IMG/VR virus record: IMGVR_UViG_3300032249_000373
Coordinates: 24,261-88,260 of that record
Length of the DNA: 64,000 bases
DNA from: a virus
Reading direction: 5' to 3' (one strand)
Below, piece by piece: positions 1-64,000 of this stretch (position 1 is the stretch's first letter; every line of letters begins with the position of its first letter). Made by a program: the position numbers and the translations under genes. A model generated the notes under the pieces. The model searched no databases. It worked only from the letters and a program-made list of their open reading frames with translations, and was not told where the DNA came from.

Positions 1-475
1 GGTCTATAAAATTGCAGGAACCTCAGTTCTTTCAGGTACAACACTTGGTTCTGGAGTTACAGCATCTTCTCTTACATCCGTAGGAACAATCACTTCTGGT
101 ACATGGACTGGTACAGCAATTGCAATTGCAAATGGTGGTACAGGTGCAACTACAGCAATGACTGCAGCAACAGCACTTCTTCCATCACAGACATCAAATT
201 CTGGTAAGTATCTTACAACTGATGGTTCAGGAACACTTTCTTGGGGTACTGTAACAGGATACTCAGCACCAACACTTGGATCAACATCTATCGCATCAGG
301 TGAAACAGTAACAACAATTACTGGTCTAACACTATCTGGAGCAACACTTACTGGAACATTGACTGCTGGGGGTTCTGCTGGAACTAACGGACTATATCTA
401 CAGTCAACTGGAAGTGGTGTTAAGTGGGCATCTGGTGGAGCATCATTTAGTGAATTAATGTTAATTGGTGCATAA
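1..475 (+). CDS. Tail fibre / virion glycine-threonine-rich protein, 5'-truncated by window edge
   Basis: Frame is open from position 2 (VYKIAGTSVLSGTTLGSGVTASSLTSVGTITSGTWTGTAIAIANGGTGATTA) into the 158..475 ORF. Low-complexity G/T/S repeats typical of phage fibre proteins. Confidence 0.6.
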   Translation, partial: VYKIAGTSVLSGTTLGSGVTASSLTSVGTITSGTWTGTAIAIANGGTGATTAMTAATALLPSQTSNSGKYLTTDGSGTLSWGTVTGYSAPTLGSTSIASGETVTTITGLTLSGATLTGTLTAGGSAGTNGLYLQSTGSGVKWASGGASFSELMLIGA

Positions 476-524
476 CACTTTAACTAATTAAAAGTACTCA
501 ACCTAAACTTAAGGTTGATAAGTT

Positions 525-553
525 AAAAACTCCGAATAAAACGGAGTTTTTTT
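525..553 (+). terminator. Rho-independent terminator
   Basis: AAAAACTCCG-AATAAAA-CGGAGTTTTT-TT perfect hairpin with T tract; A tract upstream suggests it is bidirectional. Confidence 0.8.
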
Positions 554-566
554 CTTTGTAAATTTA

Positions 567-575
567 TGATATAAT
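567..575 (+). promoter_or_regulatory. Extended -10 promoter for nrdJ
   Basis: TGATATAAT in the intergenic gap after the terminator. Confidence 0.6.
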
Positions 576-633
576 TAAGACCACTTTGGAAAACTCAAAG
601 TACTCATCTAAATTTGCTTAGAAAGGTAAATAA

Positions 634-2664
634 ATGTCAGAAGTTTTTTCGTTTCGTCTATCAGAAGAATTTGTAAATAAATATAATAATACTCCAGCAC
701 CATTTGGATTCTCAGATGCTGGGTCTAACTCATTAGGAGAGATTACATTTATTCGTACATATTCTCGTGTTAAGGAAGACGGTACAAAAGAACGATGGCA
801 TGAAGTATGTCGCCGTGTAATTGAGGGTATGTATTCAGTACAGAAGAATCATGCTAAAGATAATCGTCTACCATGGAATGATAATAAAGCACAGAAGTCT
901 GCACAAGAAGCATTTCAAAGAATGTTTGAACTAAAGTGGACACCACCAGGCCGTGGCCTATGGGCATTTGGAACTCCAATGACTATGGAAAAGCGTAACT
1001 CAGCATCACTACAAAACTGTGCAATGGTTTCAACAAGAGACATTGATCGTAATGACCCAGGGGCTTTATTTGCTTGGGTAATGGATGCATTAATGTTGGG
1101 TATTGGAGTTGGGTTTGATACCCTTGGACAAGACAAGCAAATGTCTATTTATTCTCCTACTGAACCAGCATCTATTTACGAAATTCCAGATACTCGTGAA
1201 GGTTGGGTAGAATCAGTTCGTATTTTGATTAACTCTTTCTTAAGACAGAATCAGCCTATTCAAGAATTTAATTATGACCTTATCCGTCCTCTAGGTGCCC
1301 CTATTAAGGGCTTTGGAGGCGTTGCAAGCGGTCCAGCACCACTTATTGACCTCCATACACGTATTCGTAATGTAATTGGCTCTAGGGCTGGAGAAGTGTT
1401 AGATAGTCGTGCAATTGTAGATATTGTTAACCTTATTGGAACATGTGTTGTTTCTGGAAATGTTCGTCGTTCTGCTACTCTTGCACTTGGAACACCAGAG
1501 GACGATGGTTTTATTAATCTTAAGAATCCAGAAGTATTTCCAGACCGTAACTCTTATGACCCAGAAAAACCAGGGTGGGCTTGGATGTCAAACAATTCTA
1601 TTTCAGCAACTGTTGGAACAAAATATGAAGACTATGTAGATTTAATTGCAGATAATGGAGAACCAGGTTTTATCTGGCTAGATGTTGCTAGAGATTACGG
1701 TAGATTAAAAGATGCACCAGATTATAAAGATTCAAGAATCATGGGATTTAATCCTTGTGCGGAGCAACCATTAGAATCATATGAACTATGTACACTTGTA
1801 GAAGTGCACTTAAATCGTCATGAATCTAAGGAGGACTTCCTCAAGACATTGAAGTTTGCATACCTTTATGGAAAGACCGTAACCCTTATGCCAACCCATT
1901 GGCAACAGACAAATGGTATTATGCAGAGAAACCGTCGTATTGGAACTTCTCTTACTGGTATTGCTTCGTTTGCTGACAATAGTGGACTTCCAGCACTGCG
2001 TGAGTGGATGGATGAAGGGTATAACAAGATTCGTCACTATGACCACAAGTATTCAGAATGGCTTTGTGTTCGTGAATCAGTTCGTGTAACAACAGTAAAG
2101 CCATCAGGATCTGTATCACTATTATCTGGTGCAACTCCTGGAGTTCATTGGGGTCCTGGTGGAGAGTTTTATCTTCGTGCTATTCGTTTTGGAAATACAG
2201 ATCCAATGCTTCATTTATTTAAAGCAGCGGGATACAAAATTGAAGCAGATCTTGTATCAGCAAATACATCGGTAGTTTATTTTCCAGTTGCATCAGGACA
2301 TAAGCGTGCTGAAAAGCAAGTAAGCCTATTTGAAAAAATTGGTTTAGCAGCAACTGCTCAGAAGTACTGGTCTGATAATGGTGTTTCTGTAACTCTATCA
2401 TTTGACAAAGAAACAGAAAAGCAGTTTGTGGCCCCAGCATTAAATATGTACGAAGGACAACTAAAGGCAGTGTCTTTTCTTCCGATGGGAAATAAAACTT
2501 ATCCACAGCAACCATATTCTGAGATTTCAAGAGAACAATATAATGCTTATGTTGGAACAATTGGAAAAATTGATTGGTCTGCAATTTATGACGGTAAAGA
2601 TAATTTAGACGCTGAGTCTGAAAAATACTGCTCAACTGATGCATGTGAGATTAAATTATATTAA
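634..2664 (+). CDS. nrdJ: Class II (adenosylcobalamin-dependent) ribonucleotide reductase, monomeric RTPR type
   Basis: PPGRGLW, NCA, GNVRRSA, NPCAEQ (radical Cys), TTVKPSG, and C-terminal CSTDAC redox pair; AAAGG SD upstream. Confidence 0.93.
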   Translation: MSEVFSFRLSEEFVNKYNNTPAPFGFSDAGSNSLGEITFIRTYSRVKEDGTKERWHEVCRRVIEGMYSVQKNHAKDNRLPWNDNKAQKSAQEAFQRMFELKWTPPGRGLWAFGTPMTMEKRNSASLQNCAMVSTRDIDRNDPGALFAWVMDALMLGIGVGFDTLGQDKQMSIYSPTEPASIYEIPDTREGWVESVRILINSFLRQNQPIQEFNYDLIRPLGAPIKGFGGVASGPAPLIDLHTRIRNVIGSRAGEVLDSRAIVDIVNLIGTCVVSGNVRRSATLALGTPEDDGFINLKNPEVFPDRNSYDPEKPGWAWMSNNSISATVGTKYEDYVDLIADNGEPGFIWLDVARDYGRLKDAPDYKDSRIMGFNPCAEQPLESYELCTLVEVHLNRHESKEDFLKTLKFAYLYGKTVTLMPTHWQQTNGIMQRNRRIGTSLTGIASFADNSGLPALREWMDEGYNKIRHYDHKYSEWLCVRESVRVTTVKPSGSVSLLSGATPGVHWGPGGEFYLRAIRFGNTDPMLHLFKAAGYKIEADLVSANTSVVYFPVASGHKRAEKQVSLFEKIGLAATAQKYWSDNGVSVTLSFDKETEKQFVAPALNMYEGQLKAVSFLPMGNKTYPQQPYSEISREQYNAYVGTIGKIDWSAIYDGKDNLDAESEKYCSTDACEIKLY

Positions 2665-2673
2665 GCCGTATCC

Positions 2674-2682
2674 TGCTATAAT
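2674..2682 (+). promoter_or_regulatory. Extended -10 promoter
   Basis: TGCTATAAT, followed by AGGAG SD before ATG 2700. Confidence 0.6.
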
Positions 2683-2699
2683 AAGGGGATAGGAGAATA

Positions 2700-5600
2700 A
2701 TGTCTAGCCCATCAAATTTGTACGCAGAAAAAGTTTTCAGTGAACACCCAATGGCTCTTTGGGCACTAGACGATAAACTTGATTATGTTAGTCTTATTTC
2801 AGAGGCTCAAAGAAATATTCTTACACTTTGGGATAAAACAGGATGTACTCTTTCTTCAGGTACTGGACTAACTGGTGAGCCATTTCCAAATAGTTATACT
2901 ACAAAGGTTAGTTGTAGCATACCAGTTGGGGCTACAAACGAGGCTATATTAAAAAGTCCAGAAATCATGAATTTTCAGGATCTAGATTTAGAACTTGGAA
3001 CATTTTGTATTGGAACACATTTTTATTCTGGAAGCGTTTATCTAGAGTCAGTATCTATAGGATATGAATATACAGATACTACAACTTCACAAGTTGTACA
3101 AAACTTAAAAACATTTAATACCTCAATATCAAACCAGTGGGCTTTTATATCTGAAACATTTGAGATTCCCAATGAAAGCACAAACTTTAAATTAGTAATA
3201 AAAATTGTTACAAACACTGGTGGAGACAACATAAATGACTATGAGTTTTACTTTAATGGAATATCTTTGGGTCAATGGTCTGAAGAGTTTAATGTAGTTT
3301 CTCTAGGTGTATCCTCAGAAACTTTTCCAGCAGAGATTGAACTAACAACAACTAGCAGAGTTATTCCAGCACCAGCGTATGGAATATCTTCTGACACAGG
3401 ATACTATCTTGTAAATGATAATTCTTTAGTAGCAAAAAATACTGGAGTTCCTTTAGTCTTTGGTGCATCAAATGTTACAAAGTTATCTCCAAACACAGGG
3501 GGAGACCCTTCTTTTATATTTCCTGGAAAAGGTTTCTTGCATGAAAATGGAAGGCATAGCGATTACACTGTAGAGTTTTGGGCAAGAATTAATTCAGACT
3601 CTAATGACCCTAAAAGAATTTTTGGACCAATAGGAAGTGAAGATGGTCTTTATGTAGAGGGTGGATTCTTAACTCTTTTAATTGGCGGAAAATTTAGTTC
3701 TCATTTTGTTGGGGAATGGTTTAGACCAATGTTAATTCATATTAGGTTAATTACTGACAATGCCACAGTCTTGATTAATGGAGAGCAAGTAATATCCTTA
3801 GACTTTATTACATCAAGCATATCTTTGCCATCAATAAATGGAGAGGATTGGATTGGCTTTTATGCTTATAATAATGTAAACCCAATAGAGATTGATTGTG
3901 TAGCAATATATTCATACCAGGTTCCAAATGTTGTAGCAAAAAGAAGGTATGTTTATGGTCAAGGAGTAGGATCATCAGAAAGCATTGATTCTGCATACAG
4001 TGGAACCTCTGCATTTATAGATTATTCTTTTGCAGACTACACAGCAAACTATAACTACCCAGATTTTGCACAGTGGCAACAGGGAACATTTGATAATCTT
4101 TCAACAACTGCAACAGCCCTAACAACTCCTCAGTATTCTTTGCCAACAATATTTACTGGAACAAAAACATTGCAAGAACTATATGATGACTCAGATATTC
4201 TATATCAAAACCTTGCTAGTGGAGATTTAGGGACAGATGCTCACTTTATATCATTAAATGCAGACTCAACTTGGAATAATGATGGAGCATATATTAACTT
4301 TGGAAACTTTAATATTTTAAACTCACAAGTTGCATCTTTGTATGGAGTATTTCAGGTAAATAATCAGGGTAGTGGAACAAACGAAACAGAAGAAATACTA
4401 TTTAAGATATATAATCAAAGTACAGGAAACTACTTTTCTATTAAGGTAGATGGACTAGAAATCGTGTACTCTTTATATTACTCAGGAATATCTCAAGAAA
4501 TATATCGTACAGATGAGTTTGAGGTTGAAGAACTTTTTGCTGCTGGAATTAATATTCAAACACTTGTAAACACTTTTGGTGGAAACCTTGCAACATTCTT
4601 TGGTAATCAAAACTCCTTAAGCCTTTATGTTGGTGGAGATAACTCTGGATCTAAAACCTTTAAAGGATATATTTTTTCTATTGGATTTTCAACAGAACTA
4701 AACTCAAACTCAATATCTAATTGTTTTGATGAAAGTGGAATTGCAATTATTGATACTTACACTGGAAGTGGAGTTGAGTCATCTGAAAATGCATTAGCAT
4801 TATTGTCACATACAGCAAGTTATACTCTTTTGCCAACATATGCGTATGGAAGTTTGTTCTTAGACATAGGTGTTTCTGGATATTGGGAAGACTACATGCC
4901 ATTATCTTATTTTGCAAAGTTTGTTCAAAATGATCTAGGAAATTCTTTTTATGACTTAGACTTTTTACAGTTCAATATTGGTTATCCCTCACCATCAAGC
5001 CTGCTTGAGGCAGAGACAACTGGATCTTGGACATATGAGGAGTTGGCTAGTTCATATTCTTTGCCAACACAAAGAACATACCAGCAACTAGATAACTCTT
5101 TGCTTACTGGTTGGAATAACTATCAAGACCTTAAAGAAAAGGCTTTAAAGTATTATGAGTATAATACTGAAGGAGCAGCAGTTAGAAGTTATGTTACTTT
5201 TCAGTATATTGCTGACGGTGCAAATTTATCACAAGATAATTTTACAACAACTGTTACTGCAAAAGAAAATGCTGTTGTTGATGTTTCAGAATATTCTTCT
5301 TGGTCAACTACAAAGTTTGAGGTTGTTGACAATACAATAATTTATCCAAGAAAAGATGTTGACTTTAATAGTTTAGCAATTGTTTATCATCTTGATTTTA
5401 ATATTCGTGGAATACTAACAAAACCAGTTTTGCTAAGAAAACTTGAACTTGCATCCCAGGCATTAAATGACAATTCCTTTAATCCAGTAGGAACAAGGTT
5501 TGGAACAGACCTATTCCCGTATAAGCGCTCTGGACTATATTATGATTATAAGTCAAAGAACCCATTTAGTATTTATAAGGGAAGTACTCCATACCTATAC

Positions 5601-6344
5601 ATGAATAGAACATCTGGAATACAAGTTCGTGGAGATTTTGATTCAAACTTTGATCGTGGAATTTCAATACCAATTAATCAATCTCTTGCAGAAAACTATA
5701 GAGTAAGCGCAATGCAGTCTTGGATAAGGTATGACCAAGAATCATTTACAGCAACATCAATTCCTTTATTTGAAATAATACACAAGGCAGATACTATTGT
5801 TTTCTTTGTTGTAGCCAATGATGAAACTGGTCAGCGTGGCAGGGTTTATGCTAAAAATAAATCAGATAACTCAGATTTTCAGGGAATATCGTACTACCTT
5901 AATGGAACGCTTGTAAGAGAACCAGTCTTGACAATTAAAGAATGGTCAGCGCTAGGCATTAATTTTGGAGAATCAGTAAACTTTGATCTATTTATAGGAT
6001 CAATTAATCTAAATAGCCCAGCATTGTTTAATAATGTTGCATACTATCAAGCCAACAACCTTCAACAGGTACAATCTAAGATTAATAGACCTTGGCTTAA
6101 AGTTAAGCAGGAAGGTATTACAAACAGAAACTGGTCTTTTTGGCTAAATAATTATACTTGGGAAGGCGTTTTAGTTATTTCTGCATCAGCCTTGTATGGA
6201 GTTAACGCTCAAGATGTATATAAAACCTATATTGGAACTAATAAGATTATTATTGATGATGAGTCAGGTATGATTTTTGATGCAGATAAGATGAAAATAT
6301 ACAATGACACTACGTGGTCAATATCTGTAGGCTCGCCAGTGTAA
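2700..6344 (+). CDS. Large virion structural protein with LamG/concanavalin-like beta-sandwich domains
   Basis: 1214 aa, beta-rich. N-terminal YAEKVFSEHPMALWALDD and TVEFWARI...IHIRL...VLINGEQV patterns resemble LamG-type phage tail proteins. Confidence 0.55.
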   Translation: MSSPSNLYAEKVFSEHPMALWALDDKLDYVSLISEAQRNILTLWDKTGCTLSSGTGLTGEPFPNSYTTKVSCSIPVGATNEAILKSPEIMNFQDLDLELGTFCIGTHFYSGSVYLESVSIGYEYTDTTTSQVVQNLKTFNTSISNQWAFISETFEIPNESTNFKLVIKIVTNTGGDNINDYEFYFNGISLGQWSEEFNVVSLGVSSETFPAEIELTTTSRVIPAPAYGISSDTGYYLVNDNSLVAKNTGVPLVFGASNVTKLSPNTGGDPSFIFPGKGFLHENGRHSDYTVEFWARINSDSNDPKRIFGPIGSEDGLYVEGGFLTLLIGGKFSSHFVGEWFRPMLIHIRLITDNATVLINGEQVISLDFITSSISLPSINGEDWIGFYAYNNVNPIEIDCVAIYSYQVPNVVAKRRYVYGQGVGSSESIDSAYSGTSAFIDYSFADYTANYNYPDFAQWQQGTFDNLSTTATALTTPQYSLPTIFTGTKTLQELYDDSDILYQNLASGDLGTDAHFISLNADSTWNNDGAYINFGNFNILNSQVASLYGVFQVNNQGSGTNETEEILFKIYNQSTGNYFSIKVDGLEIVYSLYYSGISQEIYRTDEFEVEELFAAGINIQTLVNTFGGNLATFFGNQNSLSLYVGGDNSGSKTFKGYIFSIGFSTELNSNSISNCFDESGIAIIDTYTGSGVESSENALALLSHTASYTLLPTYAYGSLFLDIGVSGYWEDYMPLSYFAKFVQNDLGNSFYDLDFLQFNIGYPSPSSLLEAETTGSWTYEELASSYSLPTQRTYQQLDNSLLTGWNNYQDLKEKALKYYEYNTEGAAVRSYVTFQYIADGANLSQDNFTTTVTAKENAVVDVSEYSSWSTTKFEVVDNTIIYPRKDVDFNSLAIVYHLDFNIRGILTKPVLLRKLELASQALNDNSFNPVGTRFGTDLFPYKRSGLYYDYKSKNPFSIYKGSTPYLYMNRTSGIQVRGDFDSNFDRGISIPINQSLAENYRVSAMQSWIRYDQESFTATSIPLFEIIHKADTIVFFVVANDETGQRGRVYAKNKSDNSDFQGISYYLNGTLVREPVLTIKEWSALGINFGESVNFDLFIGSINLNSPALFNNVAYYQANNLQQVQSKINRPWLKVKQEGITNRNWSFWLNNYTWEGVLVISASALYGVNAQDVYKTYIGTNKIIIDDESGMIFDADKMKIYNDTTWSISVGSPV

Positions 6345-6346
6345 TC

Positions 6347-6355
6347 TGGTATACT
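6347..6355 (+). promoter_or_regulatory. Extended -10 promoter, probably leaderless start
   Basis: TGGTATACT, 7 nt before ATG 6363. Confidence 0.55.
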
Positions 6356-6362
6356 TGTGGTT

Positions 6363-6761
6363 ATGGATTCTTTATTTAGCCCAAAAACTGGCAAACCAAT
6401 TGTTGAAAATGTACGACGTAAGGTCATTGATAAGCATTATGACTGGGGTCTATACGTATATAAGAAGTCAAACGGAAAGTGGTTTACTGACGGAACGGGT
6501 TCTGTATTAAACATCCCCGCTCAAAAAGGTGACATCTCAAAGATTGCAGAACTAAAAAGGGCTGCAGTATTTAATGGTGACGACGGAGAAGGCACAGCCC
6601 ATTTTGTTCCTGGACTAACTAGAATATCAGAAGAAGAATATTCAGAACAAAAAGATAGAATGAGACAGGGTTTAATCCCAAATGTTAATGACCTAGGCGC
6701 AATCGCCGATGCACAAAAAACACTAAACACACACGGAAGGGATGCGTACGAAAGTGACTGA
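6363..6761 (+). CDS. Hypothetical protein immediately upstream of portal
   Basis: ORF track 6357..6761. ATG 6363 preferred because of promoter spacing. Confidence 0.6.
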   Translation: MDSLFSPKTGKPIVENVRRKVIDKHYDWGLYVYKKSNGKWFTDGTGSVLNIPAQKGDISKIAELKRAAVFNGDDGEGTAHFVPGLTRISEEEYSEQKDRMRQGLIPNVNDLGAIADAQKTLNTHGRDAYESD

Positions 6762-8361
6762 TGATGATGATAACTTCCAGTATGTAAGAGCAAGCCTAAA
6801 CACTCAAGAACAAGAAGAAAGTAAATTTAATTTAAGTGACCCATTTAATAAAAATTGGGAAGAGTTACAAAAATACTCTGGTCTAGATCAAAACTTTCGT
6901 CGCCGTGTGGCAAGACAAGTAAGCAAAGCAATAACGCCAAATGAAGCGTACCTAGATTCTGCAAATGCAGTTCCATCTGGAGTGGATGCTGGATCAAAAG
7001 CCCTTAATCCTGGAACAGTATACAGAAACGGATACGGTCTATTTGACGTAATCACACCACCATACAATATGTATGAACTTGCAAATTTTTATGATACATC
7101 TTTTGCTAACCATGCAGCCATTGATGCAAAGGTAGAAAATATCGTAGGCCTTGGATATCGTTTTGATATTGCAGATAGAACTGCACTTAGACTAGAGATG
7201 TCAGAAGATGCGTCAGCAACTGACAGAGCAAGAAACAGAATTGAAAGAGCAAAAATTGAATTGCGTGACTGGCTAGAAAACCTTAATGATGATGATAGTT
7301 TTACAAAAATTATGGAAAAGGTTTATACGGATGTTGAGGCAACTGGTAATGGTTTTATTGAAGTCGGTAGAACAATAAAGGGAGAAATTGGCTATATTGG
7401 TCACATTCCAGCAACCACTGTTCGTGTTCGTAGACTTAATGATGGATTCCTTCAAATTATTGGGCAGGCAGTTGTTTACTTTAGAAATTTTGGGGCTAAT
7501 AATCCAAATCCAGTAACAGCAGACACTCGTGCAAATGAAATTATTCATATCAAGTCTTACTCTCCACTAAATACCTACTATGGAATTCCAGACATTGTTT
7601 CTGCAATGCCATCTTTAATTGGAGATCAACTAGCGTCAAGATACAACATTGACTACTTTGAAAACAAGGCTGTGCCAAGATACATTATTACCCTAAAGGG
7701 TGCAAAACTATCTGGTGACGCTGAAGATAAGATGTTTAGATTCCTTCAAACTGGATTAAAGTCTCAGTCCCACAGAACTCTTTACATTCCACTTCCTGGA
7801 GATACTGATCAAAACAAGGTTGAGTTCAAGATGGAGCCAATTGAAAACGGCATCCAAGATGGATCATTTAAAGAGTATCGTAAACAAAATCGTGATGATA
7901 TTTTAATTGCCCATCAAGTACCTATCTCAAAATTAGGTGGATCAGAATCTGGACTTGCTGCAGCGCTTTCTCAAGACAGAACATTTAAAGAACAGGTTGC
8001 TCGTCCTGCACAACATCATCTTGAAAAGGTTGTTAATAAGATCATTAAGGAAAAGACAGATGTTCTTGAACTTAAGTTTAATGAACTAACTCTTACTGAT
8101 GAGATTGCACAGTCTCAAATTCTTGAAAGATATGTTAAGACTCAGGTTATGACTCCAAATGAGGCTCGCACAGCACTTGATTTGCCACAAAGAAAAGACG
8201 GGGATGTTCCATTTGTAATGACTCCAAGACAGGCAACAGATGCTAGAGCAAACCTTGCTGGTAATCGTCAAAGAGATACAGAAAGAACAAATAGTCAATC
8301 AGATGGCGCTGCAACTCTTGATGGACGCAATCCACAAGGAGAGGGAAGAGCGTCTCAATAA
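6742..8361 (+). CDS. Portal protein (HK97/PBSX-like)
   Basis: GNGFIEV, HIPATTVRV, EIIHIK, YYGIPD, NKAVPRYII, MTPNEAR motifs; first gene of head module. Start could be GTG 6754. Confidence 0.9.
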   Translation: MRTKVTDDDDNFQYVRASLNTQEQEESKFNLSDPFNKNWEELQKYSGLDQNFRRRVARQVSKAITPNEAYLDSANAVPSGVDAGSKALNPGTVYRNGYGLFDVITPPYNMYELANFYDTSFANHAAIDAKVENIVGLGYRFDIADRTALRLEMSEDASATDRARNRIERAKIELRDWLENLNDDDSFTKIMEKVYTDVEATGNGFIEVGRTIKGEIGYIGHIPATTVRVRRLNDGFLQIIGQAVVYFRNFGANNPNPVTADTRANEIIHIKSYSPLNTYYGIPDIVSAMPSLIGDQLASRYNIDYFENKAVPRYIITLKGAKLSGDAEDKMFRFLQTGLKSQSHRTLYIPLPGDTDQNKVEFKMEPIENGIQDGSFKEYRKQNRDDILIAHQVPISKLGGSESGLAAALSQDRTFKEQVARPAQHHLEKVVNKIIKEKTDVLELKFNELTLTDEIAQSQILERYVKTQVMTPNEARTALDLPQRKDGDVPFVMTPRQATDARANLAGNRQRDTERTNSQSDGAATLDGRNPQGEGRASQ

Positions 8362-8390
8362 TTGAGAAATCTCTTAAAACATTTGGTATA

Positions 8391-9701
8391 ATGGATAACG
8401 ATATGTTAATCAATAAAGCACACTGGACAACAGACAAGGATAGCGTCCGTCTGTCAATGCCTATTGGCAAGGTAGATGTAGAACGCAGAATGGTCTCTGG
8501 CTTTGCAACTCTTGACAATATTGATAAGCAAGATGATATTGTTACAACTGAGGCAAGTCTTCAGGCATTTAAAAATTTCCGTGGCAATTTAAGAGAAATG
8601 CACCAACCTTCAGCGGTAGGAAAGATTGTCTCATTCAAAGAAGATAAGTATTTTGACCCTAATTCAAAGAAGTTTTATAGCGGAGTTTATGTATCTGCAT
8701 ACGTATCAAAGGGTGCACAAGATGCCTGGGAGAAAGTTTTAGATGGCACATATAGTGGTTTTTCTATTGGTGGCAACATTAAGTCTTGGGATGATGCATA
8801 TAATGCAGACATGGACAAGGCAATTCGTATTATCAAGGATTATGATCTTTATGAACTATCTCTTGTAGATAGCCCAGCAAACCAATTTGCAAGCATTATC
8901 TCTGTTGAAAAGGTTAATGGACAGAATGTTATTTCTGGAGCATCAGTAGATGCAGTAATTGAAAATGTTTTTTACGATTCTGAAAACGGTATTGTATTAG
9001 TATCTGACTCAGAAACAGCAGAAAGCCCATTAAGTGGTAAGAACATGGAAAATATTGGTTTTGTAGAAAAAAGTGATGACGAAAAAGCAAACATGATAAA
9101 GTTCTTAGTTGATAGTGCTAAAGGCATTAGTACAATTAAGATTACCAAGGAGGTAAATAAAATGACAGAAGCAACAGAAGCAGTATTAGATGCTGTAGTT
9201 GAAAATGTTGAAATTACTCCAGAGGCACAGCCAGCAGAAGTAGAAACTCCTGCAGTCGTTGAAGCATCAGCAACAGATACTGTTGTTGAAAAGTCAGACG
9301 ATGGTGGTGCAGTTCCTTCTGCTCCAGTAGTAGAAGAAGAGAGCGTTGTTCCAGCAGTTGAAGCCGAACTTGCTGTAGCAAAATCAGATGAATCAATTGT
9401 AGATGCAGTTGCTGAAATCAAGAACTCTCTTACTAATGCCTTTGGCGATCTTGCTGCAACCATTAAGTCTCTTAATGAGCAGGTTGAAGCACTTAGCAAG
9501 TCCGTTGACGCTGTGTCTACAGAAGTAACACAAGTCAAAGGTCAGTTCAATGAGTTTGGAAAGAGAGTAGATGCCGTTGAGCAAGATACCGCTTTCCGCA
9601 AGTCTGGCGATCTAGGCGAGATCGTGCAGTTTGAGCCTGTAAAGGTTCAGAAATCCCTATGGGGCGGACGTTTCCTCAAAAATTCCGACCTATTTAATTA
9701 A
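8391..9701 (+). CDS. Prohead protease (HK97 family) fused to acidic scaffold domain
   Basis: RMVSGFA, IDKQDD, REMH (His), SGFSIGG (Ser), ELSLVDSPAN motifs; C-terminal half E/A/V-rich coiled coil. Real start may be ATG 8403. Confidence 0.88.
   Translation: MDNDMLINKAHWTTDKDSVRLSMPIGKVDVERRMVSGFATLDNIDKQDDIVTTEASLQAFKNFRGNLREMHQPSAVGKIVSFKEDKYFDPNSKKFYSGVYVSAYVSKGAQDAWEKVLDGTYSGFSIGGNIKSWDDAYNADMDKAIRIIKDYDLYELSLVDSPANQFASIISVEKVNGQNVISGASVDAVIENVFYDSENGIVLVSDSETAESPLSGKNMENIGFVEKSDDEKANMIKFLVDSAKGISTIKITKEVNKMTEATEAVLDAVVENVEITPEAQPAEVETPAVVEASATDTVVEKSDDGGAVPSAPVVEEESVVPAVEAELAVAKSDESIVDAVAEIKNSLTNAFGDLAATIKSLNEQVEALSKSVDAVSTEVTQVKGQFNEFGKRVDAVEQDTAFRKSGDLGEIVQFEPVKVQKSLWGGRFLKNSDLFN
9162..9701 (+). 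CDS. Nested in-frame scaffold protein (internal start)
   Basis: Strong AAGGAGGT SD at 9147-9154 ahead of in-frame ATG 9162, at the protease/scaffold boundary. Confidence 0.7.
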   Translation: MTEATEAVLDAVVENVEITPEAQPAEVETPAVVEASATDTVVEKSDDGGAVPSAPVVEEESVVPAVEAELAVAKSDESIVDAVAEIKNSLTNAFGDLAATIKSLNEQVEALSKSVDAVSTEVTQVKGQFNEFGKRVDAVEQDTAFRKSGDLGEIVQFEPVKVQKSLWGGRFLKNSDLFN

Positions 9702-9727
9702 CAATATATTCACTAGGAGGTGAAATA

Positions 9728-10894
9728 ATGTCAGAACAAGATAAAGATATAGCCAAGAACTATCCAGGTTCAGGTGGCTCAGGAGCAGAACTTAACTCCC
9801 AGGGTTCACTCGTATCAGGTGGTGTTGGTGGTGCTACAGGTCTAGACTCAGCAGCAGCGTCTGTTGGATCACAACTTGGTAACACAGCAACAGCAAACTT
9901 CGGTGTAACAACTGGAGCAAATGCTGTAAACCCAACTGGAGTTGCAGGAGGTATTCTTGCACCAGAACAGGCTCGTCGCTTCATCGACTACGTGTGGGAT
10001 GCAACAGTACTCGCCAAGGATGGTCGTAGAGTTACGATGCGTGCTAATACAATGGAAATCGAAAAGGTTAACGTTGGAGAGCGTGTTATTCGTGCAGCAG
10101 CGCAGGGTAGTCCAAACTACACAAACGCTGGTGCAACATTTACAAAGGTAGAACTTACTACAAAGAAGATTCGTCTTGATTGGGAAGTTTCTACAGAATC
10201 ACTAGAAGACAATATTGAAGGTGGAGCACTTGAAGATCATCTAGTTCGCTTGATGACAAATGCATTCGCAAACGATATTGAAGACCTTGCTATCAATGGT
10301 GATGGCGCAACAGGTGACTTCTTGTCAATTATGCAAGGTTTCGTAAAGCAAACTACAGATTCTGTATATTCAGGAGGACAGTATGTAAACGACGCTCATG
10401 AGTCAGTCGTTACTGTCGCTAATGATGCTTGGACACCAACAGTAATGCAGAACATCATTCTAGCAATGCCACGTAAGTATCGTGCAGTTAAGTCGAACCT
10501 AAAGTTCTACGCTGGTACAGATGCTTTCCAGGGTATCGTTTCAAATAACGGTACACTAGGCGATGCAATCGCAGAAGCATTTGCTGGTCGCCCAGCAGGT
10601 ACACCTGCAAACCGTCAAGATTACCTTGATGGAAACGCACAGACAATTGGTAATGCACGTACAACTCGTGTATTAGGAATTGATGTAATGGAAGTTCCTT
10701 ACTACCCAGATGGTTTCGTCGACTTGACATTCCCATCAAACCGTGTATGGGGATTCCAGCGTGATATTACTGTAAACCGTGAATACAAGCCAAAGAAGGA
10801 TACAATTGAATACACAGTATTCGTCCGCTTTGGTATTCAATGGGAAGAACTAGATGCAGTTGCTTATGCAGATGCAAACTCTACTTCTGAGTAA
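9728..10894 (+). CDS. Major capsid protein (HK97 fold)
   Basis: GGILAPEQARRFID, LTTKKIRLDWEVSTESLEDNIEG, FANDIEDLAINGD; AGGAGGT SD; highly biased codon usage; follows protease. Confidence 0.92.
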   Translation: MSEQDKDIAKNYPGSGGSGAELNSQGSLVSGGVGGATGLDSAAASVGSQLGNTATANFGVTTGANAVNPTGVAGGILAPEQARRFIDYVWDATVLAKDGRRVTMRANTMEIEKVNVGERVIRAAAQGSPNYTNAGATFTKVELTTKKIRLDWEVSTESLEDNIEGGALEDHLVRLMTNAFANDIEDLAINGDGATGDFLSIMQGFVKQTTDSVYSGGQYVNDAHESVVTVANDAWTPTVMQNIILAMPRKYRAVKSNLKFYAGTDAFQGIVSNNGTLGDAIAEAFAGRPAGTPANRQDYLDGNAQTIGNARTTRVLGIDVMEVPYYPDGFVDLTFPSNRVWGFQRDITVNREYKPKKDTIEYTVFVRFGIQWEELDAVAYADANSTSE

Positions 10895-10914
10895 TAATCA
10901 TAAATAATTGAATT

Positions 10915-10947
10915 AGGAGGGCGGTGTAACAACTGCCCTCCTTCTTC
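10915..10947 (+). terminator. Rho-independent terminator after capsid gene
   Basis: AGGAGGGCGGT-GTAACA-ACTGCCCTCCT-TCTTC. Confidence 0.75.
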
Positions 10948-10981
10948 ACATTCTGGTATAATAACATAGGAGGATACAATT

Positions 10982-11314
10982 ATGACAATTGAAGAATTAG
11001 TTACAAAAACAGTTTTTGAGTTAAAGTCCTATGCCAAAAAGAATAATATCAATCTAGATGGGGCAACAACAAAAATGCAGATATTGGAAACAATAGGCAG
11101 TTTTATTCCAGACCCTAACAAAGAAGTTGTTACACCAAGCAAAACAAACGAAAAGATTGCAATACATTCAACTAAAAGTATACATTGGGTAAAAGTTGGC
11201 CAACTAACCCCAGGTTATAATATTGTAACCAAAGAAGCATCAGAAAAATGGCTAACACGTAAGCAGGTCCGCATTGCGACACCTGAAGAATTAGCGAGTT
11301 ATTACGGTAAATAA
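10982..11314 (+). CDS. Small protein with N-terminal Rho-N/HeH-like helix-extension-helix domain
   Basis: KTVFELKSYAKKNNINLDGATTKMQILETI matches the Rho_N/HeH pattern. Own promoter TGGTATAAT (10954-10962) and AGGAGG SD. Confidence 0.55.
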   Translation: MTIEELVTKTVFELKSYAKKNNINLDGATTKMQILETIGSFIPDPNKEVVTPSKTNEKIAIHSTKSIHWVKVGQLTPGYNIVTKEASEKWLTRKQVRIATPEELASYYGK

Positions 11315-12291
11315 TGGAAATATTACGTAAGCCACCATACCCATTGTCTGTATCTTATACAGTACCAGAACCATCTACAGAATACATTCTTGTAATTGAG
11401 GACCTACTAGAACAAGTAGAGTCAGAGATCATCCTTCAGTCAAATCAAAAATCCGTAATAACATATGAACTAACTGGAGAATATACACAGTACGACAAGT
11501 CATACCCAGTCACAGTTTACGAAAGCATTACAGTTTCTGGAGTTCAAGATGTTCGTGGAGATATTGTAGTAGAAGATAATCTAGATATAACAAGACCATA
11601 TGTGGATCCAGCAACTTTAGGAACAACTCCTACGGAAATAACAGAATATACAGAACATGAAAAACTTGCAAGAGCGATAATTGACTCAGTTACTGGTGGA
11701 TTTTATTATAAGAGATCTTACCTAGAGATTGTTGGACAGGGAACTGATTATGTACCTCTTTGGGACAAGACGCATAAAATTTTAACGGTACACGAAAATG
11801 CAGAATTAGTATACGACTCATCTGAAAATCCAAAGGCAATTGGAGTATATAACTATTTAATAACCAAAGATAAGAGTGCTATAACAAAAGACCCTCTTGA
11901 ATTGACCGATGGATTAAATCGTGCAGAAAGAAAACCAGCAAGAATTCCTTTAGCATACTCCGACTCAATCTCTATGTTTGATACAGAAGACAGTGGAAAT
12001 GTACAGACAGTAAGTGCTGGTGTTGGGTTTGCAGAGGGAACCGACTACATATTCTTACTAGAGGTTGGACATAAAGTTGTTCCATATGATATTCAAGATG
12101 CAGCAAAAATGCTTATTAATGACATTAAGTGCGGAAAATTAGATTATTATAAGAGATATGTAAAAGCCTACAGCACTGAGCAGTTTAAAATTGAGTATGA
12201 TAAAAGACTGCTTGATGGAACTGGCAACATATTAGTAGATAAAATTTTAGACAAATATAAGAATAATATTTCCAAGCCCTGGGTGTTGTAA
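11314..12291 (+). CDS. Head-tail adaptor/connector
   Basis: Position after capsid; C-terminal VPYDIQDAAKMLI...TGNILVDKILDKY resembles adaptor proteins. Confidence 0.6.
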   Translation: MEILRKPPYPLSVSYTVPEPSTEYILVIEDLLEQVESEIILQSNQKSVITYELTGEYTQYDKSYPVTVYESITVSGVQDVRGDIVVEDNLDITRPYVDPATLGTTPTEITEYTEHEKLARAIIDSVTGGFYYKRSYLEIVGQGTDYVPLWDKTHKILTVHENAELVYDSSENPKAIGVYNYLITKDKSAITKDPLELTDGLNRAERKPARIPLAYSDSISMFDTEDSGNVQTVSAGVGFAEGTDYIFLLEVGHKVVPYDIQDAAKMLINDIKCGKLDYYKRYVKAYSTEQFKIEYDKRLLDGTGNILVDKILDKYKNNISKPWVL

Positions 12292-12737
12292 TGGATCTAT
12301 GTGAAGAGACAGACTTCATGTATCCAATGAAGGCAGATGTTTACTATCCACTAGTTGAGCAGGGAACTTATGGAAATGTTAAAAAAACTTGGGTTTTTAA
12401 TAAGACAGTGGTTTGTAATTTTTCAAAAGATGGCACGGTAGATGAAGAAGTAAAGCCAAATGTAAACATAATATTAAAGAAAGTCTTAGTGGGAAGAACA
12501 AAGAAAGATATTCGTTTTTCTGAAGAGAATATACCAGATGCAATAACAAACGTTATTGTTACAAATATTAGAACAAAAAACGATGTTCCTCTATATGTAG
12601 AGACTTCTGGAACAAGGGCTGGAAAGTCAACAATATATGAGATTGAATCTCAATCACCAATCATAGGTCCATTTGGAGATCCAGACTACTATGCCTTAGT
12701 AATCCGCCGTTCAGAGAATCAGGCATCAGATATCTAA
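12291..12737 (+). CDS. Putative head closure (stopper) protein
   Basis: Synteny; 148 aa beta-rich; translationally coupled to neighbours. Confidence 0.5.
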   Translation: MDLCEETDFMYPMKADVYYPLVEQGTYGNVKKTWVFNKTVVCNFSKDGTVDEEVKPNVNIILKKVLVGRTKKDIRFSEENIPDAITNVIVTNIRTKNDVPLYVETSGTRAGKSTIYEIESQSPIIGPFGDPDYYALVIRRSENQASDI

Positions 12738-13414
12738 TGAAACTAGCAATCAATAGCAGACAGTTTAGAAAAGATATGGACAATATAGTTGAATACTCTT
12801 TTGGATACCTAGATGGAGTTCAAATTGGAAAAGTTGAGTTCTTTCATAATCTTGGCTTAAACATTTCAGAAATGCTACAAAAATATATTGACTCAAATGC
12901 AAGGGTAAATCCACAAGCACTAAACCATATATATGAATGGTATCAAGTGGGAAGTCCAAACGCAAGACTATACGATATAAAATATACAGTAAGCAATCTA
13001 GGACTATCATTTGTAACAAACTTTAAACAATCATCATCATTGAAAGATGGATCAAACGTACCTTTCTATGAGAAGGCAAGAATAATGGAAGAGGGAATAC
13101 CAGTAACGATTACACCAAGAAATTCTGATGTGCTTGTATTTGAAGAAGGCGGAGAAACAGTATTTACTAAAAATAGTGTAAATGTAGATAATCCTGGCGG
13201 AGACGCAACAACAGGAGCATTTGAAAAAGTAATTGATTCCTTCTTTACAAAGTACTTTACACAAGCATTTTTAAGATCAAGTGGTATATCACAATATTTA
13301 GAAAACCCTATATTATATAAAAAGAACCTTACATCAGGAAAGAAATCTGGAAGATCAAAAGGAAGAGATGTAGGATATAGATGGATAGCAAATGCGGGGT
13401 TACTAGATGGCTAA
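12737..13414 (+). CDS. Putative neck/tail completion protein
   Basis: Synteny between stopper and terminator; basic C-terminus. Confidence 0.45.
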   Translation: MKLAINSRQFRKDMDNIVEYSFGYLDGVQIGKVEFFHNLGLNISEMLQKYIDSNARVNPQALNHIYEWYQVGSPNARLYDIKYTVSNLGLSFVTNFKQSSSLKDGSNVPFYEKARIMEEGIPVTITPRNSDVLVFEEGGETVFTKNSVNVDNPGGDATTGAFEKVIDSFFTKYFTQAFLRSSGISQYLENPILYKKNLTSGKKSGRSKGRDVGYRWIANAGLLDG

Positions 13415-14015
13415 TACAGATTTATTAAATACTCCATTATTATGGATAAACAAGTATCTACAATCAAAACTAAGTGAGAGCCTAGGATATGTAACCCCGT
13501 TTTTTCCACCTTCACCATTTAATCTTGACGACCTTACAGAAAAATGGATGATACTAAATAATGTCAACACCCCAGTAAGCAATGGAGTTGCCTGTACCTG
13601 GGATAGACTTGTTAAAATGAACAAGGGAAAGTTCCCACATATTAAGTCTGAACAAATATTGTATTATTTTTATGGTCTTGGAGAAGACTCAATCCCCACT
13701 ATGATCCAGACACAGGAAGCCGTCTTGAGACTTCTTGACCGTGGAGACGAGTCTGCAGAAGAATTAAATGCCTGGTGTGCCAACCGAAAGGTGCAATTAG
13801 ACGATGGAACTACTGTAGATAATATGTTCCTATTTCATAATTTTAAGGTATACCAACTAGAAGAAACCAGAGATATTATTGACTTTGGAACAGCCCGTAC
13901 TTATGGTGGAAACAAGATTATTATTGACTTTGAGTACCACCAAAAGACAGCACTAACAAACCATGACTGGGTACCAGAGGCAAAACTCTCTGATGCAAAT
14001 AAAATAATCATATAA
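13407..14015 (+). CDS. Putative tail terminator protein
   Basis: Synteny immediately before major tail gene. Confidence 0.45.
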   Translation: MANTDLLNTPLLWINKYLQSKLSESLGYVTPFFPPSPFNLDDLTEKWMILNNVNTPVSNGVACTWDRLVKMNKGKFPHIKSEQILYYFYGLGEDSIPTMIQTQEAVLRLLDRGDESAEELNAWCANRKVQLDDGTTVDNMFLFHNFKVYQLEETRDIIDFGTARTYGGNKIIIDFEYHQKTALTNHDWVPEAKLSDANKIII

Positions 14016-14093
14016 AACAATGTTATAATTATGGCTGAGGAAACAAAAAACGCCAAAACAACTTAATATCTATTTTAAGGAAGAGGTGAATAA

Positions 14094-14732
14094 ATGGCAT
14101 ATAGTCGTGGAACATCGACCAACATTATCGTTGGTGCAGCAGCGCTTTTCGTTGCAGATACAACCCTAACGCCAGGTACAATGGCCGCTTTTGTAAACGG
14201 TGAATCATACAAAGAAACTTTGGCTGATAACGCTGCTTACGACAACGTAGGTTATACCATGAACGGTCTTGAAATGCAGTTCCAACCAGACTTCGGTGAA
14301 GTCCAGGTAGACCAGATTCTTGACGTTGCTAAACTTTATAAGCAGGGTATGCAGGTTAATCTTGCAACTGCTTTTGCTGAGGCTACTCTAGAGAACTTGC
14401 TTCTCGCATTGGCAGCCAACTCAGATGATCTATCTGGAAACAAGTTGACATCAACAGGAAGAACATTAAATCTTTCTGCAGGTGACATCGGTGAGTGTCC
14501 AGTAGAGCGTGCTATCTGTGCTGTTGGACCAGGAACAGGTGATTGTGCAGACTCTCCATACATTGAGCGTGTCTACACAGCATACCGTGCTTTGTCTATT
14601 GAAAATGTAACAGTATCAGCAAAGCGTGATGAGGCTTCAATGTTTGAAGTTTCATTCCGTCTACTACCAGAGGACGCTTCTGGATCATACGGTAAGATCG
14701 TTGACCGTACTTGGGCATCAAACTCAATTTAA
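14094..14732 (+). CDS. Major tail (tube) protein
   Basis: NIIVGAAALF, VGYTMNGLEMQFQPDFGEVQVDQ, FEVSFRLLP; GAGGTG SD; highly biased codons; followed by terminator. Confidence 0.85.
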   Translation: MAYSRGTSTNIIVGAAALFVADTTLTPGTMAAFVNGESYKETLADNAAYDNVGYTMNGLEMQFQPDFGEVQVDQILDVAKLYKQGMQVNLATAFAEATLENLLLALAANSDDLSGNKLTSTGRTLNLSAGDIGECPVERAICAVGPGTGDCADSPYIERVYTAYRALSIENVTVSAKRDEASMFEVSFRLLPEDASGSYGKIVDRTWASNSI

Positions 14733-14748
14733 TATAAACTGACAACTG

Positions 14749-14783
14749 GCCCACTCCCTTAACTGGGGGTGGGCTTTTTGTTT
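14749..14783 (+). terminator. Rho-independent terminator after major tail gene
   Basis: GCCCACTCCC-TTAACT-GGGGGTGGGC-TTTTTGTTT. Confidence 0.85.
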
Positions 14784-14800
14784 GTGGTAAAATTGATAAG

Positions 14801-15502
14801 ATGGCAACAAGAATATATAAATCCGACATTATTACATTAATGGATGGTGAACAGATAGAAATTTATCCTCTCAAGATTAAGTATCTTAGAGAGTTTATGG
14901 AAGCATTTCATTTAATAAAAGAATCAAAAAATGATCTTGAATCAATATCCTATTTGTCAGAATGTGCAAGAATCGCTATGCAACAGTATAAACCAGAAAT
15001 TGCAAAGACAATTGAAGAACTAGAAGATCATGTAGACTTACCAACAATATATAAAATAATTAATATCGGTGGCGGTATTAGCGTTAATGGAGAAGTAGAT
15101 GAACCAGTAAAGGAACAAGCCTTAAAAGAAGATACTATGGGTAGTGGCTGGGATGAGTTAGATTTAGCAAAACTAGAGTCTGAGATATTTTTGCTTGGTA
15201 TCTGGAAAGACTATCAAGAACTAGAGGCAAACCTTTCAATGCCTGAACTAGTTGCAACAATTGGATCTATTAGAGATTTAGACTATCAAGAAAAGAAATT
15301 TCTTGCAGCAATTCAAGGTGTAGATTTAGACGGGGAAACAAATAAAGATAAAGGTCAAAAAGAATGGGAAGACATGAAGGCTAGAGTATTTAGCAAGGGT
15401 CAAACCAGTGATAGCAACGATGTCCTGTCTTTACAGGGTGCAAATGCACAAAAAGCAGGGTTTGGTATAGGGATGGGTCTTGACTACGAAAACCTAATGT
15501 AA
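14801..15502 (+). CDS. Tail assembly chaperone, GT-like (G domain fused in frame to a T-like domain)
   Basis: Between tail tube and TMP; N-terminal ~95 aa is paralogous to the 15548..15877 protein. Promoter TGGTAAAAT 14785-14793 lies 7 nt upstream, so probably leaderless. Confidence 0.6.
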   Translation: MATRIYKSDIITLMDGEQIEIYPLKIKYLREFMEAFHLIKESKNDLESISYLSECARIAMQQYKPEIAKTIEELEDHVDLPTIYKIINIGGGISVNGEVDEPVKEQALKEDTMGSGWDELDLAKLESEIFLLGIWKDYQELEANLSMPELVATIGSIRDLDYQEKKFLAAIQGVDLDGETNKDKGQKEWEDMKARVFSKGQTSDSNDVLSLQGANAQKAGFGIGMGLDYENLM

Positions 15503-15547
15503 TAGGCTGTTTATGCTATAATTGAGGTAACTTACTGAGAGGAAGTT

Positions 15548-15877
15548 ATGACTACAACAGTTCACGAAGAAAAAATAATTACCCTGATTGATGGAACAAA
15601 GATCAAGGTAAGACCTCTCAAGATCTCACTTTTACGTAAATTTATGAAGAAGTTTGAGGGCTTGGGGGCAGTCCAAAATGATAACGATAAGTCTATGACA
15701 CTTTTAATTGAGTGTGTAGCAATCGCTATGGAGCAGTATAAGCCAGAGTTGGGGGAAAGCATTGAAAAACTTGAAGATGTAATTGATCTTCCTACAGTTT
15801 ATTCAATCATTGAGGCAGCATCTGGAATTAATCTTTCAGATACCGCTTTACTTGCTTTAGCACAAGAAGAACTATAA
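15548..15877 (+). CDS. Tail assembly chaperone, G-like
   Basis: Directly before TMP; IITLIDG...PLKI..LR.FM...IAMEQYKPE...DLPTVY.II shared with upstream ORF. Own promoter TGCTATAAT (15514-15522) and GAGAGGA SD. Confidence 0.65.
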   Translation: MTTTVHEEKIITLIDGTKIKVRPLKISLLRKFMKKFEGLGAVQNDNDKSMTLLIECVAIAMEQYKPELGESIEKLEDVIDLPTVYSIIEAASGINLSDTALLALAQEEL

Positions 15878-15897
15878 CGGTTTAAGGCTAACGGTTA

Positions 15898-18800
15898 ATG
15901 GCTGGAGATACAAATAGCAATATTTTTATAAATATTGATACTTCACAAGCAATGGCGCAACTGCGTTTACTTGAGAAGGAACTAACAGCCCTTAACCGTT
16001 CCTTAATCGTTGGAACAAAGGCTGCAGCAGCAGCCCAAGCAAAATACGCACAATCACTTCTACACAACGTAAATGCCACTGGTCAGTGGACAGCATCAAT
16101 GACAAGAATGAGCACTGCCTCTGAGCAGTTTGCTACAAACCTAGATAGACAAAGACTATCACTTAAAGAATATTTTAGATATGGTGCAGCATCTACCAAG
16201 ACATTTGGAAAGATGTTTGGTCGTGAGTTTGACACTATTGAAAAACTTGTAGATAAGCGTGTAAAGACTCTACAGCAACAGTATGTTCAATTAGGACGTG
16301 ATGCCCAGGGTGCAATGAACTCTATGAAGTTCACTCCAAAGTCATTGAACATGCAAAACTTAACTACACAGTTAATGATGGCAACGCAGCGTCAGCAAAT
16401 AATGAATAAACTTATTGATGATGGATCTACAAAACTTTTAAACTTTGGTAAAAATACACAGTGGGCAGGTCGCCAACTTATGGTTGGTTTTACAATTCCA
16501 CTTATGCTTTTTGGTGCTCAGGCAATAAAGGTATTTAAAGAAATTGAAACACAAACTATTAGATTTAAAAAGGTTTACGGAGATATTTTTACAGATCAAG
16601 GAGCAACGGACGCTGCCTTAAAAAATATTCGTGCACTGGGAGATGAATATACAAAATATGGACTTAAGGTTTCTGACACAATTAAGATGGCTGCAGATGC
16701 AGCAGCAGCAGGTTTTTCTGGCAAGGGATTAGAGCAACTTGTAGAACAAACAAATAAACTTGCAGTACTTGGTGGAGTTACACAAGAAAAAGCATTAGAG
16801 ACAACCATTGCACTTAAGAATGCTTTTCAGATTGACACTTCAGCAATGGCTGGAACAATTGACTTCCTTAACGCAGTAGAAAACCAAACAGTTGTAGCCC
16901 TTGAAGATTTAACAGAAGCAATTCCAAAGGTTGCACCAGTTATTCAGCAACTCGGTGGTGATGTAAAAGATTTAGCATACTTCATGGCTGCAATGCAAGA
17001 AGGTGGAATTTCTGCAGCACAAGGTGCTAACGCACTCAAGTCAGGACTTGCATCTTTAATTAACCCAAGTAATGCTGCATCTAAAGCAGCAGCAGCCGTT
17101 GGAATCAATATTAAGGGAATTGTTGAAGCCAACCAGGGAAATCTAAGAAACACGGTGACTGGATTTGCACAGGCACTACAACCACTAACTGACCTTGAGC
17201 GTTCAAGAGTTATTGAAAAGGTTTTTGGTAAGTATCAGTTTGCTAGAATTTCTGCACTTTTAAATAACTTAGGAAGAGAAGGAACTCAGGCTGCTCGTGT
17301 TCTTCAACTTACTAATGCATCAGTAGAAGAACTTGCAATCTTGAGCCAACGAGAATTAAAGACTCAAGCAGATTCACCAATGAACAAGTTGGCAGCATCT
17401 ATAGAAAAACTTAAGGTTTCTATTGCTCCAATTGGAGAGTTGTTTGCTAAAGTGTTTACTCCAGTAATTGAATTTATTGGAAGAATGGCTGACAAGTTTA
17501 ATAATCTTCCAGAAGGAATAAAGAAGGCTATTGGAATTATAACTGTTGTAGTTGGTGGATTAGGACCTATATTCTTAATGACATTTGGTTTGCTTGCAAA
17601 TGCCGTGGCAAACTCGGTTAAGGGCATTCAGGTTCTTCGTAAAGGCTATCAGCAACTTGCAGCGGGATCAACTGATGCAGCATTAAAGACACAATATTTA
17701 TCACAAGAAGAATTAGAAAATATTTCTATAAGTAATGCTCTTTATTCTAAGCACCAACAACTCTCTTCAGCATATGCACTAGAAGCATCAGCGTTAGCAT
17801 CACTAACAAGTGTTTACTCTAAGGCTAACGCTTCTATGGGAGCCTTTGCAGCAAGTAATCCAGGAATGTTTATGCCAAGAGGAGGATTACTACTTCCAAA
17901 GAAATTTGCGGGAGGAACAACATCTGTTCCAGGACCAAAGGGAGCAGGAGATGTAATTCCAGCAATGCTATCACCTGGAGAATCCGTTATTCCAGTAAAG
18001 CAAACACAAAAGTATTCAGGGTTTATTAATCAGATTATTCAAGACAAGGTTCCAGGATTTTTTGCTGGAAGAGTTGGAGCCTTGCCATCATCTCCAAATA
18101 TTGTAAGAGGCTCATCTGCAAGAGGACCTATTGGACCTATGGCTCCAGTTATTCCAATTGGAGCAAGGCCAATTTCACCATCACTCCCTGGAATTAGGTA
18201 TTCTCAAGAAGGAGACAAGGTTCGTGTTTTTGCTGGTGATACATCTTTCCTAATTCCACTAAAAGATATTAGTACATTTAAAGTTAAACTTGAAGAAAAT
18301 GAAGCATGGATGAAGTCACCAATCCATGGAAGTGGAAATAAAAATGTAAGAAAAGATAATACAGAACAAGCACTAATTAAAGCAATTACAAGACCACTAA
18401 GTGGAGGTAAAAAGCCTTCACTACGTGAACAATCAGAAATTATTAAACCAGGAGATATATATACTCGTCTTCCAAAAGCAGGTGCACAAAGAAAGAGTAA
18501 TCAAAACCAAGATATTGCAGATAAGAGATTTAGGGCATTAGTTAAATCAAAAAATCCTCATCTTGCAAAACTACAAAATTATTTACAAAATGAAGAAAAG
18601 GTTTATCTTGAAAGAGTATTAGGTCCAGATGTTGTACAGTCTTTAAAGGGTTTTGATGCTAAGAAACTAACCCCAAGTCACATTAGAGAAGTGAGATCTC
18701 AGAATCGCACACCTGAAGATTGGGCACCAAGTAAAATTGCAAGAGACTGGGCATGGTTTAACTCTGCACTAAGAGGAACTAAATTTGGAAAAGTTAAGGG

Positions 18801-21800
18801 TGGGCATCCAGTAAATGCTGCACAAGCAAGAGAACTTCTTGATAATCTAAAAATGACTCCATTTGAAAACCTTCCAAATGATAAAAAGGCTCTTCAAACT
18901 GTACTTGAATATAGATTAAATCGCCAACCTTCATATTACGATGACTTTAGATTTATAGACAATGCAATGATGAAGGTTAATCCAGTAAAGTTGGCTGGTG
19001 GAGTTGTTTCTCTTGGAATGCCAATTCCATTTAAAAAGGTACAAGCACAACGTGCAATGGCAGAAAAAATAGATGCACAAATTAAGGAAAGTAGATTTAA
19101 GAATCTTCCTGTTACAGACACTGGAAGAAAAATACAAAAACTTGGTGGATTTAGCGTTGGTTCAATTTCAAGAGCGGTCAATGGAGTTTATCAATTACCA
19201 AATGGTAGAACTGTAGTTTACAAGGCTGTAGAAAGTGAAGAGGCTGCTTTAGCAGAAATGCGAATGTCTACCTTAATGAGAAAGGGTAGCGAACTTGATA
19301 CTCCATCAAATCAATCAATTAAGGTTATTGCAGATCCAACAGACTTAAGTAAACAAAGAAAAGTCCTTGTTATTGAATCAGACTATAACCCAAGATTTGC
19401 TAATCCAACTGGAGAGTTTACACCAAAACAATTTATTAAACAAACCCTAGCCTCTGGTATTCGTGGAGATAAGGATCTTAAGACAGACAATGTTAGTGGT
19501 AACGATGTAGTAGATATGAGTAATGCTGGAGTATTCCCGACTGCATCAAATAGAGTTAAATATGCAGATGAGATGAAGTCAGTAGAAGAGCAACTTTTAA
19601 TAAACTTTGGAGCAGTAAAGGGTGGAGCATCAAAAGACTTTTCAAGATCTGTTCAAGGAATTGCTGCAGAAATGGGTTTTACAAAATTTAAAAACGCAAT
19701 GCTTAAAGAAATTGAAGAATCTATTCCTAGATATAAAGCAACAATTGATACATTTAAGTTAAACCCAAGAGAAAGAGAACTTTACGATGCTGTAGTTGCT
19801 CGTTTAGAAGATGCTAAAAAAGCAGACTGGAAGAAGATTTACAATGCTGCTGTTGGTGATATTCCAGCATATGCAAATGGAATTGTTTCAGTCCCTGGCC
19901 CAAAGGGTGCTGGAGATATTCAGCCTGCAATGCTTTCACCAGGTGAAGCGGTAATTCCTGCAAAACAATCTGAAAAGTATATGCCACTTATTCGTTCAAT
20001 GATTGCAGATAATGTTCCTGGGTATGAAGCATCAAATGTTGAATGGGATGGTAGCCCAAGATCACTAAGACCAGGTGGAAAATATGCAGGACCAACTCCT
20101 ACACCAGGTATGGATTCTTGGGGAGATCCAATTAAAGAACCTACACCAACAAAGACAAGATTAAAAAATGCAATTACTTCAGTTGTAAGAGACAAAGATA
20201 TTAATGCAGTTAAAAACTTTGCAGCAGAAGCAACAAAGGCTGGTAAAGAAACCAAAATTGCAGGAAAAGCAATGGAAGGTGTAAGAAAGGCTGGCTCTCG
20301 TGTTACAGCATCCTTTACTGGTACTGAAAAAGCAGTAGATGGAACAACGGATGCACTTGGAAAAGATAAGACTCGTGGATTCCGTGGATTTTTATCAGGG
20401 TACGGAAACGTATCTCAAACAGTTACAAATGAAGATGGAACTACAAGAGCAGCAACCGCTGCAGAGCGCACCAATGCACGTCAAATGAACAGAATGAACT
20501 TTACACAAAAGATGATGCCTATGCAGATGGCTGGAATGATGATTCCAATGGCTGCAGGTATGGTTGCTCAAAAAAATCCAGATGGTGCTATAGCAAAGAA
20601 CATGGATGCAATTATGATGTTGTCTATGTTAACCATGCTTTTGCCAATGCTTAATAGTCCACTTAAATTACTTGCAGCAACTGCAGTTGGTCTTACTATT
20701 GTGTTTAAGATGCAGTCAGCAGCAATTAAAAAGAATATGATTGAAGGACAAAAGCAAGCAGAAGCAATGAGCATGACAACCAAAAATCTTGAAGAACTTG
20801 GCAAGATCACTGGAAGAGTTTCTATAACTCAAACTGCTGCAGCAAAAAGAGCAGGAAGAAACACTGATATTTCTCCAGTAAGCATGGACTTTGGATCTAA
20901 TATTATATCTAGTAGCGAATTTGGCAAAAACCTTAAAAAGACATTTAATAGCGCAATAGTAGACCTAGGAGAAGGAGCAGCAGTTAACTCACTAGTTAAT
21001 CAACTAGGAACTGCAGTATCTCAAGGAGTTTTAAATTCAGAGCAAGCACAATCAATTGCGATTGCACTTACAAGAGATTTAAAAGATGCAAGACTTGAGG
21101 TTAATGTAAGAGGAAGATTAATTCAACTTCTTGGTCCTAATGGAAAAAATGTTTTAGATAATCCACTACAAGTACAACTTGAATTAGTTACCACTGGAGA
21201 AAAGGTAGCACAGGCTGCAATTGAAAACCTTAATAAAGTTGCAAGACAACAAAAGGGTATTAATACTATAGGAGAAGGTTTACAACTAGCAGGAGGAACA
21301 GTTGGCGGTGCTTTAATTGGAGCAAGAGCAGGAAGCCAAGCAGCAAGTATGGTTGCTGGAAGAGGATTAATTGCACAAGAAATGGCAATGACTGGCGCTA
21401 AGGGTGCAGGAGTTCTAGGCAGAGTAGCATCAGGAGTAAGAGTAGCACGAACTGCAGGACTTGTTGCTAGTGGAGCAGCAACGGCAACAGGAGTTGGAGC
21501 ACCTTTTGGAGCAGTTGGTGCAGCAATTACAGCAGTTATTACTGGCGGTATTGATCTAGCAATTAGAAACTGGCAAAAGGGTAAAGAAAAAGCAGTAATA
21601 GCAAAAGCAGCAGGTGTAGTTCAAGGACTTGTTTCACAAAATATAACTGCTTCACAAGGAAGTATAGACGCATTAACCTCAATCTTTGATACATCAATTG
21701 CAAATCTTGAGTTAAAGAAAAAGACTTTAAAGACAGACAAAGAACGAGCAGCAGTTGATTTAGAAATTGCTGGACTAGAATCTAAAAAGCAGTCTGGTCT

Positions 21801-24800
21801 ACAAACATTAAGACAAAAACAAGCAAAGATGCTTGAAGATGTTTCTTCAAACTATGATCAAGTTTCAGGTGCAGACTTTCTTGAAAAAATTAGTCCATTT
21901 GGTTCTGGCCGTGGACAAGTTCGTGATAAATATATGGAAGCATTTGCAGTTGGAATGCAAGATAAGTTTAAAGATAATGCACCACTTAAAGCACAGGCTG
22001 CAGCGCTTCAGTCACAACTTGACCAAATTGGTGATGATAAGGTAACACTTGAGATTTCAACCTTAGTTACTTCAGATGTTTTAACTCCTGGCGAGGCATC
22101 TGTATTAGTTAGCACTTTAACCAAGACTGGCGGAGACATAAAGAAAAATCTAAATGCACTTGTGTCAGTTCAAGGAACAGAAGGCGTTCAAAGATTATCT
22201 ACAATTCTAACAATGCTTCCCAATGAAGATAATCAAAAGACCCTTGTTCTTGCTGTTAGAAACCTAAATAAAGCAGATGCAGATGCAACATTTAGTTCAA
22301 TAGAAGAACTTGGAAAAATTCCAGATTATATTGGAATTAAGTTAGAAATTGAAACAGAAAAAAATGATCTGCCAAGAATTAAAGCACGAGGAAAAGAAAT
22401 TGAAGCACTTAAAAAGCAATTCCCTAATGGACAAGTTACACTTAAGACTCTTGTTAAGATGCAAGAAGAAGCAGGTGGAGTTGGTAAAAACCTTACTCTA
22501 GATTCTGCAATCAAGCAGTGGAGCGAGATAAGCAAACTTGATAAGAATGTTCAACTTCAAGCAATTTTAACTATTGGTTCTATTGAATATAGCGATAGTT
22601 TTGATAAAATATTAGATAGAGAATTAGAGGCTGACTTCTTAGAAAGAAACCCTAAATTCCGTGCAACTGCTGGAAGAAGCAGAACTGGTGAAAGATTAGC
22701 AACTACAAAGGTAGATCCAAAGGAAAAAGCAAAAGCCCTTGCAGAATTTAAAAAGAATGCAACAAATATAGAAAAAGCAAAAACAGAAGCACTAAATAAA
22801 ATAAGAGAAGAACTTTTCCCAACAGCCCCTGTTAGTGGAGCAGTTGTTCCTGGCGCTACAACTCCAAAGGGTGATGGCCCAACAAGAGATGATTCATTCC
22901 TAAACGATCTTGCTCAAAGACTTAAGTTAGTTAAAGAGGGTGGATTCAATGCTCTTAAGCCATTAGAATCTTTAAGAAAATTCCTTAAGGATGGCGGTAA
23001 GGATTCAATAAACCCAGGCCTTGATGCACAGGCTGGAGCAATTAAACAAATAGAATCAGCAGCAAAGACTGCTGGAATTTCTATTGATAAAGACTTCATG
23101 GAAATTATTAGAGGCTTAGATGCAGAACAGTTTAAGTTGTGGTCAGAAACATTATTTGACATTGGCAAGAATGGAAGAATAACAGCGCTAAAGGATGACT
23201 TTGTAACCATTAATGAAGGATTCCGCAAAGCAACAATTGGTGGATATATTCAAGATGTAAAGGATGCAAGTAAAGAAATTGAAAACCAAGTTACAGCGCA
23301 TCAACTTTTAACAAAAGAAGGATATAACTCACTTGAAATTCAAAAGATATTACAGAACGCAACTCTAACTGCAAAGATTGCTGCACAAGGAGGACTAAAA
23401 GCCACTAAGGAAGAACAAGCAGAGTTAAACAAAGAAATAGAAAAGACTATTAATCTTAATTATCAACTAAGTATGACTAAACTTGGTGATAATATTTCAG
23501 AGACAAAGATGCAGGTTGAGGCATTTAAGAGGCTTACTGCTGCTGGGGTAAAGCATGAAGTTATTCTTGAAATATTAAAGGATAAGAATAATGCTTTTGC
23601 AATTGCTTCAGCCGATGCAACTGTAAATACTAAAGATAAGTTTGGTGATTTAATAAATAAGACTAAGGAGTATTCTGATCTTCTTGAGTTAATTGCAAAA
23701 CAAACAAAAACTTTTGAACAAAAAACACAAGATGCTATTGATGCAAACATTGGTGCACTTGACCTACAGGCTAAGACATTACAGAATCAGTTTGATTTAG
23801 CAAACTTTGAATTAAAGGCAAAGATAGTTGTTGCAGAAGATGCTGTTCAAAAGGTAAATGATGATATTCAAAAACAGCAAGATAAGATTGATAAGATTAA
23901 TTTTGAACTTAAGTACGACTCAAAGATTGGTCAAAATCTTCTTGATGACATCCAGGAAAATATTAACGATGCCCAAAGAAAAATGGAGATTGATTTTGAT
24001 AGACCACTTCAGGCATTGTCTGATAGATCAGCGGTATTGTCAAATGACCTAACTTTAATTGATAAGGCTACAGAAGCAATCAATGAGAAATATGATGCTC
24101 AAGAAAAGGCATTACAGACAATATCTGAACTTAATCAAGAAATTGCTGCACAAGAGCAAAAGAGAATTTCTCTTGCTGACGCATTGTCTCAGGGTGACAT
24201 CTCTGCAGCAGCACAACTAGCAAATGAAATGAGATCTACTGCAGCAGATGCAGCAAATCGTAGATCTGGAGAATTTCTTGCAGCAGCAAGAAAGGCTGAA
24301 ACAGAGGCCCTTGTATCTTCAAGTGGTATGACAAAGGCACAAATTGAAGCAGAACAGTTTAGAATTAGCCAGCAGTCTTATGCTCTTGAACAACAAAGAA
24401 AAACTATTCAATCACAGATTCTTTCATTAGAGGATCAAGTTTATAATATAACAGAATTAAGAGAAGTAAAACTTTTAGCAATTAGAGATGTTGAAACTGT
24501 AATTGATGGAATTAAGGCAAATCAATTATTTAATGCACAACAAGTATTAGATAGATTACAGAATGAACTTGATGCTAATCAAAAAATACTTGATGCAAAA
24601 CTTCTTGCAATTGATAAAGAAAAACTAGGATGGGAATCTATACAGATTCAACTTGATGCTTATAAACTTAAGTTAGAAGAAATTAATAATGGCCCACTTA
24701 AGACTATGAAAGATATTGTTAATTCAATCACTGCAGCACTTTCACAAATTAATAATGCTAAGTATTCACCAACAAGTCCATTTGTCCCACCTGCTGCAAG

Positions 24801-25446
24801 TACTGCAACACCTGCACAGGTTACAGCAGCAACTGATGCAGCAAACGCAGCAGCAGATGCATCTGACGCAGCAAACAAAAAGGCAGAAGAAGAATTAAAT
24901 GCACAACTTGCAGCACAAGCAAAGGCTGATGCCGAAGCAGCAGCAACAAGTGCAGCACTAAAGAAAGCAATAGAAGATGCAAAGAAAGCAATTGCAGATG
25001 CAGCAAAGGCAGGAGAGCCAGCATCCAAGGCCTACATGGCTCAACAAAAAGCAGAGCAAGAGAGACTTTTAGCAATTGAAAAGCAAAAAGCACAATATGC
25101 AGCAATGGCAGCAGGATATGCATCAAGAGGTCGGCAGGCAGGCTATGCAAGTGGTGGAATGGTCAAGCCTAAGTATTTTGCGGTAGGTGGAAAAGCAAGA
25201 GGAACCGATATTATTCCAGCAATGCTTACCCCTGGCGAATTCGTAATGAGTAAATATGCAGTTGACTCATATGGTGTTGATAAAATGAAGGCTATTAATT
25301 CTGGCTCATACGAAGGCGAGAAGGTGTATAATTATAATCTAAACGTCAATGTTAAATCTGATGCAAATCCAGAGGATATTGCAAGAGTTGTTATGACACA
25401 AATTAGACAAGTTGACTCACAGAGAATTAGGACACAGAGGGGCTAA
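15898..25446 (+). CDS. Tape measure protein, multidomain (3182 aa)
   Basis: TP901-type TMP core (LNAVENQTVVALEDLTEAIPKVAPV, GANALKSGLASLINP), Ala-rich helical/coiled-coil stretches, hydrophobic Gly/Ala segments, C-terminal GTDIIPAMLTPGEFV motif; canonical position. Confidence 0.92.
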   Translation: MAGDTNSNIFINIDTSQAMAQLRLLEKELTALNRSLIVGTKAAAAAQAKYAQSLLHNVNATGQWTASMTRMSTASEQFATNLDRQRLSLKEYFRYGAASTKTFGKMFGREFDTIEKLVDKRVKTLQQQYVQLGRDAQGAMNSMKFTPKSLNMQNLTTQLMMATQRQQIMNKLIDDGSTKLLNFGKNTQWAGRQLMVGFTIPLMLFGAQAIKVFKEIETQTIRFKKVYGDIFTDQGATDAALKNIRALGDEYTKYGLKVSDTIKMAADAAAAGFSGKGLEQLVEQTNKLAVLGGVTQEKALETTIALKNAFQIDTSAMAGTIDFLNAVENQTVVALEDLTEAIPKVAPVIQQLGGDVKDLAYFMAAMQEGGISAAQGANALKSGLASLINPSNAASKAAAAVGINIKGIVEANQGNLRNTVTGFAQALQPLTDLERSRVIEKVFGKYQFARISALLNNLGREGTQAARVLQLTNASVEELAILSQRELKTQADSPMNKLAASIEKLKVSIAPIGELFAKVFTPVIEFIGRMADKFNNLPEGIKKAIGIITVVVGGLGPIFLMTFGLLANAVANSVKGIQVLRKGYQQLAAGSTDAALKTQYLSQEELENISISNALYSKHQQLSSAYALEASALASLTSVYSKANASMGAFAASNPGMFMPRGGLLLPKKFAGGTTSVPGPKGAGDVIPAMLSPGESVIPVKQTQKYSGFINQIIQDKVPGFFAGRVGALPSSPNIVRGSSARGPIGPMAPVIPIGARPISPSLPGIRYSQEGDKVRVFAGDTSFLIPLKDISTFKVKLEENEAWMKSPIHGSGNKNVRKDNTEQALIKAITRPLSGGKKPSLREQSEIIKPGDIYTRLPKAGAQRKSNQNQDIADKRFRALVKSKNPHLAKLQNYLQNEEKVYLERVLGPDVVQSLKGFDAKKLTPSHIREVRSQNRTPEDWAPSKIARDWAWFNSALRGTKFGKVKGGHPVNAAQARELLDNLKMTPFENLPNDKKALQTVLEYRLNRQPSYYDDFRFIDNAMMKVNPVKLAGGVVSLGMPIPFKKVQAQRAMAEKIDAQIKESRFKNLPVTDTGRKIQKLGGFSVGSISRAVNGVYQLPNGRTVVYKAVESEEAALAEMRMSTLMRKGSELDTPSNQSIKVIADPTDLSKQRKVLVIESDYNPRFANPTGEFTPKQFIKQTLASGIRGDKDLKTDNVSGNDVVDMSNAGVFPTASNRVKYADEMKSVEEQLLINFGAVKGGASKDFSRSVQGIAAEMGFTKFKNAMLKEIEESIPRYKATIDTFKLNPRERELYDAVVARLEDAKKADWKKIYNAAVGDIPAYANGIVSVPGPKGAGDIQPAMLSPGEAVIPAKQSEKYMPLIRSMIADNVPGYEASNVEWDGSPRSLRPGGKYAGPTPTPGMDSWGDPIKEPTPTKTRLKNAITSVVRDKDINAVKNFAAEATKAGKETKIAGKAMEGVRKAGSRVTASFTGTEKAVDGTTDALGKDKTRGFRGFLSGYGNVSQTVTNEDGTTRAATAAERTNARQMNRMNFTQKMMPMQMAGMMIPMAAGMVAQKNPDGAIAKNMDAIMMLSMLTMLLPMLNSPLKLLAATAVGLTIVFKMQSAAIKKNMIEGQKQAEAMSMTTKNLEELGKITGRVSITQTAAAKRAGRNTDISPVSMDFGSNIISSSEFGKNLKKTFNSAIVDLGEGAAVNSLVNQLGTAVSQGVLNSEQAQSIAIALTRDLKDARLEVNVRGRLIQLLGPNGKNVLDNPLQVQLELVTTGEKVAQAAIENLNKVARQQKGINTIGEGLQLAGGTVGGALIGARAGSQAASMVAGRGLIAQEMAMTGAKGAGVLGRVASGVRVARTAGLVASGAATATGVGAPFGAVGAAITAVITGGIDLAIRNWQKGKEKAVIAKAAGVVQGLVSQNITASQGSIDALTSIFDTSIANLELKKKTLKTDKERAAVDLEIAGLESKKQSGLQTLRQKQAKMLEDVSSNYDQVSGADFLEKISPFGSGRGQVRDKYMEAFAVGMQDKFKDNAPLKAQAAALQSQLDQIGDDKVTLEISTLVTSDVLTPGEASVLVSTLTKTGGDIKKNLNALVSVQGTEGVQRLSTILTMLPNEDNQKTLVLAVRNLNKADADATFSSIEELGKIPDYIGIKLEIETEKNDLPRIKARGKEIEALKKQFPNGQVTLKTLVKMQEEAGGVGKNLTLDSAIKQWSEISKLDKNVQLQAILTIGSIEYSDSFDKILDRELEADFLERNPKFRATAGRSRTGERLATTKVDPKEKAKALAEFKKNATNIEKAKTEALNKIREELFPTAPVSGAVVPGATTPKGDGPTRDDSFLNDLAQRLKLVKEGGFNALKPLESLRKFLKDGGKDSINPGLDAQAGAIKQIESAAKTAGISIDKDFMEIIRGLDAEQFKLWSETLFDIGKNGRITALKDDFVTINEGFRKATIGGYIQDVKDASKEIENQVTAHQLLTKEGYNSLEIQKILQNATLTAKIAAQGGLKATKEEQAELNKEIEKTINLNYQLSMTKLGDNISETKMQVEAFKRLTAAGVKHEVILEILKDKNNAFAIASADATVNTKDKFGDLINKTKEYSDLLELIAKQTKTFEQKTQDAIDANIGALDLQAKTLQNQFDLANFELKAKIVVAEDAVQKVNDDIQKQQDKIDKINFELKYDSKIGQNLLDDIQENINDAQRKMEIDFDRPLQALSDRSAVLSNDLTLIDKATEAINEKYDAQEKALQTISELNQEIAAQEQKRISLADALSQGDISAAAQLANEMRSTAADAANRRSGEFLAAARKAETEALVSSSGMTKAQIEAEQFRISQQSYALEQQRKTIQSQILSLEDQVYNITELREVKLLAIRDVETVIDGIKANQLFNAQQVLDRLQNELDANQKILDAKLLAIDKEKLGWESIQIQLDAYKLKLEEINNGPLKTMKDIVNSITAALSQINNAKYSPTSPFVPPAASTATPAQVTAATDAANAAADASDAANKKAEEELNAQLAAQAKADAEAAATSAALKKAIEDAKKAIADAAKAGEPASKAYMAQQKAEQERLLAIEKQKAQYAAMAAGYASRGRQAGYASGGMVKPKYFAVGGKARGTDIIPAMLTPGEFVMSKYAVDSYGVDKMKAINSGSYEGEKVYNYNLNVNVKSDANPEDIARVVMTQIRQVDSQRIRTQRG

Positions 25447-26082
25447 ATGGCTACAGCAGCGTATTTGACAGGTAGACGTAGGTATCAGCGCCCACAAGCC
25501 CTACTGTGGTCTGAGAACCCTGGCACACTCGTTAATGGGGTATACCTACCAGACGGCTATGAAGTACAAGGTAACTTTGCAGGGTCTACAGATCCAGATC
25601 TAGTTAATCAATTTCTCATTCTTTCAGACCATAATCGTGGGGAACTAAATTTTACACCAATAAGAATAGAGCAAAGACAAAGAACTATCAATGGACGTAT
25701 GCGTTCATACCACATAGCAGACAAACTAACAATGTCTGTTTCCTGGAGTAACTTGCCATCAAGGTCATATTTTCAAGATGCAGGGTTTTTGTCTACTGGC
25801 TTATCTCCTGACAAAAATACAACTGGAGAGTTTACCTCAGATGGTGGAGCAGGTGGAGTAGAACTGCTTGATTGGTATGAAAACCACACAGGACCTTTTT
25901 GGATGTTTCTAGCATATGACAAGTACTCAAACTTTGGTAACGATGACGCAGCCTATGGCCATCTTGCACAATATAATCAAATAATGCAGGTTTATATAAC
26001 AGACTTTAATTACTCTGTTGTAAAGCGTGGTGGGTCAAACCACGATCTCTGGAATATTTCGGTATCGCTGGAAGAGGTCTAA
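25447..26082 (+). CDS. Putative distal tail (Dit-like) protein
   Basis: First gene after TMP; RIEQRQRTINGRMRSYHIADKLTMSVSW. Confidence 0.55.
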   Translation: MATAAYLTGRRRYQRPQALLWSENPGTLVNGVYLPDGYEVQGNFAGSTDPDLVNQFLILSDHNRGELNFTPIRIEQRQRTINGRMRSYHIADKLTMSVSWSNLPSRSYFQDAGFLSTGLSPDKNTTGEFTSDGGAGGVELLDWYENHTGPFWMFLAYDKYSNFGNDDAAYGHLAQYNQIMQVYITDFNYSVVKRGGSNHDLWNISVSLEEV

Positions 26083-29000
26083 ATGTTTGTTAGTGAGACA
26101 TTAAAGACACATTTAGAAACATCTTCAACAGTACACTTACAGTCATTAGTTTTGGCTGAGTGGAATATGAATATGCCAGATAATATATTTAAACTTGGAA
26201 ACTACAGATATAGACCAACTGGATCAGATGTTCAATACCGAACACTTCCTTTAACATTTGATAGCCTAGATGAAGGAAATTACTATACAGGTGCAACAGA
26301 TGCCGATGTTGTTGTAGATGGAGGGTTTGATAACTCTGGAGTCCCACAACTTTTTACATCAACTAAAGAAAAAATGAAAATGATATATTCTTTAGAAGAC
26401 TGTGTAAAACCTTTTAGGCCAAGATCTGGAATTAACAAGGCATCATATTTTGGCAATAAATATTTTGCAAACTCTGGTGTATCTCTTGCAGAAAGACCAA
26501 GATACTACATGGCCTCAAGATATGACCAGTTTAAATATTGGTCATCATTTAGAACAGAGAATAATACTGAAAGAGGAATTGCAAAGAATGTATCTAATGG
26601 ATTAAATTATATTGATGATGCTGTTCCTTTTGTAGTTTATAAGGAAAAGGTTCCAGCAAACAGACTTGTAGTAAAAATGCAAACAAATGTTGGAACTGCA
26701 GACCTTGGAAATTTTATAAAAGATGGAAAAGTTTTTTCAGATCCGCTATACGGTACAACAAATAAAACAACTCCAATTAGATGGAAGATTCAATACCTGA
26801 ATGAAGACAATTGGGTTGATGCTTATTCTTTTGACGAAAATTCTGTTCGTGATGGCGGATCTCCAATTATTCCAGAAGATGGTTATGTTGAATTAGAATA
26901 CGGATTAAAAATTCCAGATGCATATAAGGATTCATATACCTTTATTGAAAAAATAGCATCTATAACACTATTGCCAGAGCAGTCGTTAAATGGAGATGGC
27001 TATCTCGTTGTTGAAAATACCAATGATCGTGGAACCTTGTATATTTGGAATGGTCTGGATGAAGAGTACGACTCTTTTGTTCCTGAGTATGGATGGATGC
27101 TTGGAACTGGAGTTTTAAACCGTTCATCAAAACTTATTACAGACCTAACAAGCCCAGATCTATTTACTAATGATGCACAAAACCAGACTACATATAGAGA
27201 ATTTGCATATCTTCGTGGCATAAGAGTTGTTGCAGAAACAATGAACAAATTTGATTCAACCTTTGATTTAATTGAGATGTCTCCTAGACTAATTGTAAAT
27301 ATATCAGACAAGGTTGTTGATTTTAATATTAAGAAGATTTTATCTGACATAGGAACTACATCTCTTCCAGTTGGACAGTTGCTTGCGTCTACTGGAACCC
27401 TATCTCTTTTTGACGACGATCAAGCATTTAATGAAAACAACACATCTAGTGTTGTTGCTAAATATATTAGAAAAAATATAAAGTTTCTTTTTTATGAATC
27501 AATCTTAGATGTTGCAGGAGATGAGTATTCAGTTCCAATTAAAACCTTATACTCAGAAGGATTTCCTCAAGCAGATGTAACTGCAGCAAAGTTGTCAATA
27601 GAGTTAAGGGACTTTTATTTCTTTTTAGAATCAATGCCTGCTCCTAGACTCCTTACAACACAGACATCATTAAGTTATGCAATATCAATGCTTCTTGATT
27701 ACGTTGGATTTAGCAACTATACATTTAAACGTGTAGCAGATGAGTCAGATCCCATAATTCCATATTTTTTTGTTGCTCCAGATCAAAATGTTGCAGAAGT
27801 TTTAAATCAATTAGCGGTATCAACTCAAAGTGCAATGTTCTTTGATGAATACAACAACTTTGTTGTAATGAGTAAAGATTATTTAATGCCAACGGCAACT
27901 CAGAGAGAAATAGATTTTGTTTTATCTGGATCAAATAATCAAACTGACTCTGGCGTTGTAGAAAATTCTACTTCTGGAAATCTTCCTAATATTATTGCTA
28001 TCGCATCACAAGATAAAAAGATTTATAATGATGGAAAAATTAACTACACAACTAGATATATTCAAAGATCTTACGGATCAATACGCCAATCAACAATGAT
28101 TGATAAAGAAAAAACTTGGATATATAAGCCATCTCTTTTATGGGAAGTTGCAGGAACAGAAAATACAAAAACAATAAACGAACTTGCTTCAAGGCAGGGG
28201 AGTTATGTATTAGGGGCAATGCCATTAAACTCAGACCTAGTTGGAACGGCACCAGTTGTAGCAGGAAATGTTCTTACAAATAATATAATTGATCTTGGAG
28301 AAAATGTTTATTGGCTAACAAGATATAACGGATACCTATACTCTAATGGAGAGGTAATTAGATATGATGCTTCAGAGTTTGATATCACTGGAATTGGCAA
28401 GGTTTGGATTAGCAGCAATCAAGAATATCAAAAGTATTTTTCATCAATACCGTTTAACGGTAAGATATATCCTACGGGACTTGTAAGAATTTATGCAACA
28501 CCAAACTATGAAACAGTAGATGGAATAACAAGACTACAGAACGGTGCTGTTGTTGACCATGGACGTGGACAGTTTGGAACTCAGATAGTTTCACATTCTG
28601 CTGGAATAAATAATTATTGGACAAATAACGATAATGTTCGTGGATTAAACATGAAGTCTCAGTATCTATTTAGTACAAAGTTAGATACTGATCTTGCCTC
28701 TACACTTCCTGCAACTACTGTTGCAGCAGCAGGAGTAAGCAATGCAGTTGCAAAACAATCAACAAGAAACAGCATTATAAAGAATTTTATGGCTACAAGT
28801 TATTTAAGTGAAACAGAAGTAAATAATTTACCATCAACCCAAACAGGAACAATTCAGTCATCAGCATTGGTTTTTAATGGTCCATCATTTAAGACAACAG
28901 AAACTCCACTAAACTTTGTATCTTATGTATACAAAAATTTAGATAATGCCTATAGGCATTTTGGAACAAGGCTAAGAATTATTGGCAAAATTGAAAACAA

Positions 29001-30405
29001 TACAACTAGAACACAGTCTCCAAATGGAAGCGTTACGTACTATCAGTTATCTGGAAACCAACCAGACCAGAATATAAATATAGGTGGTGGTTCTGGAGGA
29101 CTAGCATTTTTGTTAAATCCAGAAACAAACAATGGATATTACTTTGAAATTGTTGCACTTACTGAAGATAATATAAACTCATATCTTAAGGTTGATGAAA
29201 ATAATAATGCACAATTTTCAGTAAATAACGTTGTATTCTATAAAATTAAAAAAGACTCTTCAAACTCAGATGCAATACCAGTAAAACTTTGGGGAGGACT
29301 ATCAAAGATTATTGTTGATGATGGAAAGTTTACTGGTCAGCAAAGACTTGCGGGAGAAGAAAATTCAACGGTATATGATTTATCAGTAGAATATATTGAC
29401 ATAGGTAATACTAGAAGATTCTATCTATATATAAATAACCAATTAATAAAGGTTGTAGACGATACAGATCCTTTGCCAACATATAATAATATGGCTTTAT
29501 TTGTGCGTGGATCATCAAAGTGTATGTTTGAAAATATATACGCTCTATCTAAAAACTACAGCCAAAACACAGTGTTTACTGTAAATGAAACTTTGGGTCA
29601 GGTGTTTGGAGATAAAGAGATTGATGTTACAGAATCCTTTAGAAAGTATGCAATGAGCGGTGTTGTTCAGTCAACATATCTATCTGGAATTAGTGCACAG
29701 CAACCACCAAAGTATGACATGTATTTTGAAGAGTTTGGTTCTATTATGCGTGAATGTGAATATTTTGACATTAAGTATGATCGTGCATACCCAGCACTTT
29801 ACGCAAAACTTTCACCAACATTTAATAATATAAAAGGATACACAACATCTGGATTTTATGCAGACTCATATGGTGCAGAATTTTTAATATTTAATTCAAC
29901 AGACAAAGCCTTAAACCTAGATGAAACAACTGGAAACTTTTTAAGAATTCAGGGAATTACATTTACACAAGATACAACGCATGAACTAACCGTAGATGAA
30001 TTCTTCAAGAAACGTGGCAATCTATCTGACCCAGAACTAGTTGGAAGCACACTAACATACTCTCCATTGGTTGAAAAATCAAGATATGATGAAATAAAGT
30101 TAAGTAGACTAACATATGGAAAAAATGAGTTTAGTATTGATAGTCCTTATATTCAAACACAAGATGATGCAGATGCAATGATGAACTGGATTATAAATAA
30201 GTTAATGGTGCCTAAAAAATCTGTTGGAATGAACATATTTAGCATTCCAACTTTACAACTTGGAGACATCGTAACGATAAACTACAAAGATTCTTCTGGT
30301 TTAGATTTAGTTTCTAAAGATTCTTCTAGGTTTGTAGTTTATAATATAGAGTATCAAAGATCAGAAAGTGGACCAAACATGACAATCTATTTGAGTGAGG
30401 TTTAA
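26083..30405 (+). CDS. Large tail tip / baseplate hub protein
   Basis: 1440 aa after Dit-like gene; AEVLNQLAVSTQSAMFFDEYNNFVV hub-like segment, LamG-like insert near C-terminus, C-terminal SPYIQT...LQLGDIVTI typical of hub proteins. Confidence 0.7.
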   Translation: MFVSETLKTHLETSSTVHLQSLVLAEWNMNMPDNIFKLGNYRYRPTGSDVQYRTLPLTFDSLDEGNYYTGATDADVVVDGGFDNSGVPQLFTSTKEKMKMIYSLEDCVKPFRPRSGINKASYFGNKYFANSGVSLAERPRYYMASRYDQFKYWSSFRTENNTERGIAKNVSNGLNYIDDAVPFVVYKEKVPANRLVVKMQTNVGTADLGNFIKDGKVFSDPLYGTTNKTTPIRWKIQYLNEDNWVDAYSFDENSVRDGGSPIIPEDGYVELEYGLKIPDAYKDSYTFIEKIASITLLPEQSLNGDGYLVVENTNDRGTLYIWNGLDEEYDSFVPEYGWMLGTGVLNRSSKLITDLTSPDLFTNDAQNQTTYREFAYLRGIRVVAETMNKFDSTFDLIEMSPRLIVNISDKVVDFNIKKILSDIGTTSLPVGQLLASTGTLSLFDDDQAFNENNTSSVVAKYIRKNIKFLFYESILDVAGDEYSVPIKTLYSEGFPQADVTAAKLSIELRDFYFFLESMPAPRLLTTQTSLSYAISMLLDYVGFSNYTFKRVADESDPIIPYFFVAPDQNVAEVLNQLAVSTQSAMFFDEYNNFVVMSKDYLMPTATQREIDFVLSGSNNQTDSGVVENSTSGNLPNIIAIASQDKKIYNDGKINYTTRYIQRSYGSIRQSTMIDKEKTWIYKPSLLWEVAGTENTKTINELASRQGSYVLGAMPLNSDLVGTAPVVAGNVLTNNIIDLGENVYWLTRYNGYLYSNGEVIRYDASEFDITGIGKVWISSNQEYQKYFSSIPFNGKIYPTGLVRIYATPNYETVDGITRLQNGAVVDHGRGQFGTQIVSHSAGINNYWTNNDNVRGLNMKSQYLFSTKLDTDLASTLPATTVAAAGVSNAVAKQSTRNSIIKNFMATSYLSETEVNNLPSTQTGTIQSSALVFNGPSFKTTETPLNFVSYVYKNLDNAYRHFGTRLRIIGKIENNTTRTQSPNGSVTYYQLSGNQPDQNINIGGGSGGLAFLLNPETNNGYYFEIVALTEDNINSYLKVDENNNAQFSVNNVVFYKIKKDSSNSDAIPVKLWGGLSKIIVDDGKFTGQQRLAGEENSTVYDLSVEYIDIGNTRRFYLYINNQLIKVVDDTDPLPTYNNMALFVRGSSKCMFENIYALSKNYSQNTVFTVNETLGQVFGDKEIDVTESFRKYAMSGVVQSTYLSGISAQQPPKYDMYFEEFGSIMRECEYFDIKYDRAYPALYAKLSPTFNNIKGYTTSGFYADSYGAEFLIFNSTDKALNLDETTGNFLRIQGITFTQDTTHELTVDEFFKKRGNLSDPELVGSTLTYSPLVEKSRYDEIKLSRLTYGKNEFSIDSPYIQTQDDADAMMNWIINKLMVPKKSVGMNIFSIPTLQLGDIVTINYKDSSGLDLVSKDSSRFVVYNIEYQRSESGPNMTIYLSEV

Positions 30406-30406
30406 A

Positions 30407-30910
30407 ATGACAGTATCTCCAGTTCCACAAACTCCGTCAAACGCAACAGTAGTAACGGCATACTCTACACCCCCAACAAAAACTGCGCCAATAGACACTG
30501 TTCTTTTTGATGATCAGTCTATGTCTGTAGAAATTATGACAGATTTAATATTTGAAGATATTGGTGGTCATGAGTTGCTCAGTGTTTCTAGAAACGACAT
30601 TATAAATGGCCAAAGAGTGTCTTATTCACCAATTAAAAATCTTGGATTGGTACAGCAAAGATATAACCCAAATAATATTTTAAGGCTACAGTCTACCTCA
30701 GATACATATTTTGCTAACTTTGCAATTAAGTTTGAAGAAAAGGTTCCTCTTGAAGGAAACGGTGTTAATGGTGAAAATGTTTATATTGAAGAGGAAACTG
30801 GAGATTTAATTATTGAGACTGTTAATATGAATAATGATGAACAGATAGAGGTTCAAATCGCCATAAATGGTACAATATATGAAGCGAACTTTGGAGAAAC
30901 TGTATCATGA
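30407..30910 (+). CDS. Tail-associated hypothetical protein
   Basis: ORF track 30395..30910; ATG 30407 follows GAGG and the upstream stop. Confidence 0.55.
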   Translation: MTVSPVPQTPSNATVVTAYSTPPTKTAPIDTVLFDDQSMSVEIMTDLIFEDIGGHELLSVSRNDIINGQRVSYSPIKNLGLVQQRYNPNNILRLQSTSDTYFANFAIKFEEKVPLEGNGVNGENVYIEEETGDLIIETVNMNNDEQIEVQIAINGTIYEANFGETVS

Positions 30911-32061
30911 TTACAAATAAAGGTAAGAGTATAATCGGAAAATATATGCTAGGGCAGGCTCCTGCCTATGCTTCATATCTTGCAGTTGGCTGCGGTCCCC
31001 AGCCATTACAGACAGAAGATATTGCCGATGATTTTGCAACAAAAACAAACCTAGATTTTGAGATGTTCAGAGTACCAATTTCCTCTAGAGGTTTTATAAA
31101 TGAAAACGGTATAGATAAGATAGTCCTAACAGCAGAACTACCAACAGAAGAAAGATATGAAATAACAGAAGTAGGTCTATACTCTGCAGGATCAAACCCA
31201 TCTGCTGGTGCTAATGATAGCAAGACAGTATTTTCTTTTGCACAGGGAGAATCTTGGGTTCATCATACCGCCAACGCAGCAACTGCAATACCAACAATTT
31301 CTACTCCTTTAGATGATCCAGAAGATGATAATGTAATTGCAATCGATAATGTGTTTCAAACAAATGCAGATAATTCTATTTTTTATAAAACAAATAGGCT
31401 TGAAAGATATGAGCGTGCAAGGTTTTTAAATAATACTATCTTGATTCAGGGAGACGATTCAGATTTAAGTTTAGATGGTGGTGGATCTGGTGGAGTTGAC
31501 CATATTGTTATTGAGCCAGGATCAAACCATATACACTTAACTGCACCAAATGTTGATTTTTCTAAAAACTCTCCAACAGATGAACTAAGATTTGCATTTT
31601 CTTTAGTTAATAAAGATGGAGACTCTGTAGCAGTTCCAGACACAATTAGAATATTAGTTGATTTTGCTGGCACTGATGTTGCAGAACCAAATGTGTATGC
31701 AAGATTTGAAGTTGATATTGAAAATGGTTTTGATGGATATGACTTTGAAACAAATAGATATTTTGTAGTAAAGAAACAACTGCAAGAACTTTATACAACT
31801 CAAAACTTTACTTGGGAAGCAGTTACCGTAGTTAAAATTTATGCTTGTGTTATTGACACTGGTGTTAGTGGAGGACCACTTCCTTCATCTGATTACTATA
31901 TTGCTTTAGATGCAATGAGACTTGAAAATATTGCAACAACAAACCCACTATATGGATTAACTGGTTATTCAGTTATTAAAAATGATACTGCTACAACTAT
32001 TATCAAATCACCAAATACAAGTAACTATATTGAGTTTAGATTTTCTATTGGTGTAACCTAA
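30907..32061 (+). CDS. Tail/baseplate structural protein
   Basis: MITNKGKSII...YLAVGCG...ITEVGLYS pattern typical of tail-collar/baseplate N-termini; ATGA overlap. Confidence 0.55.
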   Translation: MITNKGKSIIGKYMLGQAPAYASYLAVGCGPQPLQTEDIADDFATKTNLDFEMFRVPISSRGFINENGIDKIVLTAELPTEERYEITEVGLYSAGSNPSAGANDSKTVFSFAQGESWVHHTANAATAIPTISTPLDDPEDDNVIAIDNVFQTNADNSIFYKTNRLERYERARFLNNTILIQGDDSDLSLDGGGSGGVDHIVIEPGSNHIHLTAPNVDFSKNSPTDELRFAFSLVNKDGDSVAVPDTIRILVDFAGTDVAEPNVYARFEVDIENGFDGYDFETNRYFVVKKQLQELYTTQNFTWEAVTVVKIYACVIDTGVSGGPLPSSDYYIALDAMRLENIATTNPLYGLTGYSVIKNDTATTIIKSPNTSNYIEFRFSIGVT

Positions 32062-32486
32062 TGGCTGATGCAAATATTAAAAAAACAAGAATTTTAAAAT
32101 CAGCATTACCACCAGTTGATTTTGATACTCTAAAATATAACACAAGATATAGAGTTATTTCTGAAGATAAAAACAGAACATCACACTGGTCTCCAATATA
32201 TAACTCCAATGGTACTAATGTAGTTGGAACAACTGGCGCACTTTCAATAAGTGAGGAAATAATTACAGCGGTATGGGGAGACGAAAACCTTCATCCAGCA
32301 TATGATGTATTTGTTAGTTTTGATGGAAACTCATTTTTTTGGCACGGTACATCGGCAGTTCATTCATATTCTTTTTTAAATGAAGGAACAGCAACTGTAC
32401 GTGTAAAAATACAACTAGCGTCATCTAAAAAGCAAATAAAGGCAGGATTAGGAATCTTTGATTCTGGATCACAACCTTTGATATAA
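32061..32486 (+). CDS. Hypothetical virion protein
   Basis: Coupled ORF in tail cluster. Confidence 0.5.
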   Translation: MADANIKKTRILKSALPPVDFDTLKYNTRYRVISEDKNRTSHWSPIYNSNGTNVVGTTGALSISEEIITAVWGDENLHPAYDVFVSFDGNSFFWHGTSAVHSYSFLNEGTATVRVKIQLASSKKQIKAGLGIFDSGSQPLI

Positions 32487-32504
32487 TCTAATAGGAGGAA
32501 TAAA

Positions 32505-32945
32505 ATGGCAAAAGTACCACTACCAGAAAGAGGACAACCTCTTGATGTTACATATATTTATCAGTTAGCAGAGGCTGTAAATGACCTTTCTACTTCTATT
32601 TCTGATGCAACATATAACTATACAGATGTTGACGTAGTTGGAGCAGAAAAAAAGAGTTTAAAAACTTCAGACACAAAGTTTGTTGGAAAATATAAATCAA
32701 TTGCAAATAACGAAACAGTAACTGCAGGTCAGGAAAAGTCTTACTCTGTAACATTTTCTAACTTCAAGTTTCCTCCAATTGCTACTGCATCAATTGTAAA
32801 TATCAGTGGTACGACTGCTGGATCAAACACAAGTGTTGTAATAACTTCTATTACAACTTCAGAGGTTCAGTTTATCGTAAAGTTTGGAACTTCTGGAACC
32901 GCATCAGTTGGTGTTAATGTGATTGCAATTGGTGTACCAAACTAA
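32505..32945 (+). CDS. Hypothetical virion protein with H-type-lectin-like C-terminal beta domain
   Basis: VTFSNFKFPPIATASI...ITTSEVQF...VNVIAIG resembles the gp53/H-lectin-like fold; AGGAGG SD and TGATATAAT promoter (32479-32487). Confidence 0.45.
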   Translation: MAKVPLPERGQPLDVTYIYQLAEAVNDLSTSISDATYNYTDVDVVGAEKKSLKTSDTKFVGKYKSIANNETVTAGQEKSYSVTFSNFKFPPIATASIVNISGTTAGSNTSVVITSITTSEVQFIVKFGTSGTASVGVNVIAIGVPN

Positions 32946-32946
32946 C

Positions 32947-33135
32947 ATGACATGTAAAAGATGCGAAGGAAAGATGTTTGTTGATAGAATACATTCAAAC
33001 ATAGATCACCTAGAAACATATTGTGTAAAGTGTGGAAATAGAAAGTTTTATCATCCACCTAGCGAATCTGCGGAGGGAAAATGGCTACTGCAAAAGGAAA
33101 AATTCAGAGCGAAGCATATAATAGCGAACCTGTAA
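32947..33135 (+). CDS. Small zinc-ribbon protein
   Basis: CKRC...CVKC; ATG 32947 follows the upstream stop. Confidence 0.55.
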   Translation: MTCKRCEGKMFVDRIHSNIDHLETYCVKCGNRKFYHPPSESAEGKWLLQKEKFRAKHIIANL

Positions 33136-33623
33136 TTCCTGGCGGTAAAAAGATTTGGTTCCTTAATGGAGACTTAGTAAGACTTCATCACAGTTCTAGA
33201 TCAACAGGTATGGTAACTGTTTATAATATTAACAAAGATAGATTAGAGACTTGTCTACGTTCTGACTTTAGAAAAAATAGAAAAAGAGCATATACAATTG
33301 CAGAGACTGCTAAGTTAGTTAATCGTCATAGAAAATATATGCCAAGATTAATAAAACGAGGAGTCATTCCTCCACCAGTTGGATCTAGCATTGATGGTAA
33401 AACAGGTTTTCAAATAAGAGCATACTACTCAGAAGACCACGTTAGAGAGATTTGTGCTATACTTTCAACTATACATATTGGACAGCCAAGAAAAGATAAA
33501 TTAATAACAAACAACATGACTCCTACAAGCCAAGAGTTGACAAGGCGAATGGGAGACGGTATACTTACATATACGAAGACAGAAGATGGACGATTTATTC
33601 CAGTGTGGAGTGAATCTATTTAA
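33081..33623 (+). CDS. MerR-like helix-turn-helix DNA-binding protein
   Basis: YTIAETAKLVNRHRKYMPRLIKRGVIPPP...RAYYSEDHVREI. Confidence 0.6.
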   Translation: MATAKGKIQSEAYNSEPVIPGGKKIWFLNGDLVRLHHSSRSTGMVTVYNINKDRLETCLRSDFRKNRKRAYTIAETAKLVNRHRKYMPRLIKRGVIPPPVGSSIDGKTGFQIRAYYSEDHVREICAILSTIHIGQPRKDKLITNNMTPTSQELTRRMGDGILTYTKTEDGRFIPVWSESI

Positions 33624-33641
33624 TTATTGAATGGGTGGATA

Positions 33642-33848
33642 ATGGAAAACGACAACACAAAGGTATCTGTAACACTTGGATATACACTTAATCTAGGAAA
33701 TTTTCAGTCACTACGCCTTGATTTGGGTATTGTAGATTCAAAGCGTGAAGGCGAAAATGTAGATGAGGCTTTTAGTCGTGTCTATAAGTTTGTAGAAGAT
33801 AAACTTACAGAGAAGATTCAAGAAGCAAAATCTGAAATCTCAGAATAA
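33642..33848 (+). CDS. Hypothetical protein
   Basis: ORF track 33627..33848; ATG 33642 preferred. Confidence 0.55.
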   Translation: MENDNTKVSVTLGYTLNLGNFQSLRLDLGIVDSKREGENVDEAFSRVYKFVEDKLTEKIQEAKSEISE

Positions 33849-34156
33849 TGGCTGATCGCAAAGACCGAATGGCTTTGCTCAGTAGGTTTAACAAGTTTTA
33901 CTTGCAACGGTATGAGCAGAAGTCTAACATGAATCTAAACGTTGAGCAGTGGGCTGCTGATGCCCTTGTAGAGTCATACGGAATTGCTCAGTGCTATGAT
34001 ATTCTTGAATATTATTTTAGTATTGCACAAGAACCTTCATGGAATTATTTTGCATATAATGCAGAAAAGATTATTAACGGAAAAGCAGAAGTAGAGCAAG
34101 ATAAAAAAGAACGTGAAGAACGTAGAAAATTAGCAAGGGAGTGGTTGAGTGAATAA
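33848..34156 (+). CDS. Hypothetical protein upstream of helicase (possible loader)
   Basis: Overlaps the helicase start; function inferred from position only. Confidence 0.45.
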   Translation: MADRKDRMALLSRFNKFYLQRYEQKSNMNLNVEQWAADALVESYGIAQCYDILEYYFSIAQEPSWNYFAYNAEKIINGKAEVEQDKKEREERRKLAREWLSE

Positions 34157-35369
34157 TACAGAAGCAAAGTTAATGTCTGCGGTATTACAAGATAAACAAA
34201 TTCACGTACTGCTTCAAGCAAACGTTGAGACATTGCTAAGAACGCATAACGATGTCTGGAACTTTATTCGTTTGTATTCTGAAAATAATCAATGCTTGCC
34301 ACCAGCAGAACTAGTTACAGAAAAGTTTAGAGACTTTGAACCAGTTCCAGGTATTGGAGCAACAAAGCATCACCTAGCAGAACTACAAACAGAATATATT
34401 AATGATAGCCTAAAAGATATTTTACGCAATGCTGCAGGAGAAGTGCAAAGCGGTAATGGTGGAGAAGCACTTGAGCACCTAATTACAAAGACATCAGAAC
34501 TAAAAAAGAATACTTCTGCAATTCGTGATATTGATGCAACAGATCTTGAGTCTGCAGTTGCATACTATGAAATGGTTCAGAAACAAAAAGAAACTGGTCA
34601 GATAGGAATTAAAACAAACCTTCCAGGATTTGACAACTATCTTCCATCTGGAATTATGCCAGGACAATTAGGTGTATTTCTTGCTTACCCAGGAATAGGT
34701 AAGTCTTGGATGGCTTTATACTTTGCAGTTCAGGCATGGAAGCAAGGCAAGTCACCACTTATTATTTCTCTTGAAATGTCTGAGACAGAAGTTCGTAATC
34801 GTATTTTTGCAATTATGGGTGAGGGACTTTGGTCACATAGAAAATTATCCAATGGTGAAGTTGAGATTGATATGCTTAAGAAATGGCATGCTAACAAGGT
34901 CGCTGGTCGCCCAGAGTTTCACATTATCTCAAATGATAGTGGTGGAGAAGTAACACCTTCCGTTATTCGTGGAAAGATTGATCAGTACCGTCCAGACTTT
35001 GTTGTTGTTGATTACCTGCAACTTATGTCACCAAACCAAAAGGCTGACTCTGAAACGGTACGAATGAAGAACCTTTCAAGAGAACTTAAACTAATGTCTA
35101 TTGGTGAAGAAGTACCTATTATCGCTATCTCATCTGCAACACCAGATGATGTAAAGGATCTATCAAGTCCTCCAACACTTGGACAAACTGCTTGGTCTAG
35201 ACAGATTGCATATGATGCTGACTGGGTTATGGCACTTGGTCGTGCAACTAATAGTGATATTATTGAATGTGTTTTCCGTAAGAATCGTAATGGTTTTATG
35301 GGAGATTTCTTAGTTCAGGTAGATTTTGATAAAGGTTATTACAGGTATAAAGACTATGAAGACAAATAA
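34149..35369 (+). CDS. dnaB: Replicative DNA helicase (DnaB family)
   Basis: Walker A AYPGIGKS, SLEMS, Walker B VVVDYLQLM, IAYDADWV, KNRNG. Confidence 0.9.
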   Translation: MNNTEAKLMSAVLQDKQIHVLLQANVETLLRTHNDVWNFIRLYSENNQCLPPAELVTEKFRDFEPVPGIGATKHHLAELQTEYINDSLKDILRNAAGEVQSGNGGEALEHLITKTSELKKNTSAIRDIDATDLESAVAYYEMVQKQKETGQIGIKTNLPGFDNYLPSGIMPGQLGVFLAYPGIGKSWMALYFAVQAWKQGKSPLIISLEMSETEVRNRIFAIMGEGLWSHRKLSNGEVEIDMLKKWHANKVAGRPEFHIISNDSGGEVTPSVIRGKIDQYRPDFVVVDYLQLMSPNQKADSETVRMKNLSRELKLMSIGEEVPIIAISSATPDDVKDLSSPPTLGQTAWSRQIAYDADWVMALGRATNSDIIECVFRKNRNGFMGDFLVQVDFDKGYYRYKDYEDK

Positions 35370-36282
35370 TATGTATACACAAGAACAGATTAAGCGTGTT
35401 CTTGTTGGTTCTGGGGTTGACATTGAAGCAGAGTTTGGCAATGACTTTATAATCTTTTGTCCATATCACAATAACAATAGAACACCTGCTGGTGAAGTTG
35501 CAAAAGATAGCGGATTATTCTTTTGCTTCGGCTGTCAGACAACAAAAAACTTAGAAGAATTAATTATGCACATGTCTGGAAGAACATATTTTGAGGCAGT
35601 TCGCTATATTAAAAGTAAAGAAACAGAGCACGACATTGAAAAGTTGGTTAATAAAACACTGGTTGCACCACCAGAGTTTACTCCATATGATGAATTAATA
35701 TTGAAGCGTTTGCATAATCAACTACTAGCACAAGAAAAACCTAAGAACTATCTTAAGTATAGAAAGATTAACAGTTCTTCATTTACAAAGTTTTCACTTG
35801 GCTATTCAGAAAAACAAGACTCAATAACTATACCAATGCATTCACCAGATGGCATGTGTCTTGGGTTTGTTGCAAGAACAATTGAAGGTAAAGATTTTAA
35901 AAATACACCAGGATTACCAAAGGGTAAAATATTATTTAACCTGCACAGAATTAAATCATCTGGTACAGTATATTTAGTTGAATCATCTTTTGATGCTATT
36001 CGACTAGACCAAGTAGGTTTCCCAGCAGTTGCTACTCTGGGGGCTAATGTATCTAATTCTCAAATTAGATTGTTAGAAAAGTACTTCACAAACGTTGTAC
36101 TAATTGCAGATAACGATGAGGCTGGTAATATAATGAAAGATAAGTTAGTTGAAAAACTTGGATCTTTGGTTACTACTATCAGGCTTGATAAAAAATACAA
36201 AGACATAGGTGATATGGAAGATGAAGAAATTAAGAACTTAGAGTTCCAGTTTGACAAATCTATATCTGCTATGCTAAACTAA
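35326..36282 (+). CDS. dnaG: DNA primase (Zn finger plus TOPRIM)
   Basis: CPYH...CFGC zinc finger, VESSFDA and DNDEAG TOPRIM motifs. Start may be ATG 35356. Confidence 0.85.
   Translation: MIKVITGIKTMKTNNMYTQEQIKRVLVGSGVDIEAEFGNDFIIFCPYHNNNRTPAGEVAKDSGLFFCFGCQTTKNLEELIMHMSGRTYFEAVRYIKSKETEHDIEKLVNKTLVAPPEFTPYDELILKRLHNQLLAQEKPKNYLKYRKINSSSFTKFSLGYSEKQDSITIPMHSPDGMCLGFVARTIEGKDFKNTPGLPKGKILFNLHRIKSSGTVYLVESSFDAIRLDQVGFPAVATLGANVSNSQIRLLEKYFTNVVLIADNDEAGNIMKDKLVEKLGSLVTTIRLDKKYKDIGDMEDEEIKNLEFQFDKSISAMLN
36251..36280 (+). promoter_or_regulatory. sigmaA-type promoter for SSB/DnaE
   Basis: TTGACA (36251-36256), 18 nt spacer, TG-C-TAAACT (36275-36280). Confidence 0.55.
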
Positions 36283-36306
36283 TATAACAACACGAAGGAG
36301 AAAAAT

Positions 36307-36963
36307 ATGAGTATTGTAAAGGGACTGAAGAACATTGAAACCCTACTCGAAAAGCCAAAGTATGATGAAAATGCACCAAAGGTTAAGTGGTTAAAACTTG
36401 CCGATGGACAATCAGTAAAGATCCGATTCATTGAAGAGTTGGACGAAGATTCTGCAAACTATAATGCAGAGCGTGGACTTGCACTAGTTGTTAAGGAGCA
36501 CACAAATCCAAAGGACTACAAGCGCAAGGCTGTAGATACAATGGAAACAGAAGGTCGTGACTGGGCAGAAGAGATGCATCGCAAGGATCCAAAGGCTGGC
36601 TGGAGAGCACGCCTTCGTTTCTACTGCAACGTTCTTGTAGACGACGGCATTGAAGCACCATATGTTGCAATCTGGAACATGGGTATTAGCAAGCAGTCAT
36701 CATTTAATACAATTCGTGAGTATGCTCTTGAAACAGGAAGCATCTCTAACGTGCTATGGAAGTTAAAGCGTAATGGTCAGGGAACTGAAACTAATTACAC
36801 ACTAATTCCATCAGCACCAGATAAGGAACCATTTAATTGGGGAGACATCAAGCCTTATCCACTAGAGTCTGCACTACGCAAGATTCCATATGCAGAACAA
36901 GAAGCGTTCTATTTGGGGTTTGACACTCCATCTGTAACTTCATCTACCAACACAGATTGGTAA
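36307..36963 (+). CDS. Single-stranded DNA-binding protein (gp32-like)
   Basis: KWLKLADGQSVKIRF, RFYCNVLV, WKLKRNGQGTETNYTL; between primase and polymerase; GAAGGAG SD. Confidence 0.65.
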   Translation: MSIVKGLKNIETLLEKPKYDENAPKVKWLKLADGQSVKIRFIEELDEDSANYNAERGLALVVKEHTNPKDYKRKAVDTMETEGRDWAEEMHRKDPKAGWRARLRFYCNVLVDDGIEAPYVAIWNMGISKQSSFNTIREYALETGSISNVLWKLKRNGQGTETNYTLIPSAPDKEPFNWGDIKPYPLESALRKIPYAEQEAFYLGFDTPSVTSSTNTDW

Positions 36964-36964
36964 C

Positions 36965-39900
36965 ATGAACTACGTAGGCTTACACGTACATACCCATTAC
37001 TCACTATTTGACGGCGTAGCAACTCCAAAAGAGTATGTTGACCGTGCTAGTGCTTTAGGCATGCCAGCAATCGCAATCACAGACCATGGTACGTTGTCTG
37101 GTCATCGTGAGATGTATCGCATGGCTAAAGAAAAGGGTATTAAGCCAATTCTAGGTCTAGAAGGATATATGTGTGCAGACATATCTGATACAAGAGATAA
37201 GTCTGAAAGAGAAGGTCAACAAGATCTTGTCTATAACCACATTATCCTTCTAGCCAAGAATAAACTAGGTTTAGAAAACCTTAACAAGATTAGTGAATTA
37301 TCATGGACAGATGGTTTCTTTAAGAAGCCAAGGTTTGATTTTGATATTCTACAAAAGTATCGTGAAGGTATTATTGTAACTTCTGCTTGTCCAAGCAGTG
37401 TTATTGTTAAAGCATTAGAAGAAGAAGAGTTTGCTCTTGCCAAGAAGTATATTCAGTGGTTTAAAGATAACTTTGGTAGTGACTACTACATTGAAGTAAT
37501 GCCACACAATGATGCACAAATAAACAAATACCTAATAGAACTTGCAGATGAGTTTAGTATCAAGGTTGTTGTTACCCCAGATTGTCACCATGTTGATCAG
37601 TCACAAAGAGAAGTTCAAGAGTTTAAGTTGTTACTTAACACACATGGGAAAGTAAACAAAGAAGCAACATATGAAAAGTCAAAGAAGCAACCAGATATGA
37701 TGAAACGACTTGACTATCTATATGGAGAAGATCGCCAGATAACATTTAATAAATTTGATATCCACTTATTGTCTTATGAAGAGATGAAGGCAGCGATGGA
37801 ATTGCAGGGTATTGACAGACCTGATATCTATGCTAACACACTACTATTAGCAGATACAGTAGAAGACTATGAGATACAAGATGGACTAAACTTATTGCCA
37901 GTTCAATATAAAAGCCCAGATAAGGAACTTGCTAAGATTGCTCTAGAAGGTTTGCAGTTAAAGGGTTTGTCAGAAAATAAAGAATATCTAGATAGGCTTG
38001 ACGAAGAACTAAAGATTATTAAAGATAAAAAGTTTGCACCATACTTCCTTGTTGTTCAAAGCATGATTTCTTGGGCTAAGAAGGAAGGAATTATGGTTGG
38101 TCCTGGTCGTGGATCTGCTGCTGGTTCATTGGTTTGTTACTCACTTGGAATTACAGATATTGATCCAATTAAGTATGGTCTTCTGTTCTTCCGATTTATT
38201 AATCCAGAACGTAATGACTTTCCAGATATTGATACAGATATTCAAGATAACAGACGTGATGAAGTTAAAGACTATCTTGTTAGACAATATAGACACGTTG
38301 CATCTATTGCAACATTCCTTGAATTTAAAGACAAGGGTGTTGTGCGAGATGTAGCCAGAGTTTTAGATATTCCATTAACAGATGTAAACAAGGTTTTAAA
38401 GTTGGTAGATACTTGGGATGAATATTGTTCATCAAGGACTGCTGCTTGGTTTAGAGAAAAGTATCCAGAGGTGGAGGTTTATGGTGAACAATTACGTGGT
38501 CGTATTCGTGGTACTGGTATACACGCTGCTGGTGTGGTCACTAGCAAAGATCCGATTTTTAGGTTTGCTCCAATGGAAACGAGATCTAGTCCTGGGTCTG
38601 ATGAACGTATACCTGTGGTTGGTGTCGACATGGAAGAGGCTGAACGCATCGGGCTTATAAAAATTGACGCACTTGGTCTTAAAACATTAAGTGTTATTCA
38701 AGATGCAGTTGCAATGATTAAAGAAAATCATTACAAGGATATTGATTTAGATTCTCTTGATCTTGCAGATGCAAAGGTTTACGAAATGCTTTCAGATGGA
38801 TATACAAAGGGTGTATTTCAGTGTGAAGCAACACCTTACACAAATCTTTTAGTTAAGATGGGTGTTAAGAATTTTAATGAACTTGCCGCATCAAATGCAT
38901 TGGTTCGTCCTGGTGCTATGAATACTATTGGTAAAGATTATATTGCTCGTAAACATGGCAAGCAAAATGTATCTTATACGCACCAGATTATGAAAGAGTT
39001 TACGGAGGATACTTATGGCTGTGTTCTTTACCAAGAGCAAGTTATGCAAGCATGCGTACACCTTGGACAAATGTCCATGTCGGAAGCAGATAAAGTTAGA
39101 AAAATCATTGGAAAGAAAAAAGATGCTAAAGAGTTTGATGTATACAAAGAGCAGTTTGTCAAAGGTGCTTCTGCCTATATTACTCCCAATCAGGCTCTTG
39201 ATCTATGGCATGACTTTGAAGCGCATGCGGGATACTCATTCAACAAGTCTCATGCGGTTGCTTACTCTACGCTCTCGTATTGGACGGCGTGGTTAAAGTA
39301 TTACTACCCTCTTGAGTTTATGTTTGCATTGCTTAAGAATGAGAAAGACAAGGATGGTCGTACAGAATATCTAATTGAGGCAAAGCGTATGGGTATTCCT
39401 ATTAAACTTCCTCATATTAATGACTCTGACTTTGATTTTAAAATTGAGGGTAAGGGAATCAGGTTTGGATTAACTGGTATTAAGTTTATATCAACAAATA
39501 TTGCAGAAAAGTATATTGCTGCTAGACCATTTAAGTCATACAAAGAACTTGAAGAGTTTACTTTTACAAAAGGCAATGGAGTAAATAGTCGTGCACTTAA
39601 TGCTTTACGTGTAATAGGTGCTGCAACTTTTGCTGATCAACCAAGAAATGATGCTGAGATTAAAGAAAATCTATATGAATACTTAAACCTTCCAGAATTC
39701 AATATTACAATCCCTTCTCATTATTATGCATTTATTCAGGATGTAGATTCATTTGAGGAAAAGGGATCTTTTATTCTTATGGGAATGGTTAAGGCAATTA
39801 AAAGAGGAACGGGATGGTCACGAATTGAAATTTTGGACAAGACTGGTAGTGTTGGCATATTTGATGAAGAATCTACGATTATTGAAACTGGTCGTACTTA

Positions 39901-40240
39901 TCTTGTTCTTGCAAATGATAATAGGATTGTGTCTGCAATACCTGTTGACGAGATAAAAGGATCTCCTAATGCTCTTGTAAAGTTTTTAAGTTATAAGCAA
40001 TTGCCTTATTCTGAAGAAGAAATGTTTGTTGTTTCTTTTAAGCCAAGAATGACAAAGGCTGGAAAGAAAATGGCTTCTTTAACCTTAGCAGATACAAGTA
40101 GAGAACTTCACTCTGTAACTGTATTTCCTACCGCATTTCCTAGAGCATACATGCATATTGAAGAGGGCAAGGCTTACAAGTTTAGTTTTGGCAAAACAAA
40201 AGATGGAACAGTAACATTGGAGGATGTATATGTCAGTTAG
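36965..40240 (+). CDS. dnaE: DNA polymerase III alpha subunit (family C)
   Basis: PHP domain HVHTHYS/TDHG/PDCHH, GPGRGSAAGS, FPDIDTD catalytic motif, KIDALGL, YSFNKSHA, C-terminal OB fold. Confidence 0.95.
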   Translation: MNYVGLHVHTHYSLFDGVATPKEYVDRASALGMPAIAITDHGTLSGHREMYRMAKEKGIKPILGLEGYMCADISDTRDKSEREGQQDLVYNHIILLAKNKLGLENLNKISELSWTDGFFKKPRFDFDILQKYREGIIVTSACPSSVIVKALEEEEFALAKKYIQWFKDNFGSDYYIEVMPHNDAQINKYLIELADEFSIKVVVTPDCHHVDQSQREVQEFKLLLNTHGKVNKEATYEKSKKQPDMMKRLDYLYGEDRQITFNKFDIHLLSYEEMKAAMELQGIDRPDIYANTLLLADTVEDYEIQDGLNLLPVQYKSPDKELAKIALEGLQLKGLSENKEYLDRLDEELKIIKDKKFAPYFLVVQSMISWAKKEGIMVGPGRGSAAGSLVCYSLGITDIDPIKYGLLFFRFINPERNDFPDIDTDIQDNRRDEVKDYLVRQYRHVASIATFLEFKDKGVVRDVARVLDIPLTDVNKVLKLVDTWDEYCSSRTAAWFREKYPEVEVYGEQLRGRIRGTGIHAAGVVTSKDPIFRFAPMETRSSPGSDERIPVVGVDMEEAERIGLIKIDALGLKTLSVIQDAVAMIKENHYKDIDLDSLDLADAKVYEMLSDGYTKGVFQCEATPYTNLLVKMGVKNFNELAASNALVRPGAMNTIGKDYIARKHGKQNVSYTHQIMKEFTEDTYGCVLYQEQVMQACVHLGQMSMSEADKVRKIIGKKKDAKEFDVYKEQFVKGASAYITPNQALDLWHDFEAHAGYSFNKSHAVAYSTLSYWTAWLKYYYPLEFMFALLKNEKDKDGRTEYLIEAKRMGIPIKLPHINDSDFDFKIEGKGIRFGLTGIKFISTNIAEKYIAARPFKSYKELEEFTFTKGNGVNSRALNALRVIGAATFADQPRNDAEIKENLYEYLNLPEFNITIPSHYYAFIQDVDSFEEKGSFILMGMVKAIKRGTGWSRIEILDKTGSVGIFDEESTIIETGRTYLVLANDNRIVSAIPVDEIKGSPNALVKFLSYKQLPYSEEEMFVVSFKPRMTKAGKKMASLTLADTSRELHSVTVFPTAFPRAYMHIEEGKAYKFSFGKTKDGTVTLEDVYVS

Positions 40241-41243
40241 TGTAGAAGAAGTATTAGCACAGTTAGATCCTAAACTTAGAAAAAGATTAGGCAATGGTGT
40301 TGGAGTAAACTTTGAGTATCAACCTACACCCAGTTTTGGATTAAACCGTGCACTAGGAGGAGGACTGCCTTATGGACGACAAGTCCTTATCTGGGGATCA
40401 AAGTCGTCTGCAAAGTCCTCTATGTGCCTTCAGATGATTGCTATGGCACAAAAAGAAGGTAAGGTCTGTGCATGGATTGACTCTGAAATGTCATACTCTG
40501 AAGACTGGGCTGTTAAACTTGGGGTAGACCCAACAAAACTTATTTACTCACAAGCAAGAACTATTAGCGATATGGTTGATGTTGGTGTTGGACTTATCAA
40601 TGCTGGTGTTGACTTAATCGTAATAGACTCTATTACATCAATGCTTCCTGCAATTTATTTTGAAAAAGATACAGATGATATGAAAGCATTAGAAAATACA
40701 AAACAGATTGGAGCAGAATCTCGTGACTTTAGTAACGCATGGAAAATGCTTAACTATGCAAACAATAAAGTTAAGCCTACTCTTCTTGTACTTATTTCTC
40801 AGTCCCGTAATAATATTAACGCTATGTATACTAGTCAGCAGCCGTCAGGCGGTCAGGCTACTAAGTTTTATTCGTCTTGTGTTATTAAACTATTTTCATC
40901 AGAGTCAGATAATCAAGCACTTAAGGGTAAGATCAAGGTAGGAGATAAATTAATTGAAGAAAAGATTGGTAGAAAAATTCGTTGGGAACTACAGTTCTCC
41001 AAAACCTCTCCAGGGTTCCAATCTGGTGAGTATGATTTTTATTTTAGAGGTGACGATATTGGTATTGATGCCATTGGTGATATGGTTGATACAGCAGAAT
41101 CAGTAGGACTAGTTAATCGTACTGGAGCATGGTATCAACTTGATGATGGTACAAAGGTTCAAGGACGAGATGGTTTTATCAATCGTGTAAGAGAAGACCT
41201 AGATCTACAACAAAGCCTAAGAGATAAATTAGCAAATGGCTGA
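40230..41243 (+). CDS. recA: RecA/UvsX-like recombinase
   Basis: LGGGLPYGR, Walker A variant GSKSSAKS, WIDSE, VIDSI, GGQATKFYSS, GAWY. Confidence 0.88.
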   Translation: MSVSVEEVLAQLDPKLRKRLGNGVGVNFEYQPTPSFGLNRALGGGLPYGRQVLIWGSKSSAKSSMCLQMIAMAQKEGKVCAWIDSEMSYSEDWAVKLGVDPTKLIYSQARTISDMVDVGVGLINAGVDLIVIDSITSMLPAIYFEKDTDDMKALENTKQIGAESRDFSNAWKMLNYANNKVKPTLLVLISQSRNNINAMYTSQQPSGGQATKFYSSCVIKLFSSESDNQALKGKIKVGDKLIEEKIGRKIRWELQFSKTSPGFQSGEYDFYFRGDDIGIDAIGDMVDTAESVGLVNRTGAWYQLDDGTKVQGRDGFINRVREDLDLQQSLRDKLANG

Positions 41244-41421
41244 TAACAACTTTGTTATATTTCATGGAAAGTTTCCATGCAAGAAGTGCCAAGAAGAGGT
41301 ATCCTCTTTAAGACTTTGGCGTGAAACAGGAGATGCAACATGGATGTGTTCTGGAAAGCATATGTCTAAGGTTGCATTGATACCATCAAAAAAGAAAAAG
41401 AAAGATTTTGCTAATGAGTGA
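41236..41421 (+). CDS. Small Cys/His zinc-binding protein
   Basis: CKKC...CSGKH. Confidence 0.5.
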   Translation: MADNNFVIFHGKFPCKKCQEEVSSLRLWRETGDATWMCSGKHMSKVALIPSKKKKKDFANE

Positions 41422-41710
41422 GAGGTCTGAGTCAAAACGTATCGGAGCCAAGCAACACAAGAACTCTGGTAGAAATAATACCAAGGGTGATGCATCTTGG
41501 AATAATTTTGTAATAGACTTTAAGGAATGCTCTAAGTCTTTTACCTTAAATCAAGATGTTTGGGCTAAGGCTACAACTGATGCATTAAAGAAAAGTATGG
41601 ATCCTGCTCTTATTATTGTGCTTGGTGAAGGTACACAAAAAGTACGACTTGCTATAATAGAGTTAGATATGTTAGAACAGTTAATAGAGGAGAAAAAAAA
41701 TGTCAAATGA
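41414..41710 (+). CDS. Hjc-like (PD-(D/E)XK) Holliday junction resolvase
   Basis: SE..E...SGR...KGDA...IDFKE...SF pattern. Confidence 0.65.
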   Translation: MSERSESKRIGAKQHKNSGRNNTKGDASWNNFVIDFKECSKSFTLNQDVWAKATTDALKKSMDPALIIVLGEGTQKVRLAIIELDMLEQLIEEKKNVK

Positions 41711-42014
41711 GGGTCCACAAAAAACAACGCTAGAACAAGTAAATGGTTTAGCCGAAATTGCAGAGTATATGAATGATGAAGAACTTACAGTTGCTCTTAC
41801 AATGATTGCTAAAATAATTATTAAACCAGACATTCCAATTCAGGTTGCAAGTCTTGAGATTGTTAGACTACAGGCAATTGCAGCAAAGATGTCATTAAAG
41901 GCTACGTGGATGGCCAATGTTGATAAAAGTGACAGGGCAAAGAAAAATATTTACTATACCGCAGCAGAATCAATCAATGATTTGGTATCAGCATTAAAAT
42001 ACATTATGCGCTAA
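41700..42014 (+). CDS. Hypothetical helical protein
   Basis: ORF with GAGGAG SD in recombination cluster. Confidence 0.55.
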   Translation: MSNEGPQKTTLEQVNGLAEIAEYMNDEELTVALTMIAKIIIKPDIPIQVASLEIVRLQAIAAKMSLKATWMANVDKSDRAKKNIYYTAAESINDLVSALKYIMR

Positions 42015-42039
42015 CCTGCTATACTTATATAAACAAGGG

Positions 42040-42855
42040 ATGATAATGACTAAAAATTTACTACAACAAATAATGATTAGAGAACCGAAGAAGATAGAGA
42101 TTATAGACACTCAGGCATTGATTGAAAAAATTCAATCAGGATATACGGTTAAGCGTGTAGATAAATTTCAAACAAAGAAAACTTTTGCACCATCTACAAT
42201 TGCGTACTCTCATGGAGAGTGTCCAAGGTATTGGTATCTTGCATTTGAGGGCGCAGTCTTTGAAGATAATGCAGATGCCTATGGCGCAGCAAATATGACT
42301 GCTGGTACTAAGTCACATGAACGTATTCAACAAGCAATGATGGACTCTGGAATTGCAGAAATTTATGAGTCAGATGAAGGTCCAACAACAGAGTTTAAGA
42401 TTATCAATAATGACCCACCAATATTTGGTTATGGTGATGCCATGATTAATTGGGAAGGTGAGCAGATTGTTGGAGAAATTAAGACTATGCTCAACGAAGG
42501 TTTTGAGTATCGCAAGAAGGCGTTAAAACCAAAGACTGGTCACTTAATTCAGTTGCTTATTTATATGAAGATTCTTAAAAAATCAAAGGGTGTATTGATT
42601 TATGAAAACAAGAATAATCATGAGTTGCTAGTTCTTCCAATAGAAGTAACAGATTATTATCGTCAATGGATTGACGAAACATTTCAATGGATGAGAGATG
42701 TTCGTAAAGCATGGACAGATAAAACACTACCCACAAAAAACTACAGATCAAATTCAAAAATCTGTAAAACATGTCCAATTCAAAAAGCATGTGAAGATGC
42801 TGGCGCAGGGGTAGTAAAACTTAAATCCCTGGAGGGGCTCAGTGAAGTTATGTAG
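42040..42855 (+). CDS. Cas4-like PD-(D/E)XK exonuclease with 4-Cys Fe-S motif
   Basis: CPRYW, GTKSHERIQ, GYGD..GEIKT, QLLIY, C-terminal CKTCPIQKAC. Promoter TGCTATACT at 42017-42025. Confidence 0.8.
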   Translation: MIMTKNLLQQIMIREPKKIEIIDTQALIEKIQSGYTVKRVDKFQTKKTFAPSTIAYSHGECPRYWYLAFEGAVFEDNADAYGAANMTAGTKSHERIQQAMMDSGIAEIYESDEGPTTEFKIINNDPPIFGYGDAMINWEGEQIVGEIKTMLNEGFEYRKKALKPKTGHLIQLLIYMKILKKSKGVLIYENKNNHELLVLPIEVTDYYRQWIDETFQWMRDVRKAWTDKTLPTKNYRSNSKICKTCPIQKACEDAGAGVVKLKSLEGLSEVM

Positions 42856-43132
42856 TGTATGCGATACATCATTTAAACCTAAAGTAACTTATCAAATTTA
42901 CTGTAATAAGGTTTGTAGGGATATTGCAACCAGAGAAAAGATTGTAGAAAGGTATAACGTAACAAAAAGACAAAAACGAAAAGGTAAAAAGCGTTTATGT
43001 CTTGGTGGTTGTGCACAAGAACTTTCTATATATAACGACTCTGGATTTTGTTCAAATTGTAATGTTAGTGAAAAAGCAGTTGCAAAAATGTTAAAAGAGT
43101 TGAAAGGCTATATTGAATATGAGCAAGACTAA
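42842..43132 (+). CDS. Cys-rich zinc-finger protein
   Basis: CSVC..YCNKVC and CLGGC..CSNC. Confidence 0.55.
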   Translation: MKLCSVCDTSFKPKVTYQIYCNKVCRDIATREKIVERYNVTKRQKRKGKKRLCLGGCAQELSIYNDSGFCSNCNVSEKAVAKMLKELKGYIEYEQD

Positions 43133-43709
43133 GTGGGGAGCAGAAGCACAGCCAAAAACTATTTGTGCTATAGATGCTAGTACTAATAGTCTTGCCTTTG
43201 CTTTGTTTGTTGGCAATGAACTTGAAAGTATTGGAAAAATTTCTTTTGAAGGAAAGAATATCTATGAAAAAGTTATGGATGCTGGCAAAAAAGTAAAAGC
43301 CTTTTTTGATATTTATGGTGGTTTTGAAGCAATAGTTATTGAACATACAGTATTTATGAATAGCCCCAAGACTGCTGCTGACCTTGCATTAGTTCAAGGT
43401 GCAATTCTTGGATCAGCAGGACAATCTGGAACTAAAATAATTGGCAGAGTTTCTCCAATTACTTGGCAAATTTTTATGGGTAATGGAAAAATATCTAAAG
43501 AAGAACAGTTACTAATACGATCTCAAAATCCTGGAAAGTCTGATTCATACTACAAGGCTCATGAAAGAATGCTTCGTAAAGAAAGAACAATTAAGTTTAT
43601 TAATATTAATTATGATAGAACAATTACAGATAACGATGTTGCCGATGCCTGCGGTATAGGTCATTGGGCAATAAAAAACTGGGAAAAAGCGATAGGAGAA
43701 AATAAATAA
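43119..43709 (+). CDS. RuvC-like resolvase
   Basis: ICAIDASTNSLAF, VIEHTVF, DNDVADACGIG acidic residues of the RNase H fold. Confidence 0.75.
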   Translation: MSKTKWGAEAQPKTICAIDASTNSLAFALFVGNELESIGKISFEGKNIYEKVMDAGKKVKAFFDIYGGFEAIVIEHTVFMNSPKTAADLALVQGAILGSAGQSGTKIIGRVSPITWQIFMGNGKISKEEQLLIRSQNPGKSDSYYKAHERMLRKERTIKFININYDRTITDNDVADACGIGHWAIKNWEKAIGENK

Positions 43710-44347
43710 TGCCAGAGTTAAATGCAAACATACCACCGATTTCGTGTTATGTAAGAGGAAACTACTTAAGAAATCATCAAGATAGCCACGATAAATATTT
43801 TGAGTGCGTAGTCTTTGGTGTTTCAAGATTAAAATCTAGAAGTCCGCTATTTCATATTATGATGCCAGACGGTGGCCTATGGTGGAGACTTCCGATTTCT
43901 GCTTTTTGCACAGAGCCAGGGGTTCCTGAAGTTGATCTACACAATCTAGTGTTGTGGAATTCTTTTAGTCATCACATTGCTGTAACAAGATTTGAAAACC
44001 TAACAAACCTTAGAATGTCTTATATAGATAGAACAAAAACAATGAATAAGGGAACCTATCTATTTACATTAGACTGGCACAATCCAGACACAAATGTTTT
44101 AGATGATGGGTATTCTGAAAGTCCTGCAGACCATAAGTGTGGACATGTTATTCAAAGAGATGATGGTAATTTTGCAATTCAGCCTAATAACAGAGTCAGG
44201 GTATACGAGCCTTCATTTACGCTAGAAAAAGAGTATTTGATTGACAGAATAATTAATGAAAAGAAGTATGACGTAGAAAACCAAGATAAGTGGATAATGG
44301 AAAACTCTGATAGGTTTAACTATAACATTGAAGAAAATAAAGGTTGA
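43709..44347 (+). CDS. Conserved phage hypothetical protein
   Basis: 212-aa ORF coupled to the RuvC-like gene; no function recognised. Confidence 0.6.
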   Translation: MPELNANIPPISCYVRGNYLRNHQDSHDKYFECVVFGVSRLKSRSPLFHIMMPDGGLWWRLPISAFCTEPGVPEVDLHNLVLWNSFSHHIAVTRFENLTNLRMSYIDRTKTMNKGTYLFTLDWHNPDTNVLDDGYSESPADHKCGHVIQRDDGNFAIQPNNRVRVYEPSFTLEKEYLIDRIINEKKYDVENQDKWIMENSDRFNYNIEENKG

Positions 44348-44372
44348 CAAATAACGCTATGCCTGCTAAACT
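44344..44372 (+). promoter_or_regulatory. sigmaA-type promoter
   Basis: TTGACA (44344-44349), 17 nt spacer, TG-C-TAAACT (44367-44372). Confidence 0.55.
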
Positions 44373-44514
44373 ATATACATCGGAAGTCTATATGCGTAAG
44401 CGATATCTTATGGATAAAAAGACTCCAGAAGAGATTGCAAAGGAGTGCGGAGCCAGTGTTGAGACTATCTACGTATACCTTGCTAAATTTGGATTAAGGA
44501 AGTCTAAGAGATGA
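44359..44514 (+). CDS. Small HTH protein (not in ORF track)
   Basis: Manual translation MPAKLYTSEVYMRKRYLMDKKTPEEIAKECGASVETIYVYLAKFGLRKSKR; true start may be ATG 44392. Confidence 0.6.
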   Translation: MPAKLYTSEVYMRKRYLMDKKTPEEIAKECGASVETIYVYLAKFGLRKSKR

Positions 44515-44648
44515 ATAAGATAAAAAGAATTATATTTATATTGTCATTGGCTGCAGCAGCAGGCATTACATACACGATAGTTGCATTAAAAAATATTCCA
44601 GAATCATTTGACTGGAACTTAGAGGAAGATGCCGATGAGGATTATTAG
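44511..44648 (+). CDS. Small membrane protein (not in ORF track)
   Basis: MNKIKRIIFILSLAAAAGITYTIVALKNIPESFDWNLEEDADEDY; ATGA overlap. Confidence 0.5.
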   Translation: MNKIKRIIFILSLAAAAGITYTIVALKNIPESFDWNLEEDADEDY

Positions 44649-44796
44649 ACACTTTGTAGATGTTTCAAAAGCGCTTACACAAAGAGCATTTTGTAAACAC
44701 TTAGACTCTTCAATATCGTCATGCCCATTTACTGGAAGAACATACACAACATGCCTAAAGTGTTTCAAAAGATTAAATGTTGAGGTAACTAAGTGA
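44635..44796 (+). CDS. Small Cys-containing protein (not in ORF track)
   Basis: MRIIRHFVDVSKALTQRAFCKHLDSSISSCPFTGRTYTTCLKCFKRLNVEVTK. Confidence 0.45.
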   Translation: MRIIRHFVDVSKALTQRAFCKHLDSSISSCPFTGRTYTTCLKCFKRLNVEVTK

Positions 44797-45035
44797 GCGA
44801 TAACCTACACATTACTGTTGATCAGGTAAACCATCCTGTTCATTACACATCAGATCCTTCTGGGGTTGAATGTATTCAAATTACTAGACATAGAAACTTT
44901 AATGTTGGTAATGCATTCAAGTATTTGTGGAGAGCAGGACTTAAAGATGAAGCAAAAACTATTCAAGATTTAGAAAAAGCCATCTTCTATATTAAAGATG
45001 AAATAAATAGATTAGAGGGAAAGTATGTCAAGTGA
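44793..45035 (+). CDS. DUF3310 family protein
   Basis: DQVNHPVHY...ECIQIT...FNVGNAFKYLWRAGLK...DLEKA.FYI. Confidence 0.8.
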   Translation: MSDNLHITVDQVNHPVHYTSDPSGVECIQITRHRNFNVGNAFKYLWRAGLKDEAKTIQDLEKAIFYIKDEINRLEGKYVK

Positions 45036-45561
45036 GACAGAACTTATTCAGCATCTTGATGAAGTTAATCAAGTAGTTACTGAATACCTTAAGGGCAATG
45101 ATCCAACAGTTATTTCTAAAGAGTTAGACATACCACGTACCCGTGTTGTATCTTTAATTAATGAGTGGAAGGTTATGGCATCTGCTAATGATGCTATACG
45201 TGCTCGTGCTAAAGAGGCATTGGTTGGAGCAGATACACACTATACAAAGTTAATTACAAAGGCTTACGAAGTTATTGATGAAGCAAGTCTGTCAACAAAC
45301 CTTACAGCAAAGACTGCTGGTATTAAATTAGTTTTAGATATTGAGTCAAGAAGAATTGACATGCTACAAAAAGCAGGTCTTCTTGAGAACAAAGAACTAG
45401 CAGAAGAGATGATTGAAATTGAAAGACGACAAGAAGTTCTTGTTGGAATCCTAAGAGATATTGCTTCAGAGCATCCAGAAGTTCGTGACATTATTATGAA
45501 AAGACTTTCTGCTATTGCAAAAGAAGGAGAAGTGATTACAGTTGTCCACGATGTTCAATGA
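45025..45561 (+). CDS. Putative terminase small subunit
   Basis: N-terminal HTH (ISKELDIPRTRVVSLI), helical body, directly upstream of TerL. Confidence 0.6.
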   Translation: MSSETELIQHLDEVNQVVTEYLKGNDPTVISKELDIPRTRVVSLINEWKVMASANDAIRARAKEALVGADTHYTKLITKAYEVIDEASLSTNLTAKTAGIKLVLDIESRRIDMLQKAGLLENKELAEEMIEIERRQEVLVGILRDIASEHPEVRDIIMKRLSAIAKEGEVITVVHDVQ

Positions 45562-47326
45562 GTTTCTTGAAGTATTAAAAGAAAATCATTTTGTTGAAAC
45601 CCCAGTTGACGTAAAGACATTTGTCCAGTCACCTGATTATCTTGGTCAACCACTTTTATCTGATATCCAGTACGAAATTGTTGAGGCAATGAGCCAGATC
45701 TATCGTAAAGAAGATTTGATAGAGATTATGGGCGATGTTGAAGGAACTAAACACTTTAGTAAGTACACCAAAAATGAATTAATTCTTCAACTTGGCAAGG
45801 GTAGTGGTAAAGATTTTATTTCAACAGTAGCCTGTGCATATGTAGTATACAAACTACTATGCCTAAAAGACCCTGCAATTTATTATGGCAAGCCTGCAGG
45901 AGATGCAATTGATATTATTAACGTTGCTGTTAACGCACAACAGGCAAAGAACGTTTTCTTTAAAGGTTTTAAAACAAAGATTGAAAAGTCACCTTGGTTT
46001 GCTGGAAAGTATAATGCAAAGGCTGACTCAATTGAGTTTGACAAAGCCATTACTGTTTACTCTGGACACTCAGAAAGAGAATCTCATGAGGGTTTGAACT
46101 TGCTTATGGCAGTACTTGATGAGATTTCTGGTTTTGCAAGCGAGGTTGTATCTGGAAATGAACAAGGAAAGACTGCTGATAATATCTATAAAGCATTTCG
46201 TGGTTCAGTAGACTCTCGTTTTCCAGATCTTGGAAAGGTTGTTTTGCTTTCTTTCCCACGATATCAAGGTGACTTTATTTCTCAACGATACGAATCTGTC
46301 ATTGCTGACAAAGAAACTATTGAAAGAACACATACATTTATTATGAATGAAGACCTGCCACATGAAGATCCAGGTAATCAATTTCAAATCTCGTGGGACG
46401 AAGATAACATTCTTCAGTACAAAATTCCAAGGGTATATGCATTTAAAAGACCTACATGGGAAGTAAACCCAACCCGTAAGATAGAAGACTTTAAACTAGC
46501 ATTCTATACTGACCTTGGTGATGCCATGATGCGCTTTGCTTGTATGCCAACCTATTCATCTGATGCTTTTTTTAAGCAGATTGACAAAGTTGAGAAGTGT
46601 ATGAACACTAGAAATCCACTAGATTCATTTAGAAGGTTTGACGAAACATTTGTACCAGATCCAGATAAAACATACTATATTCATGCTGACCTTGCACAAA
46701 AGCACGATAAGTGTGCAGTTGCAATTGCTCACGTAGATAAGTGGGTAAATATTCAGGTAATTAAAGATTACGAACAAGTAGCACCAATTGTAGTAGTAGA
46801 TGCAGTTGCATGGTGGGAGCCAAGAGCAGAAGGTCCAGTTAATTTATCTGAAGTTAAGCAATGGATTATGAATCTGCGTAGACAAGGTTTTAATATTGGA
46901 ATGGTTTCATTTGACCGTTGGCAATCATTTGATATTCAAAATGAGTTACAGGCCGTTGGAATTAGAACTGAGACAGTATCTGTTGCCAAGAAGCACTACG
47001 AAGATCTGGCTATGATGATTTATGAAGAGCGTGTTTCTATTCCAAGAATACCTATCCTATTAGAAGAAATGTCAGAACTTAAGATTATGAAGGGTAATCG
47101 TGTAGATCACCCACGCAAAAAATCTAAGGACCTTGCAGATGCCGTAACTGGTGCGGTATTTGGAGCAATATCACACACACCAAAGAATAATAATACTGAG
47201 ATAGATGTCCATACTTGGTCTTCTTCTGCACGACTTGCAGAAAAAGACAAGGGTATGGTAGAATTAGATAATCCGAAAATGCCTGACGATGTTAGGGATT
47301 TCCTGGATGGTTTTAATTTAATTTAA
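45551..47326 (+). CDS. terL: Terminase large subunit
   Basis: Walker A GKGSGKD, Walker B AVLDEISGF, nuclease HADLA..., DHPRKKSKDLADA. Confidence 0.88.
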   Translation: MFNEFLEVLKENHFVETPVDVKTFVQSPDYLGQPLLSDIQYEIVEAMSQIYRKEDLIEIMGDVEGTKHFSKYTKNELILQLGKGSGKDFISTVACAYVVYKLLCLKDPAIYYGKPAGDAIDIINVAVNAQQAKNVFFKGFKTKIEKSPWFAGKYNAKADSIEFDKAITVYSGHSERESHEGLNLLMAVLDEISGFASEVVSGNEQGKTADNIYKAFRGSVDSRFPDLGKVVLLSFPRYQGDFISQRYESVIADKETIERTHTFIMNEDLPHEDPGNQFQISWDEDNILQYKIPRVYAFKRPTWEVNPTRKIEDFKLAFYTDLGDAMMRFACMPTYSSDAFFKQIDKVEKCMNTRNPLDSFRRFDETFVPDPDKTYYIHADLAQKHDKCAVAIAHVDKWVNIQVIKDYEQVAPIVVVDAVAWWEPRAEGPVNLSEVKQWIMNLRRQGFNIGMVSFDRWQSFDIQNELQAVGIRTETVSVAKKHYEDLAMMIYEERVSIPRIPILLEEMSELKIMKGNRVDHPRKKSKDLADAVTGAVFGAISHTPKNNNTEIDVHTWSSSARLAEKDKGMVELDNPKMPDDVRDFLDGFNLI

Positions 47327-47367
47327 CTTTCTAGTCATTGGACTAGATAAACTAACAAGGAGAAAGA

Positions 47368-48495
47368 ATGAATTCATTTAAGAAACTCGCTCTTGCCATG
47401 GTTGCAGCCATGACACTGGGCACAATGGTAGCAACGCCTGCAAACGCTGCTGTAATGACGGTGGCTGTATCGCTTGATTCTGTAGCAAATACTACAAACT
47501 CAGCAATCGCAACGCCTGCATCATTGCCAGTACCTGCAGATAACGCAGTAGATGCTGCAGATGCACTAAAGTTTGTTGCAACAGTTGATGTTGGAACAAG
47601 CGTAACAGTCACAGCAACAAATGCAACAATCGTGTCTGCACTACACACAACTGCTGCACCAGTAGGAGCAACATCAGGATCTTCATCTTTGACAGTTGCA
47701 ACTGGTACAGGAACAACAGCAACATTTTATGTCTACACAAAGACAACAGCAATCGGTACAGTTGTAATCACTAACGGTGGAACACAACTTACATACTACG
47801 TACAGGGAACTGCTGGTAAGATTAATAATCTAACAGTATCGGCTCCTGCAAACGGTGCTGCTGGTACAAAGCAGGACGTTCTAGTTACAGCAACAGACGT
47901 ATTTGGAAACAAGGTTTCTGGTAAGTCAATCACTGCAACTGTATTTGCTGCAACAGCAACAGTTGACACAGCAACAGTATCAACTGGTGCAACACTTTCA
48001 GATTTTGGAGTTGCAAAGTTTAGCGCAACACTTCCAGCAACTGGAACACGTTCACTAATTATGTTTGCTCCAACAACTTCAACAGATGCTGCATCTGCAG
48101 ATGTAGTTGGTCTAACTGCTCGTACTCTTGCACCATTTGCAGAAATTGCAGTTCGTGATCTAGTATCAGAACTTGCTGCTGAAAAGGCTGCAAAGGATGC
48201 AGCAATCGCTGCGAAGGCTGTTGCAGATGCTGCAGTTGTAAAGGCTGCTGCTGATGCAGTTGCTGCTAAGGCTGCTTCAGATGCTGCTCTTGTAGCAGAA
48301 AAGGCTGCTTCAGCAAAAGCACTAGCAGATGCAAAGGTTGCATCAGATGCAGCACTTGCTGCTAAGGATGCAGTAATTGCTAAGTTGACTGCAGACAATG
48401 CAGCAACATTGGCAAAGATCAAGGCATCATTTAATGCACTTGCCAAGCAGTGGAACACAAAGAATCCAAAGGCAAAGGTTGCTCTACTTAAGTAA
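47368..48495 (+). CDS. Secreted Ala/Thr/Val-rich surface (S-layer-like) protein with Ig-like domains and C-terminal coiled coil
   Basis: Sec signal MNSFKKLALAMVAAMTLGTMVATPANA, beta-rich core, AAKDAAIAAKAVADAA repeats, basic C-terminus; AAGGAG SD; capsid-like codon bias; own terminator. Confidence 0.65.
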   Translation: MNSFKKLALAMVAAMTLGTMVATPANAAVMTVAVSLDSVANTTNSAIATPASLPVPADNAVDAADALKFVATVDVGTSVTVTATNATIVSALHTTAAPVGATSGSSSLTVATGTGTTATFYVYTKTTAIGTVVITNGGTQLTYYVQGTAGKINNLTVSAPANGAAGTKQDVLVTATDVFGNKVSGKSITATVFAATATVDTATVSTGATLSDFGVAKFSATLPATGTRSLIMFAPTTSTDAASADVVGLTARTLAPFAEIAVRDLVSELAAEKAAKDAAIAAKAVADAAVVKAAADAVAAKAASDAALVAEKAASAKALADAKVASDAALAAKDAVIAKLTADNAATLAKIKASFNALAKQWNTKNPKAKVALLK

Positions 48496-48512
48496 CCAAA
48501 ACCTAAAAGTTT

Positions 48513-48543
48513 GGGAGTCAGGAAACTGGCTCCCTTTCTTTTT
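48513..48543 (+). terminator. Rho-independent terminator
   Basis: GGGAGTCAG-GAAA-CTGGCTCCC-TTTCTTTTT. Confidence 0.85.
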
Positions 48544-48598
48544 GTCTATATGTCTAACTGAATAATTTGATATAATAGGCAAGAGGAGAGTCCACCAC

Positions 48599-50797
48599 TT
48601 GAATAAACTCTTGCGTATATTTACAGTTTTATTACTTGCTTTTGGATGGTTATTTATAGCACCAACAGAGGCTAATTCTGACGACCCTCTAACAGTTGCA
48701 GCCCAAAAGATTCAAAACCTTAATAGTGCAGTAGATAAATTAGACTACAAAGACGGTTTAATAGGCATGATTGACATAGCAGAGAACAAGTTTATGTATG
48801 CTAAAAATCTGCGGGATGTCAGAGACGCTGCTCAAGAAGACTATGAAGATGCAGTAGAAGCAGAGGAACTAGCCTTAGAAGAAGTAGACCTTGCCCAGTC
48901 CAATGTAGATGGCCAAACAGTAACAGTAGAACTTGCCTTTGACCACAAAGAAGATGCTCTTCAAGAAAAGAATGATGCACAGGATGCTCTCAGCATAGCC
49001 AACATTAATCTACAAACAGCACAGTCAAATATGCAGTCTGCTGGAGGACAAGGTTTATCTTATACTGTTTATCATCTAGCAAGATCATTTGGTGGAGTAG
49101 CAGTACCCAGCGGGGTAATCTGTTCTGGTAATTGGAACTCAAACTCTATGCAACTTCCAGTTTGTGGAAACAGATATGAAAACTTTATAGTTAAATTTAC
49201 TGGACAGATAACAGTTCCAGAATGGTTCACATCAACAAAATTTGCAGGATATACAGATGATGGTTTTAGGATGTATATTGACGGAGCATTAGTTATTAAT
49301 AACTGGGTTGAGCAAGGAGCAACATGGAGTCAATACTCTCCAGTATATGATGTAAACACAGATAAAACATTTGATGTAGAAATTTGGTGGTATAACGGTG
49401 GAGGACCAGGATCTTATCATCTTGGATGGGGAATACCATATGATTCATCTGGAAGTTTAGGTTGGACTGGTGCAGGTTGCGACTATGCTGGAAATCCAAG
49501 AGTGTGGGGACAAAACTTTAGTTGTAATCTTGATACATTTTCTTCTGGATCTGGACCAACACAAGCACAAACAGATTCATATAATCAAGCACTTGCTACA
49601 AAGGCTTCAGCACAACAAGATTATAACAATGCGTTATCAGAATACAATGACAAACTAAATGTTTATAATCAAGAGGTCGCAACACTAAATTCATTAAATC
49701 AAACATTAACCAATAAAGAATCTGAGTATGATAACGCAGTAAATGATACAGCAGATGCTTTGTCTGAAAATAACAATGCCATAAATGATTTTAATAATGC
49801 AGTCAATGATGTCAATGGTGCAATTGATAACGCATGGCGTTACTATGATGAACAATCGCAAAGAGAAATTCAAAGAGCAATTGCACAGGCTGCAGCAGCA
49901 GCCGCAAATCAACCTAAGCCAGAGCCATCTACAAAGCCAACTGTTGAACCAGAAAAGCCAAAGCCTTCTCCCCCACCAACAGATAAGCCAGAGCCAAAAC
50001 CAACTAATAATACTGCTACAGAAGAGCCAGGTCCAAAGCCTACACAGCCAGGACCAAAGCCTACACAACCAGGTCCAAAGCCAGAGCCACCAAAAGAAGA
50101 ACCTAAGCCTGAGCCAACAAAGCCAGAAGAACCTAAGCCTACACCTGCACCAACGCCTGAACCAAAGCCAGAGCCTACACCAGGGCCTTCTGTTGAGCCT
50201 TCTCCAGAGCCTAAGCCACTCTCAAGACCAGACTTTAAGCCAGCAGAAAATATTGATCCAGTTATCAAGGATGCTGAGTTAGCAGCACTTATTCCACAAA
50301 AGGGTACAGGAAACTCAGAAGATTTATCTGGAGTTATTGCAAACCTTACAAGCAAGGATAATAAATTAGTTAAACTTTCTGTAGAACAAACAGCAGCAGT
50401 AAGCCAAACACTTAAGTCTTTGACTCAAGAAGCAAAGCAAGAAGTTGCAGCAGACCTTGGAATTTCTACAGCAGAAGTTGCAAAGGTGGCAGAGGCAATG
50501 AAATCAGATCCTGCAGTTGCTGCAGCATTTGTTGAGTTCGCAGATAGAGCAGGGGATGCAGGAGATACCCCAATGCCATTTACACTAGCAGACGCAACTA
50601 CAGAAGTACAAACAGAAGAATTCTTAGCAGATCCACTTGGAGCAGTATTTGAAGTGGATGTTACAGAACTCCTATCCAATTTTTCTGAGTTGGGTATGGA
50701 TATGACAGATGATCAGAGAGAAAAAGCGCAAGAAGTAATTGTCCCAGTGGTCATTGCATCACAAATTGCGGCATCAGTAATAAGGAGAAATAAATGA
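48599..50797 (+). CDS. Secreted/anchored PA14-domain protein with coiled coils and Pro-rich stalk
   Basis: Signal peptide; PA14 motifs FIVKFTGQITVP, YTDDGFRMYIDG..VINNW; long heptad regions on both sides; P/K/E-rich stalk; hydrophobic C-terminal helix. Promoter TGATATAAT 48568-48576. Confidence 0.7.
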   Translation: MNKLLRIFTVLLLAFGWLFIAPTEANSDDPLTVAAQKIQNLNSAVDKLDYKDGLIGMIDIAENKFMYAKNLRDVRDAAQEDYEDAVEAEELALEEVDLAQSNVDGQTVTVELAFDHKEDALQEKNDAQDALSIANINLQTAQSNMQSAGGQGLSYTVYHLARSFGGVAVPSGVICSGNWNSNSMQLPVCGNRYENFIVKFTGQITVPEWFTSTKFAGYTDDGFRMYIDGALVINNWVEQGATWSQYSPVYDVNTDKTFDVEIWWYNGGGPGSYHLGWGIPYDSSGSLGWTGAGCDYAGNPRVWGQNFSCNLDTFSSGSGPTQAQTDSYNQALATKASAQQDYNNALSEYNDKLNVYNQEVATLNSLNQTLTNKESEYDNAVNDTADALSENNNAINDFNNAVNDVNGAIDNAWRYYDEQSQREIQRAIAQAAAAAANQPKPEPSTKPTVEPEKPKPSPPPTDKPEPKPTNNTATEEPGPKPTQPGPKPTQPGPKPEPPKEEPKPEPTKPEEPKPTPAPTPEPKPEPTPGPSVEPSPEPKPLSRPDFKPAENIDPVIKDAELAALIPQKGTGNSEDLSGVIANLTSKDNKLVKLSVEQTAAVSQTLKSLTQEAKQEVAADLGISTAEVAKVAEAMKSDPAVAAAFVEFADRAGDAGDTPMPFTLADATTEVQTEEFLADPLGAVFEVDVTELLSNFSELGMDMTDDQREKAQEVIVPVVIASQIAASVIRRNK
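50027..50082 (+). repeat. 21-bp tandem repeat (PGPKPTQ x2 plus partial third copy) in Pro-rich stalk
   Basis: ccaggtccaaagcctacacag / ccaggaccaaagcctacacaa / ccaggtccaaagcc. Confidence 0.8.
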
Positions 50798-51021
50798 AAA
50801 TAATCAATAAAGCCATCAACCTGTTAGGAAAAATGCTCAAAGGATTAATCAAGTGGTTTAGAGACGCAGGAATGGAATTAATTGCACAGGCATTCACCCT
50901 CCTTGGCTTCTTTATCGCATGGCTAACTTTGACAGGATCAGCAAGAGACATCGTTGGTATTGCAGTATTAATAACAACAGTAATCTGGCTAATCACAATA
51001 CCACTACGAAAGGAAGAATAA
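50794..51021 (+). CDS. Small two-TM membrane protein
   Basis: Two hydrophobic stretches; coupled to the PA14 gene. Confidence 0.6.
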   Translation: MKIINKAINLLGKMLKGLIKWFRDAGMELIAQAFTLLGFFIAWLTLTGSARDIVGIAVLITTVIWLITIPLRKEE

Positions 51022-51305
51022 TGGCAGTTAAAAAAATAGTAGAACCCCCAAAGCAGGAGCACCCACAGAAAGCAATAACAAATATTCTAATGAGAATTCT
51101 TGCGGTATTTGCAGCATCAGGACTATCAGTCTTGGGAGCAGGAGCCGTAGTAGGAATTGACACAGTTCAGGCAGTTATGCTTGCAGGACTATTAGGAGTA
51201 GCAACAGTTATTGAAAGGCTGGCTAGGGCTTTTTTGGACGATGGAAAACTATCATTGGCAGAAATCAATGATGCGTTTAAATCAGTAGACAAAAAGGCTA
51301 ATTAG
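51021..51305 (+). CDS. Small membrane protein
   Basis: ATG 51021 overlaps the upstream TAA; two hydrophobic helices; C-terminal DDGKLSLAEIND. Confidence 0.6.
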   Translation: MAVKKIVEPPKQEHPQKAITNILMRILAVFAASGLSVLGAGAVVGIDTVQAVMLAGLLGVATVIERLARAFLDDGKLSLAEINDAFKSVDKKAN

Positions 51306-51323
51306 TCATATTTTAGACCTTGC

Positions 51324-51353
51324 TTGACACCCCTCCTGGGTAACTGGTATACT
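51324..51353 (+). promoter_or_regulatory. sigmaA-type promoter
   Basis: TTGACA (51324-51329), 18 nt spacer, TGG-TATACT (51348-51353). Confidence 0.7.
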
Positions 51354-51383
51354 TAAATATACCTAATCTGGGAGGGGTTTGTC

Positions 51384-51908
51384 ATGACTTGCATCGCTGT
51401 TGTACGCCATGAAGATAAAGTTTATATGGCTGGAGATCGTGGAGCATCAGATGATGGAACCATCCTAGCACTTGAAGCACCAAAGGTTTGGAAGATAGGC
51501 CCATACTTAATTGGGTATGCAGGTGCAATGGACGGAGAAAGAATCCGTTATAACTTTAAACCATCTGCACCTAATATTAAAGACACAGATAGATTTATGC
51601 AGACAAGGTTTGTTAAAGAACTAAAAGAATTTTATAACGAGTTCTGGGTAGACACATCTAAAGATGGAGACCTTGGTTTAATCATTTGTGTTCGTGGTCA
51701 AATCTATGAACATAGTTCTGCAGATATGTCTTTATCTAAATATAACTTGCCATATTTGGCTATGGGTTCTGGAGCAGAGTATGCCTACGGTGTTTTATAT
51801 GCAACAGATAAGCAGAAAAATGCAAGAAATAGAGTTATACAAGCAGTAAATGCTGCAATTAAATTTAATCCATCTTGCATGGGTCCAGTTGACATAGTGA
51901 GTCTTTAG
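51384..51908 (+). CDS. Proteasome-beta/HslV-like Ntn hydrolase
   Basis: Met-Thr N-terminus (Thr1 nucleophile), AGDRGAS, APKVWK (Lys33 equivalent), LIGYAG, AMGSG, A..AI...P..MG.V. Confidence 0.75.
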   Translation: MTCIAVVRHEDKVYMAGDRGASDDGTILALEAPKVWKIGPYLIGYAGAMDGERIRYNFKPSAPNIKDTDRFMQTRFVKELKEFYNEFWVDTSKDGDLGLIICVRGQIYEHSSADMSLSKYNLPYLAMGSGAEYAYGVLYATDKQKNARNRVIQAVNAAIKFNPSCMGPVDIVSL

Positions 51909-53560
51909 TGATTGTTTTAGGACTTCACTTTGGGCATGATGCATCTTTATCTATTGTAAAAGATGGAAAACTTATAATCTCTATAAGTTCAGAAAGAGTC
52001 ACTAGAATAAAAAAAGATACAAAAATAACTACAGAATGTATAGAGTATGCGTTTAATCTTGCAAAAATAAAATATACAGATATTGATATGATCTCTATAA
52101 CCTCATATAATTCACAACTTAGTTTTCCAGAGTTAAGCATTGTTAATAGTAATAACTTTGTAGTTCATCAAATTGAGCCAATATTTTATAATAAAATTCT
52201 TGAACTTACTGGATTCTTTTTTGGAAAAGAAGTTAGTGTTATTTCCATACCTCACCATTTGGCACATGCATCCTCATCATTTTATACTAGTAATTTTGAT
52301 GAAGCGATTTGTTTTACGCTTGACTCGTCTTCACCAGATATGCAATCCGCAAATAGTCTAATATCTATTGGCAGTGGCAATAAGTTAGAGTATATAGAAA
52401 CTTCTGGAAATATGGTAAGTCAAGTTTATACAGCATTTACCGCAGCACTTGGCCTAGGTGCCCCTTTTGCAAAGGCTGGAAGCACTATGGGTCTTGCATC
52501 ATATGGAGAGCCAGACATAAGAATTGTAAAAGATATTGATAAGTATGTAGATGAATCATACAAGGATATCGATATGTTTGAGTACTACATAAACCTTTGG
52601 GAAGATCTTGGTGGAGAAAAAAAGAATATAAATAGATATAACTTAAACAATACTGAAACATACTCAAATATTAAAAAAGACTATAACACTCGTTTTGGTA
52701 TTAAGATGGCAGCCACTGCTCAGTATATATTTGAGTCATCAATTATGGACACTATAAACAAAATAGTAAAACCTTACGGTTTAGAAAACCTATGCCTTGC
52801 TGGTGGATCTTTTTTAAATTGCAACATTAATTCAATAATAAGAGAATCAGATATTTTTAAAAATATACACCACTGTCCAGCAAGCGGTGATGATGGAATT
52901 TCTGCAGGATCTGCATTGTATGTTTCTCATAATATATTAAATGAAAAGAGACATATGTATTCAGCCAAAGAGATTGCGTATTCTTCAAAAGAATACCCAG
53001 ACTTTTTTGTTGACTATAAAAAAATTGCAAAATATATTGCAGAAGGAAAAATTGTAGCGTGGTTTATGAATGGGTCTGAATTTGGCCCAAGGGCATTGGG
53101 AAATAGAAGTTTGTTAGCAGACCCAAGAAATAAAAACAATAAAGAAATAATAAATTCTATAATTAAAGATCGTGAATGGTTTAGACCATTTGCTGCCTCA
53201 GTTTTAGAAGAAGAGTCTTATAAATGGTTTTATCCAAATAAGCCAAGCCCATATATGTTATATACATACGAGGTATTGAATCCAGATTTGGTGCCTGCTA
53301 TTACCCATGTTGATAACTCTTCAAGAATTCAAACAGTAAATAAACAATTAAACATTCATTATTATAATTTAATAAATGAGTTTTTTTTATTGACTAATGT
53401 TCCAATGCTTTTAAATACAAGTTTAAATGGTGGAGGAGAGCCACTAGTTGAAAAAGAAGAAGACGCTATTTCTTTATTTATAAAAAATGATGGAATAGAT
53501 ATTTTAATTATAAATGGAAAAATATACAAGAGAGAAGATTTGACACAGCCATTGTCATAG
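51908..53560 (+). CDS. O-carbamoyltransferase (NodU/CmcH/TobZ family)
   Basis: GHDAS, HHLAHASS, AGG..LN, EFGPRALGNRSLLADP, REWFRPFA, THVDNSSRIQTV, LNTSLN. Confidence 0.9.
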   Translation: MIVLGLHFGHDASLSIVKDGKLIISISSERVTRIKKDTKITTECIEYAFNLAKIKYTDIDMISITSYNSQLSFPELSIVNSNNFVVHQIEPIFYNKILELTGFFFGKEVSVISIPHHLAHASSSFYTSNFDEAICFTLDSSSPDMQSANSLISIGSGNKLEYIETSGNMVSQVYTAFTAALGLGAPFAKAGSTMGLASYGEPDIRIVKDIDKYVDESYKDIDMFEYYINLWEDLGGEKKNINRYNLNNTETYSNIKKDYNTRFGIKMAATAQYIFESSIMDTINKIVKPYGLENLCLAGGSFLNCNINSIIRESDIFKNIHHCPASGDDGISAGSALYVSHNILNEKRHMYSAKEIAYSSKEYPDFFVDYKKIAKYIAEGKIVAWFMNGSEFGPRALGNRSLLADPRNKNNKEIINSIIKDREWFRPFAASVLEEESYKWFYPNKPSPYMLYTYEVLNPDLVPAITHVDNSSRIQTVNKQLNIHYYNLINEFFLLTNVPMLLNTSLNGGGEPLVEKEEDAISLFIKNDGIDILIINGKIYKREDLTQPLS

Positions 53561-53568
53561 TATATAAT
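53540..53568 (+). promoter_or_regulatory. sigmaA-type promoter, probably leaderless
   Basis: TTGACA (53540-53545), 17 nt spacer, TATAAT (53563-53568), 6 nt before ATG 53575. Confidence 0.7.
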
Positions 53569-53574
53569 TATATT

Positions 53575-53763
53575 ATGGCTAACAAAGAAGATAATCTAGA
53601 GTTTGAAATATGGTTAAATAACGGAATTGAGCGGGGATGGATAACGGAGCCGTTCTGTAATACTCATGATGGGGATCCATACATGAGTGAAGAAGAGCAA
53701 GAAGAGTGGGAAGCAGGGGGCGACCCATGTCAAGTAGTAATTAAGATAAGGGGAGATCAATGA
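53575..53763 (+). CDS. Small acidic hypothetical protein
   Basis: FCNTHDG...GGDPC; follows promoter. Confidence 0.6.
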   Translation: MANKEDNLEFEIWLNNGIERGWITEPFCNTHDGDPYMSEEEQEEWEAGGDPCQVVIKIRGDQ

Positions 53764-54434
53764 AAATTAAAAAACTTTTAATAGCAGTCGTTTTAATGTT
53801 TAGTTCTATTCTTTTTGTACCAAGCGCTAACGCTAATTGTAGTGCTTTAGATCCATGTATTACATATGCAGAAGTAGATTCTTCTGGTACTGTGCTAAAC
53901 ATAATTGTGTGCCAGCCATCTGTCTGTGGTTCTAATGGATCTTGGGGTGGAAAACTGGGAAACAATAGGCTTGTTCCACAAGTAGCAGCAGATCCTGTTA
54001 CTCATCAAAATGCAGGTGGAGTTTTGAATTCTAGCGGTCAAAAGGTTACAGAGTCTAACGGCGTGTTTACAGTTCCTGGTGAAAAAAATACAGAAACAAA
54101 AACAGAGACGGTTCAAGAAGTTGGAGTTGTAACAACTATTTCAGCAACAATTAAAAACAATACGGACAAAGTTTTTACATATGAGGACACAAAGTCAAAT
54201 CCTCATAAAATTGAATATAAGTCTGCACCTGTTGGCGCAACTGTATCTATAGAAGAAAACGATGTAAATGATAGTTTTACTACAAAGATAGATCAAGACT
54301 TTTATGATCGTGTTACATCTGAAAACTTTGAAAAAATCTTAAATGAAAGTTATACTAATAATTCTAATATCTTAGAATTAATTGGTAAGTGGATGCAAGA
54401 ACTAAAGTCTATGCTTACTCTTTGGTTCTTGTAG
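53760..54434 (+). CDS. Secreted hypothetical protein
   Basis: Signal peptide ending ANA; 4 Cys (likely disulfides); T/E/K-rich. Confidence 0.6.
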   Translation: MKIKKLLIAVVLMFSSILFVPSANANCSALDPCITYAEVDSSGTVLNIIVCQPSVCGSNGSWGGKLGNNRLVPQVAADPVTHQNAGGVLNSSGQKVTESNGVFTVPGEKNTETKTETVQEVGVVTTISATIKNNTDKVFTYEDTKSNPHKIEYKSAPVGATVSIEENDVNDSFTTKIDQDFYDRVTSENFEKILNESYTNNSNILELIGKWMQELKSMLTLWFL

Positions 54435-54442
54435 GTATGTTT

Positions 54443-54515
54443 TGGTCTGTAACTCAGTTGGTAGAGTGCCGAACTGTTAATTCGGAAGTCGCAGGATCGT
54501 AGCCTGCCAGACCAG
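54443..54515 (+). tRNA. tRNA-Asn(GTT)
   Basis: Acceptor TGGTCTG/CAGACCA, D-arm ACTC/GAGT, anticodon arm CCGAA-CTGTTAA-TTCGG, T-arm GCAGG-ATCGTAG-CCTGC; CCA not encoded. Confidence 0.85.
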
Positions 54516-54520
54516 CAAAA

Positions 54521-54594
54521 GCGAGTGTTGCATAATGGTAGTGCTTCTGCCTTCCAAGCAGATGGTGCCAGTTCAATTCTGGTCACTCGCTCCA
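54521..54594 (+). tRNA. tRNA-Gly(TCC)
   Basis: Acceptor GCGAGTG/CACTCGC, anticodon arm TCTGC-CTTCCAA-GCAGA, TTCAATT T-loop, encoded CCA. Confidence 0.92.
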
Positions 54595-54596
54595 CT

Positions 54597-54668
54597 GGCC
54601 CTATCTTCTAGTGGTTAGGATACCAGGCTTTCATCTTGGTGAGCAGAGTTCAATTCTCTGTAGGGCTA
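54597..54668 (+). tRNA. tRNA-Glu(TTC)
   Basis: Acceptor GGCCCTA/TAGGGCT, anticodon arm CCAGG-CTTTCAT-CTTGG, T-arm CAGAG-TTCAATT-CTCTG; CCA not encoded. Confidence 0.88.
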
Positions 54669-54742
54669 CAAAAGTTTGATATAATATATAGGTACCTGCC
54701 GATTGGGGGTACATTAATTTATTCGCTTGAAAGGGGAATAAC

Positions 54743-55159
54743 ATGGTAACAAAGTACGCTATGGATCTATTCAATGATCCTTTTTTTATTGGCTTTAACA
54801 GAGAGTTAGGCCGTTTAAATACAGCACATAAAACAAATTCACAATCCTATCCTCCTTATGATCTTCTTAAACTAGATGAAGATACATATCAGATTTCGCT
54901 GGCTATTGCTGGTTTCTCAAAGGAAGATATTGATGTATCAGTAGATAATGGAACATTAATTATCAAGGGTGAAATTGTTGAAGTAACAGATGCAGAAGTG
55001 GTTCACAAGGGAATTGCTGGTAGAAAGTTTACCCGCACATTCGCTCTTGGTGAATATATGGAAGTAACTTCTGCAGAACTTAAGGACGGTATGCTACATG
55101 TTCATGTAGTACGAATTGTTCCTGAAGACAAAAAGCCAAAGGTAATTGACATCAAGTAA
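54743..55159 (+). CDS. hsp20: Small heat-shock protein (Hsp20/alpha-crystallin)
   Basis: YPPYDL, LAIAGFSKEDIDV, HKGIAGRKFTRTF.L, A.LKDGML. Promoter TGATATAAT 54677-54685. Confidence 0.93.
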   Translation: MVTKYAMDLFNDPFFIGFNRELGRLNTAHKTNSQSYPPYDLLKLDEDTYQISLAIAGFSKEDIDVSVDNGTLIIKGEIVEVTDAEVVHKGIAGRKFTRTFALGEYMEVTSAELKDGMLHVHVVRIVPEDKKPKVIDIK

Positions 55160-55274
55160 TCTTTAGGCTATAATAGTAGTATGGTATATTTGGTATTTTA
55201 CTAAATGTTTTATACTTATCTAAATGTCCTGAGTATGACAAAAACTGCTCAATAAATAAAAAAGGATGTATTAA

Positions 55275-55988
55275 ATGTCTAAAAAAATAAAGTTTAAAGA
55301 AGCCTGTGACGGTATAGAAGAGACAGTAGGCTTTCCAAAACCATCCTCAAAATACATTCCAGACTGGTTTAAGTCTATACCAGCAGTTAGGCATGTAAAT
55401 GGTCAAGTTAGAACTGGAAGAGCATCAAGTACCGTAAAAGCATGCCTGCCATTTTTAGATGCAATGTCTACAGGATACACTATTTCTTTAGGACAAGATA
55501 TTGAGGTTCAAGATAAAGATAACACAAAAAATCTTTTTTGGACAACAAACAGAGATCCTTTTTCACAATTTTTAGAAGCAGATTATCCAGAAACAAGGTC
55601 TGAAGGAATGCCAGTTCCACATGGATATGATAGTAATATTTGGAGAGTGAATACTGGAATAATCCCTATAGTTGATTCTGGGTGCAGCATACTTGTAACT
55701 CACCCTTTTAATAGGTATGATTTGCCATATCTTGTACTTAGTGGTGTTATTGATGCCGATAAAGCACATAGAACACTTGCTGCTAATATTTATATAAGAA
55801 AAGATTTTGTTGGAATTATAGATAAAGATACACCCCTATTGCAGATTTTTCCATTTAAAAGAGAAAATTGGAAAAAAGAAGACACGTTACACAATAAAAA
55901 AGAAAATTTAATTAATGATTGGAAACTTCTTTCAACAATTGAAAGATCTTATCTAAAAAATTTTTGGTCTAAAAAAACATATCAATAA
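55275..55988 (+). CDS. Hypothetical protein, possible dUTPase-like beta fold (paralog of 62449..63174)
   Basis: CLPFLDAMSTGY, THPFNRYDLP, GVIDAD, TPLLQIFPFKRE shared with 62449..63174. Confidence 0.55.
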   Translation: MSKKIKFKEACDGIEETVGFPKPSSKYIPDWFKSIPAVRHVNGQVRTGRASSTVKACLPFLDAMSTGYTISLGQDIEVQDKDNTKNLFWTTNRDPFSQFLEADYPETRSEGMPVPHGYDSNIWRVNTGIIPIVDSGCSILVTHPFNRYDLPYLVLSGVIDADKAHRTLAANIYIRKDFVGIIDKDTPLLQIFPFKRENWKKEDTLHNKKENLINDWKLLSTIERSYLKNFWSKKTYQ

Positions 55989-56001
55989 AAGGAGATAAAA
56001 A

Positions 56002-56646
56002 ATGGCAGCAAAAGGTAGTCTAGAAGCAATCATTGAGGTTGCAAAGAAAGAGTTAGGAACCATTGAAGGTCCTAAAGATAATGAAACAAAATACGGTGCA
56101 TGGATTAAGGTTAACTTCCAACCATGGTGCCAGTCATTTGTTTCTTGGTGTGCATTTACTGCGGGGGTAGCAAAGTTTCCAAAGTCTGCATCAACAGTTG
56201 CAGCATCAGATCAGTTTAAGAAAGAAGGTCGTTGGTCAGATGCTCGTAATGATGATCCAATGCCAGGAGACTGGATCTATTTTGATTTCCCAGAAGATGG
56301 CGTAAATCGTATTTCACATGTTGGTCTTTGCATTAAGAACAATGGTGATGGAACAATTCAAGTTATTGAAGGAAACACTTCAGGAACTGCAAAGGGAGAC
56401 CAGCGCAATGGAGGAATGTGTGTTGAGAAAACTCGTGGTTATGTAAAAAACAACAAGAAAAAGTTGGTTAACGCTGTAGTTGGCTGGGGTCGTCCAGTAT
56501 ATACTGGAGAAGAAAATGCTCCACTACTAAACAAGTTAGCAGCAGCACCAGCCAAGGCAACATCTGCAGATGCTGCTAAAAAGACTTCAACAACTCAAAA
56601 TATTAAAAAGTCTTCTGGTGGAAGCAAAGGAAACCAGGTTAAGTAA
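56002..56646 (+). CDS. CHAP-domain endolysin/amidase
   Basis: QPWCQSFVSWC (catalytic Cys), SHVGL (His), IEGNT; K/A-rich C-terminal tail. Confidence 0.85.
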   Translation: MAAKGSLEAIIEVAKKELGTIEGPKDNETKYGAWIKVNFQPWCQSFVSWCAFTAGVAKFPKSASTVAASDQFKKEGRWSDARNDDPMPGDWIYFDFPEDGVNRISHVGLCIKNNGDGTIQVIEGNTSGTAKGDQRNGGMCVEKTRGYVKNNKKKLVNAVVGWGRPVYTGEENAPLLNKLAAAPAKATSADAAKKTSTTQNIKKSSGGSKGNQVK

Positions 56647-56832
56647 TTGCCAGTATACGAATACAAATGTACAGGACAATGTTCTGAAGTTGTAATCAAA
56701 CAAAGATCTATTAAAGATACCGATCCAGGGTATGAGTGTGAAACTTGCACTCTACCACTGGAACGTGTATACTCTAATGTAACAGCAGTATTCAACGGTA
56801 GTGGATTTTATTCCACTGATAACAGAAAGTAG
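56647..56832 (+). CDS. FmdB-family zinc-ribbon protein
   Basis: MPVYEYKC..C...CETC...LERVYS...FNGSGFYSTD. Confidence 0.85.
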   Translation: MPVYEYKCTGQCSEVVIKQRSIKDTDPGYECETCTLPLERVYSNVTAVFNGSGFYSTDNRK

Positions 56833-56847
56833 CGGTATACTATGAAC

Positions 56848-57072
56848 ATGACAATGACAGAAGAAGTTGTTCAAAAAGAATGGCTATTAAAAGCAACAGA
56901 TCGTTGTGATTCTTGTCCATCAGAAGCACTTGTAAAGGTAACTGGAATGTCTGGAGAATTAATGTTTTGTGGACATCATTATAATAAAATTATGAACAAC
57001 CCAGAAGGATATAAAAAGATGATGTCTTTTGCTCTTACTGTTATTGACGAACGAGAAAAGTTGGCGGTGTAA
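56848..57072 (+). CDS. Small Cys/His protein of actinobacterial type
   Basis: L.ATDRCDSC...LMFCGHH; TATACT 6 nt before ATG 56848. Confidence 0.6.
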   Translation: MTMTEEVVQKEWLLKATDRCDSCPSEALVKVTGMSGELMFCGHHYNKIMNNPEGYKKMMSFALTVIDEREKLAV

Positions 57073-57075
57073 ATA

Positions 57076-57483
57076 ATGTATGAATACTATGTAAGAAAAG
57101 TAGAGAATGTAGTAGATGGAGATACCATTGACGTTCTTATTGATTTAGGGTTTGATATCCTATTTGCATCTCGTGTAAGACTGGCTGGTATTGATACTCC
57201 TGAGTCTCGTACAAAGGATCTTGCTGAGAAGGCCCTTGGTCTTGAAGCCAAGGAATATCTAAAGAAATCTTTAAAGGACGCTAAGTCTGTTGTGATTAAG
57301 ACTGAGAAGATGGACTCTTCTGAAAAGTATGGTCGTATTTTAGGCTGGGTATATGTAGATGGAAACACAGTATCTCTTAATGACATGATGATTAATGATG
57401 GTTATGCTTGGGGATATCTTGGAGATACTAAGGTAAAAGATTTTTCAGCACTTAAAAAGGCTAGACTAAAATCAGGTAAGTAA
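57076..57483 (+). CDS. Thermonuclease (SNase-like) nuclease
   Basis: VVDGDTI, VRLAGIDTPE, KYGRILG, GYA. Confidence 0.9.
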   Translation: MYEYYVRKVENVVDGDTIDVLIDLGFDILFASRVRLAGIDTPESRTKDLAEKALGLEAKEYLKKSLKDAKSVVIKTEKMDSSEKYGRILGWVYVDGNTVSLNDMMINDGYAWGYLGDTKVKDFSALKKARLKSGK

Positions 57484-57707
57484 TGGATGCAAAAAGCCAA
57501 GCACTTCTTGATCATTTAATTAATCAAGGCGCTATTCAAATATCAGACATTGACAGTAATGGAGAGATTGTTTATTCTATTACTGATAAGTTGCAGGAAG
57601 TTCATCCAGAACTATATATGGAACTTAAAGATGAATTTGAGCACAACATGTTTGAGATGATAAATCAAGGACCAAGAATTATGACGTGGAGAATTAGGGC
57701 AAAATAA
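57483..57707 (+). CDS. Hypothetical protein (paralog of 57958..58287)
   Basis: LI..GA......DS...E..YSIT.K.QEV.P..Y shared. Confidence 0.6.
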   Translation: MDAKSQALLDHLINQGAIQISDIDSNGEIVYSITDKLQEVHPELYMELKDEFEHNMFEMINQGPRIMTWRIRAK

Positions 57708-57971
57708 ATGAAAATGATTCTTTATTTTACTGCTGATTGGTGTAATCCATGTAAACAGACAAAGCCCATTGTTGAAGAGTTAAATCGTGAACAGATTATG
57801 GCTAAGTTTTTTATTGTTGATGTTGATGTTGATATTGAAATGACTAAAGATTTTGAGATTAAGTCTGTTCCTACATTTATAGTAATGAAAAATAATACTG
57901 AGATTTATCGTACAACTGGTGCAAAAACAAGGCAGCAGTTAGAGGAGTTAATTAGATATGAACAACAATGA
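57708..57971 (+). CDS. trxA: Thioredoxin
   Basis: FTADWCNPCK, IKSVPTF. Confidence 0.9.
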   Translation: MKMILYFTADWCNPCKQTKPIVEELNREQIMAKFFIVDVDVDIEMTKDFEIKSVPTFIVMKNNTEIYRTTGAKTRQQLEELIRYEQQ

Positions 57972-58287
57972 AGATGAACTAATCAAAAATCTAATACTTG
58001 AAGGTGCCCTAGAAGTTGCTGGAGTAGATTCAGAAACTAATGAACTTCTGTATAGCATTACTCCAAAAATGCAAGAAGTTATGCCAGATATGTATGAAGA
58101 CCATCTAACTCAAGTAAACAAAGATCTTTTAAACCTATGGGAAAAGGGATACGTTAATATTGACTTTTTCTTGGCAGACCCAGTAGTAACTATATCTGAA
58201 AAGGGTCTTGACAAGAGTGAGATTTCTAAACTTACCAAGCCTGAGATTTGGGCATTAGAAGAAGTCAAAAGACTTCTAAAAAGATAA
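57958..58287 (+). CDS. Hypothetical protein (paralog of 57483..57707)
   Basis: N-terminal half shared with 57483..57707. Confidence 0.6.
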   Translation: MNNNEDELIKNLILEGALEVAGVDSETNELLYSITPKMQEVMPDMYEDHLTQVNKDLLNLWEKGYVNIDFFLADPVVTISEKGLDKSEISKLTKPEIWALEEVKRLLKR

Positions 58288-58306
58288 AGTCTGATATAAT
58301 CGTTAT

Positions 58307-58891
58307 ATGATAAAAGAGGGCGACTTTGTTATGGGCATGACATCTGAGGGTGTTATGCATGGCGTTGTAGAGCACATTATGGTTGAGGGTGGAACATTAG
58401 GGACTCCTGGATCAGAGTATGCCCTTGAGTCAATGCCACCAGAAAACCCAGCAATGTCTGTTAGAATTTATAAAGAAGAAGATGGCAAGTGGGAACCAAC
58501 AGCCTATAGTATTGGGATGATGTACAAGGATGCAACTGTTGCAGACATAAACAATCACAATATGGAAGAGGATAGCGAAGAGATGGATTCAGAAGTTGCA
58601 ATGGCAATGTATGATTCATCAATTGGAAAATCACAAGAAATGGAAGACGAAATGGAAAAAGCAAAAAAGCCTAACTATGGTGAAATGATTCAACCACGTC
58701 GTGGTGGCTCAACACCTTCTAACCCAAGACTTTATGCAAGAGTTGTGCAAGCAGCAAAAGATAAGTTTGACGTTTATCCATCTGCAGTTGCAAACTCTTG
58801 GGTTGTTCAAGAATACAAGCGCCGTGGTGGAACATATAAGTCTGAAAAAGAATTGGGATCAGATAATTTTTGGAATGGATTTTTAAAATAA
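58307..58891 (+). CDS. Two-domain hypothetical protein, putative capsid-internal protein
   Basis: SH3/Tudor-like N-domain (EGDFV...GVVEHI), acidic linker, YARV...AK.KFDVYPSA.AN.W....YK.RGG domain, C-terminal FWNGFLK. Leaderless-type promoter TGATATAAT 58292-58300. Confidence 0.55.
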   Translation: MIKEGDFVMGMTSEGVMHGVVEHIMVEGGTLGTPGSEYALESMPPENPAMSVRIYKEEDGKWEPTAYSIGMMYKDATVADINNHNMEEDSEEMDSEVAMAMYDSSIGKSQEMEDEMEKAKKPNYGEMIQPRRGGSTPSNPRLYARVVQAAKDKFDVYPSAVANSWVVQEYKRRGGTYKSEKELGSDNFWNGFLK

Positions 58892-59025
58892 TGCCAAAGA
58901 AAAAAGCACAATCATTTAATGCAACACAAATCAAAGATGGAAAGATTGTACGCATGAACAAAAACGGTACAGTTAAATCTATTATTGGTCCATACGAAGT
59001 GAAGCATCCAAAGAAGGATAAGTAA
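58891..59025 (+). CDS. Small basic protein (not in ORF track)
   Basis: MPKKKAQSFNATQIKDGKIVRMNKNGTVKSIIGPYEVKHPKKDK; stop/start overlaps on both sides. Confidence 0.55.
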   Translation: MPKKKAQSFNATQIKDGKIVRMNKNGTVKSIIGPYEVKHPKKDK

Positions 59026-59396
59026 TGGCAGATACATATTCACCCAATGCAGGCATGAAGGCTGCTGCAAGACGTGCTTTAAAGTGGAAAGAAGATGGCA
59101 AGGCAACAGGGGCTGGAACTCCTGTCGGCTGGGGCAGAGCAACAGATATTGTTAGTGGATCGCCTATGTCTCTTGATACTGTTAAAAGAATGTACTCTTT
59201 CTTTTCACGTCATGAAGTAGATAAAAAAGGAAAAGGTTTCTTTGATGGTCCAGAGTTTCCATCAAATGGAAGAATAATGTGGGATGCCTGGGGTGGAGAT
59301 GCAGGATTTGCATGGAGTCGCAGCATAGTTGAACGTGAAAAAAGCAAGACAGAAAAGGTTTGGCAAGGAAGTCCATTTAGTTTCAAGGGGGAATAA
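59025..59396 (+). CDS. Phage head-associated hypothetical protein
   Basis: GTPVGWGRA...LDTVKRMYSFFSRHE...GRIMWDAWGGDAG, a domain commonly seen near phage head genes; C-terminal VWQGSPF. Confidence 0.55.
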   Translation: MADTYSPNAGMKAAARRALKWKEDGKATGAGTPVGWGRATDIVSGSPMSLDTVKRMYSFFSRHEVDKKGKGFFDGPEFPSNGRIMWDAWGGDAGFAWSRSIVEREKSKTEKVWQGSPFSFKGE

Positions 59397-59398
59397 GT

Positions 59399-59578
59399 AT
59401 GGAAGATTTAACTATTGATGAATTAAGACAACTTTTGGCATTCTATAAACAAAGAGCGTCAGACGTAGAGTTTTCGTTATTACAGACGCAAATAAAACTA
59501 AATAAGTTTATGTCTGCTCAATTAGTTTCAGATCAAAATGTTTCAAAAAAAGAAGCACCAGAAAAAACAACTAAATAA
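59399..59578 (+). CDS. Small coiled-coil protein (not in ORF track)
   Basis: MEDLTIDELRQLLAFYKQRASDVEFSLLQTQIKLNK... Confidence 0.5.
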   Translation: MEDLTIDELRQLLAFYKQRASDVEFSLLQTQIKLNKFMSAQLVSDQNVSKKEAPEKTTK

Positions 59579-59590
59579 TTAGGAGAAAAG

Positions 59591-60007
59591 ATGCAGGCTA
59601 TTTTAATTATCGGCTTGACATTGATCTCTTTTTCATCTATAATTATAGTAATGAACAAAAAAAGAAAAAAATCTTTTAATAAAGTATTGTATCGTCAAAG
59701 CGATATGCACAATATATTAAAAGATTTTTTCTTTAAGGACATTTTTGATGATAAAGTTGTTACTTCTCAATCTCGGATTTGGAAAGAAAAACAAACAACT
59801 AGGGTTGTCATAATAGATCAAAAAGCATATTGGGTATCAAATAACATGTTTTATGTTGGTGATACAGTTGAGGGAAAGGTTAGACCAGAAACTGGTAAGC
59901 CTTTAGACACAACCAAGATGTCAAAAAAAGAAATAGATAAGATGTTATTCATCCTGGATAACTTAAAGAATGGGAAACTAAATGATAGTGGCAGTGCAGG
60001 GAACTAA
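59591..60007 (+). CDS. Hypothetical protein with N-terminal TM anchor
   Basis: Hydrophobic N-terminus followed by KKRKK; AGGAG SD. Confidence 0.55.
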   Translation: MQAILIIGLTLISFSSIIIVMNKKRKKSFNKVLYRQSDMHNILKDFFFKDIFDDKVVTSQSRIWKEKQTTRVVIIDQKAYWVSNNMFYVGDTVEGKVRPETGKPLDTTKMSKKEIDKMLFILDNLKNGKLNDSGSAGN

Positions 60008-60332
60008 TGAGTTTGATGACTATAACCTATTCCTTCGTGCTATAAGCGTTGCTTTATCTGGAATGAAAGAAGAAGAAAAAGATTTTATAATTTATTCTGT
60101 TGGTCCAACAAGGGTCAACTCTTTTGTTTCAGAGTTTTCAAACCTTTCAGAAAGAGGAATGAAGGCAAGGGGTCGTAAGATAAAGTTTTACAAAGTTCCA
60201 GAAAGTTGGGTACATGACAACATGGATCAAGTAAACTATTTTGCATTTCTTAGTAAACCAAAAGAGCCAGTATCCAAACTAACCACTTTTGCAGAATCAA
60301 AAAATGTAGAAGTAGGAATCTTCCGTTACTAA
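59982..60332 (+). CDS. SLOG superfamily (DUF2493/YspA-like) protein
   Basis: MIVAVQGTNEFDDYNLF start typical of DUF2493. Confidence 0.5.
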   Translation: MIVAVQGTNEFDDYNLFLRAISVALSGMKEEEKDFIIYSVGPTRVNSFVSEFSNLSERGMKARGRKIKFYKVPESWVHDNMDQVNYFAFLSKPKEPVSKLTTFAESKNVEVGIFRY

Positions 60333-60345
60333 AAGAAAGAATACA

Positions 60346-60555
60346 ATGATAATTAATTCGTTAGCACACATGGAAAAGATTGTTTCAAAGAATAAAGAAC
60401 TTGAGTGGGTTGGTTGGGACGTTGTAGAGCGTAAGAGATCAGACCTTGCAAGAACATCTCCAAGTGGAGTACGTGTAAAAAATGCATGGTACCTACAAAA
60501 AACCTTTAACCTTGATCGCAATGGTTGGGATATTCCAAACAAATACGGTCAGTAA
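60346..60555 (+). CDS. Hypothetical protein
   Basis: 69-aa ORF in co-linear run. Confidence 0.55.
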   Translation: MIINSLAHMEKIVSKNKELEWVGWDVVERKRSDLARTSPSGVRVKNAWYLQKTFNLDRNGWDIPNKYGQ

Positions 60556-60840
60556 ATGAAACAACATTTATGGAAAGATGAAGCAGCGTGTCTTGGTCTT
60601 GATACTAATATATTTTTTGATAAGTATGAAGACAGTGTAGATGTACGTCCAATTGTAGATTCAATGTGCCAAAGATGTCCAGTTTCAAAGATTTGCTTTG
60701 CTAACGGAGTTTCTGGTAAAGAGTATGGTGTTTGGGGTGGAGTATTTCTTGAACTTGGAAACATATCTAGAGAGTTTAATAAACACAAAACTAAACAAGA
60801 CTGGGCTAATACTTGGCAAGCATTGACAATGGAGAAGTAA
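60556..60840 (+). CDS. whiB: WhiB-family Fe-S transcription factor
   Basis: AACLG..IFF...CQRCPV..IC...YGVWGG (4 Cys plus GVWGG). Confidence 0.9.
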   Translation: MKQHLWKDEAACLGLDTNIFFDKYEDSVDVRPIVDSMCQRCPVSKICFANGVSGKEYGVWGGVFLELGNISREFNKHKTKQDWANTWQALTMEK

Positions 60841-61071
60841 TTGTATACAGACAATATGCGTAGAGCCTTTCACTCTATTGTTCCTCCAAAAGGATTTACT
60901 ATAGAGTTAATTGACAACGAACATTTCTTAACTATCAAGTTAAACGAATTTAAGTTTGCAAAAATGGTTCATGACGATAAAATACAGGCTCTTCAATATG
61001 TTTTAAATTTAAAGAAAGCATTAGAGTTGGAAGGCGCAATTGTTTTGGTTACAAGAGAGGCTATAAAATGA
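60841..61071 (+). CDS. Hypothetical protein
   Basis: TTG-start ORF coupled to neighbours. Confidence 0.5.
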   Translation: MYTDNMRRAFHSIVPPKGFTIELIDNEHFLTIKLNEFKFAKMVHDDKIQALQYVLNLKKALELEGAIVLVTREAIK

Positions 61072-61982
61072 GAATCTTTATATCTATTGCTTCTTATCGT
61101 GATCCAGAACTTCAATGGACAATTAAAAGTGCTATTGAAAATGCTAACAATCCAGACAATCTATATTTTGGAGTTGTTCATCAAGGAGTTGACTCAGAAT
61201 TATTTGACATTCACTCAACTAAAAACATGTCTTTAATTAAGATGCATCCAAAAGAGGCAAAAGGTGCAGGATTTGCAAGAGCAAAAGCGATGGAACTGTA
61301 CTCTGGACAAGAGTATTTTCTTCAAATTGATTCACATACAAGGTTTGCTCCTGGATGGGACTTAATATGTATTGATCAGTTAAACAGGGCTAAAAATATA
61401 TCTGGTCATAGTCGTGTATTGTTGTCATACTTTCCTGCCCCTTTTGAACCTGAAAGAAATGGAGGTATGTTTTTAGTAAAAAATAACCCAAAAATAAAAG
61501 AATATCCAACTAGACAAAAAATATTATTAAATAAAAGAAAACAGTGGACAGCAGAAAGATTTGAGTTTGATAGTAAACTAAAAGAAAACCCAGAACTTTC
61601 TCAAACAGTTCTTGGTGGATTTATGTTTTCAGATGGATCAATAGTTAACGAAGTGCCTTATGATCCAGAGATTAGTTTCTTTGGTGAAGAGATTTGTTTT
61701 GCTATGAGATCATGGACAAGAGGATGGGACATATACTCTCCTTCAAAAAATATTGTTTATCATTTTTATTCTCGTGGAGGATACAGCAAGATATGGAAAG
61801 ATAGAAATTTACGTGGTATGTCTTGGAAAGAAATAGAAGATATCTCGTATAGTAAACAAAAAAGAGTTCTTTGTGGCGAAGAAAAGGGAGTTTTTGGTGC
61901 TGGAAACATTAGAACCCTTTCCGAGTATGAGATCTTTACTAATACTAACTTTAAAGATTTTTATAGTTTGACAAAGCCTTAG
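61068..61982 (+). CDS. GT-A glycosyltransferase, Skp1-type GlcNAc transferase family (PF11397-like)
   Basis: IFISIASYRDPEL, GAGFAR, FLQIDSHTRF..GWD, PYDP...F.GEE, R.WT.GWDIYSP...VYHFY. Confidence 0.8.
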   Translation: MRIFISIASYRDPELQWTIKSAIENANNPDNLYFGVVHQGVDSELFDIHSTKNMSLIKMHPKEAKGAGFARAKAMELYSGQEYFLQIDSHTRFAPGWDLICIDQLNRAKNISGHSRVLLSYFPAPFEPERNGGMFLVKNNPKIKEYPTRQKILLNKRKQWTAERFEFDSKLKENPELSQTVLGGFMFSDGSIVNEVPYDPEISFFGEEICFAMRSWTRGWDIYSPSKNIVYHFYSRGGYSKIWKDRNLRGMSWKEIEDISYSKQKRVLCGEEKGVFGAGNIRTLSEYEIFTNTNFKDFYSLTKP

Positions 61983-61996
61983 TGTTAGGATATAAT
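61968..61996 (+). promoter_or_regulatory. sigmaA-type promoter, probably leaderless
   Basis: TTGACA (61968-61973), 17 nt spacer, TATAAT (61991-61996), 6 nt before ATG 62003. Confidence 0.7.
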
Positions 61997-62002
61997 TAAA
62001 AC

Positions 62003-62449
62003 ATGTGGAGTGGTGATATGAAAGATATTTTTATAGTTGTTTTTGCAACATTGTCTGTTTGTTTTGCAGCCTCATACATATTGATTTTAAGACAGTCTAT
62101 TAAACTTAAAAGAGATATTTCAAAACTTTTTATTGAAAAAACTTTGCTTCAAGAATATGTTGATCTAACTAAGTCTACAAAAATAAAAGAAGAATCAGAT
62201 GATTCAATACATAAAGAAAACTTTATTAAGTTTCTTTCTGATTCTAGACTATGGGCATTTGAATATATTGAAAGTGTGCAAAAGGGTTTAACTAGGTTTG
62301 TCAATGATGTTGATGCAGACATATCACACTTTGATGAATATGGGGATGCTTTATCTATGTCAAGACCAGACTATCCCTCTATGAAAAATATTTCAAAAGC
62401 ATATAAAGAACTAAAAACATTGCTTCCAGAAGAAGATAAAGACTTATAA
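62003..62449 (+). CDS. Hypothetical membrane-anchored protein
   Basis: N-terminal TM helix; FIKFLSDSRLWAFEYIE. Confidence 0.55.
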   Translation: MWSGDMKDIFIVVFATLSVCFAASYILILRQSIKLKRDISKLFIEKTLLQEYVDLTKSTKIKEESDDSIHKENFIKFLSDSRLWAFEYIESVQKGLTRFVNDVDADISHFDEYGDALSMSRPDYPSMKNISKAYKELKTLLPEEDKDL

Positions 62450-63174
62450 TGAAAAAAATAATAAATTTTTATCCAAGAGACTATGAGGTAAGTTCATTAC
62501 TAGATGCCCCAACTGTAGCAAAAAAATTTGTACCTGAATGGTATAAGAGCCTTGGATCCTCCTATATAGGAAAATCAGGATTTAGTTTCCCTGGACCAAA
62601 AAAATGTATTCCATTTTTAGATACCTTTACTTCTGGATATATACATGAACTTGCATGTGACGTTGAGGTAGTTAATTCTGGGTGGAGTGAAGAAAAACAA
62701 GAAGACGTTATAACCTACAGGTGGGCTGCATCCCATTTAAGCAAAATAAGGCCAGTAATAACAAGACAAGAAGAAAGCAATGCGCCACACACATTTCCAA
62801 AATTTTTAGGTTATCATAATATTGAGTTTCAATGGTATACAATGTGGGATGCACAGACACCACCAGGATATAGCACAATATATACTCATCCATTTAATAG
62901 GTTTGATTTACCCTTTCAAACTATGACTGGAATTATTGATACTGACAAATGGCACGGGGCAGGGCCAGTTCCATTTTTATTAAAAAGTGGATTTCAGGGC
63001 TTAATTCCAGCAGGTACACCAATAATTCAATTCTTTCCATTTAAAAGAGAAGATTGGGAATCTAAAAAAATGGATTATGATTATAAAAGAGATATGAAGG
63101 ATCAGTATTCATTAAAAAAATTTATACAAAATGGATATAAAAAAGATTTTTGGTCAAGAAAAAATTATTCATAG
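62449..63174 (+). CDS. Hypothetical protein, possible dUTPase-like beta fold (paralog of 55275..55988)
   Basis: CIPFLDTFTSGY, THPFNRFDLP, GIIDTD, GTPIIQFFPFKRE. Confidence 0.55.
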   Translation: MKKIINFYPRDYEVSSLLDAPTVAKKFVPEWYKSLGSSYIGKSGFSFPGPKKCIPFLDTFTSGYIHELACDVEVVNSGWSEEKQEDVITYRWAASHLSKIRPVITRQEESNAPHTFPKFLGYHNIEFQWYTMWDAQTPPGYSTIYTHPFNRFDLPFQTMTGIIDTDKWHGAGPVPFLLKSGFQGLIPAGTPIIQFFPFKREDWESKKMDYDYKRDMKDQYSLKKFIQNGYKKDFWSRKNYS

Positions 63175-63184
63175 GAAAGGTAAA

Positions 63185-63343
63185 ATGAAAGATATATTAT
63201 TGTCAACACTAACAGGTTTTGGATGTGGTGTAGTATTTGCTGCATTCAAATTGCCAGTCCCTGCCCCGCCAGTTTTTGCGGGAGTCGCAGGAATTGTAGG
63301 GCTATGGGCTGGATATGCTATACTAATTAAGGTTCTATCCTAG
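63185..63343 (+). CDS. DUF1427/XapX-like small membrane protein
   Basis: G..CGVVFAAFKLPVPAPP..AG.AGIVGLW.GY; AGGAAAGG SD. Confidence 0.7.
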   Translation: MKDILLSTLTGFGCGVVFAAFKLPVPAPPVFAGVAGIVGLWAGYAILIKVLS

Positions 63344-63351
63344 GAGGAAAA

Positions 63352-63636
63352 ATGAACACAGAACAACTAAAGGCACTACTTGCATCATACGGACGTTCAG
63401 TCCTTGCATCAGGCCTTGCACTATACATGGCAGGCGTAACAGATCCAAAGGATCTATGGACTGCACTTGTAGCAGCACTTGCACCAGTTGCAATTAGAGC
63501 AATCAATCCTAACGACAAGGCTTTTGGTATCTTGCCAGATGCTAAGGCTGTAGAGATGGCTCTGAAGGCTGCTAAGGCACCTGTAAAGAAGGCTGCTAAG
63601 AAGGCTGTTGCTAAGAAGGCTGCGCCAAAGAAGTAA
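63352..63636 (+). CDS. Holin-like membrane protein with K/A-rich tail
   Basis: Two TM segments, RAINPND..FG typical of actinophage holins; AGGAGG SD; terminator follows. Confidence 0.6.
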   Translation: MNTEQLKALLASYGRSVLASGLALYMAGVTDPKDLWTALVAALAPVAIRAINPNDKAFGILPDAKAVEMALKAAKAPVKKAAKKAVAKKAAPKK

Positions 63637-63653
63637 TATTTACTTACAGAATT

Positions 63654-63681
63654 GCCAGTCTAGAGATAGGCTGGCTTTTTT
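63654..63681 (+). terminator. Rho-independent terminator between convergent genes
   Basis: GCCAGTCTA-GAGA-TAGGCTGGC-TTTTTT. Confidence 0.8.
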
Positions 63682-63684
63682 GTT

Positions 63685-64000
63685 TTATGAGTTGATTAAG
63701 TTTATATATTTATCTCTTAATGACTCTGTTGAAAAATTAAGAAAACCAAGATCAAATGCCTCTTGTTTAATTAAATTATCTTTCTTTTCCATATACTCAT
63801 CAACTGTTTTTGCAAGGGCTTTTGCATCAATATCATAGACATCAATAACAGCCTTAGCCTTAAACTCATCAATCTTACTTGCCTCTACCGTCCATTTATC
63901 AGGAAGGATAGCATTGTTTGGAGAAATGCGGGGCATAAAAACAGGTAGCCCACTAAGAAGAGCCTCATTCATAGGTAAACATAGTCCAGCATACCTTCTA
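63685..64000 (-). CDS. GT-B (GT4-like) glycosyltransferase, 5'-truncated by window edge
   Basis: Frame is open to the window end: RRYAGLCLPMNEALLSGLPVFM matches the GT4 P..EG.G.P..EA...G.PV motif. Confidence 0.7.
   Translation of the reverse strand, partial: RRYAGLCLPMNEALLSGLPVFMPRISPNNAILPDKWTVEASKIDEFKAKAVIDVYDIDAKALAKTVDEYMEKKDNLIKQEAFDLGFLNFSTESLRDKYINLINS

Follow-up and report, generated by a model that had tools for sequence, protein, structure and literature searches.

A siphophage tape measure protein with a repeated unit bordering exchangeable modules, among them a kinase-like domain

The 64,000-nucleotide stretch of viral DNA analyzed here (the window) encodes a giant tape measure protein (TMP) along which copies of a unit of about 60 amino acids, termed U, would delimit swappable slots, with the globular modules held in these slots being expelled together with the TMP into the host. 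We assign this reading a probability of roughly 0.65. Sequence comparison shows related phages gaining, losing, reordering and replacing modules, with the break points located at U. The N-proximal slot of the window phage holds a module without known fold (M1), fused via a decayed U to an atypical protein-kinase-like domain (K). Both the U-bounded cassette exchange and a TMP-embedded kinase seem to be undescribed; U itself is not new as a motif and is already present in TMPs of cultured phages.

The tape measure gene and its repeated unit

The protein (P0001) is the TMP of an uncultured siphophage with a long tail; the cultured phages nearest to it are Streptomyces phages of ~130 kb. PhageMin_Tail (PF10145) matches aa 244-444 with 99.6 bits against a cutoff of 33.2 and is the sole Pfam domain within the 3182 aa, and eleven PHROG TMP families match, covering aa ~16-650. 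The gene is placed between candidate tail chaperone genes and distal/minor tail genes of a siphophage structural module with the order portal, protease, capsid, Ig-domain protein, two phrog_10504 genes, TMP, a 211-aa gene and a 1440-aa minor tail protein, and the structural gene order of L002 and L005 is identical. The Ig-domain protein is likely the major tail protein, and the two phrog_10504 genes, whose family has no assigned function, are candidate chaperones. The features of the TMP gene are as follows.

15898..25446, + strand: TMP gene (P0001), ORF of 3182 aa (Pfam PF10145 and PHROG TMP family matches)
15898..17883, + strand: conserved N-terminal TMP core, aa 1-662 (Pfam/PHROG matches, hydropathy; 96-100% identical in P0200)
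17884..18081, + strand: U1, aa 663-728, core PAMLSPGESV, ending in VPGF; left border of the divergent M1 allele (self-comparison; HMM E 3e-23)
18082..18981, + strand: M1, aa 729-1028, module without known fold (alignment; AF2 pLDDT 80.8)
18982..19011, + strand: U remnant, aa 1029-1038, PVKLAGGVVS, with the ~50-aa core missing (alignments with relatives)
19012..19869, + strand: K, atypical protein-kinase-like domain, aa 1039-1324 (133-sequence alignment; AF2 pLDDT 89.4; VIA-align; Foldseek; atlas)
19846..20040, + strand: U2, aa 1317-1381, core PAMLSPGEAV (self-comparison; HMM E 1e-23)
20041..20397, + strand: hypervariable Pro-rich segment, aa 1382-1500, directly after U2 (identity drop versus close relatives)
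20608..21567, + strand: Met-rich hydrophobic helices, aa 1571-1610, and Gly/Ala-rich hydrophobic stretch, aa ~1800-1890 (hydropathy scan)
25147..25341, + strand: U3, aa 3084-3148, C-terminal subtype, core PAMLTPGEFV (self-comparison; HMM E 8e-22)
25342..25443, + strand: C-terminal 34 aa of the TMP (length comparison with the JBD30 and Douge TMPs)

U is characterized by a conserved core, G..D..PA(M/L)L(S/T)PGE.V, which is followed by a short helix and then by (I/V)PG(F/Y)xxG; it is poorly ordered in the monomer model (pLDDT 48-80). The original prediction had noted a ~55-aa unit occurring twice inside the TMP, with coordinates that proved right within a few codons, and U1 and U2 (aa 670-726 and 1325-1381) share 61% identity over 57 aa (E 1.4e-21); an HMM of the unit delimits the three copies as aa 663-728, 1317-1379 and 3084-3148. 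The corresponding DNA copies are 64% identical, and their longest shared identical run comprises 9 bases; hence, exchange takes place between phages and not between the copies within one gene, for which the conserved U coding sequence may provide a shared footing. The third, diverged copy proposed at the C-terminus is likewise present, as aa 3086-3125 of U3 match both internal copies (E 1e-6 and 7e-5), and it sits 34 aa from the end of the protein, a distance of 33-34 aa in most full-length relatives. A half-repeat suspected near 18990 is not significant within the protein alone (E 1.2) and gains its support by comparison: P0002, P0165 and P0166 possess a complete U at this place, of which the window protein keeps the first residues only (VKLAGGVVS), fused directly to the start of the kinase module.

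Outside the U-bordered region, the hydropathy scan places hydrophobic segments of the N-terminal core at aa 194-213 and 540-571. The hydrophobic stretches at aa 1571-1610 and ~1800-1890 are likely membrane-inserting parts, by analogy with established TMP behaviour (PMC11445458, PMC10038345). The segment at aa 1382-1500 shares 33-65% identity with close relatives, its flanks 86-96%. In the maps of JBD30 (PDB 8rk3) and Douge (PDB 8zdo) the last 33-42 TMP residues alone are resolved and U itself is not; since the C-terminal 34 aa of the window TMP match these residues in length (33 for JBD30, 42 for Douge), they may form a trimeric plug seated in the baseplate hub.

The two modules of the N-proximal slot

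The stretch between the two internal copies had been described as globular and composed of two modules, and the AF2 models agree with this, with an alpha+beta fold for M1 (aa 727-1040, mean pLDDT 80.8) and a two-lobed alpha/beta fold for K (aa 1031-1385, mean pLDDT 89.4). Motifs and model together identify K as an atypical protein-kinase-like domain (CotH/PI4K/HipA-like) in which no part of the catalytic set is missing. The best 50 VIA-align matches are all kinases of the protein-kinase-like superfamily, with Z-scores of 11.3 for CotH (rmsd 4.5 over 221 aa), 9.8 for both CtkA and PI4KII-alpha, 9.7 for MavQ and 8.6 for HipA. Every Foldseek match in the PDB is a protein kinase, and the ESM-atlas neighbours are HipA_2 kinases (TM 0.51/0.66) and viral MuF/ADP-ribosyltransferase fusion proteins. 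The motif map comprises a Gly-rich loop (G1084/G1096), K1109, E1120, a catalytic loop (D1191/D1193...N1198) and the metal-binding D1206, which matches the kinase pattern of an ATP-binding Lys with a helix-C Glu, a D-x4-N loop and a metal-binding Asp. Across 133 homologues that are 27-48% identical overall, G1084, G1096, K1109, E1120, Q1182, N1198 and D1206 show no variation, and conservation of D1191/D1193 is 90% or higher. K thus shares the two-lobed fold, Lys, Glu, D-x4-N and metal-binding Asp with HipA_2, PI3/PI4 kinases, CotH and Fam20, but differs from them by an N-terminal helix, its own helical C-lobe and the lack of a family match by sequence. Since K matched neither the Pfam, NCBIfam and PHROG kinase models at E up to 1 nor any PDB entry by sequence, we file it as kinase-like by fold and motifs only. 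The K family yields 160 matches among 1.84 billion representatives, nearly all of which are TMPs of 2000-4400 aa; a profile search for free-standing copies returned just fragments on 1-3-kb contigs, and neither K nor M1 was found in cultured phages.

M1 begins with a Pro/Gly-rich linker of ~45 aa, followed by a basic alpha+beta domain with a pI of ~10, and R877, E900, H928, N955 and H970 are invariant in the alignment of its homologues. Fold searches gave no match (best VIA-align Z 4.4, best Foldseek E 0.58 in the PDB and 0.23 in AFDB, atlas TM <0.3). An HNH (beta-beta-alpha-metal) nuclease was considered, with H928, N955 and H970 being invariant; no nuclease stands out in the fold searches, where an HNH-named entry appears at chance level only. 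The idea that interchangeable enzymes occupy the region is supported for K, with its kinase-like fold and intact catalytic residues, and is unproven for M1, half of the cassette, which has neither a recognisable catalytic motif nor a fold match.

Module exchange among related phages

Among the roughly 200 giant metagenomic TMPs compared, the inter-repeat segment differs in domain content and the flanks are conserved, as expected if the repeats are cassette borders. Slot architectures include U-K-U, U-M1-U (kinase absent), U-M1-K-U, U-M1-U-K-U and U-K-M1-U, so that M1 stands either before or after K, with or without U between them, and every module of the relatives can be written as 'module + U'. 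The extra modules, 100 in all, fall into 43 clusters (about 40 module families other than M1 and K), including HAD phosphatase, NlpC/P60, CHAP+LysM and cytidylyltransferase-like domains. HAD phosphatases occupy the slot of K in some relatives, and muralytic modules are found in C-proximal slots.

The role of the repeats as cassette borders, also part of the original prediction, is substantiated by P0200. Its identity to the window protein is 96-100% for aa 1-720, falls to 23-41% for aa 721-1020 and returns to 88-98% for aa 1021-1380; the mosaic breaks, seen in protein and DNA alike, lie where U1 ends and at the U remnant. A tree built from the N-terminal 662 aa of 136 TMPs implies no fewer than 33 changes of slot architecture. 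The two M1 alleles, ~37% identical in otherwise near-identical TMPs (flanks 99%), point to strong diversifying exchange as in host-interaction genes. We thereby describe a large, abundant TMP family of freshwater phages with U-bordered slots, where otherwise near-identical phages exchange a kinase, phosphatases, lysins and dozens of unknown modules.

Likely role of the unit and proposed delivery of the modules

The repeats had been called linkers. U is present in 1522 phage records, i.e. more than 1500 cultured phage genomes, examples being TM4, Douge and JBD30. Two copies lie ~395 aa apart in Douge gp16 (E 4e-26) and one is found in JBD30 gp46 (E 2.7e-6). In TM4 gp17, ~50 aa separate U (aa 701-750) from the mt3 peptidoglycan hydrolase motif that follows it, a glucosaminidase comes after U in a cyanomyophage hub protein, and the TMP of Acquire49 has a duplicated U without a recognisable enzyme between the copies. 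The region of the JBD30 TMP that matches U is a predicted hook of two helices and a beta-hairpin, anchoring the TMP in the baseplate (PMC11445458). Rather than a mere linker, U is a widespread TMP element, probably with its own function as a predicted baseplate-binding hook. The U profile matched no T5 chain in the PDB, and the T5 hook has no detectable sequence similarity to U.

It is established that TMPs leave via the tail tip before the DNA does (PMC10038345, PMC11445458). Hence, by analogy, the TMP ruler probably also delivers enzymes into the host; within the tail lumen the modules would be unfolded or loosely folded, and they would regain their fold once inside the host. Three copies of a folded 290-aa domain are too big for the ~4-nm lumen, so that storage and refolding are assumptions, which counts against this mechanism. 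C-proximal slots with muralytic modules would exit first and the N-proximal slot last, beside the leading DNA end. Right at the onset of infection, K and the HAD phosphatases may therefore have targets in the cytoplasm or at the membrane face. U itself would most likely act as a hook that docks to the baseplate or tube lumen, in line with the JBD30 prediction, and perhaps also as a processing point, in analogy to the cleavage of T5 pb2. A bolder and rather doubtful extension takes U as a portable address-and-release tag of the tail lumen and the TMP as a programmable, ordered injection line. Any module plus U could then be spliced into a TMP, and each U would dock in the baseplate hub in turn during expulsion and might be cut there; wall-degrading C-terminal modules would go first, and N-terminal enzymes such as this kinase would arrive with the leading DNA end, so as to disarm the host or reprogram it ahead of all phage gene expression.

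A sharper version of slot-wise delivery, which does not contradict it, sees the U units as maturation cleavage sites, with each module that ends in a U cut free at tail assembly, like T5 pb2C, stored in the lumen as separate cargo and released in turn. We consider this possible rather than probable. Cleavage of T5 pb2 after R1127 separates its hydrophobic part from the muralytic domain; the resulting fragment remains inside the tail and is the first to leave at expulsion, and the new C-terminus is anchored in the hub (PMC10038345); for JBD30 a cut right after the U-matching region has been proposed (PMC11445458). The 'module + U' grammar of the relatives and the position of U upstream of an enzyme in TM4 and the cyanomyophage hub protein are also compatible with such sites. 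However, no conserved basic or other obvious cleavage residue was found after U among its copies (K or R occurs at +2 to +5 in just 58%), the Pfam search revealed neither a protease partner nor a peptidase domain in the window TMP, and, unexpectedly for a required site, only a decayed U stands between M1 and K.

It is unlikely that K acts in the producing cell or virion, phosphorylating tail or chaperone proteins or the TMP at assembly, rather than as an injected effector. Its near-exclusive occurrence within TMPs would suit such a role, as would its top structural neighbours CotH and Fam20, which phosphorylate structural or secreted proteins. Yet ~30 close relatives lack K and retain the rest of the TMP and an identical gene order, so that K is dispensable for tail assembly; its slot is also used by unrelated modules (phosphatase, unknown families), as for accessory cargo, and its fold also occurs in other phages as a fusion with MuF/ADP-ribosyltransferase ejection-type proteins. 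That the modules are mainly spacers tuning tail length or lumen packing, with U as duplicated hub-binding hooks and the kinase fold as a functionless relic, appears very improbable. Tail length is indeed set by TMP length, and deletion of mt3 shortens the TM4 tail with the phage remaining viable (PMC1796659); duplicated U without a recognisable enzyme between, as in Acquire49, points the same way. Against this, the catalytic Lys, Glu, Asp, Asn and Asp of K persist across its diverged homologues, which is not the pattern of a relic, and other slots hold bona fide enzyme families (HAD, NlpC/P60, CHAP).

To our knowledge, enzymes embedded in TMPs were previously known just as small wall-degrading motifs (TM4, T5), and we know of no cassette exchange at a repeated border described for TM4. 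Exchangeable multi-enzyme 'polyvalent' cargo is known for head-packaged proteins, and the window TMP unites both. TMP motifs 1-3 were reportedly treated by Pedulla et al. in 2003, and T5 pb2 is said to have been studied by Boulanger in 2008. U-bordered delivery would supply a testable rule for ejected effectors in uncultured siphophages, namely to search between U units, a candidate function for this motif of cultured phages, and a natural scaffold that might serve for loading chosen proteins into phage tails.

TM4 gp17 with its mt3 motif (Piuri and Hatfull 2006, PMC1796659) resembles the window TMP in carrying, near U, an enzyme module that is dispensable for assembly and active at DNA injection (PMC1796659), but this is a small muralytic motif in one slot, in contrast to a 290-aa kinase-like domain. 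T5 pb2 likewise combines ruler, membrane-inserting part and enzyme domain (Linares 2023, PMC10038345); its enzyme, however, is a C-terminal metallopeptidase, and it has neither multiple slots nor, among the T5 PDB chains, a U. JBD30 gp46 and Douge gp16 share U with the window TMP by sequence, but no enzyme module was recognised beside it. Polyvalent and MuF proteins are giant single polypeptides with several enzyme domains varied by recombination; they are thought to enter the host with the DNA, and kinases are among their payloads (Iyer et al. 2017, PMC5512222). In viral MuF/ADP-ribosyltransferase proteins there is a domain with the fold of K, which retains the C-terminal lobe that is lacking in the kinase clade of Iyer et al. 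2017 (PMC5512222), where TMPs are unmentioned. The suggested analogy to MuF or polymorphic-toxin systems extends to the several domains and the cassette recombination, whereas the carrier here is the tail tape measure and not a head-packaged MuF or portal-associated protein. Since a Pfam search of the 3182 aa of P0001 found neither a MuF/head-packaging anchor nor a zincin-type processing peptidase, the protein is analogous to these systems and not a member of them. Sle1-type effectors also have a TMP-derived carrier in a tail-like tube and a species-variable domain that is experimentally swappable (Nagakubo et al. 2026, PMC13277306), but Sle1 is an effector of a cellular, actinobacterial contractile injection system and not a phage TMP, and its variable domain is C-terminal (PMC13277306).

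The tape measure gene and its repeated unit

The window carries a siphophage structural module with every gene on the + strand, in the order portal, protease, capsid protein, Ig-domain protein (likely the major tail protein), two genes sharing a PHROG domain, the tape measure protein (TMP) ORF, a 211-aa gene and a 1440-aa minor tail protein.

9728-10894, + strand, capsid protein, 43% identical to the capsids of ~130-kb Streptomyces siphophages
14801-15502, + strand, gene starting with a phrog_10504 domain (E 3e-21), followed by a second domain, phrog_10474
15548-15877, + strand, adjacent gene starting with a phrog_10504 domain (E 1e-21)
15898-25446, + strand, 9.5-kb ORF encoding the 3182-aa TMP
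25447-26082, + strand, 211-aa gene, distal tail protein
26083-30405, + strand, 1440-aa minor tail protein

The TMP was identified by a PhageMin_Tail match in Pfam (99.6 bits), and eleven PHROG TMP families span aa 16-650 of the protein. The two phrog_10504 genes upstream of it, whose PHROG family carries no function label, look like a candidate chaperone pair made from two genes and not by programmed frameshifting. The Streptomyces siphophages are the nearest cultured phages also by the TMP N-terminus (29% identity), and an actinobacterial host is plausible. The G+C content of the window is only ~37% despite the Streptomyces-phage-like capsid, which is consistent with a phage of low-G+C Actinobacteria.

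The original prediction described a ~55-aa unit occurring twice inside the TMP and a diverged third copy near its C-terminus, and self-comparison of the protein bears out both: the internal copies (aa 670-726 and 1325-1381) share 61% identity across 57 aa (E 1.4e-21), and the C-terminal copy (aa 3086-3125) matches each of them (E 1e-6 and 7e-5). A profile of this unit, termed U, that was made from 305 copies in relatives places U1, U2 and U3 at aa 663-728, 1317-1379 and 3084-3148. The consensus reads roughly (K/R)(F/Y)A.GG.VSVPGPKG.GD..PAMLSPGE.VIP....KY..L......(I/V)PG(F/Y)..G, and the core positions G, E, P, D, PA.L and V vary little or not at all. Subtypes of U go with position, PAMLSPGEAV being internal and PAMLTPGEFV C-terminal, and a third, GPGT.TSDSIPAMLS(D/N)GEYV, occurs mid-protein in some relatives. 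Pfam contains no model for U, and in the monomer model the unit is poorly ordered (pLDDT 48-80). No conserved cleavage residue was found after U, where only x-x-G following (I/V)PG(F/Y) is conserved. Present-day recombination between U1 and U2 of the window gene is unlikely, since their DNA is 64% identical and the longest common run is 9 bases.

Two modules between the internal units

U1 and U2 enclose two globular modules.

aa 729-1028 of the TMP, + strand, module M1, a basic alpha+beta domain (pI ~10) preceded by a Pro/Gly-rich linker
aa 1039-1324 of the TMP, + strand, module K, an atypical protein-kinase-like domain by fold and catalytic motifs

An exhaustive HMMER search with aa 727-1324 against 1.84 billion representatives returned 160 proteins, nearly all of them 2000-4400 aa long and similar to no more than the latter half of the query. 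When 133 of these K domains are aligned, G1084, G1096, K1109, E1120, Q1182, N1198 and D1206 are invariant, and conservation at D1191 and D1193 is 90% or higher; judged from this alignment, K has the features of the protein-kinase-like superfamily, namely a glycine-rich loop, a Lys-Glu pair, a D-x4-N catalytic loop and a metal-binding Asp. AlphaFold modelled K with a mean pLDDT of 89.4, and when this model was compared by VIA-align with 48,161 PDB representatives, the best 50 were all kinases of this superfamily, with Z values of 11.3 for CotH (rmsd 4.5, 221 aa), 9.8 for both CtkA and PI4KII-alpha, 9.7 for MavQ, 9.0 for Fam20 and 8.6 for HipA. The 50 PDB matches listed by Foldseek were likewise all protein kinases, nine of them at E ≤ 0.001 and the lowest at 3e-4. 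The nearest shapes in the ESM atlas are HipA_2 kinases and viral proteins in which the fold of K is fused to MuF and ADP-ribosyltransferase domains, and language-model features agree with the kinase-like reading. Sequence and profile searches of Pfam, NCBIfam, PHROG and PDB sequences matched K to no named family. Alignment and predicted structure together show K as a kinase-like domain with its catalytic residues under strong constraint.

The M1 model is also confident (pLDDT 80.8, core >90), and R877, E900, H928, N955 and H970 are invariant among 45 aligned sequences. No fold better than chance emerged for M1 from searches of the PDB by two methods, of AFDB clusters and of the ESM atlas, so that a reading of M1 as an HNH nuclease is unsupported; its profile found nothing meaningful among PDB sequences, and language-model look-alikes were not found. 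The expectation that the residues between the repeats adopt enzyme folds is hence borne out for K, which matches the kinase fold, but not for M1, which matches none. Pfam, NCBIfam and PHROG searches with aa 660-1390 and parts thereof returned nothing, and tblastn of the same region against 50,697 cultured phage genomes gave no match, so K and M1 occur in none of this collection. When profiles were used to look for M1 or K as genes of their own, the only matches were fragments on short contigs.

Where the two modules meet, PVKLAGGVVS leads directly into LGMP in the window protein. A half-repeat had been proposed here (~18990), which self-comparison alone did not recover (E 1.2) and which emerges on comparison with relatives. 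Because the related metagenomic TMPs P0002, P0165 and P0166 carry a full U at this junction, starting MKLA(E/N)GI(M/V)SVPGPKG and ending ...PGF, and because the kinase module starts with LGMP directly after U in relatives with U immediately before K, the window protein is read as retaining the first residues of a junction U whose ~50-aa core is gone.

Exchange of slot content among relatives

The commonest architecture among the 150 best matches is 660 aa-U-K-U-~1600 aa-U-33 aa. In many relatives, extra modules of 130-900 aa precede or follow K, some accompanied by an additional U, and the number of U copies reaches five. One hundred such extra segments fall into 43 sequence clusters; most have no Pfam match, and the others include HAD acid phosphatase (in seven), HAD_PNKP, DUF2608, cytidylyltransferase-like, NlpC/P60 and CHAP+LysM domains. 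The N-proximal slot houses the kinase and the phosphatase, and the muralytic modules occupy slots bordered by U in the C-terminal part. In the related TMP P0085 (aa 1015-1615) and its relatives, K shares its slot with a downstream segment of ~600 aa that has a HAD-type acid phosphatase at its end (E 1.9e-16), a kinase-phosphatase pairing. M1 occurs in four arrangements: U-M1-K-U (~24 clusters, including that of the window), U-M1-U (~30), U-M1-U-K-U (P0003 and P0166, the latter from a locus whose gene order is that of the window) and U-K-M1-U (P0004).

The clearest case among the relatives is P0200, a mosaic with respect to the window protein: identity is 96-100% over aa 1-720, 23-41% over aa 721-1020 and 88-98% over aa 1021-1380. 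The match stops right after ...DKVPGF, the end of U1, and restarts at PSYYDDFRF..NPVKLAGGVVSLGMP; at the DNA level, the loci are 92.7% identical up to 18167 and 89.1% from 18910, with no alignment in between. Two further segments show a dip, with 20-65% identity to relatives that are otherwise 86-100% identical.

20041-20397, + strand, aa 1382-1500, directly after U2
24535-25077, + strand, aa 2880-3060, Ala-rich, before U3

On a FastTree phylogeny of the N-terminal 662 aa of 136 TMPs, which has some long branches and on which changes were counted without direction, slot architecture requires at least 33 changes versus ~90 with shuffled labels. Tree and mosaic, both drawn from sequence comparison, show that slot content is exchanged between phages at U, which borders the TMP slots, and that the segment between the repeats varies while its flanks are conserved, as had been proposed. 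The U-bracketed cassette as a whole is confirmed as an observation, and its interpretation is supported in its testable parts. The presence of K requires at least five changes on the same tree; ~30 close relatives are without K and keep everything else, which argues that K would be accessory cargo and not an assembly factor.

Enzymes embedded in TMPs are already known from TM4 and T5, and exchangeable multi-enzyme proteins from the polyvalent proteins of Iyer et al. 2017 (PMC5512222), a study that nowhere mentions tape measure proteins. In the literature searched, neither a TMP with a kinase nor cassette exchange at U borders was described. In cells, the nearest concept is offered by the Sle1 effectors of actinobacterial injection systems, which are TMP-related and reconfigurable (PMC13277306).

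The unit in other phages and its possible working

In the tail, TMPs are trimers that fill the lumen and have their C-terminus in the hub. The slot modules would travel in a non-native state and refold on exit. Position along the chain would set the order of arrival, so that wall-degrading modules would be the first to leave, and the N-proximal slot with the kinase would come last, adjacent to the end of the DNA. U itself would dock in the hub or in the lumen, and it may also serve as a processing point. At infection, TMPs are expelled and insert into the envelope (PMC10038345, PMC11445458). Cleavage of T5 pb2 after R1127 separates the hydrophobic part from the peptidase domain; the peptidase fragment is the first to be expelled, and the C-terminus created by the cut docks between subunits of the hub (PMC10038345).

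Among solved structures, the U profile matches two entries, mycobacteriophage Douge gp16 (aa 963-1014 and 1409-1472, E 4e-26) and Pseudomonas phage JBD30 gp46 (aa 1017-1056, E 2.7e-6), in both of whose maps U is not resolved. For JBD30, aa 1022-1066 are predicted to form a hook of two helices and a beta-hairpin, suggested by analogy with T5 to anchor the TMP in the baseplate after cleavage (PMC11445458). One U subtype, searched by tblastn, matched 1522 records of cultured phages, with TMP genes accounting for nearly all of the matches; 780 of the records are from Mycobacterium phages, 311 from Gordonia phages and 166 from Pseudomonas phages. The C-terminal subtype added 32 records. TM4 gp17 carries U at aa 701-750, just upstream of mt3, a peptidoglycan-hydrolase motif centred on W853 (PMC1796659). 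In the T4-like Synechococcus cyanomyophage S-SCSM1, gene 213 (L001, the phage locus, 2243-5095) adjoins baseplate hub genes and encodes a 950-aa virion protein annotated 'lysozyme', in which U occupies aa 590-644 and a glucosaminidase domain aa 697-816; U is therefore not confined to siphophage TMPs. The TMP of Mycobacterium phage Acquire49 (L003, its locus, 831-5771) and Douge gp16 (PDB 8zdo chain S) each carry two U copies ~380-395 aa apart, and the stretch between them, in which no Pfam domain was found, may represent a module that has so far gone unrecognised, here in phages that are tractable.
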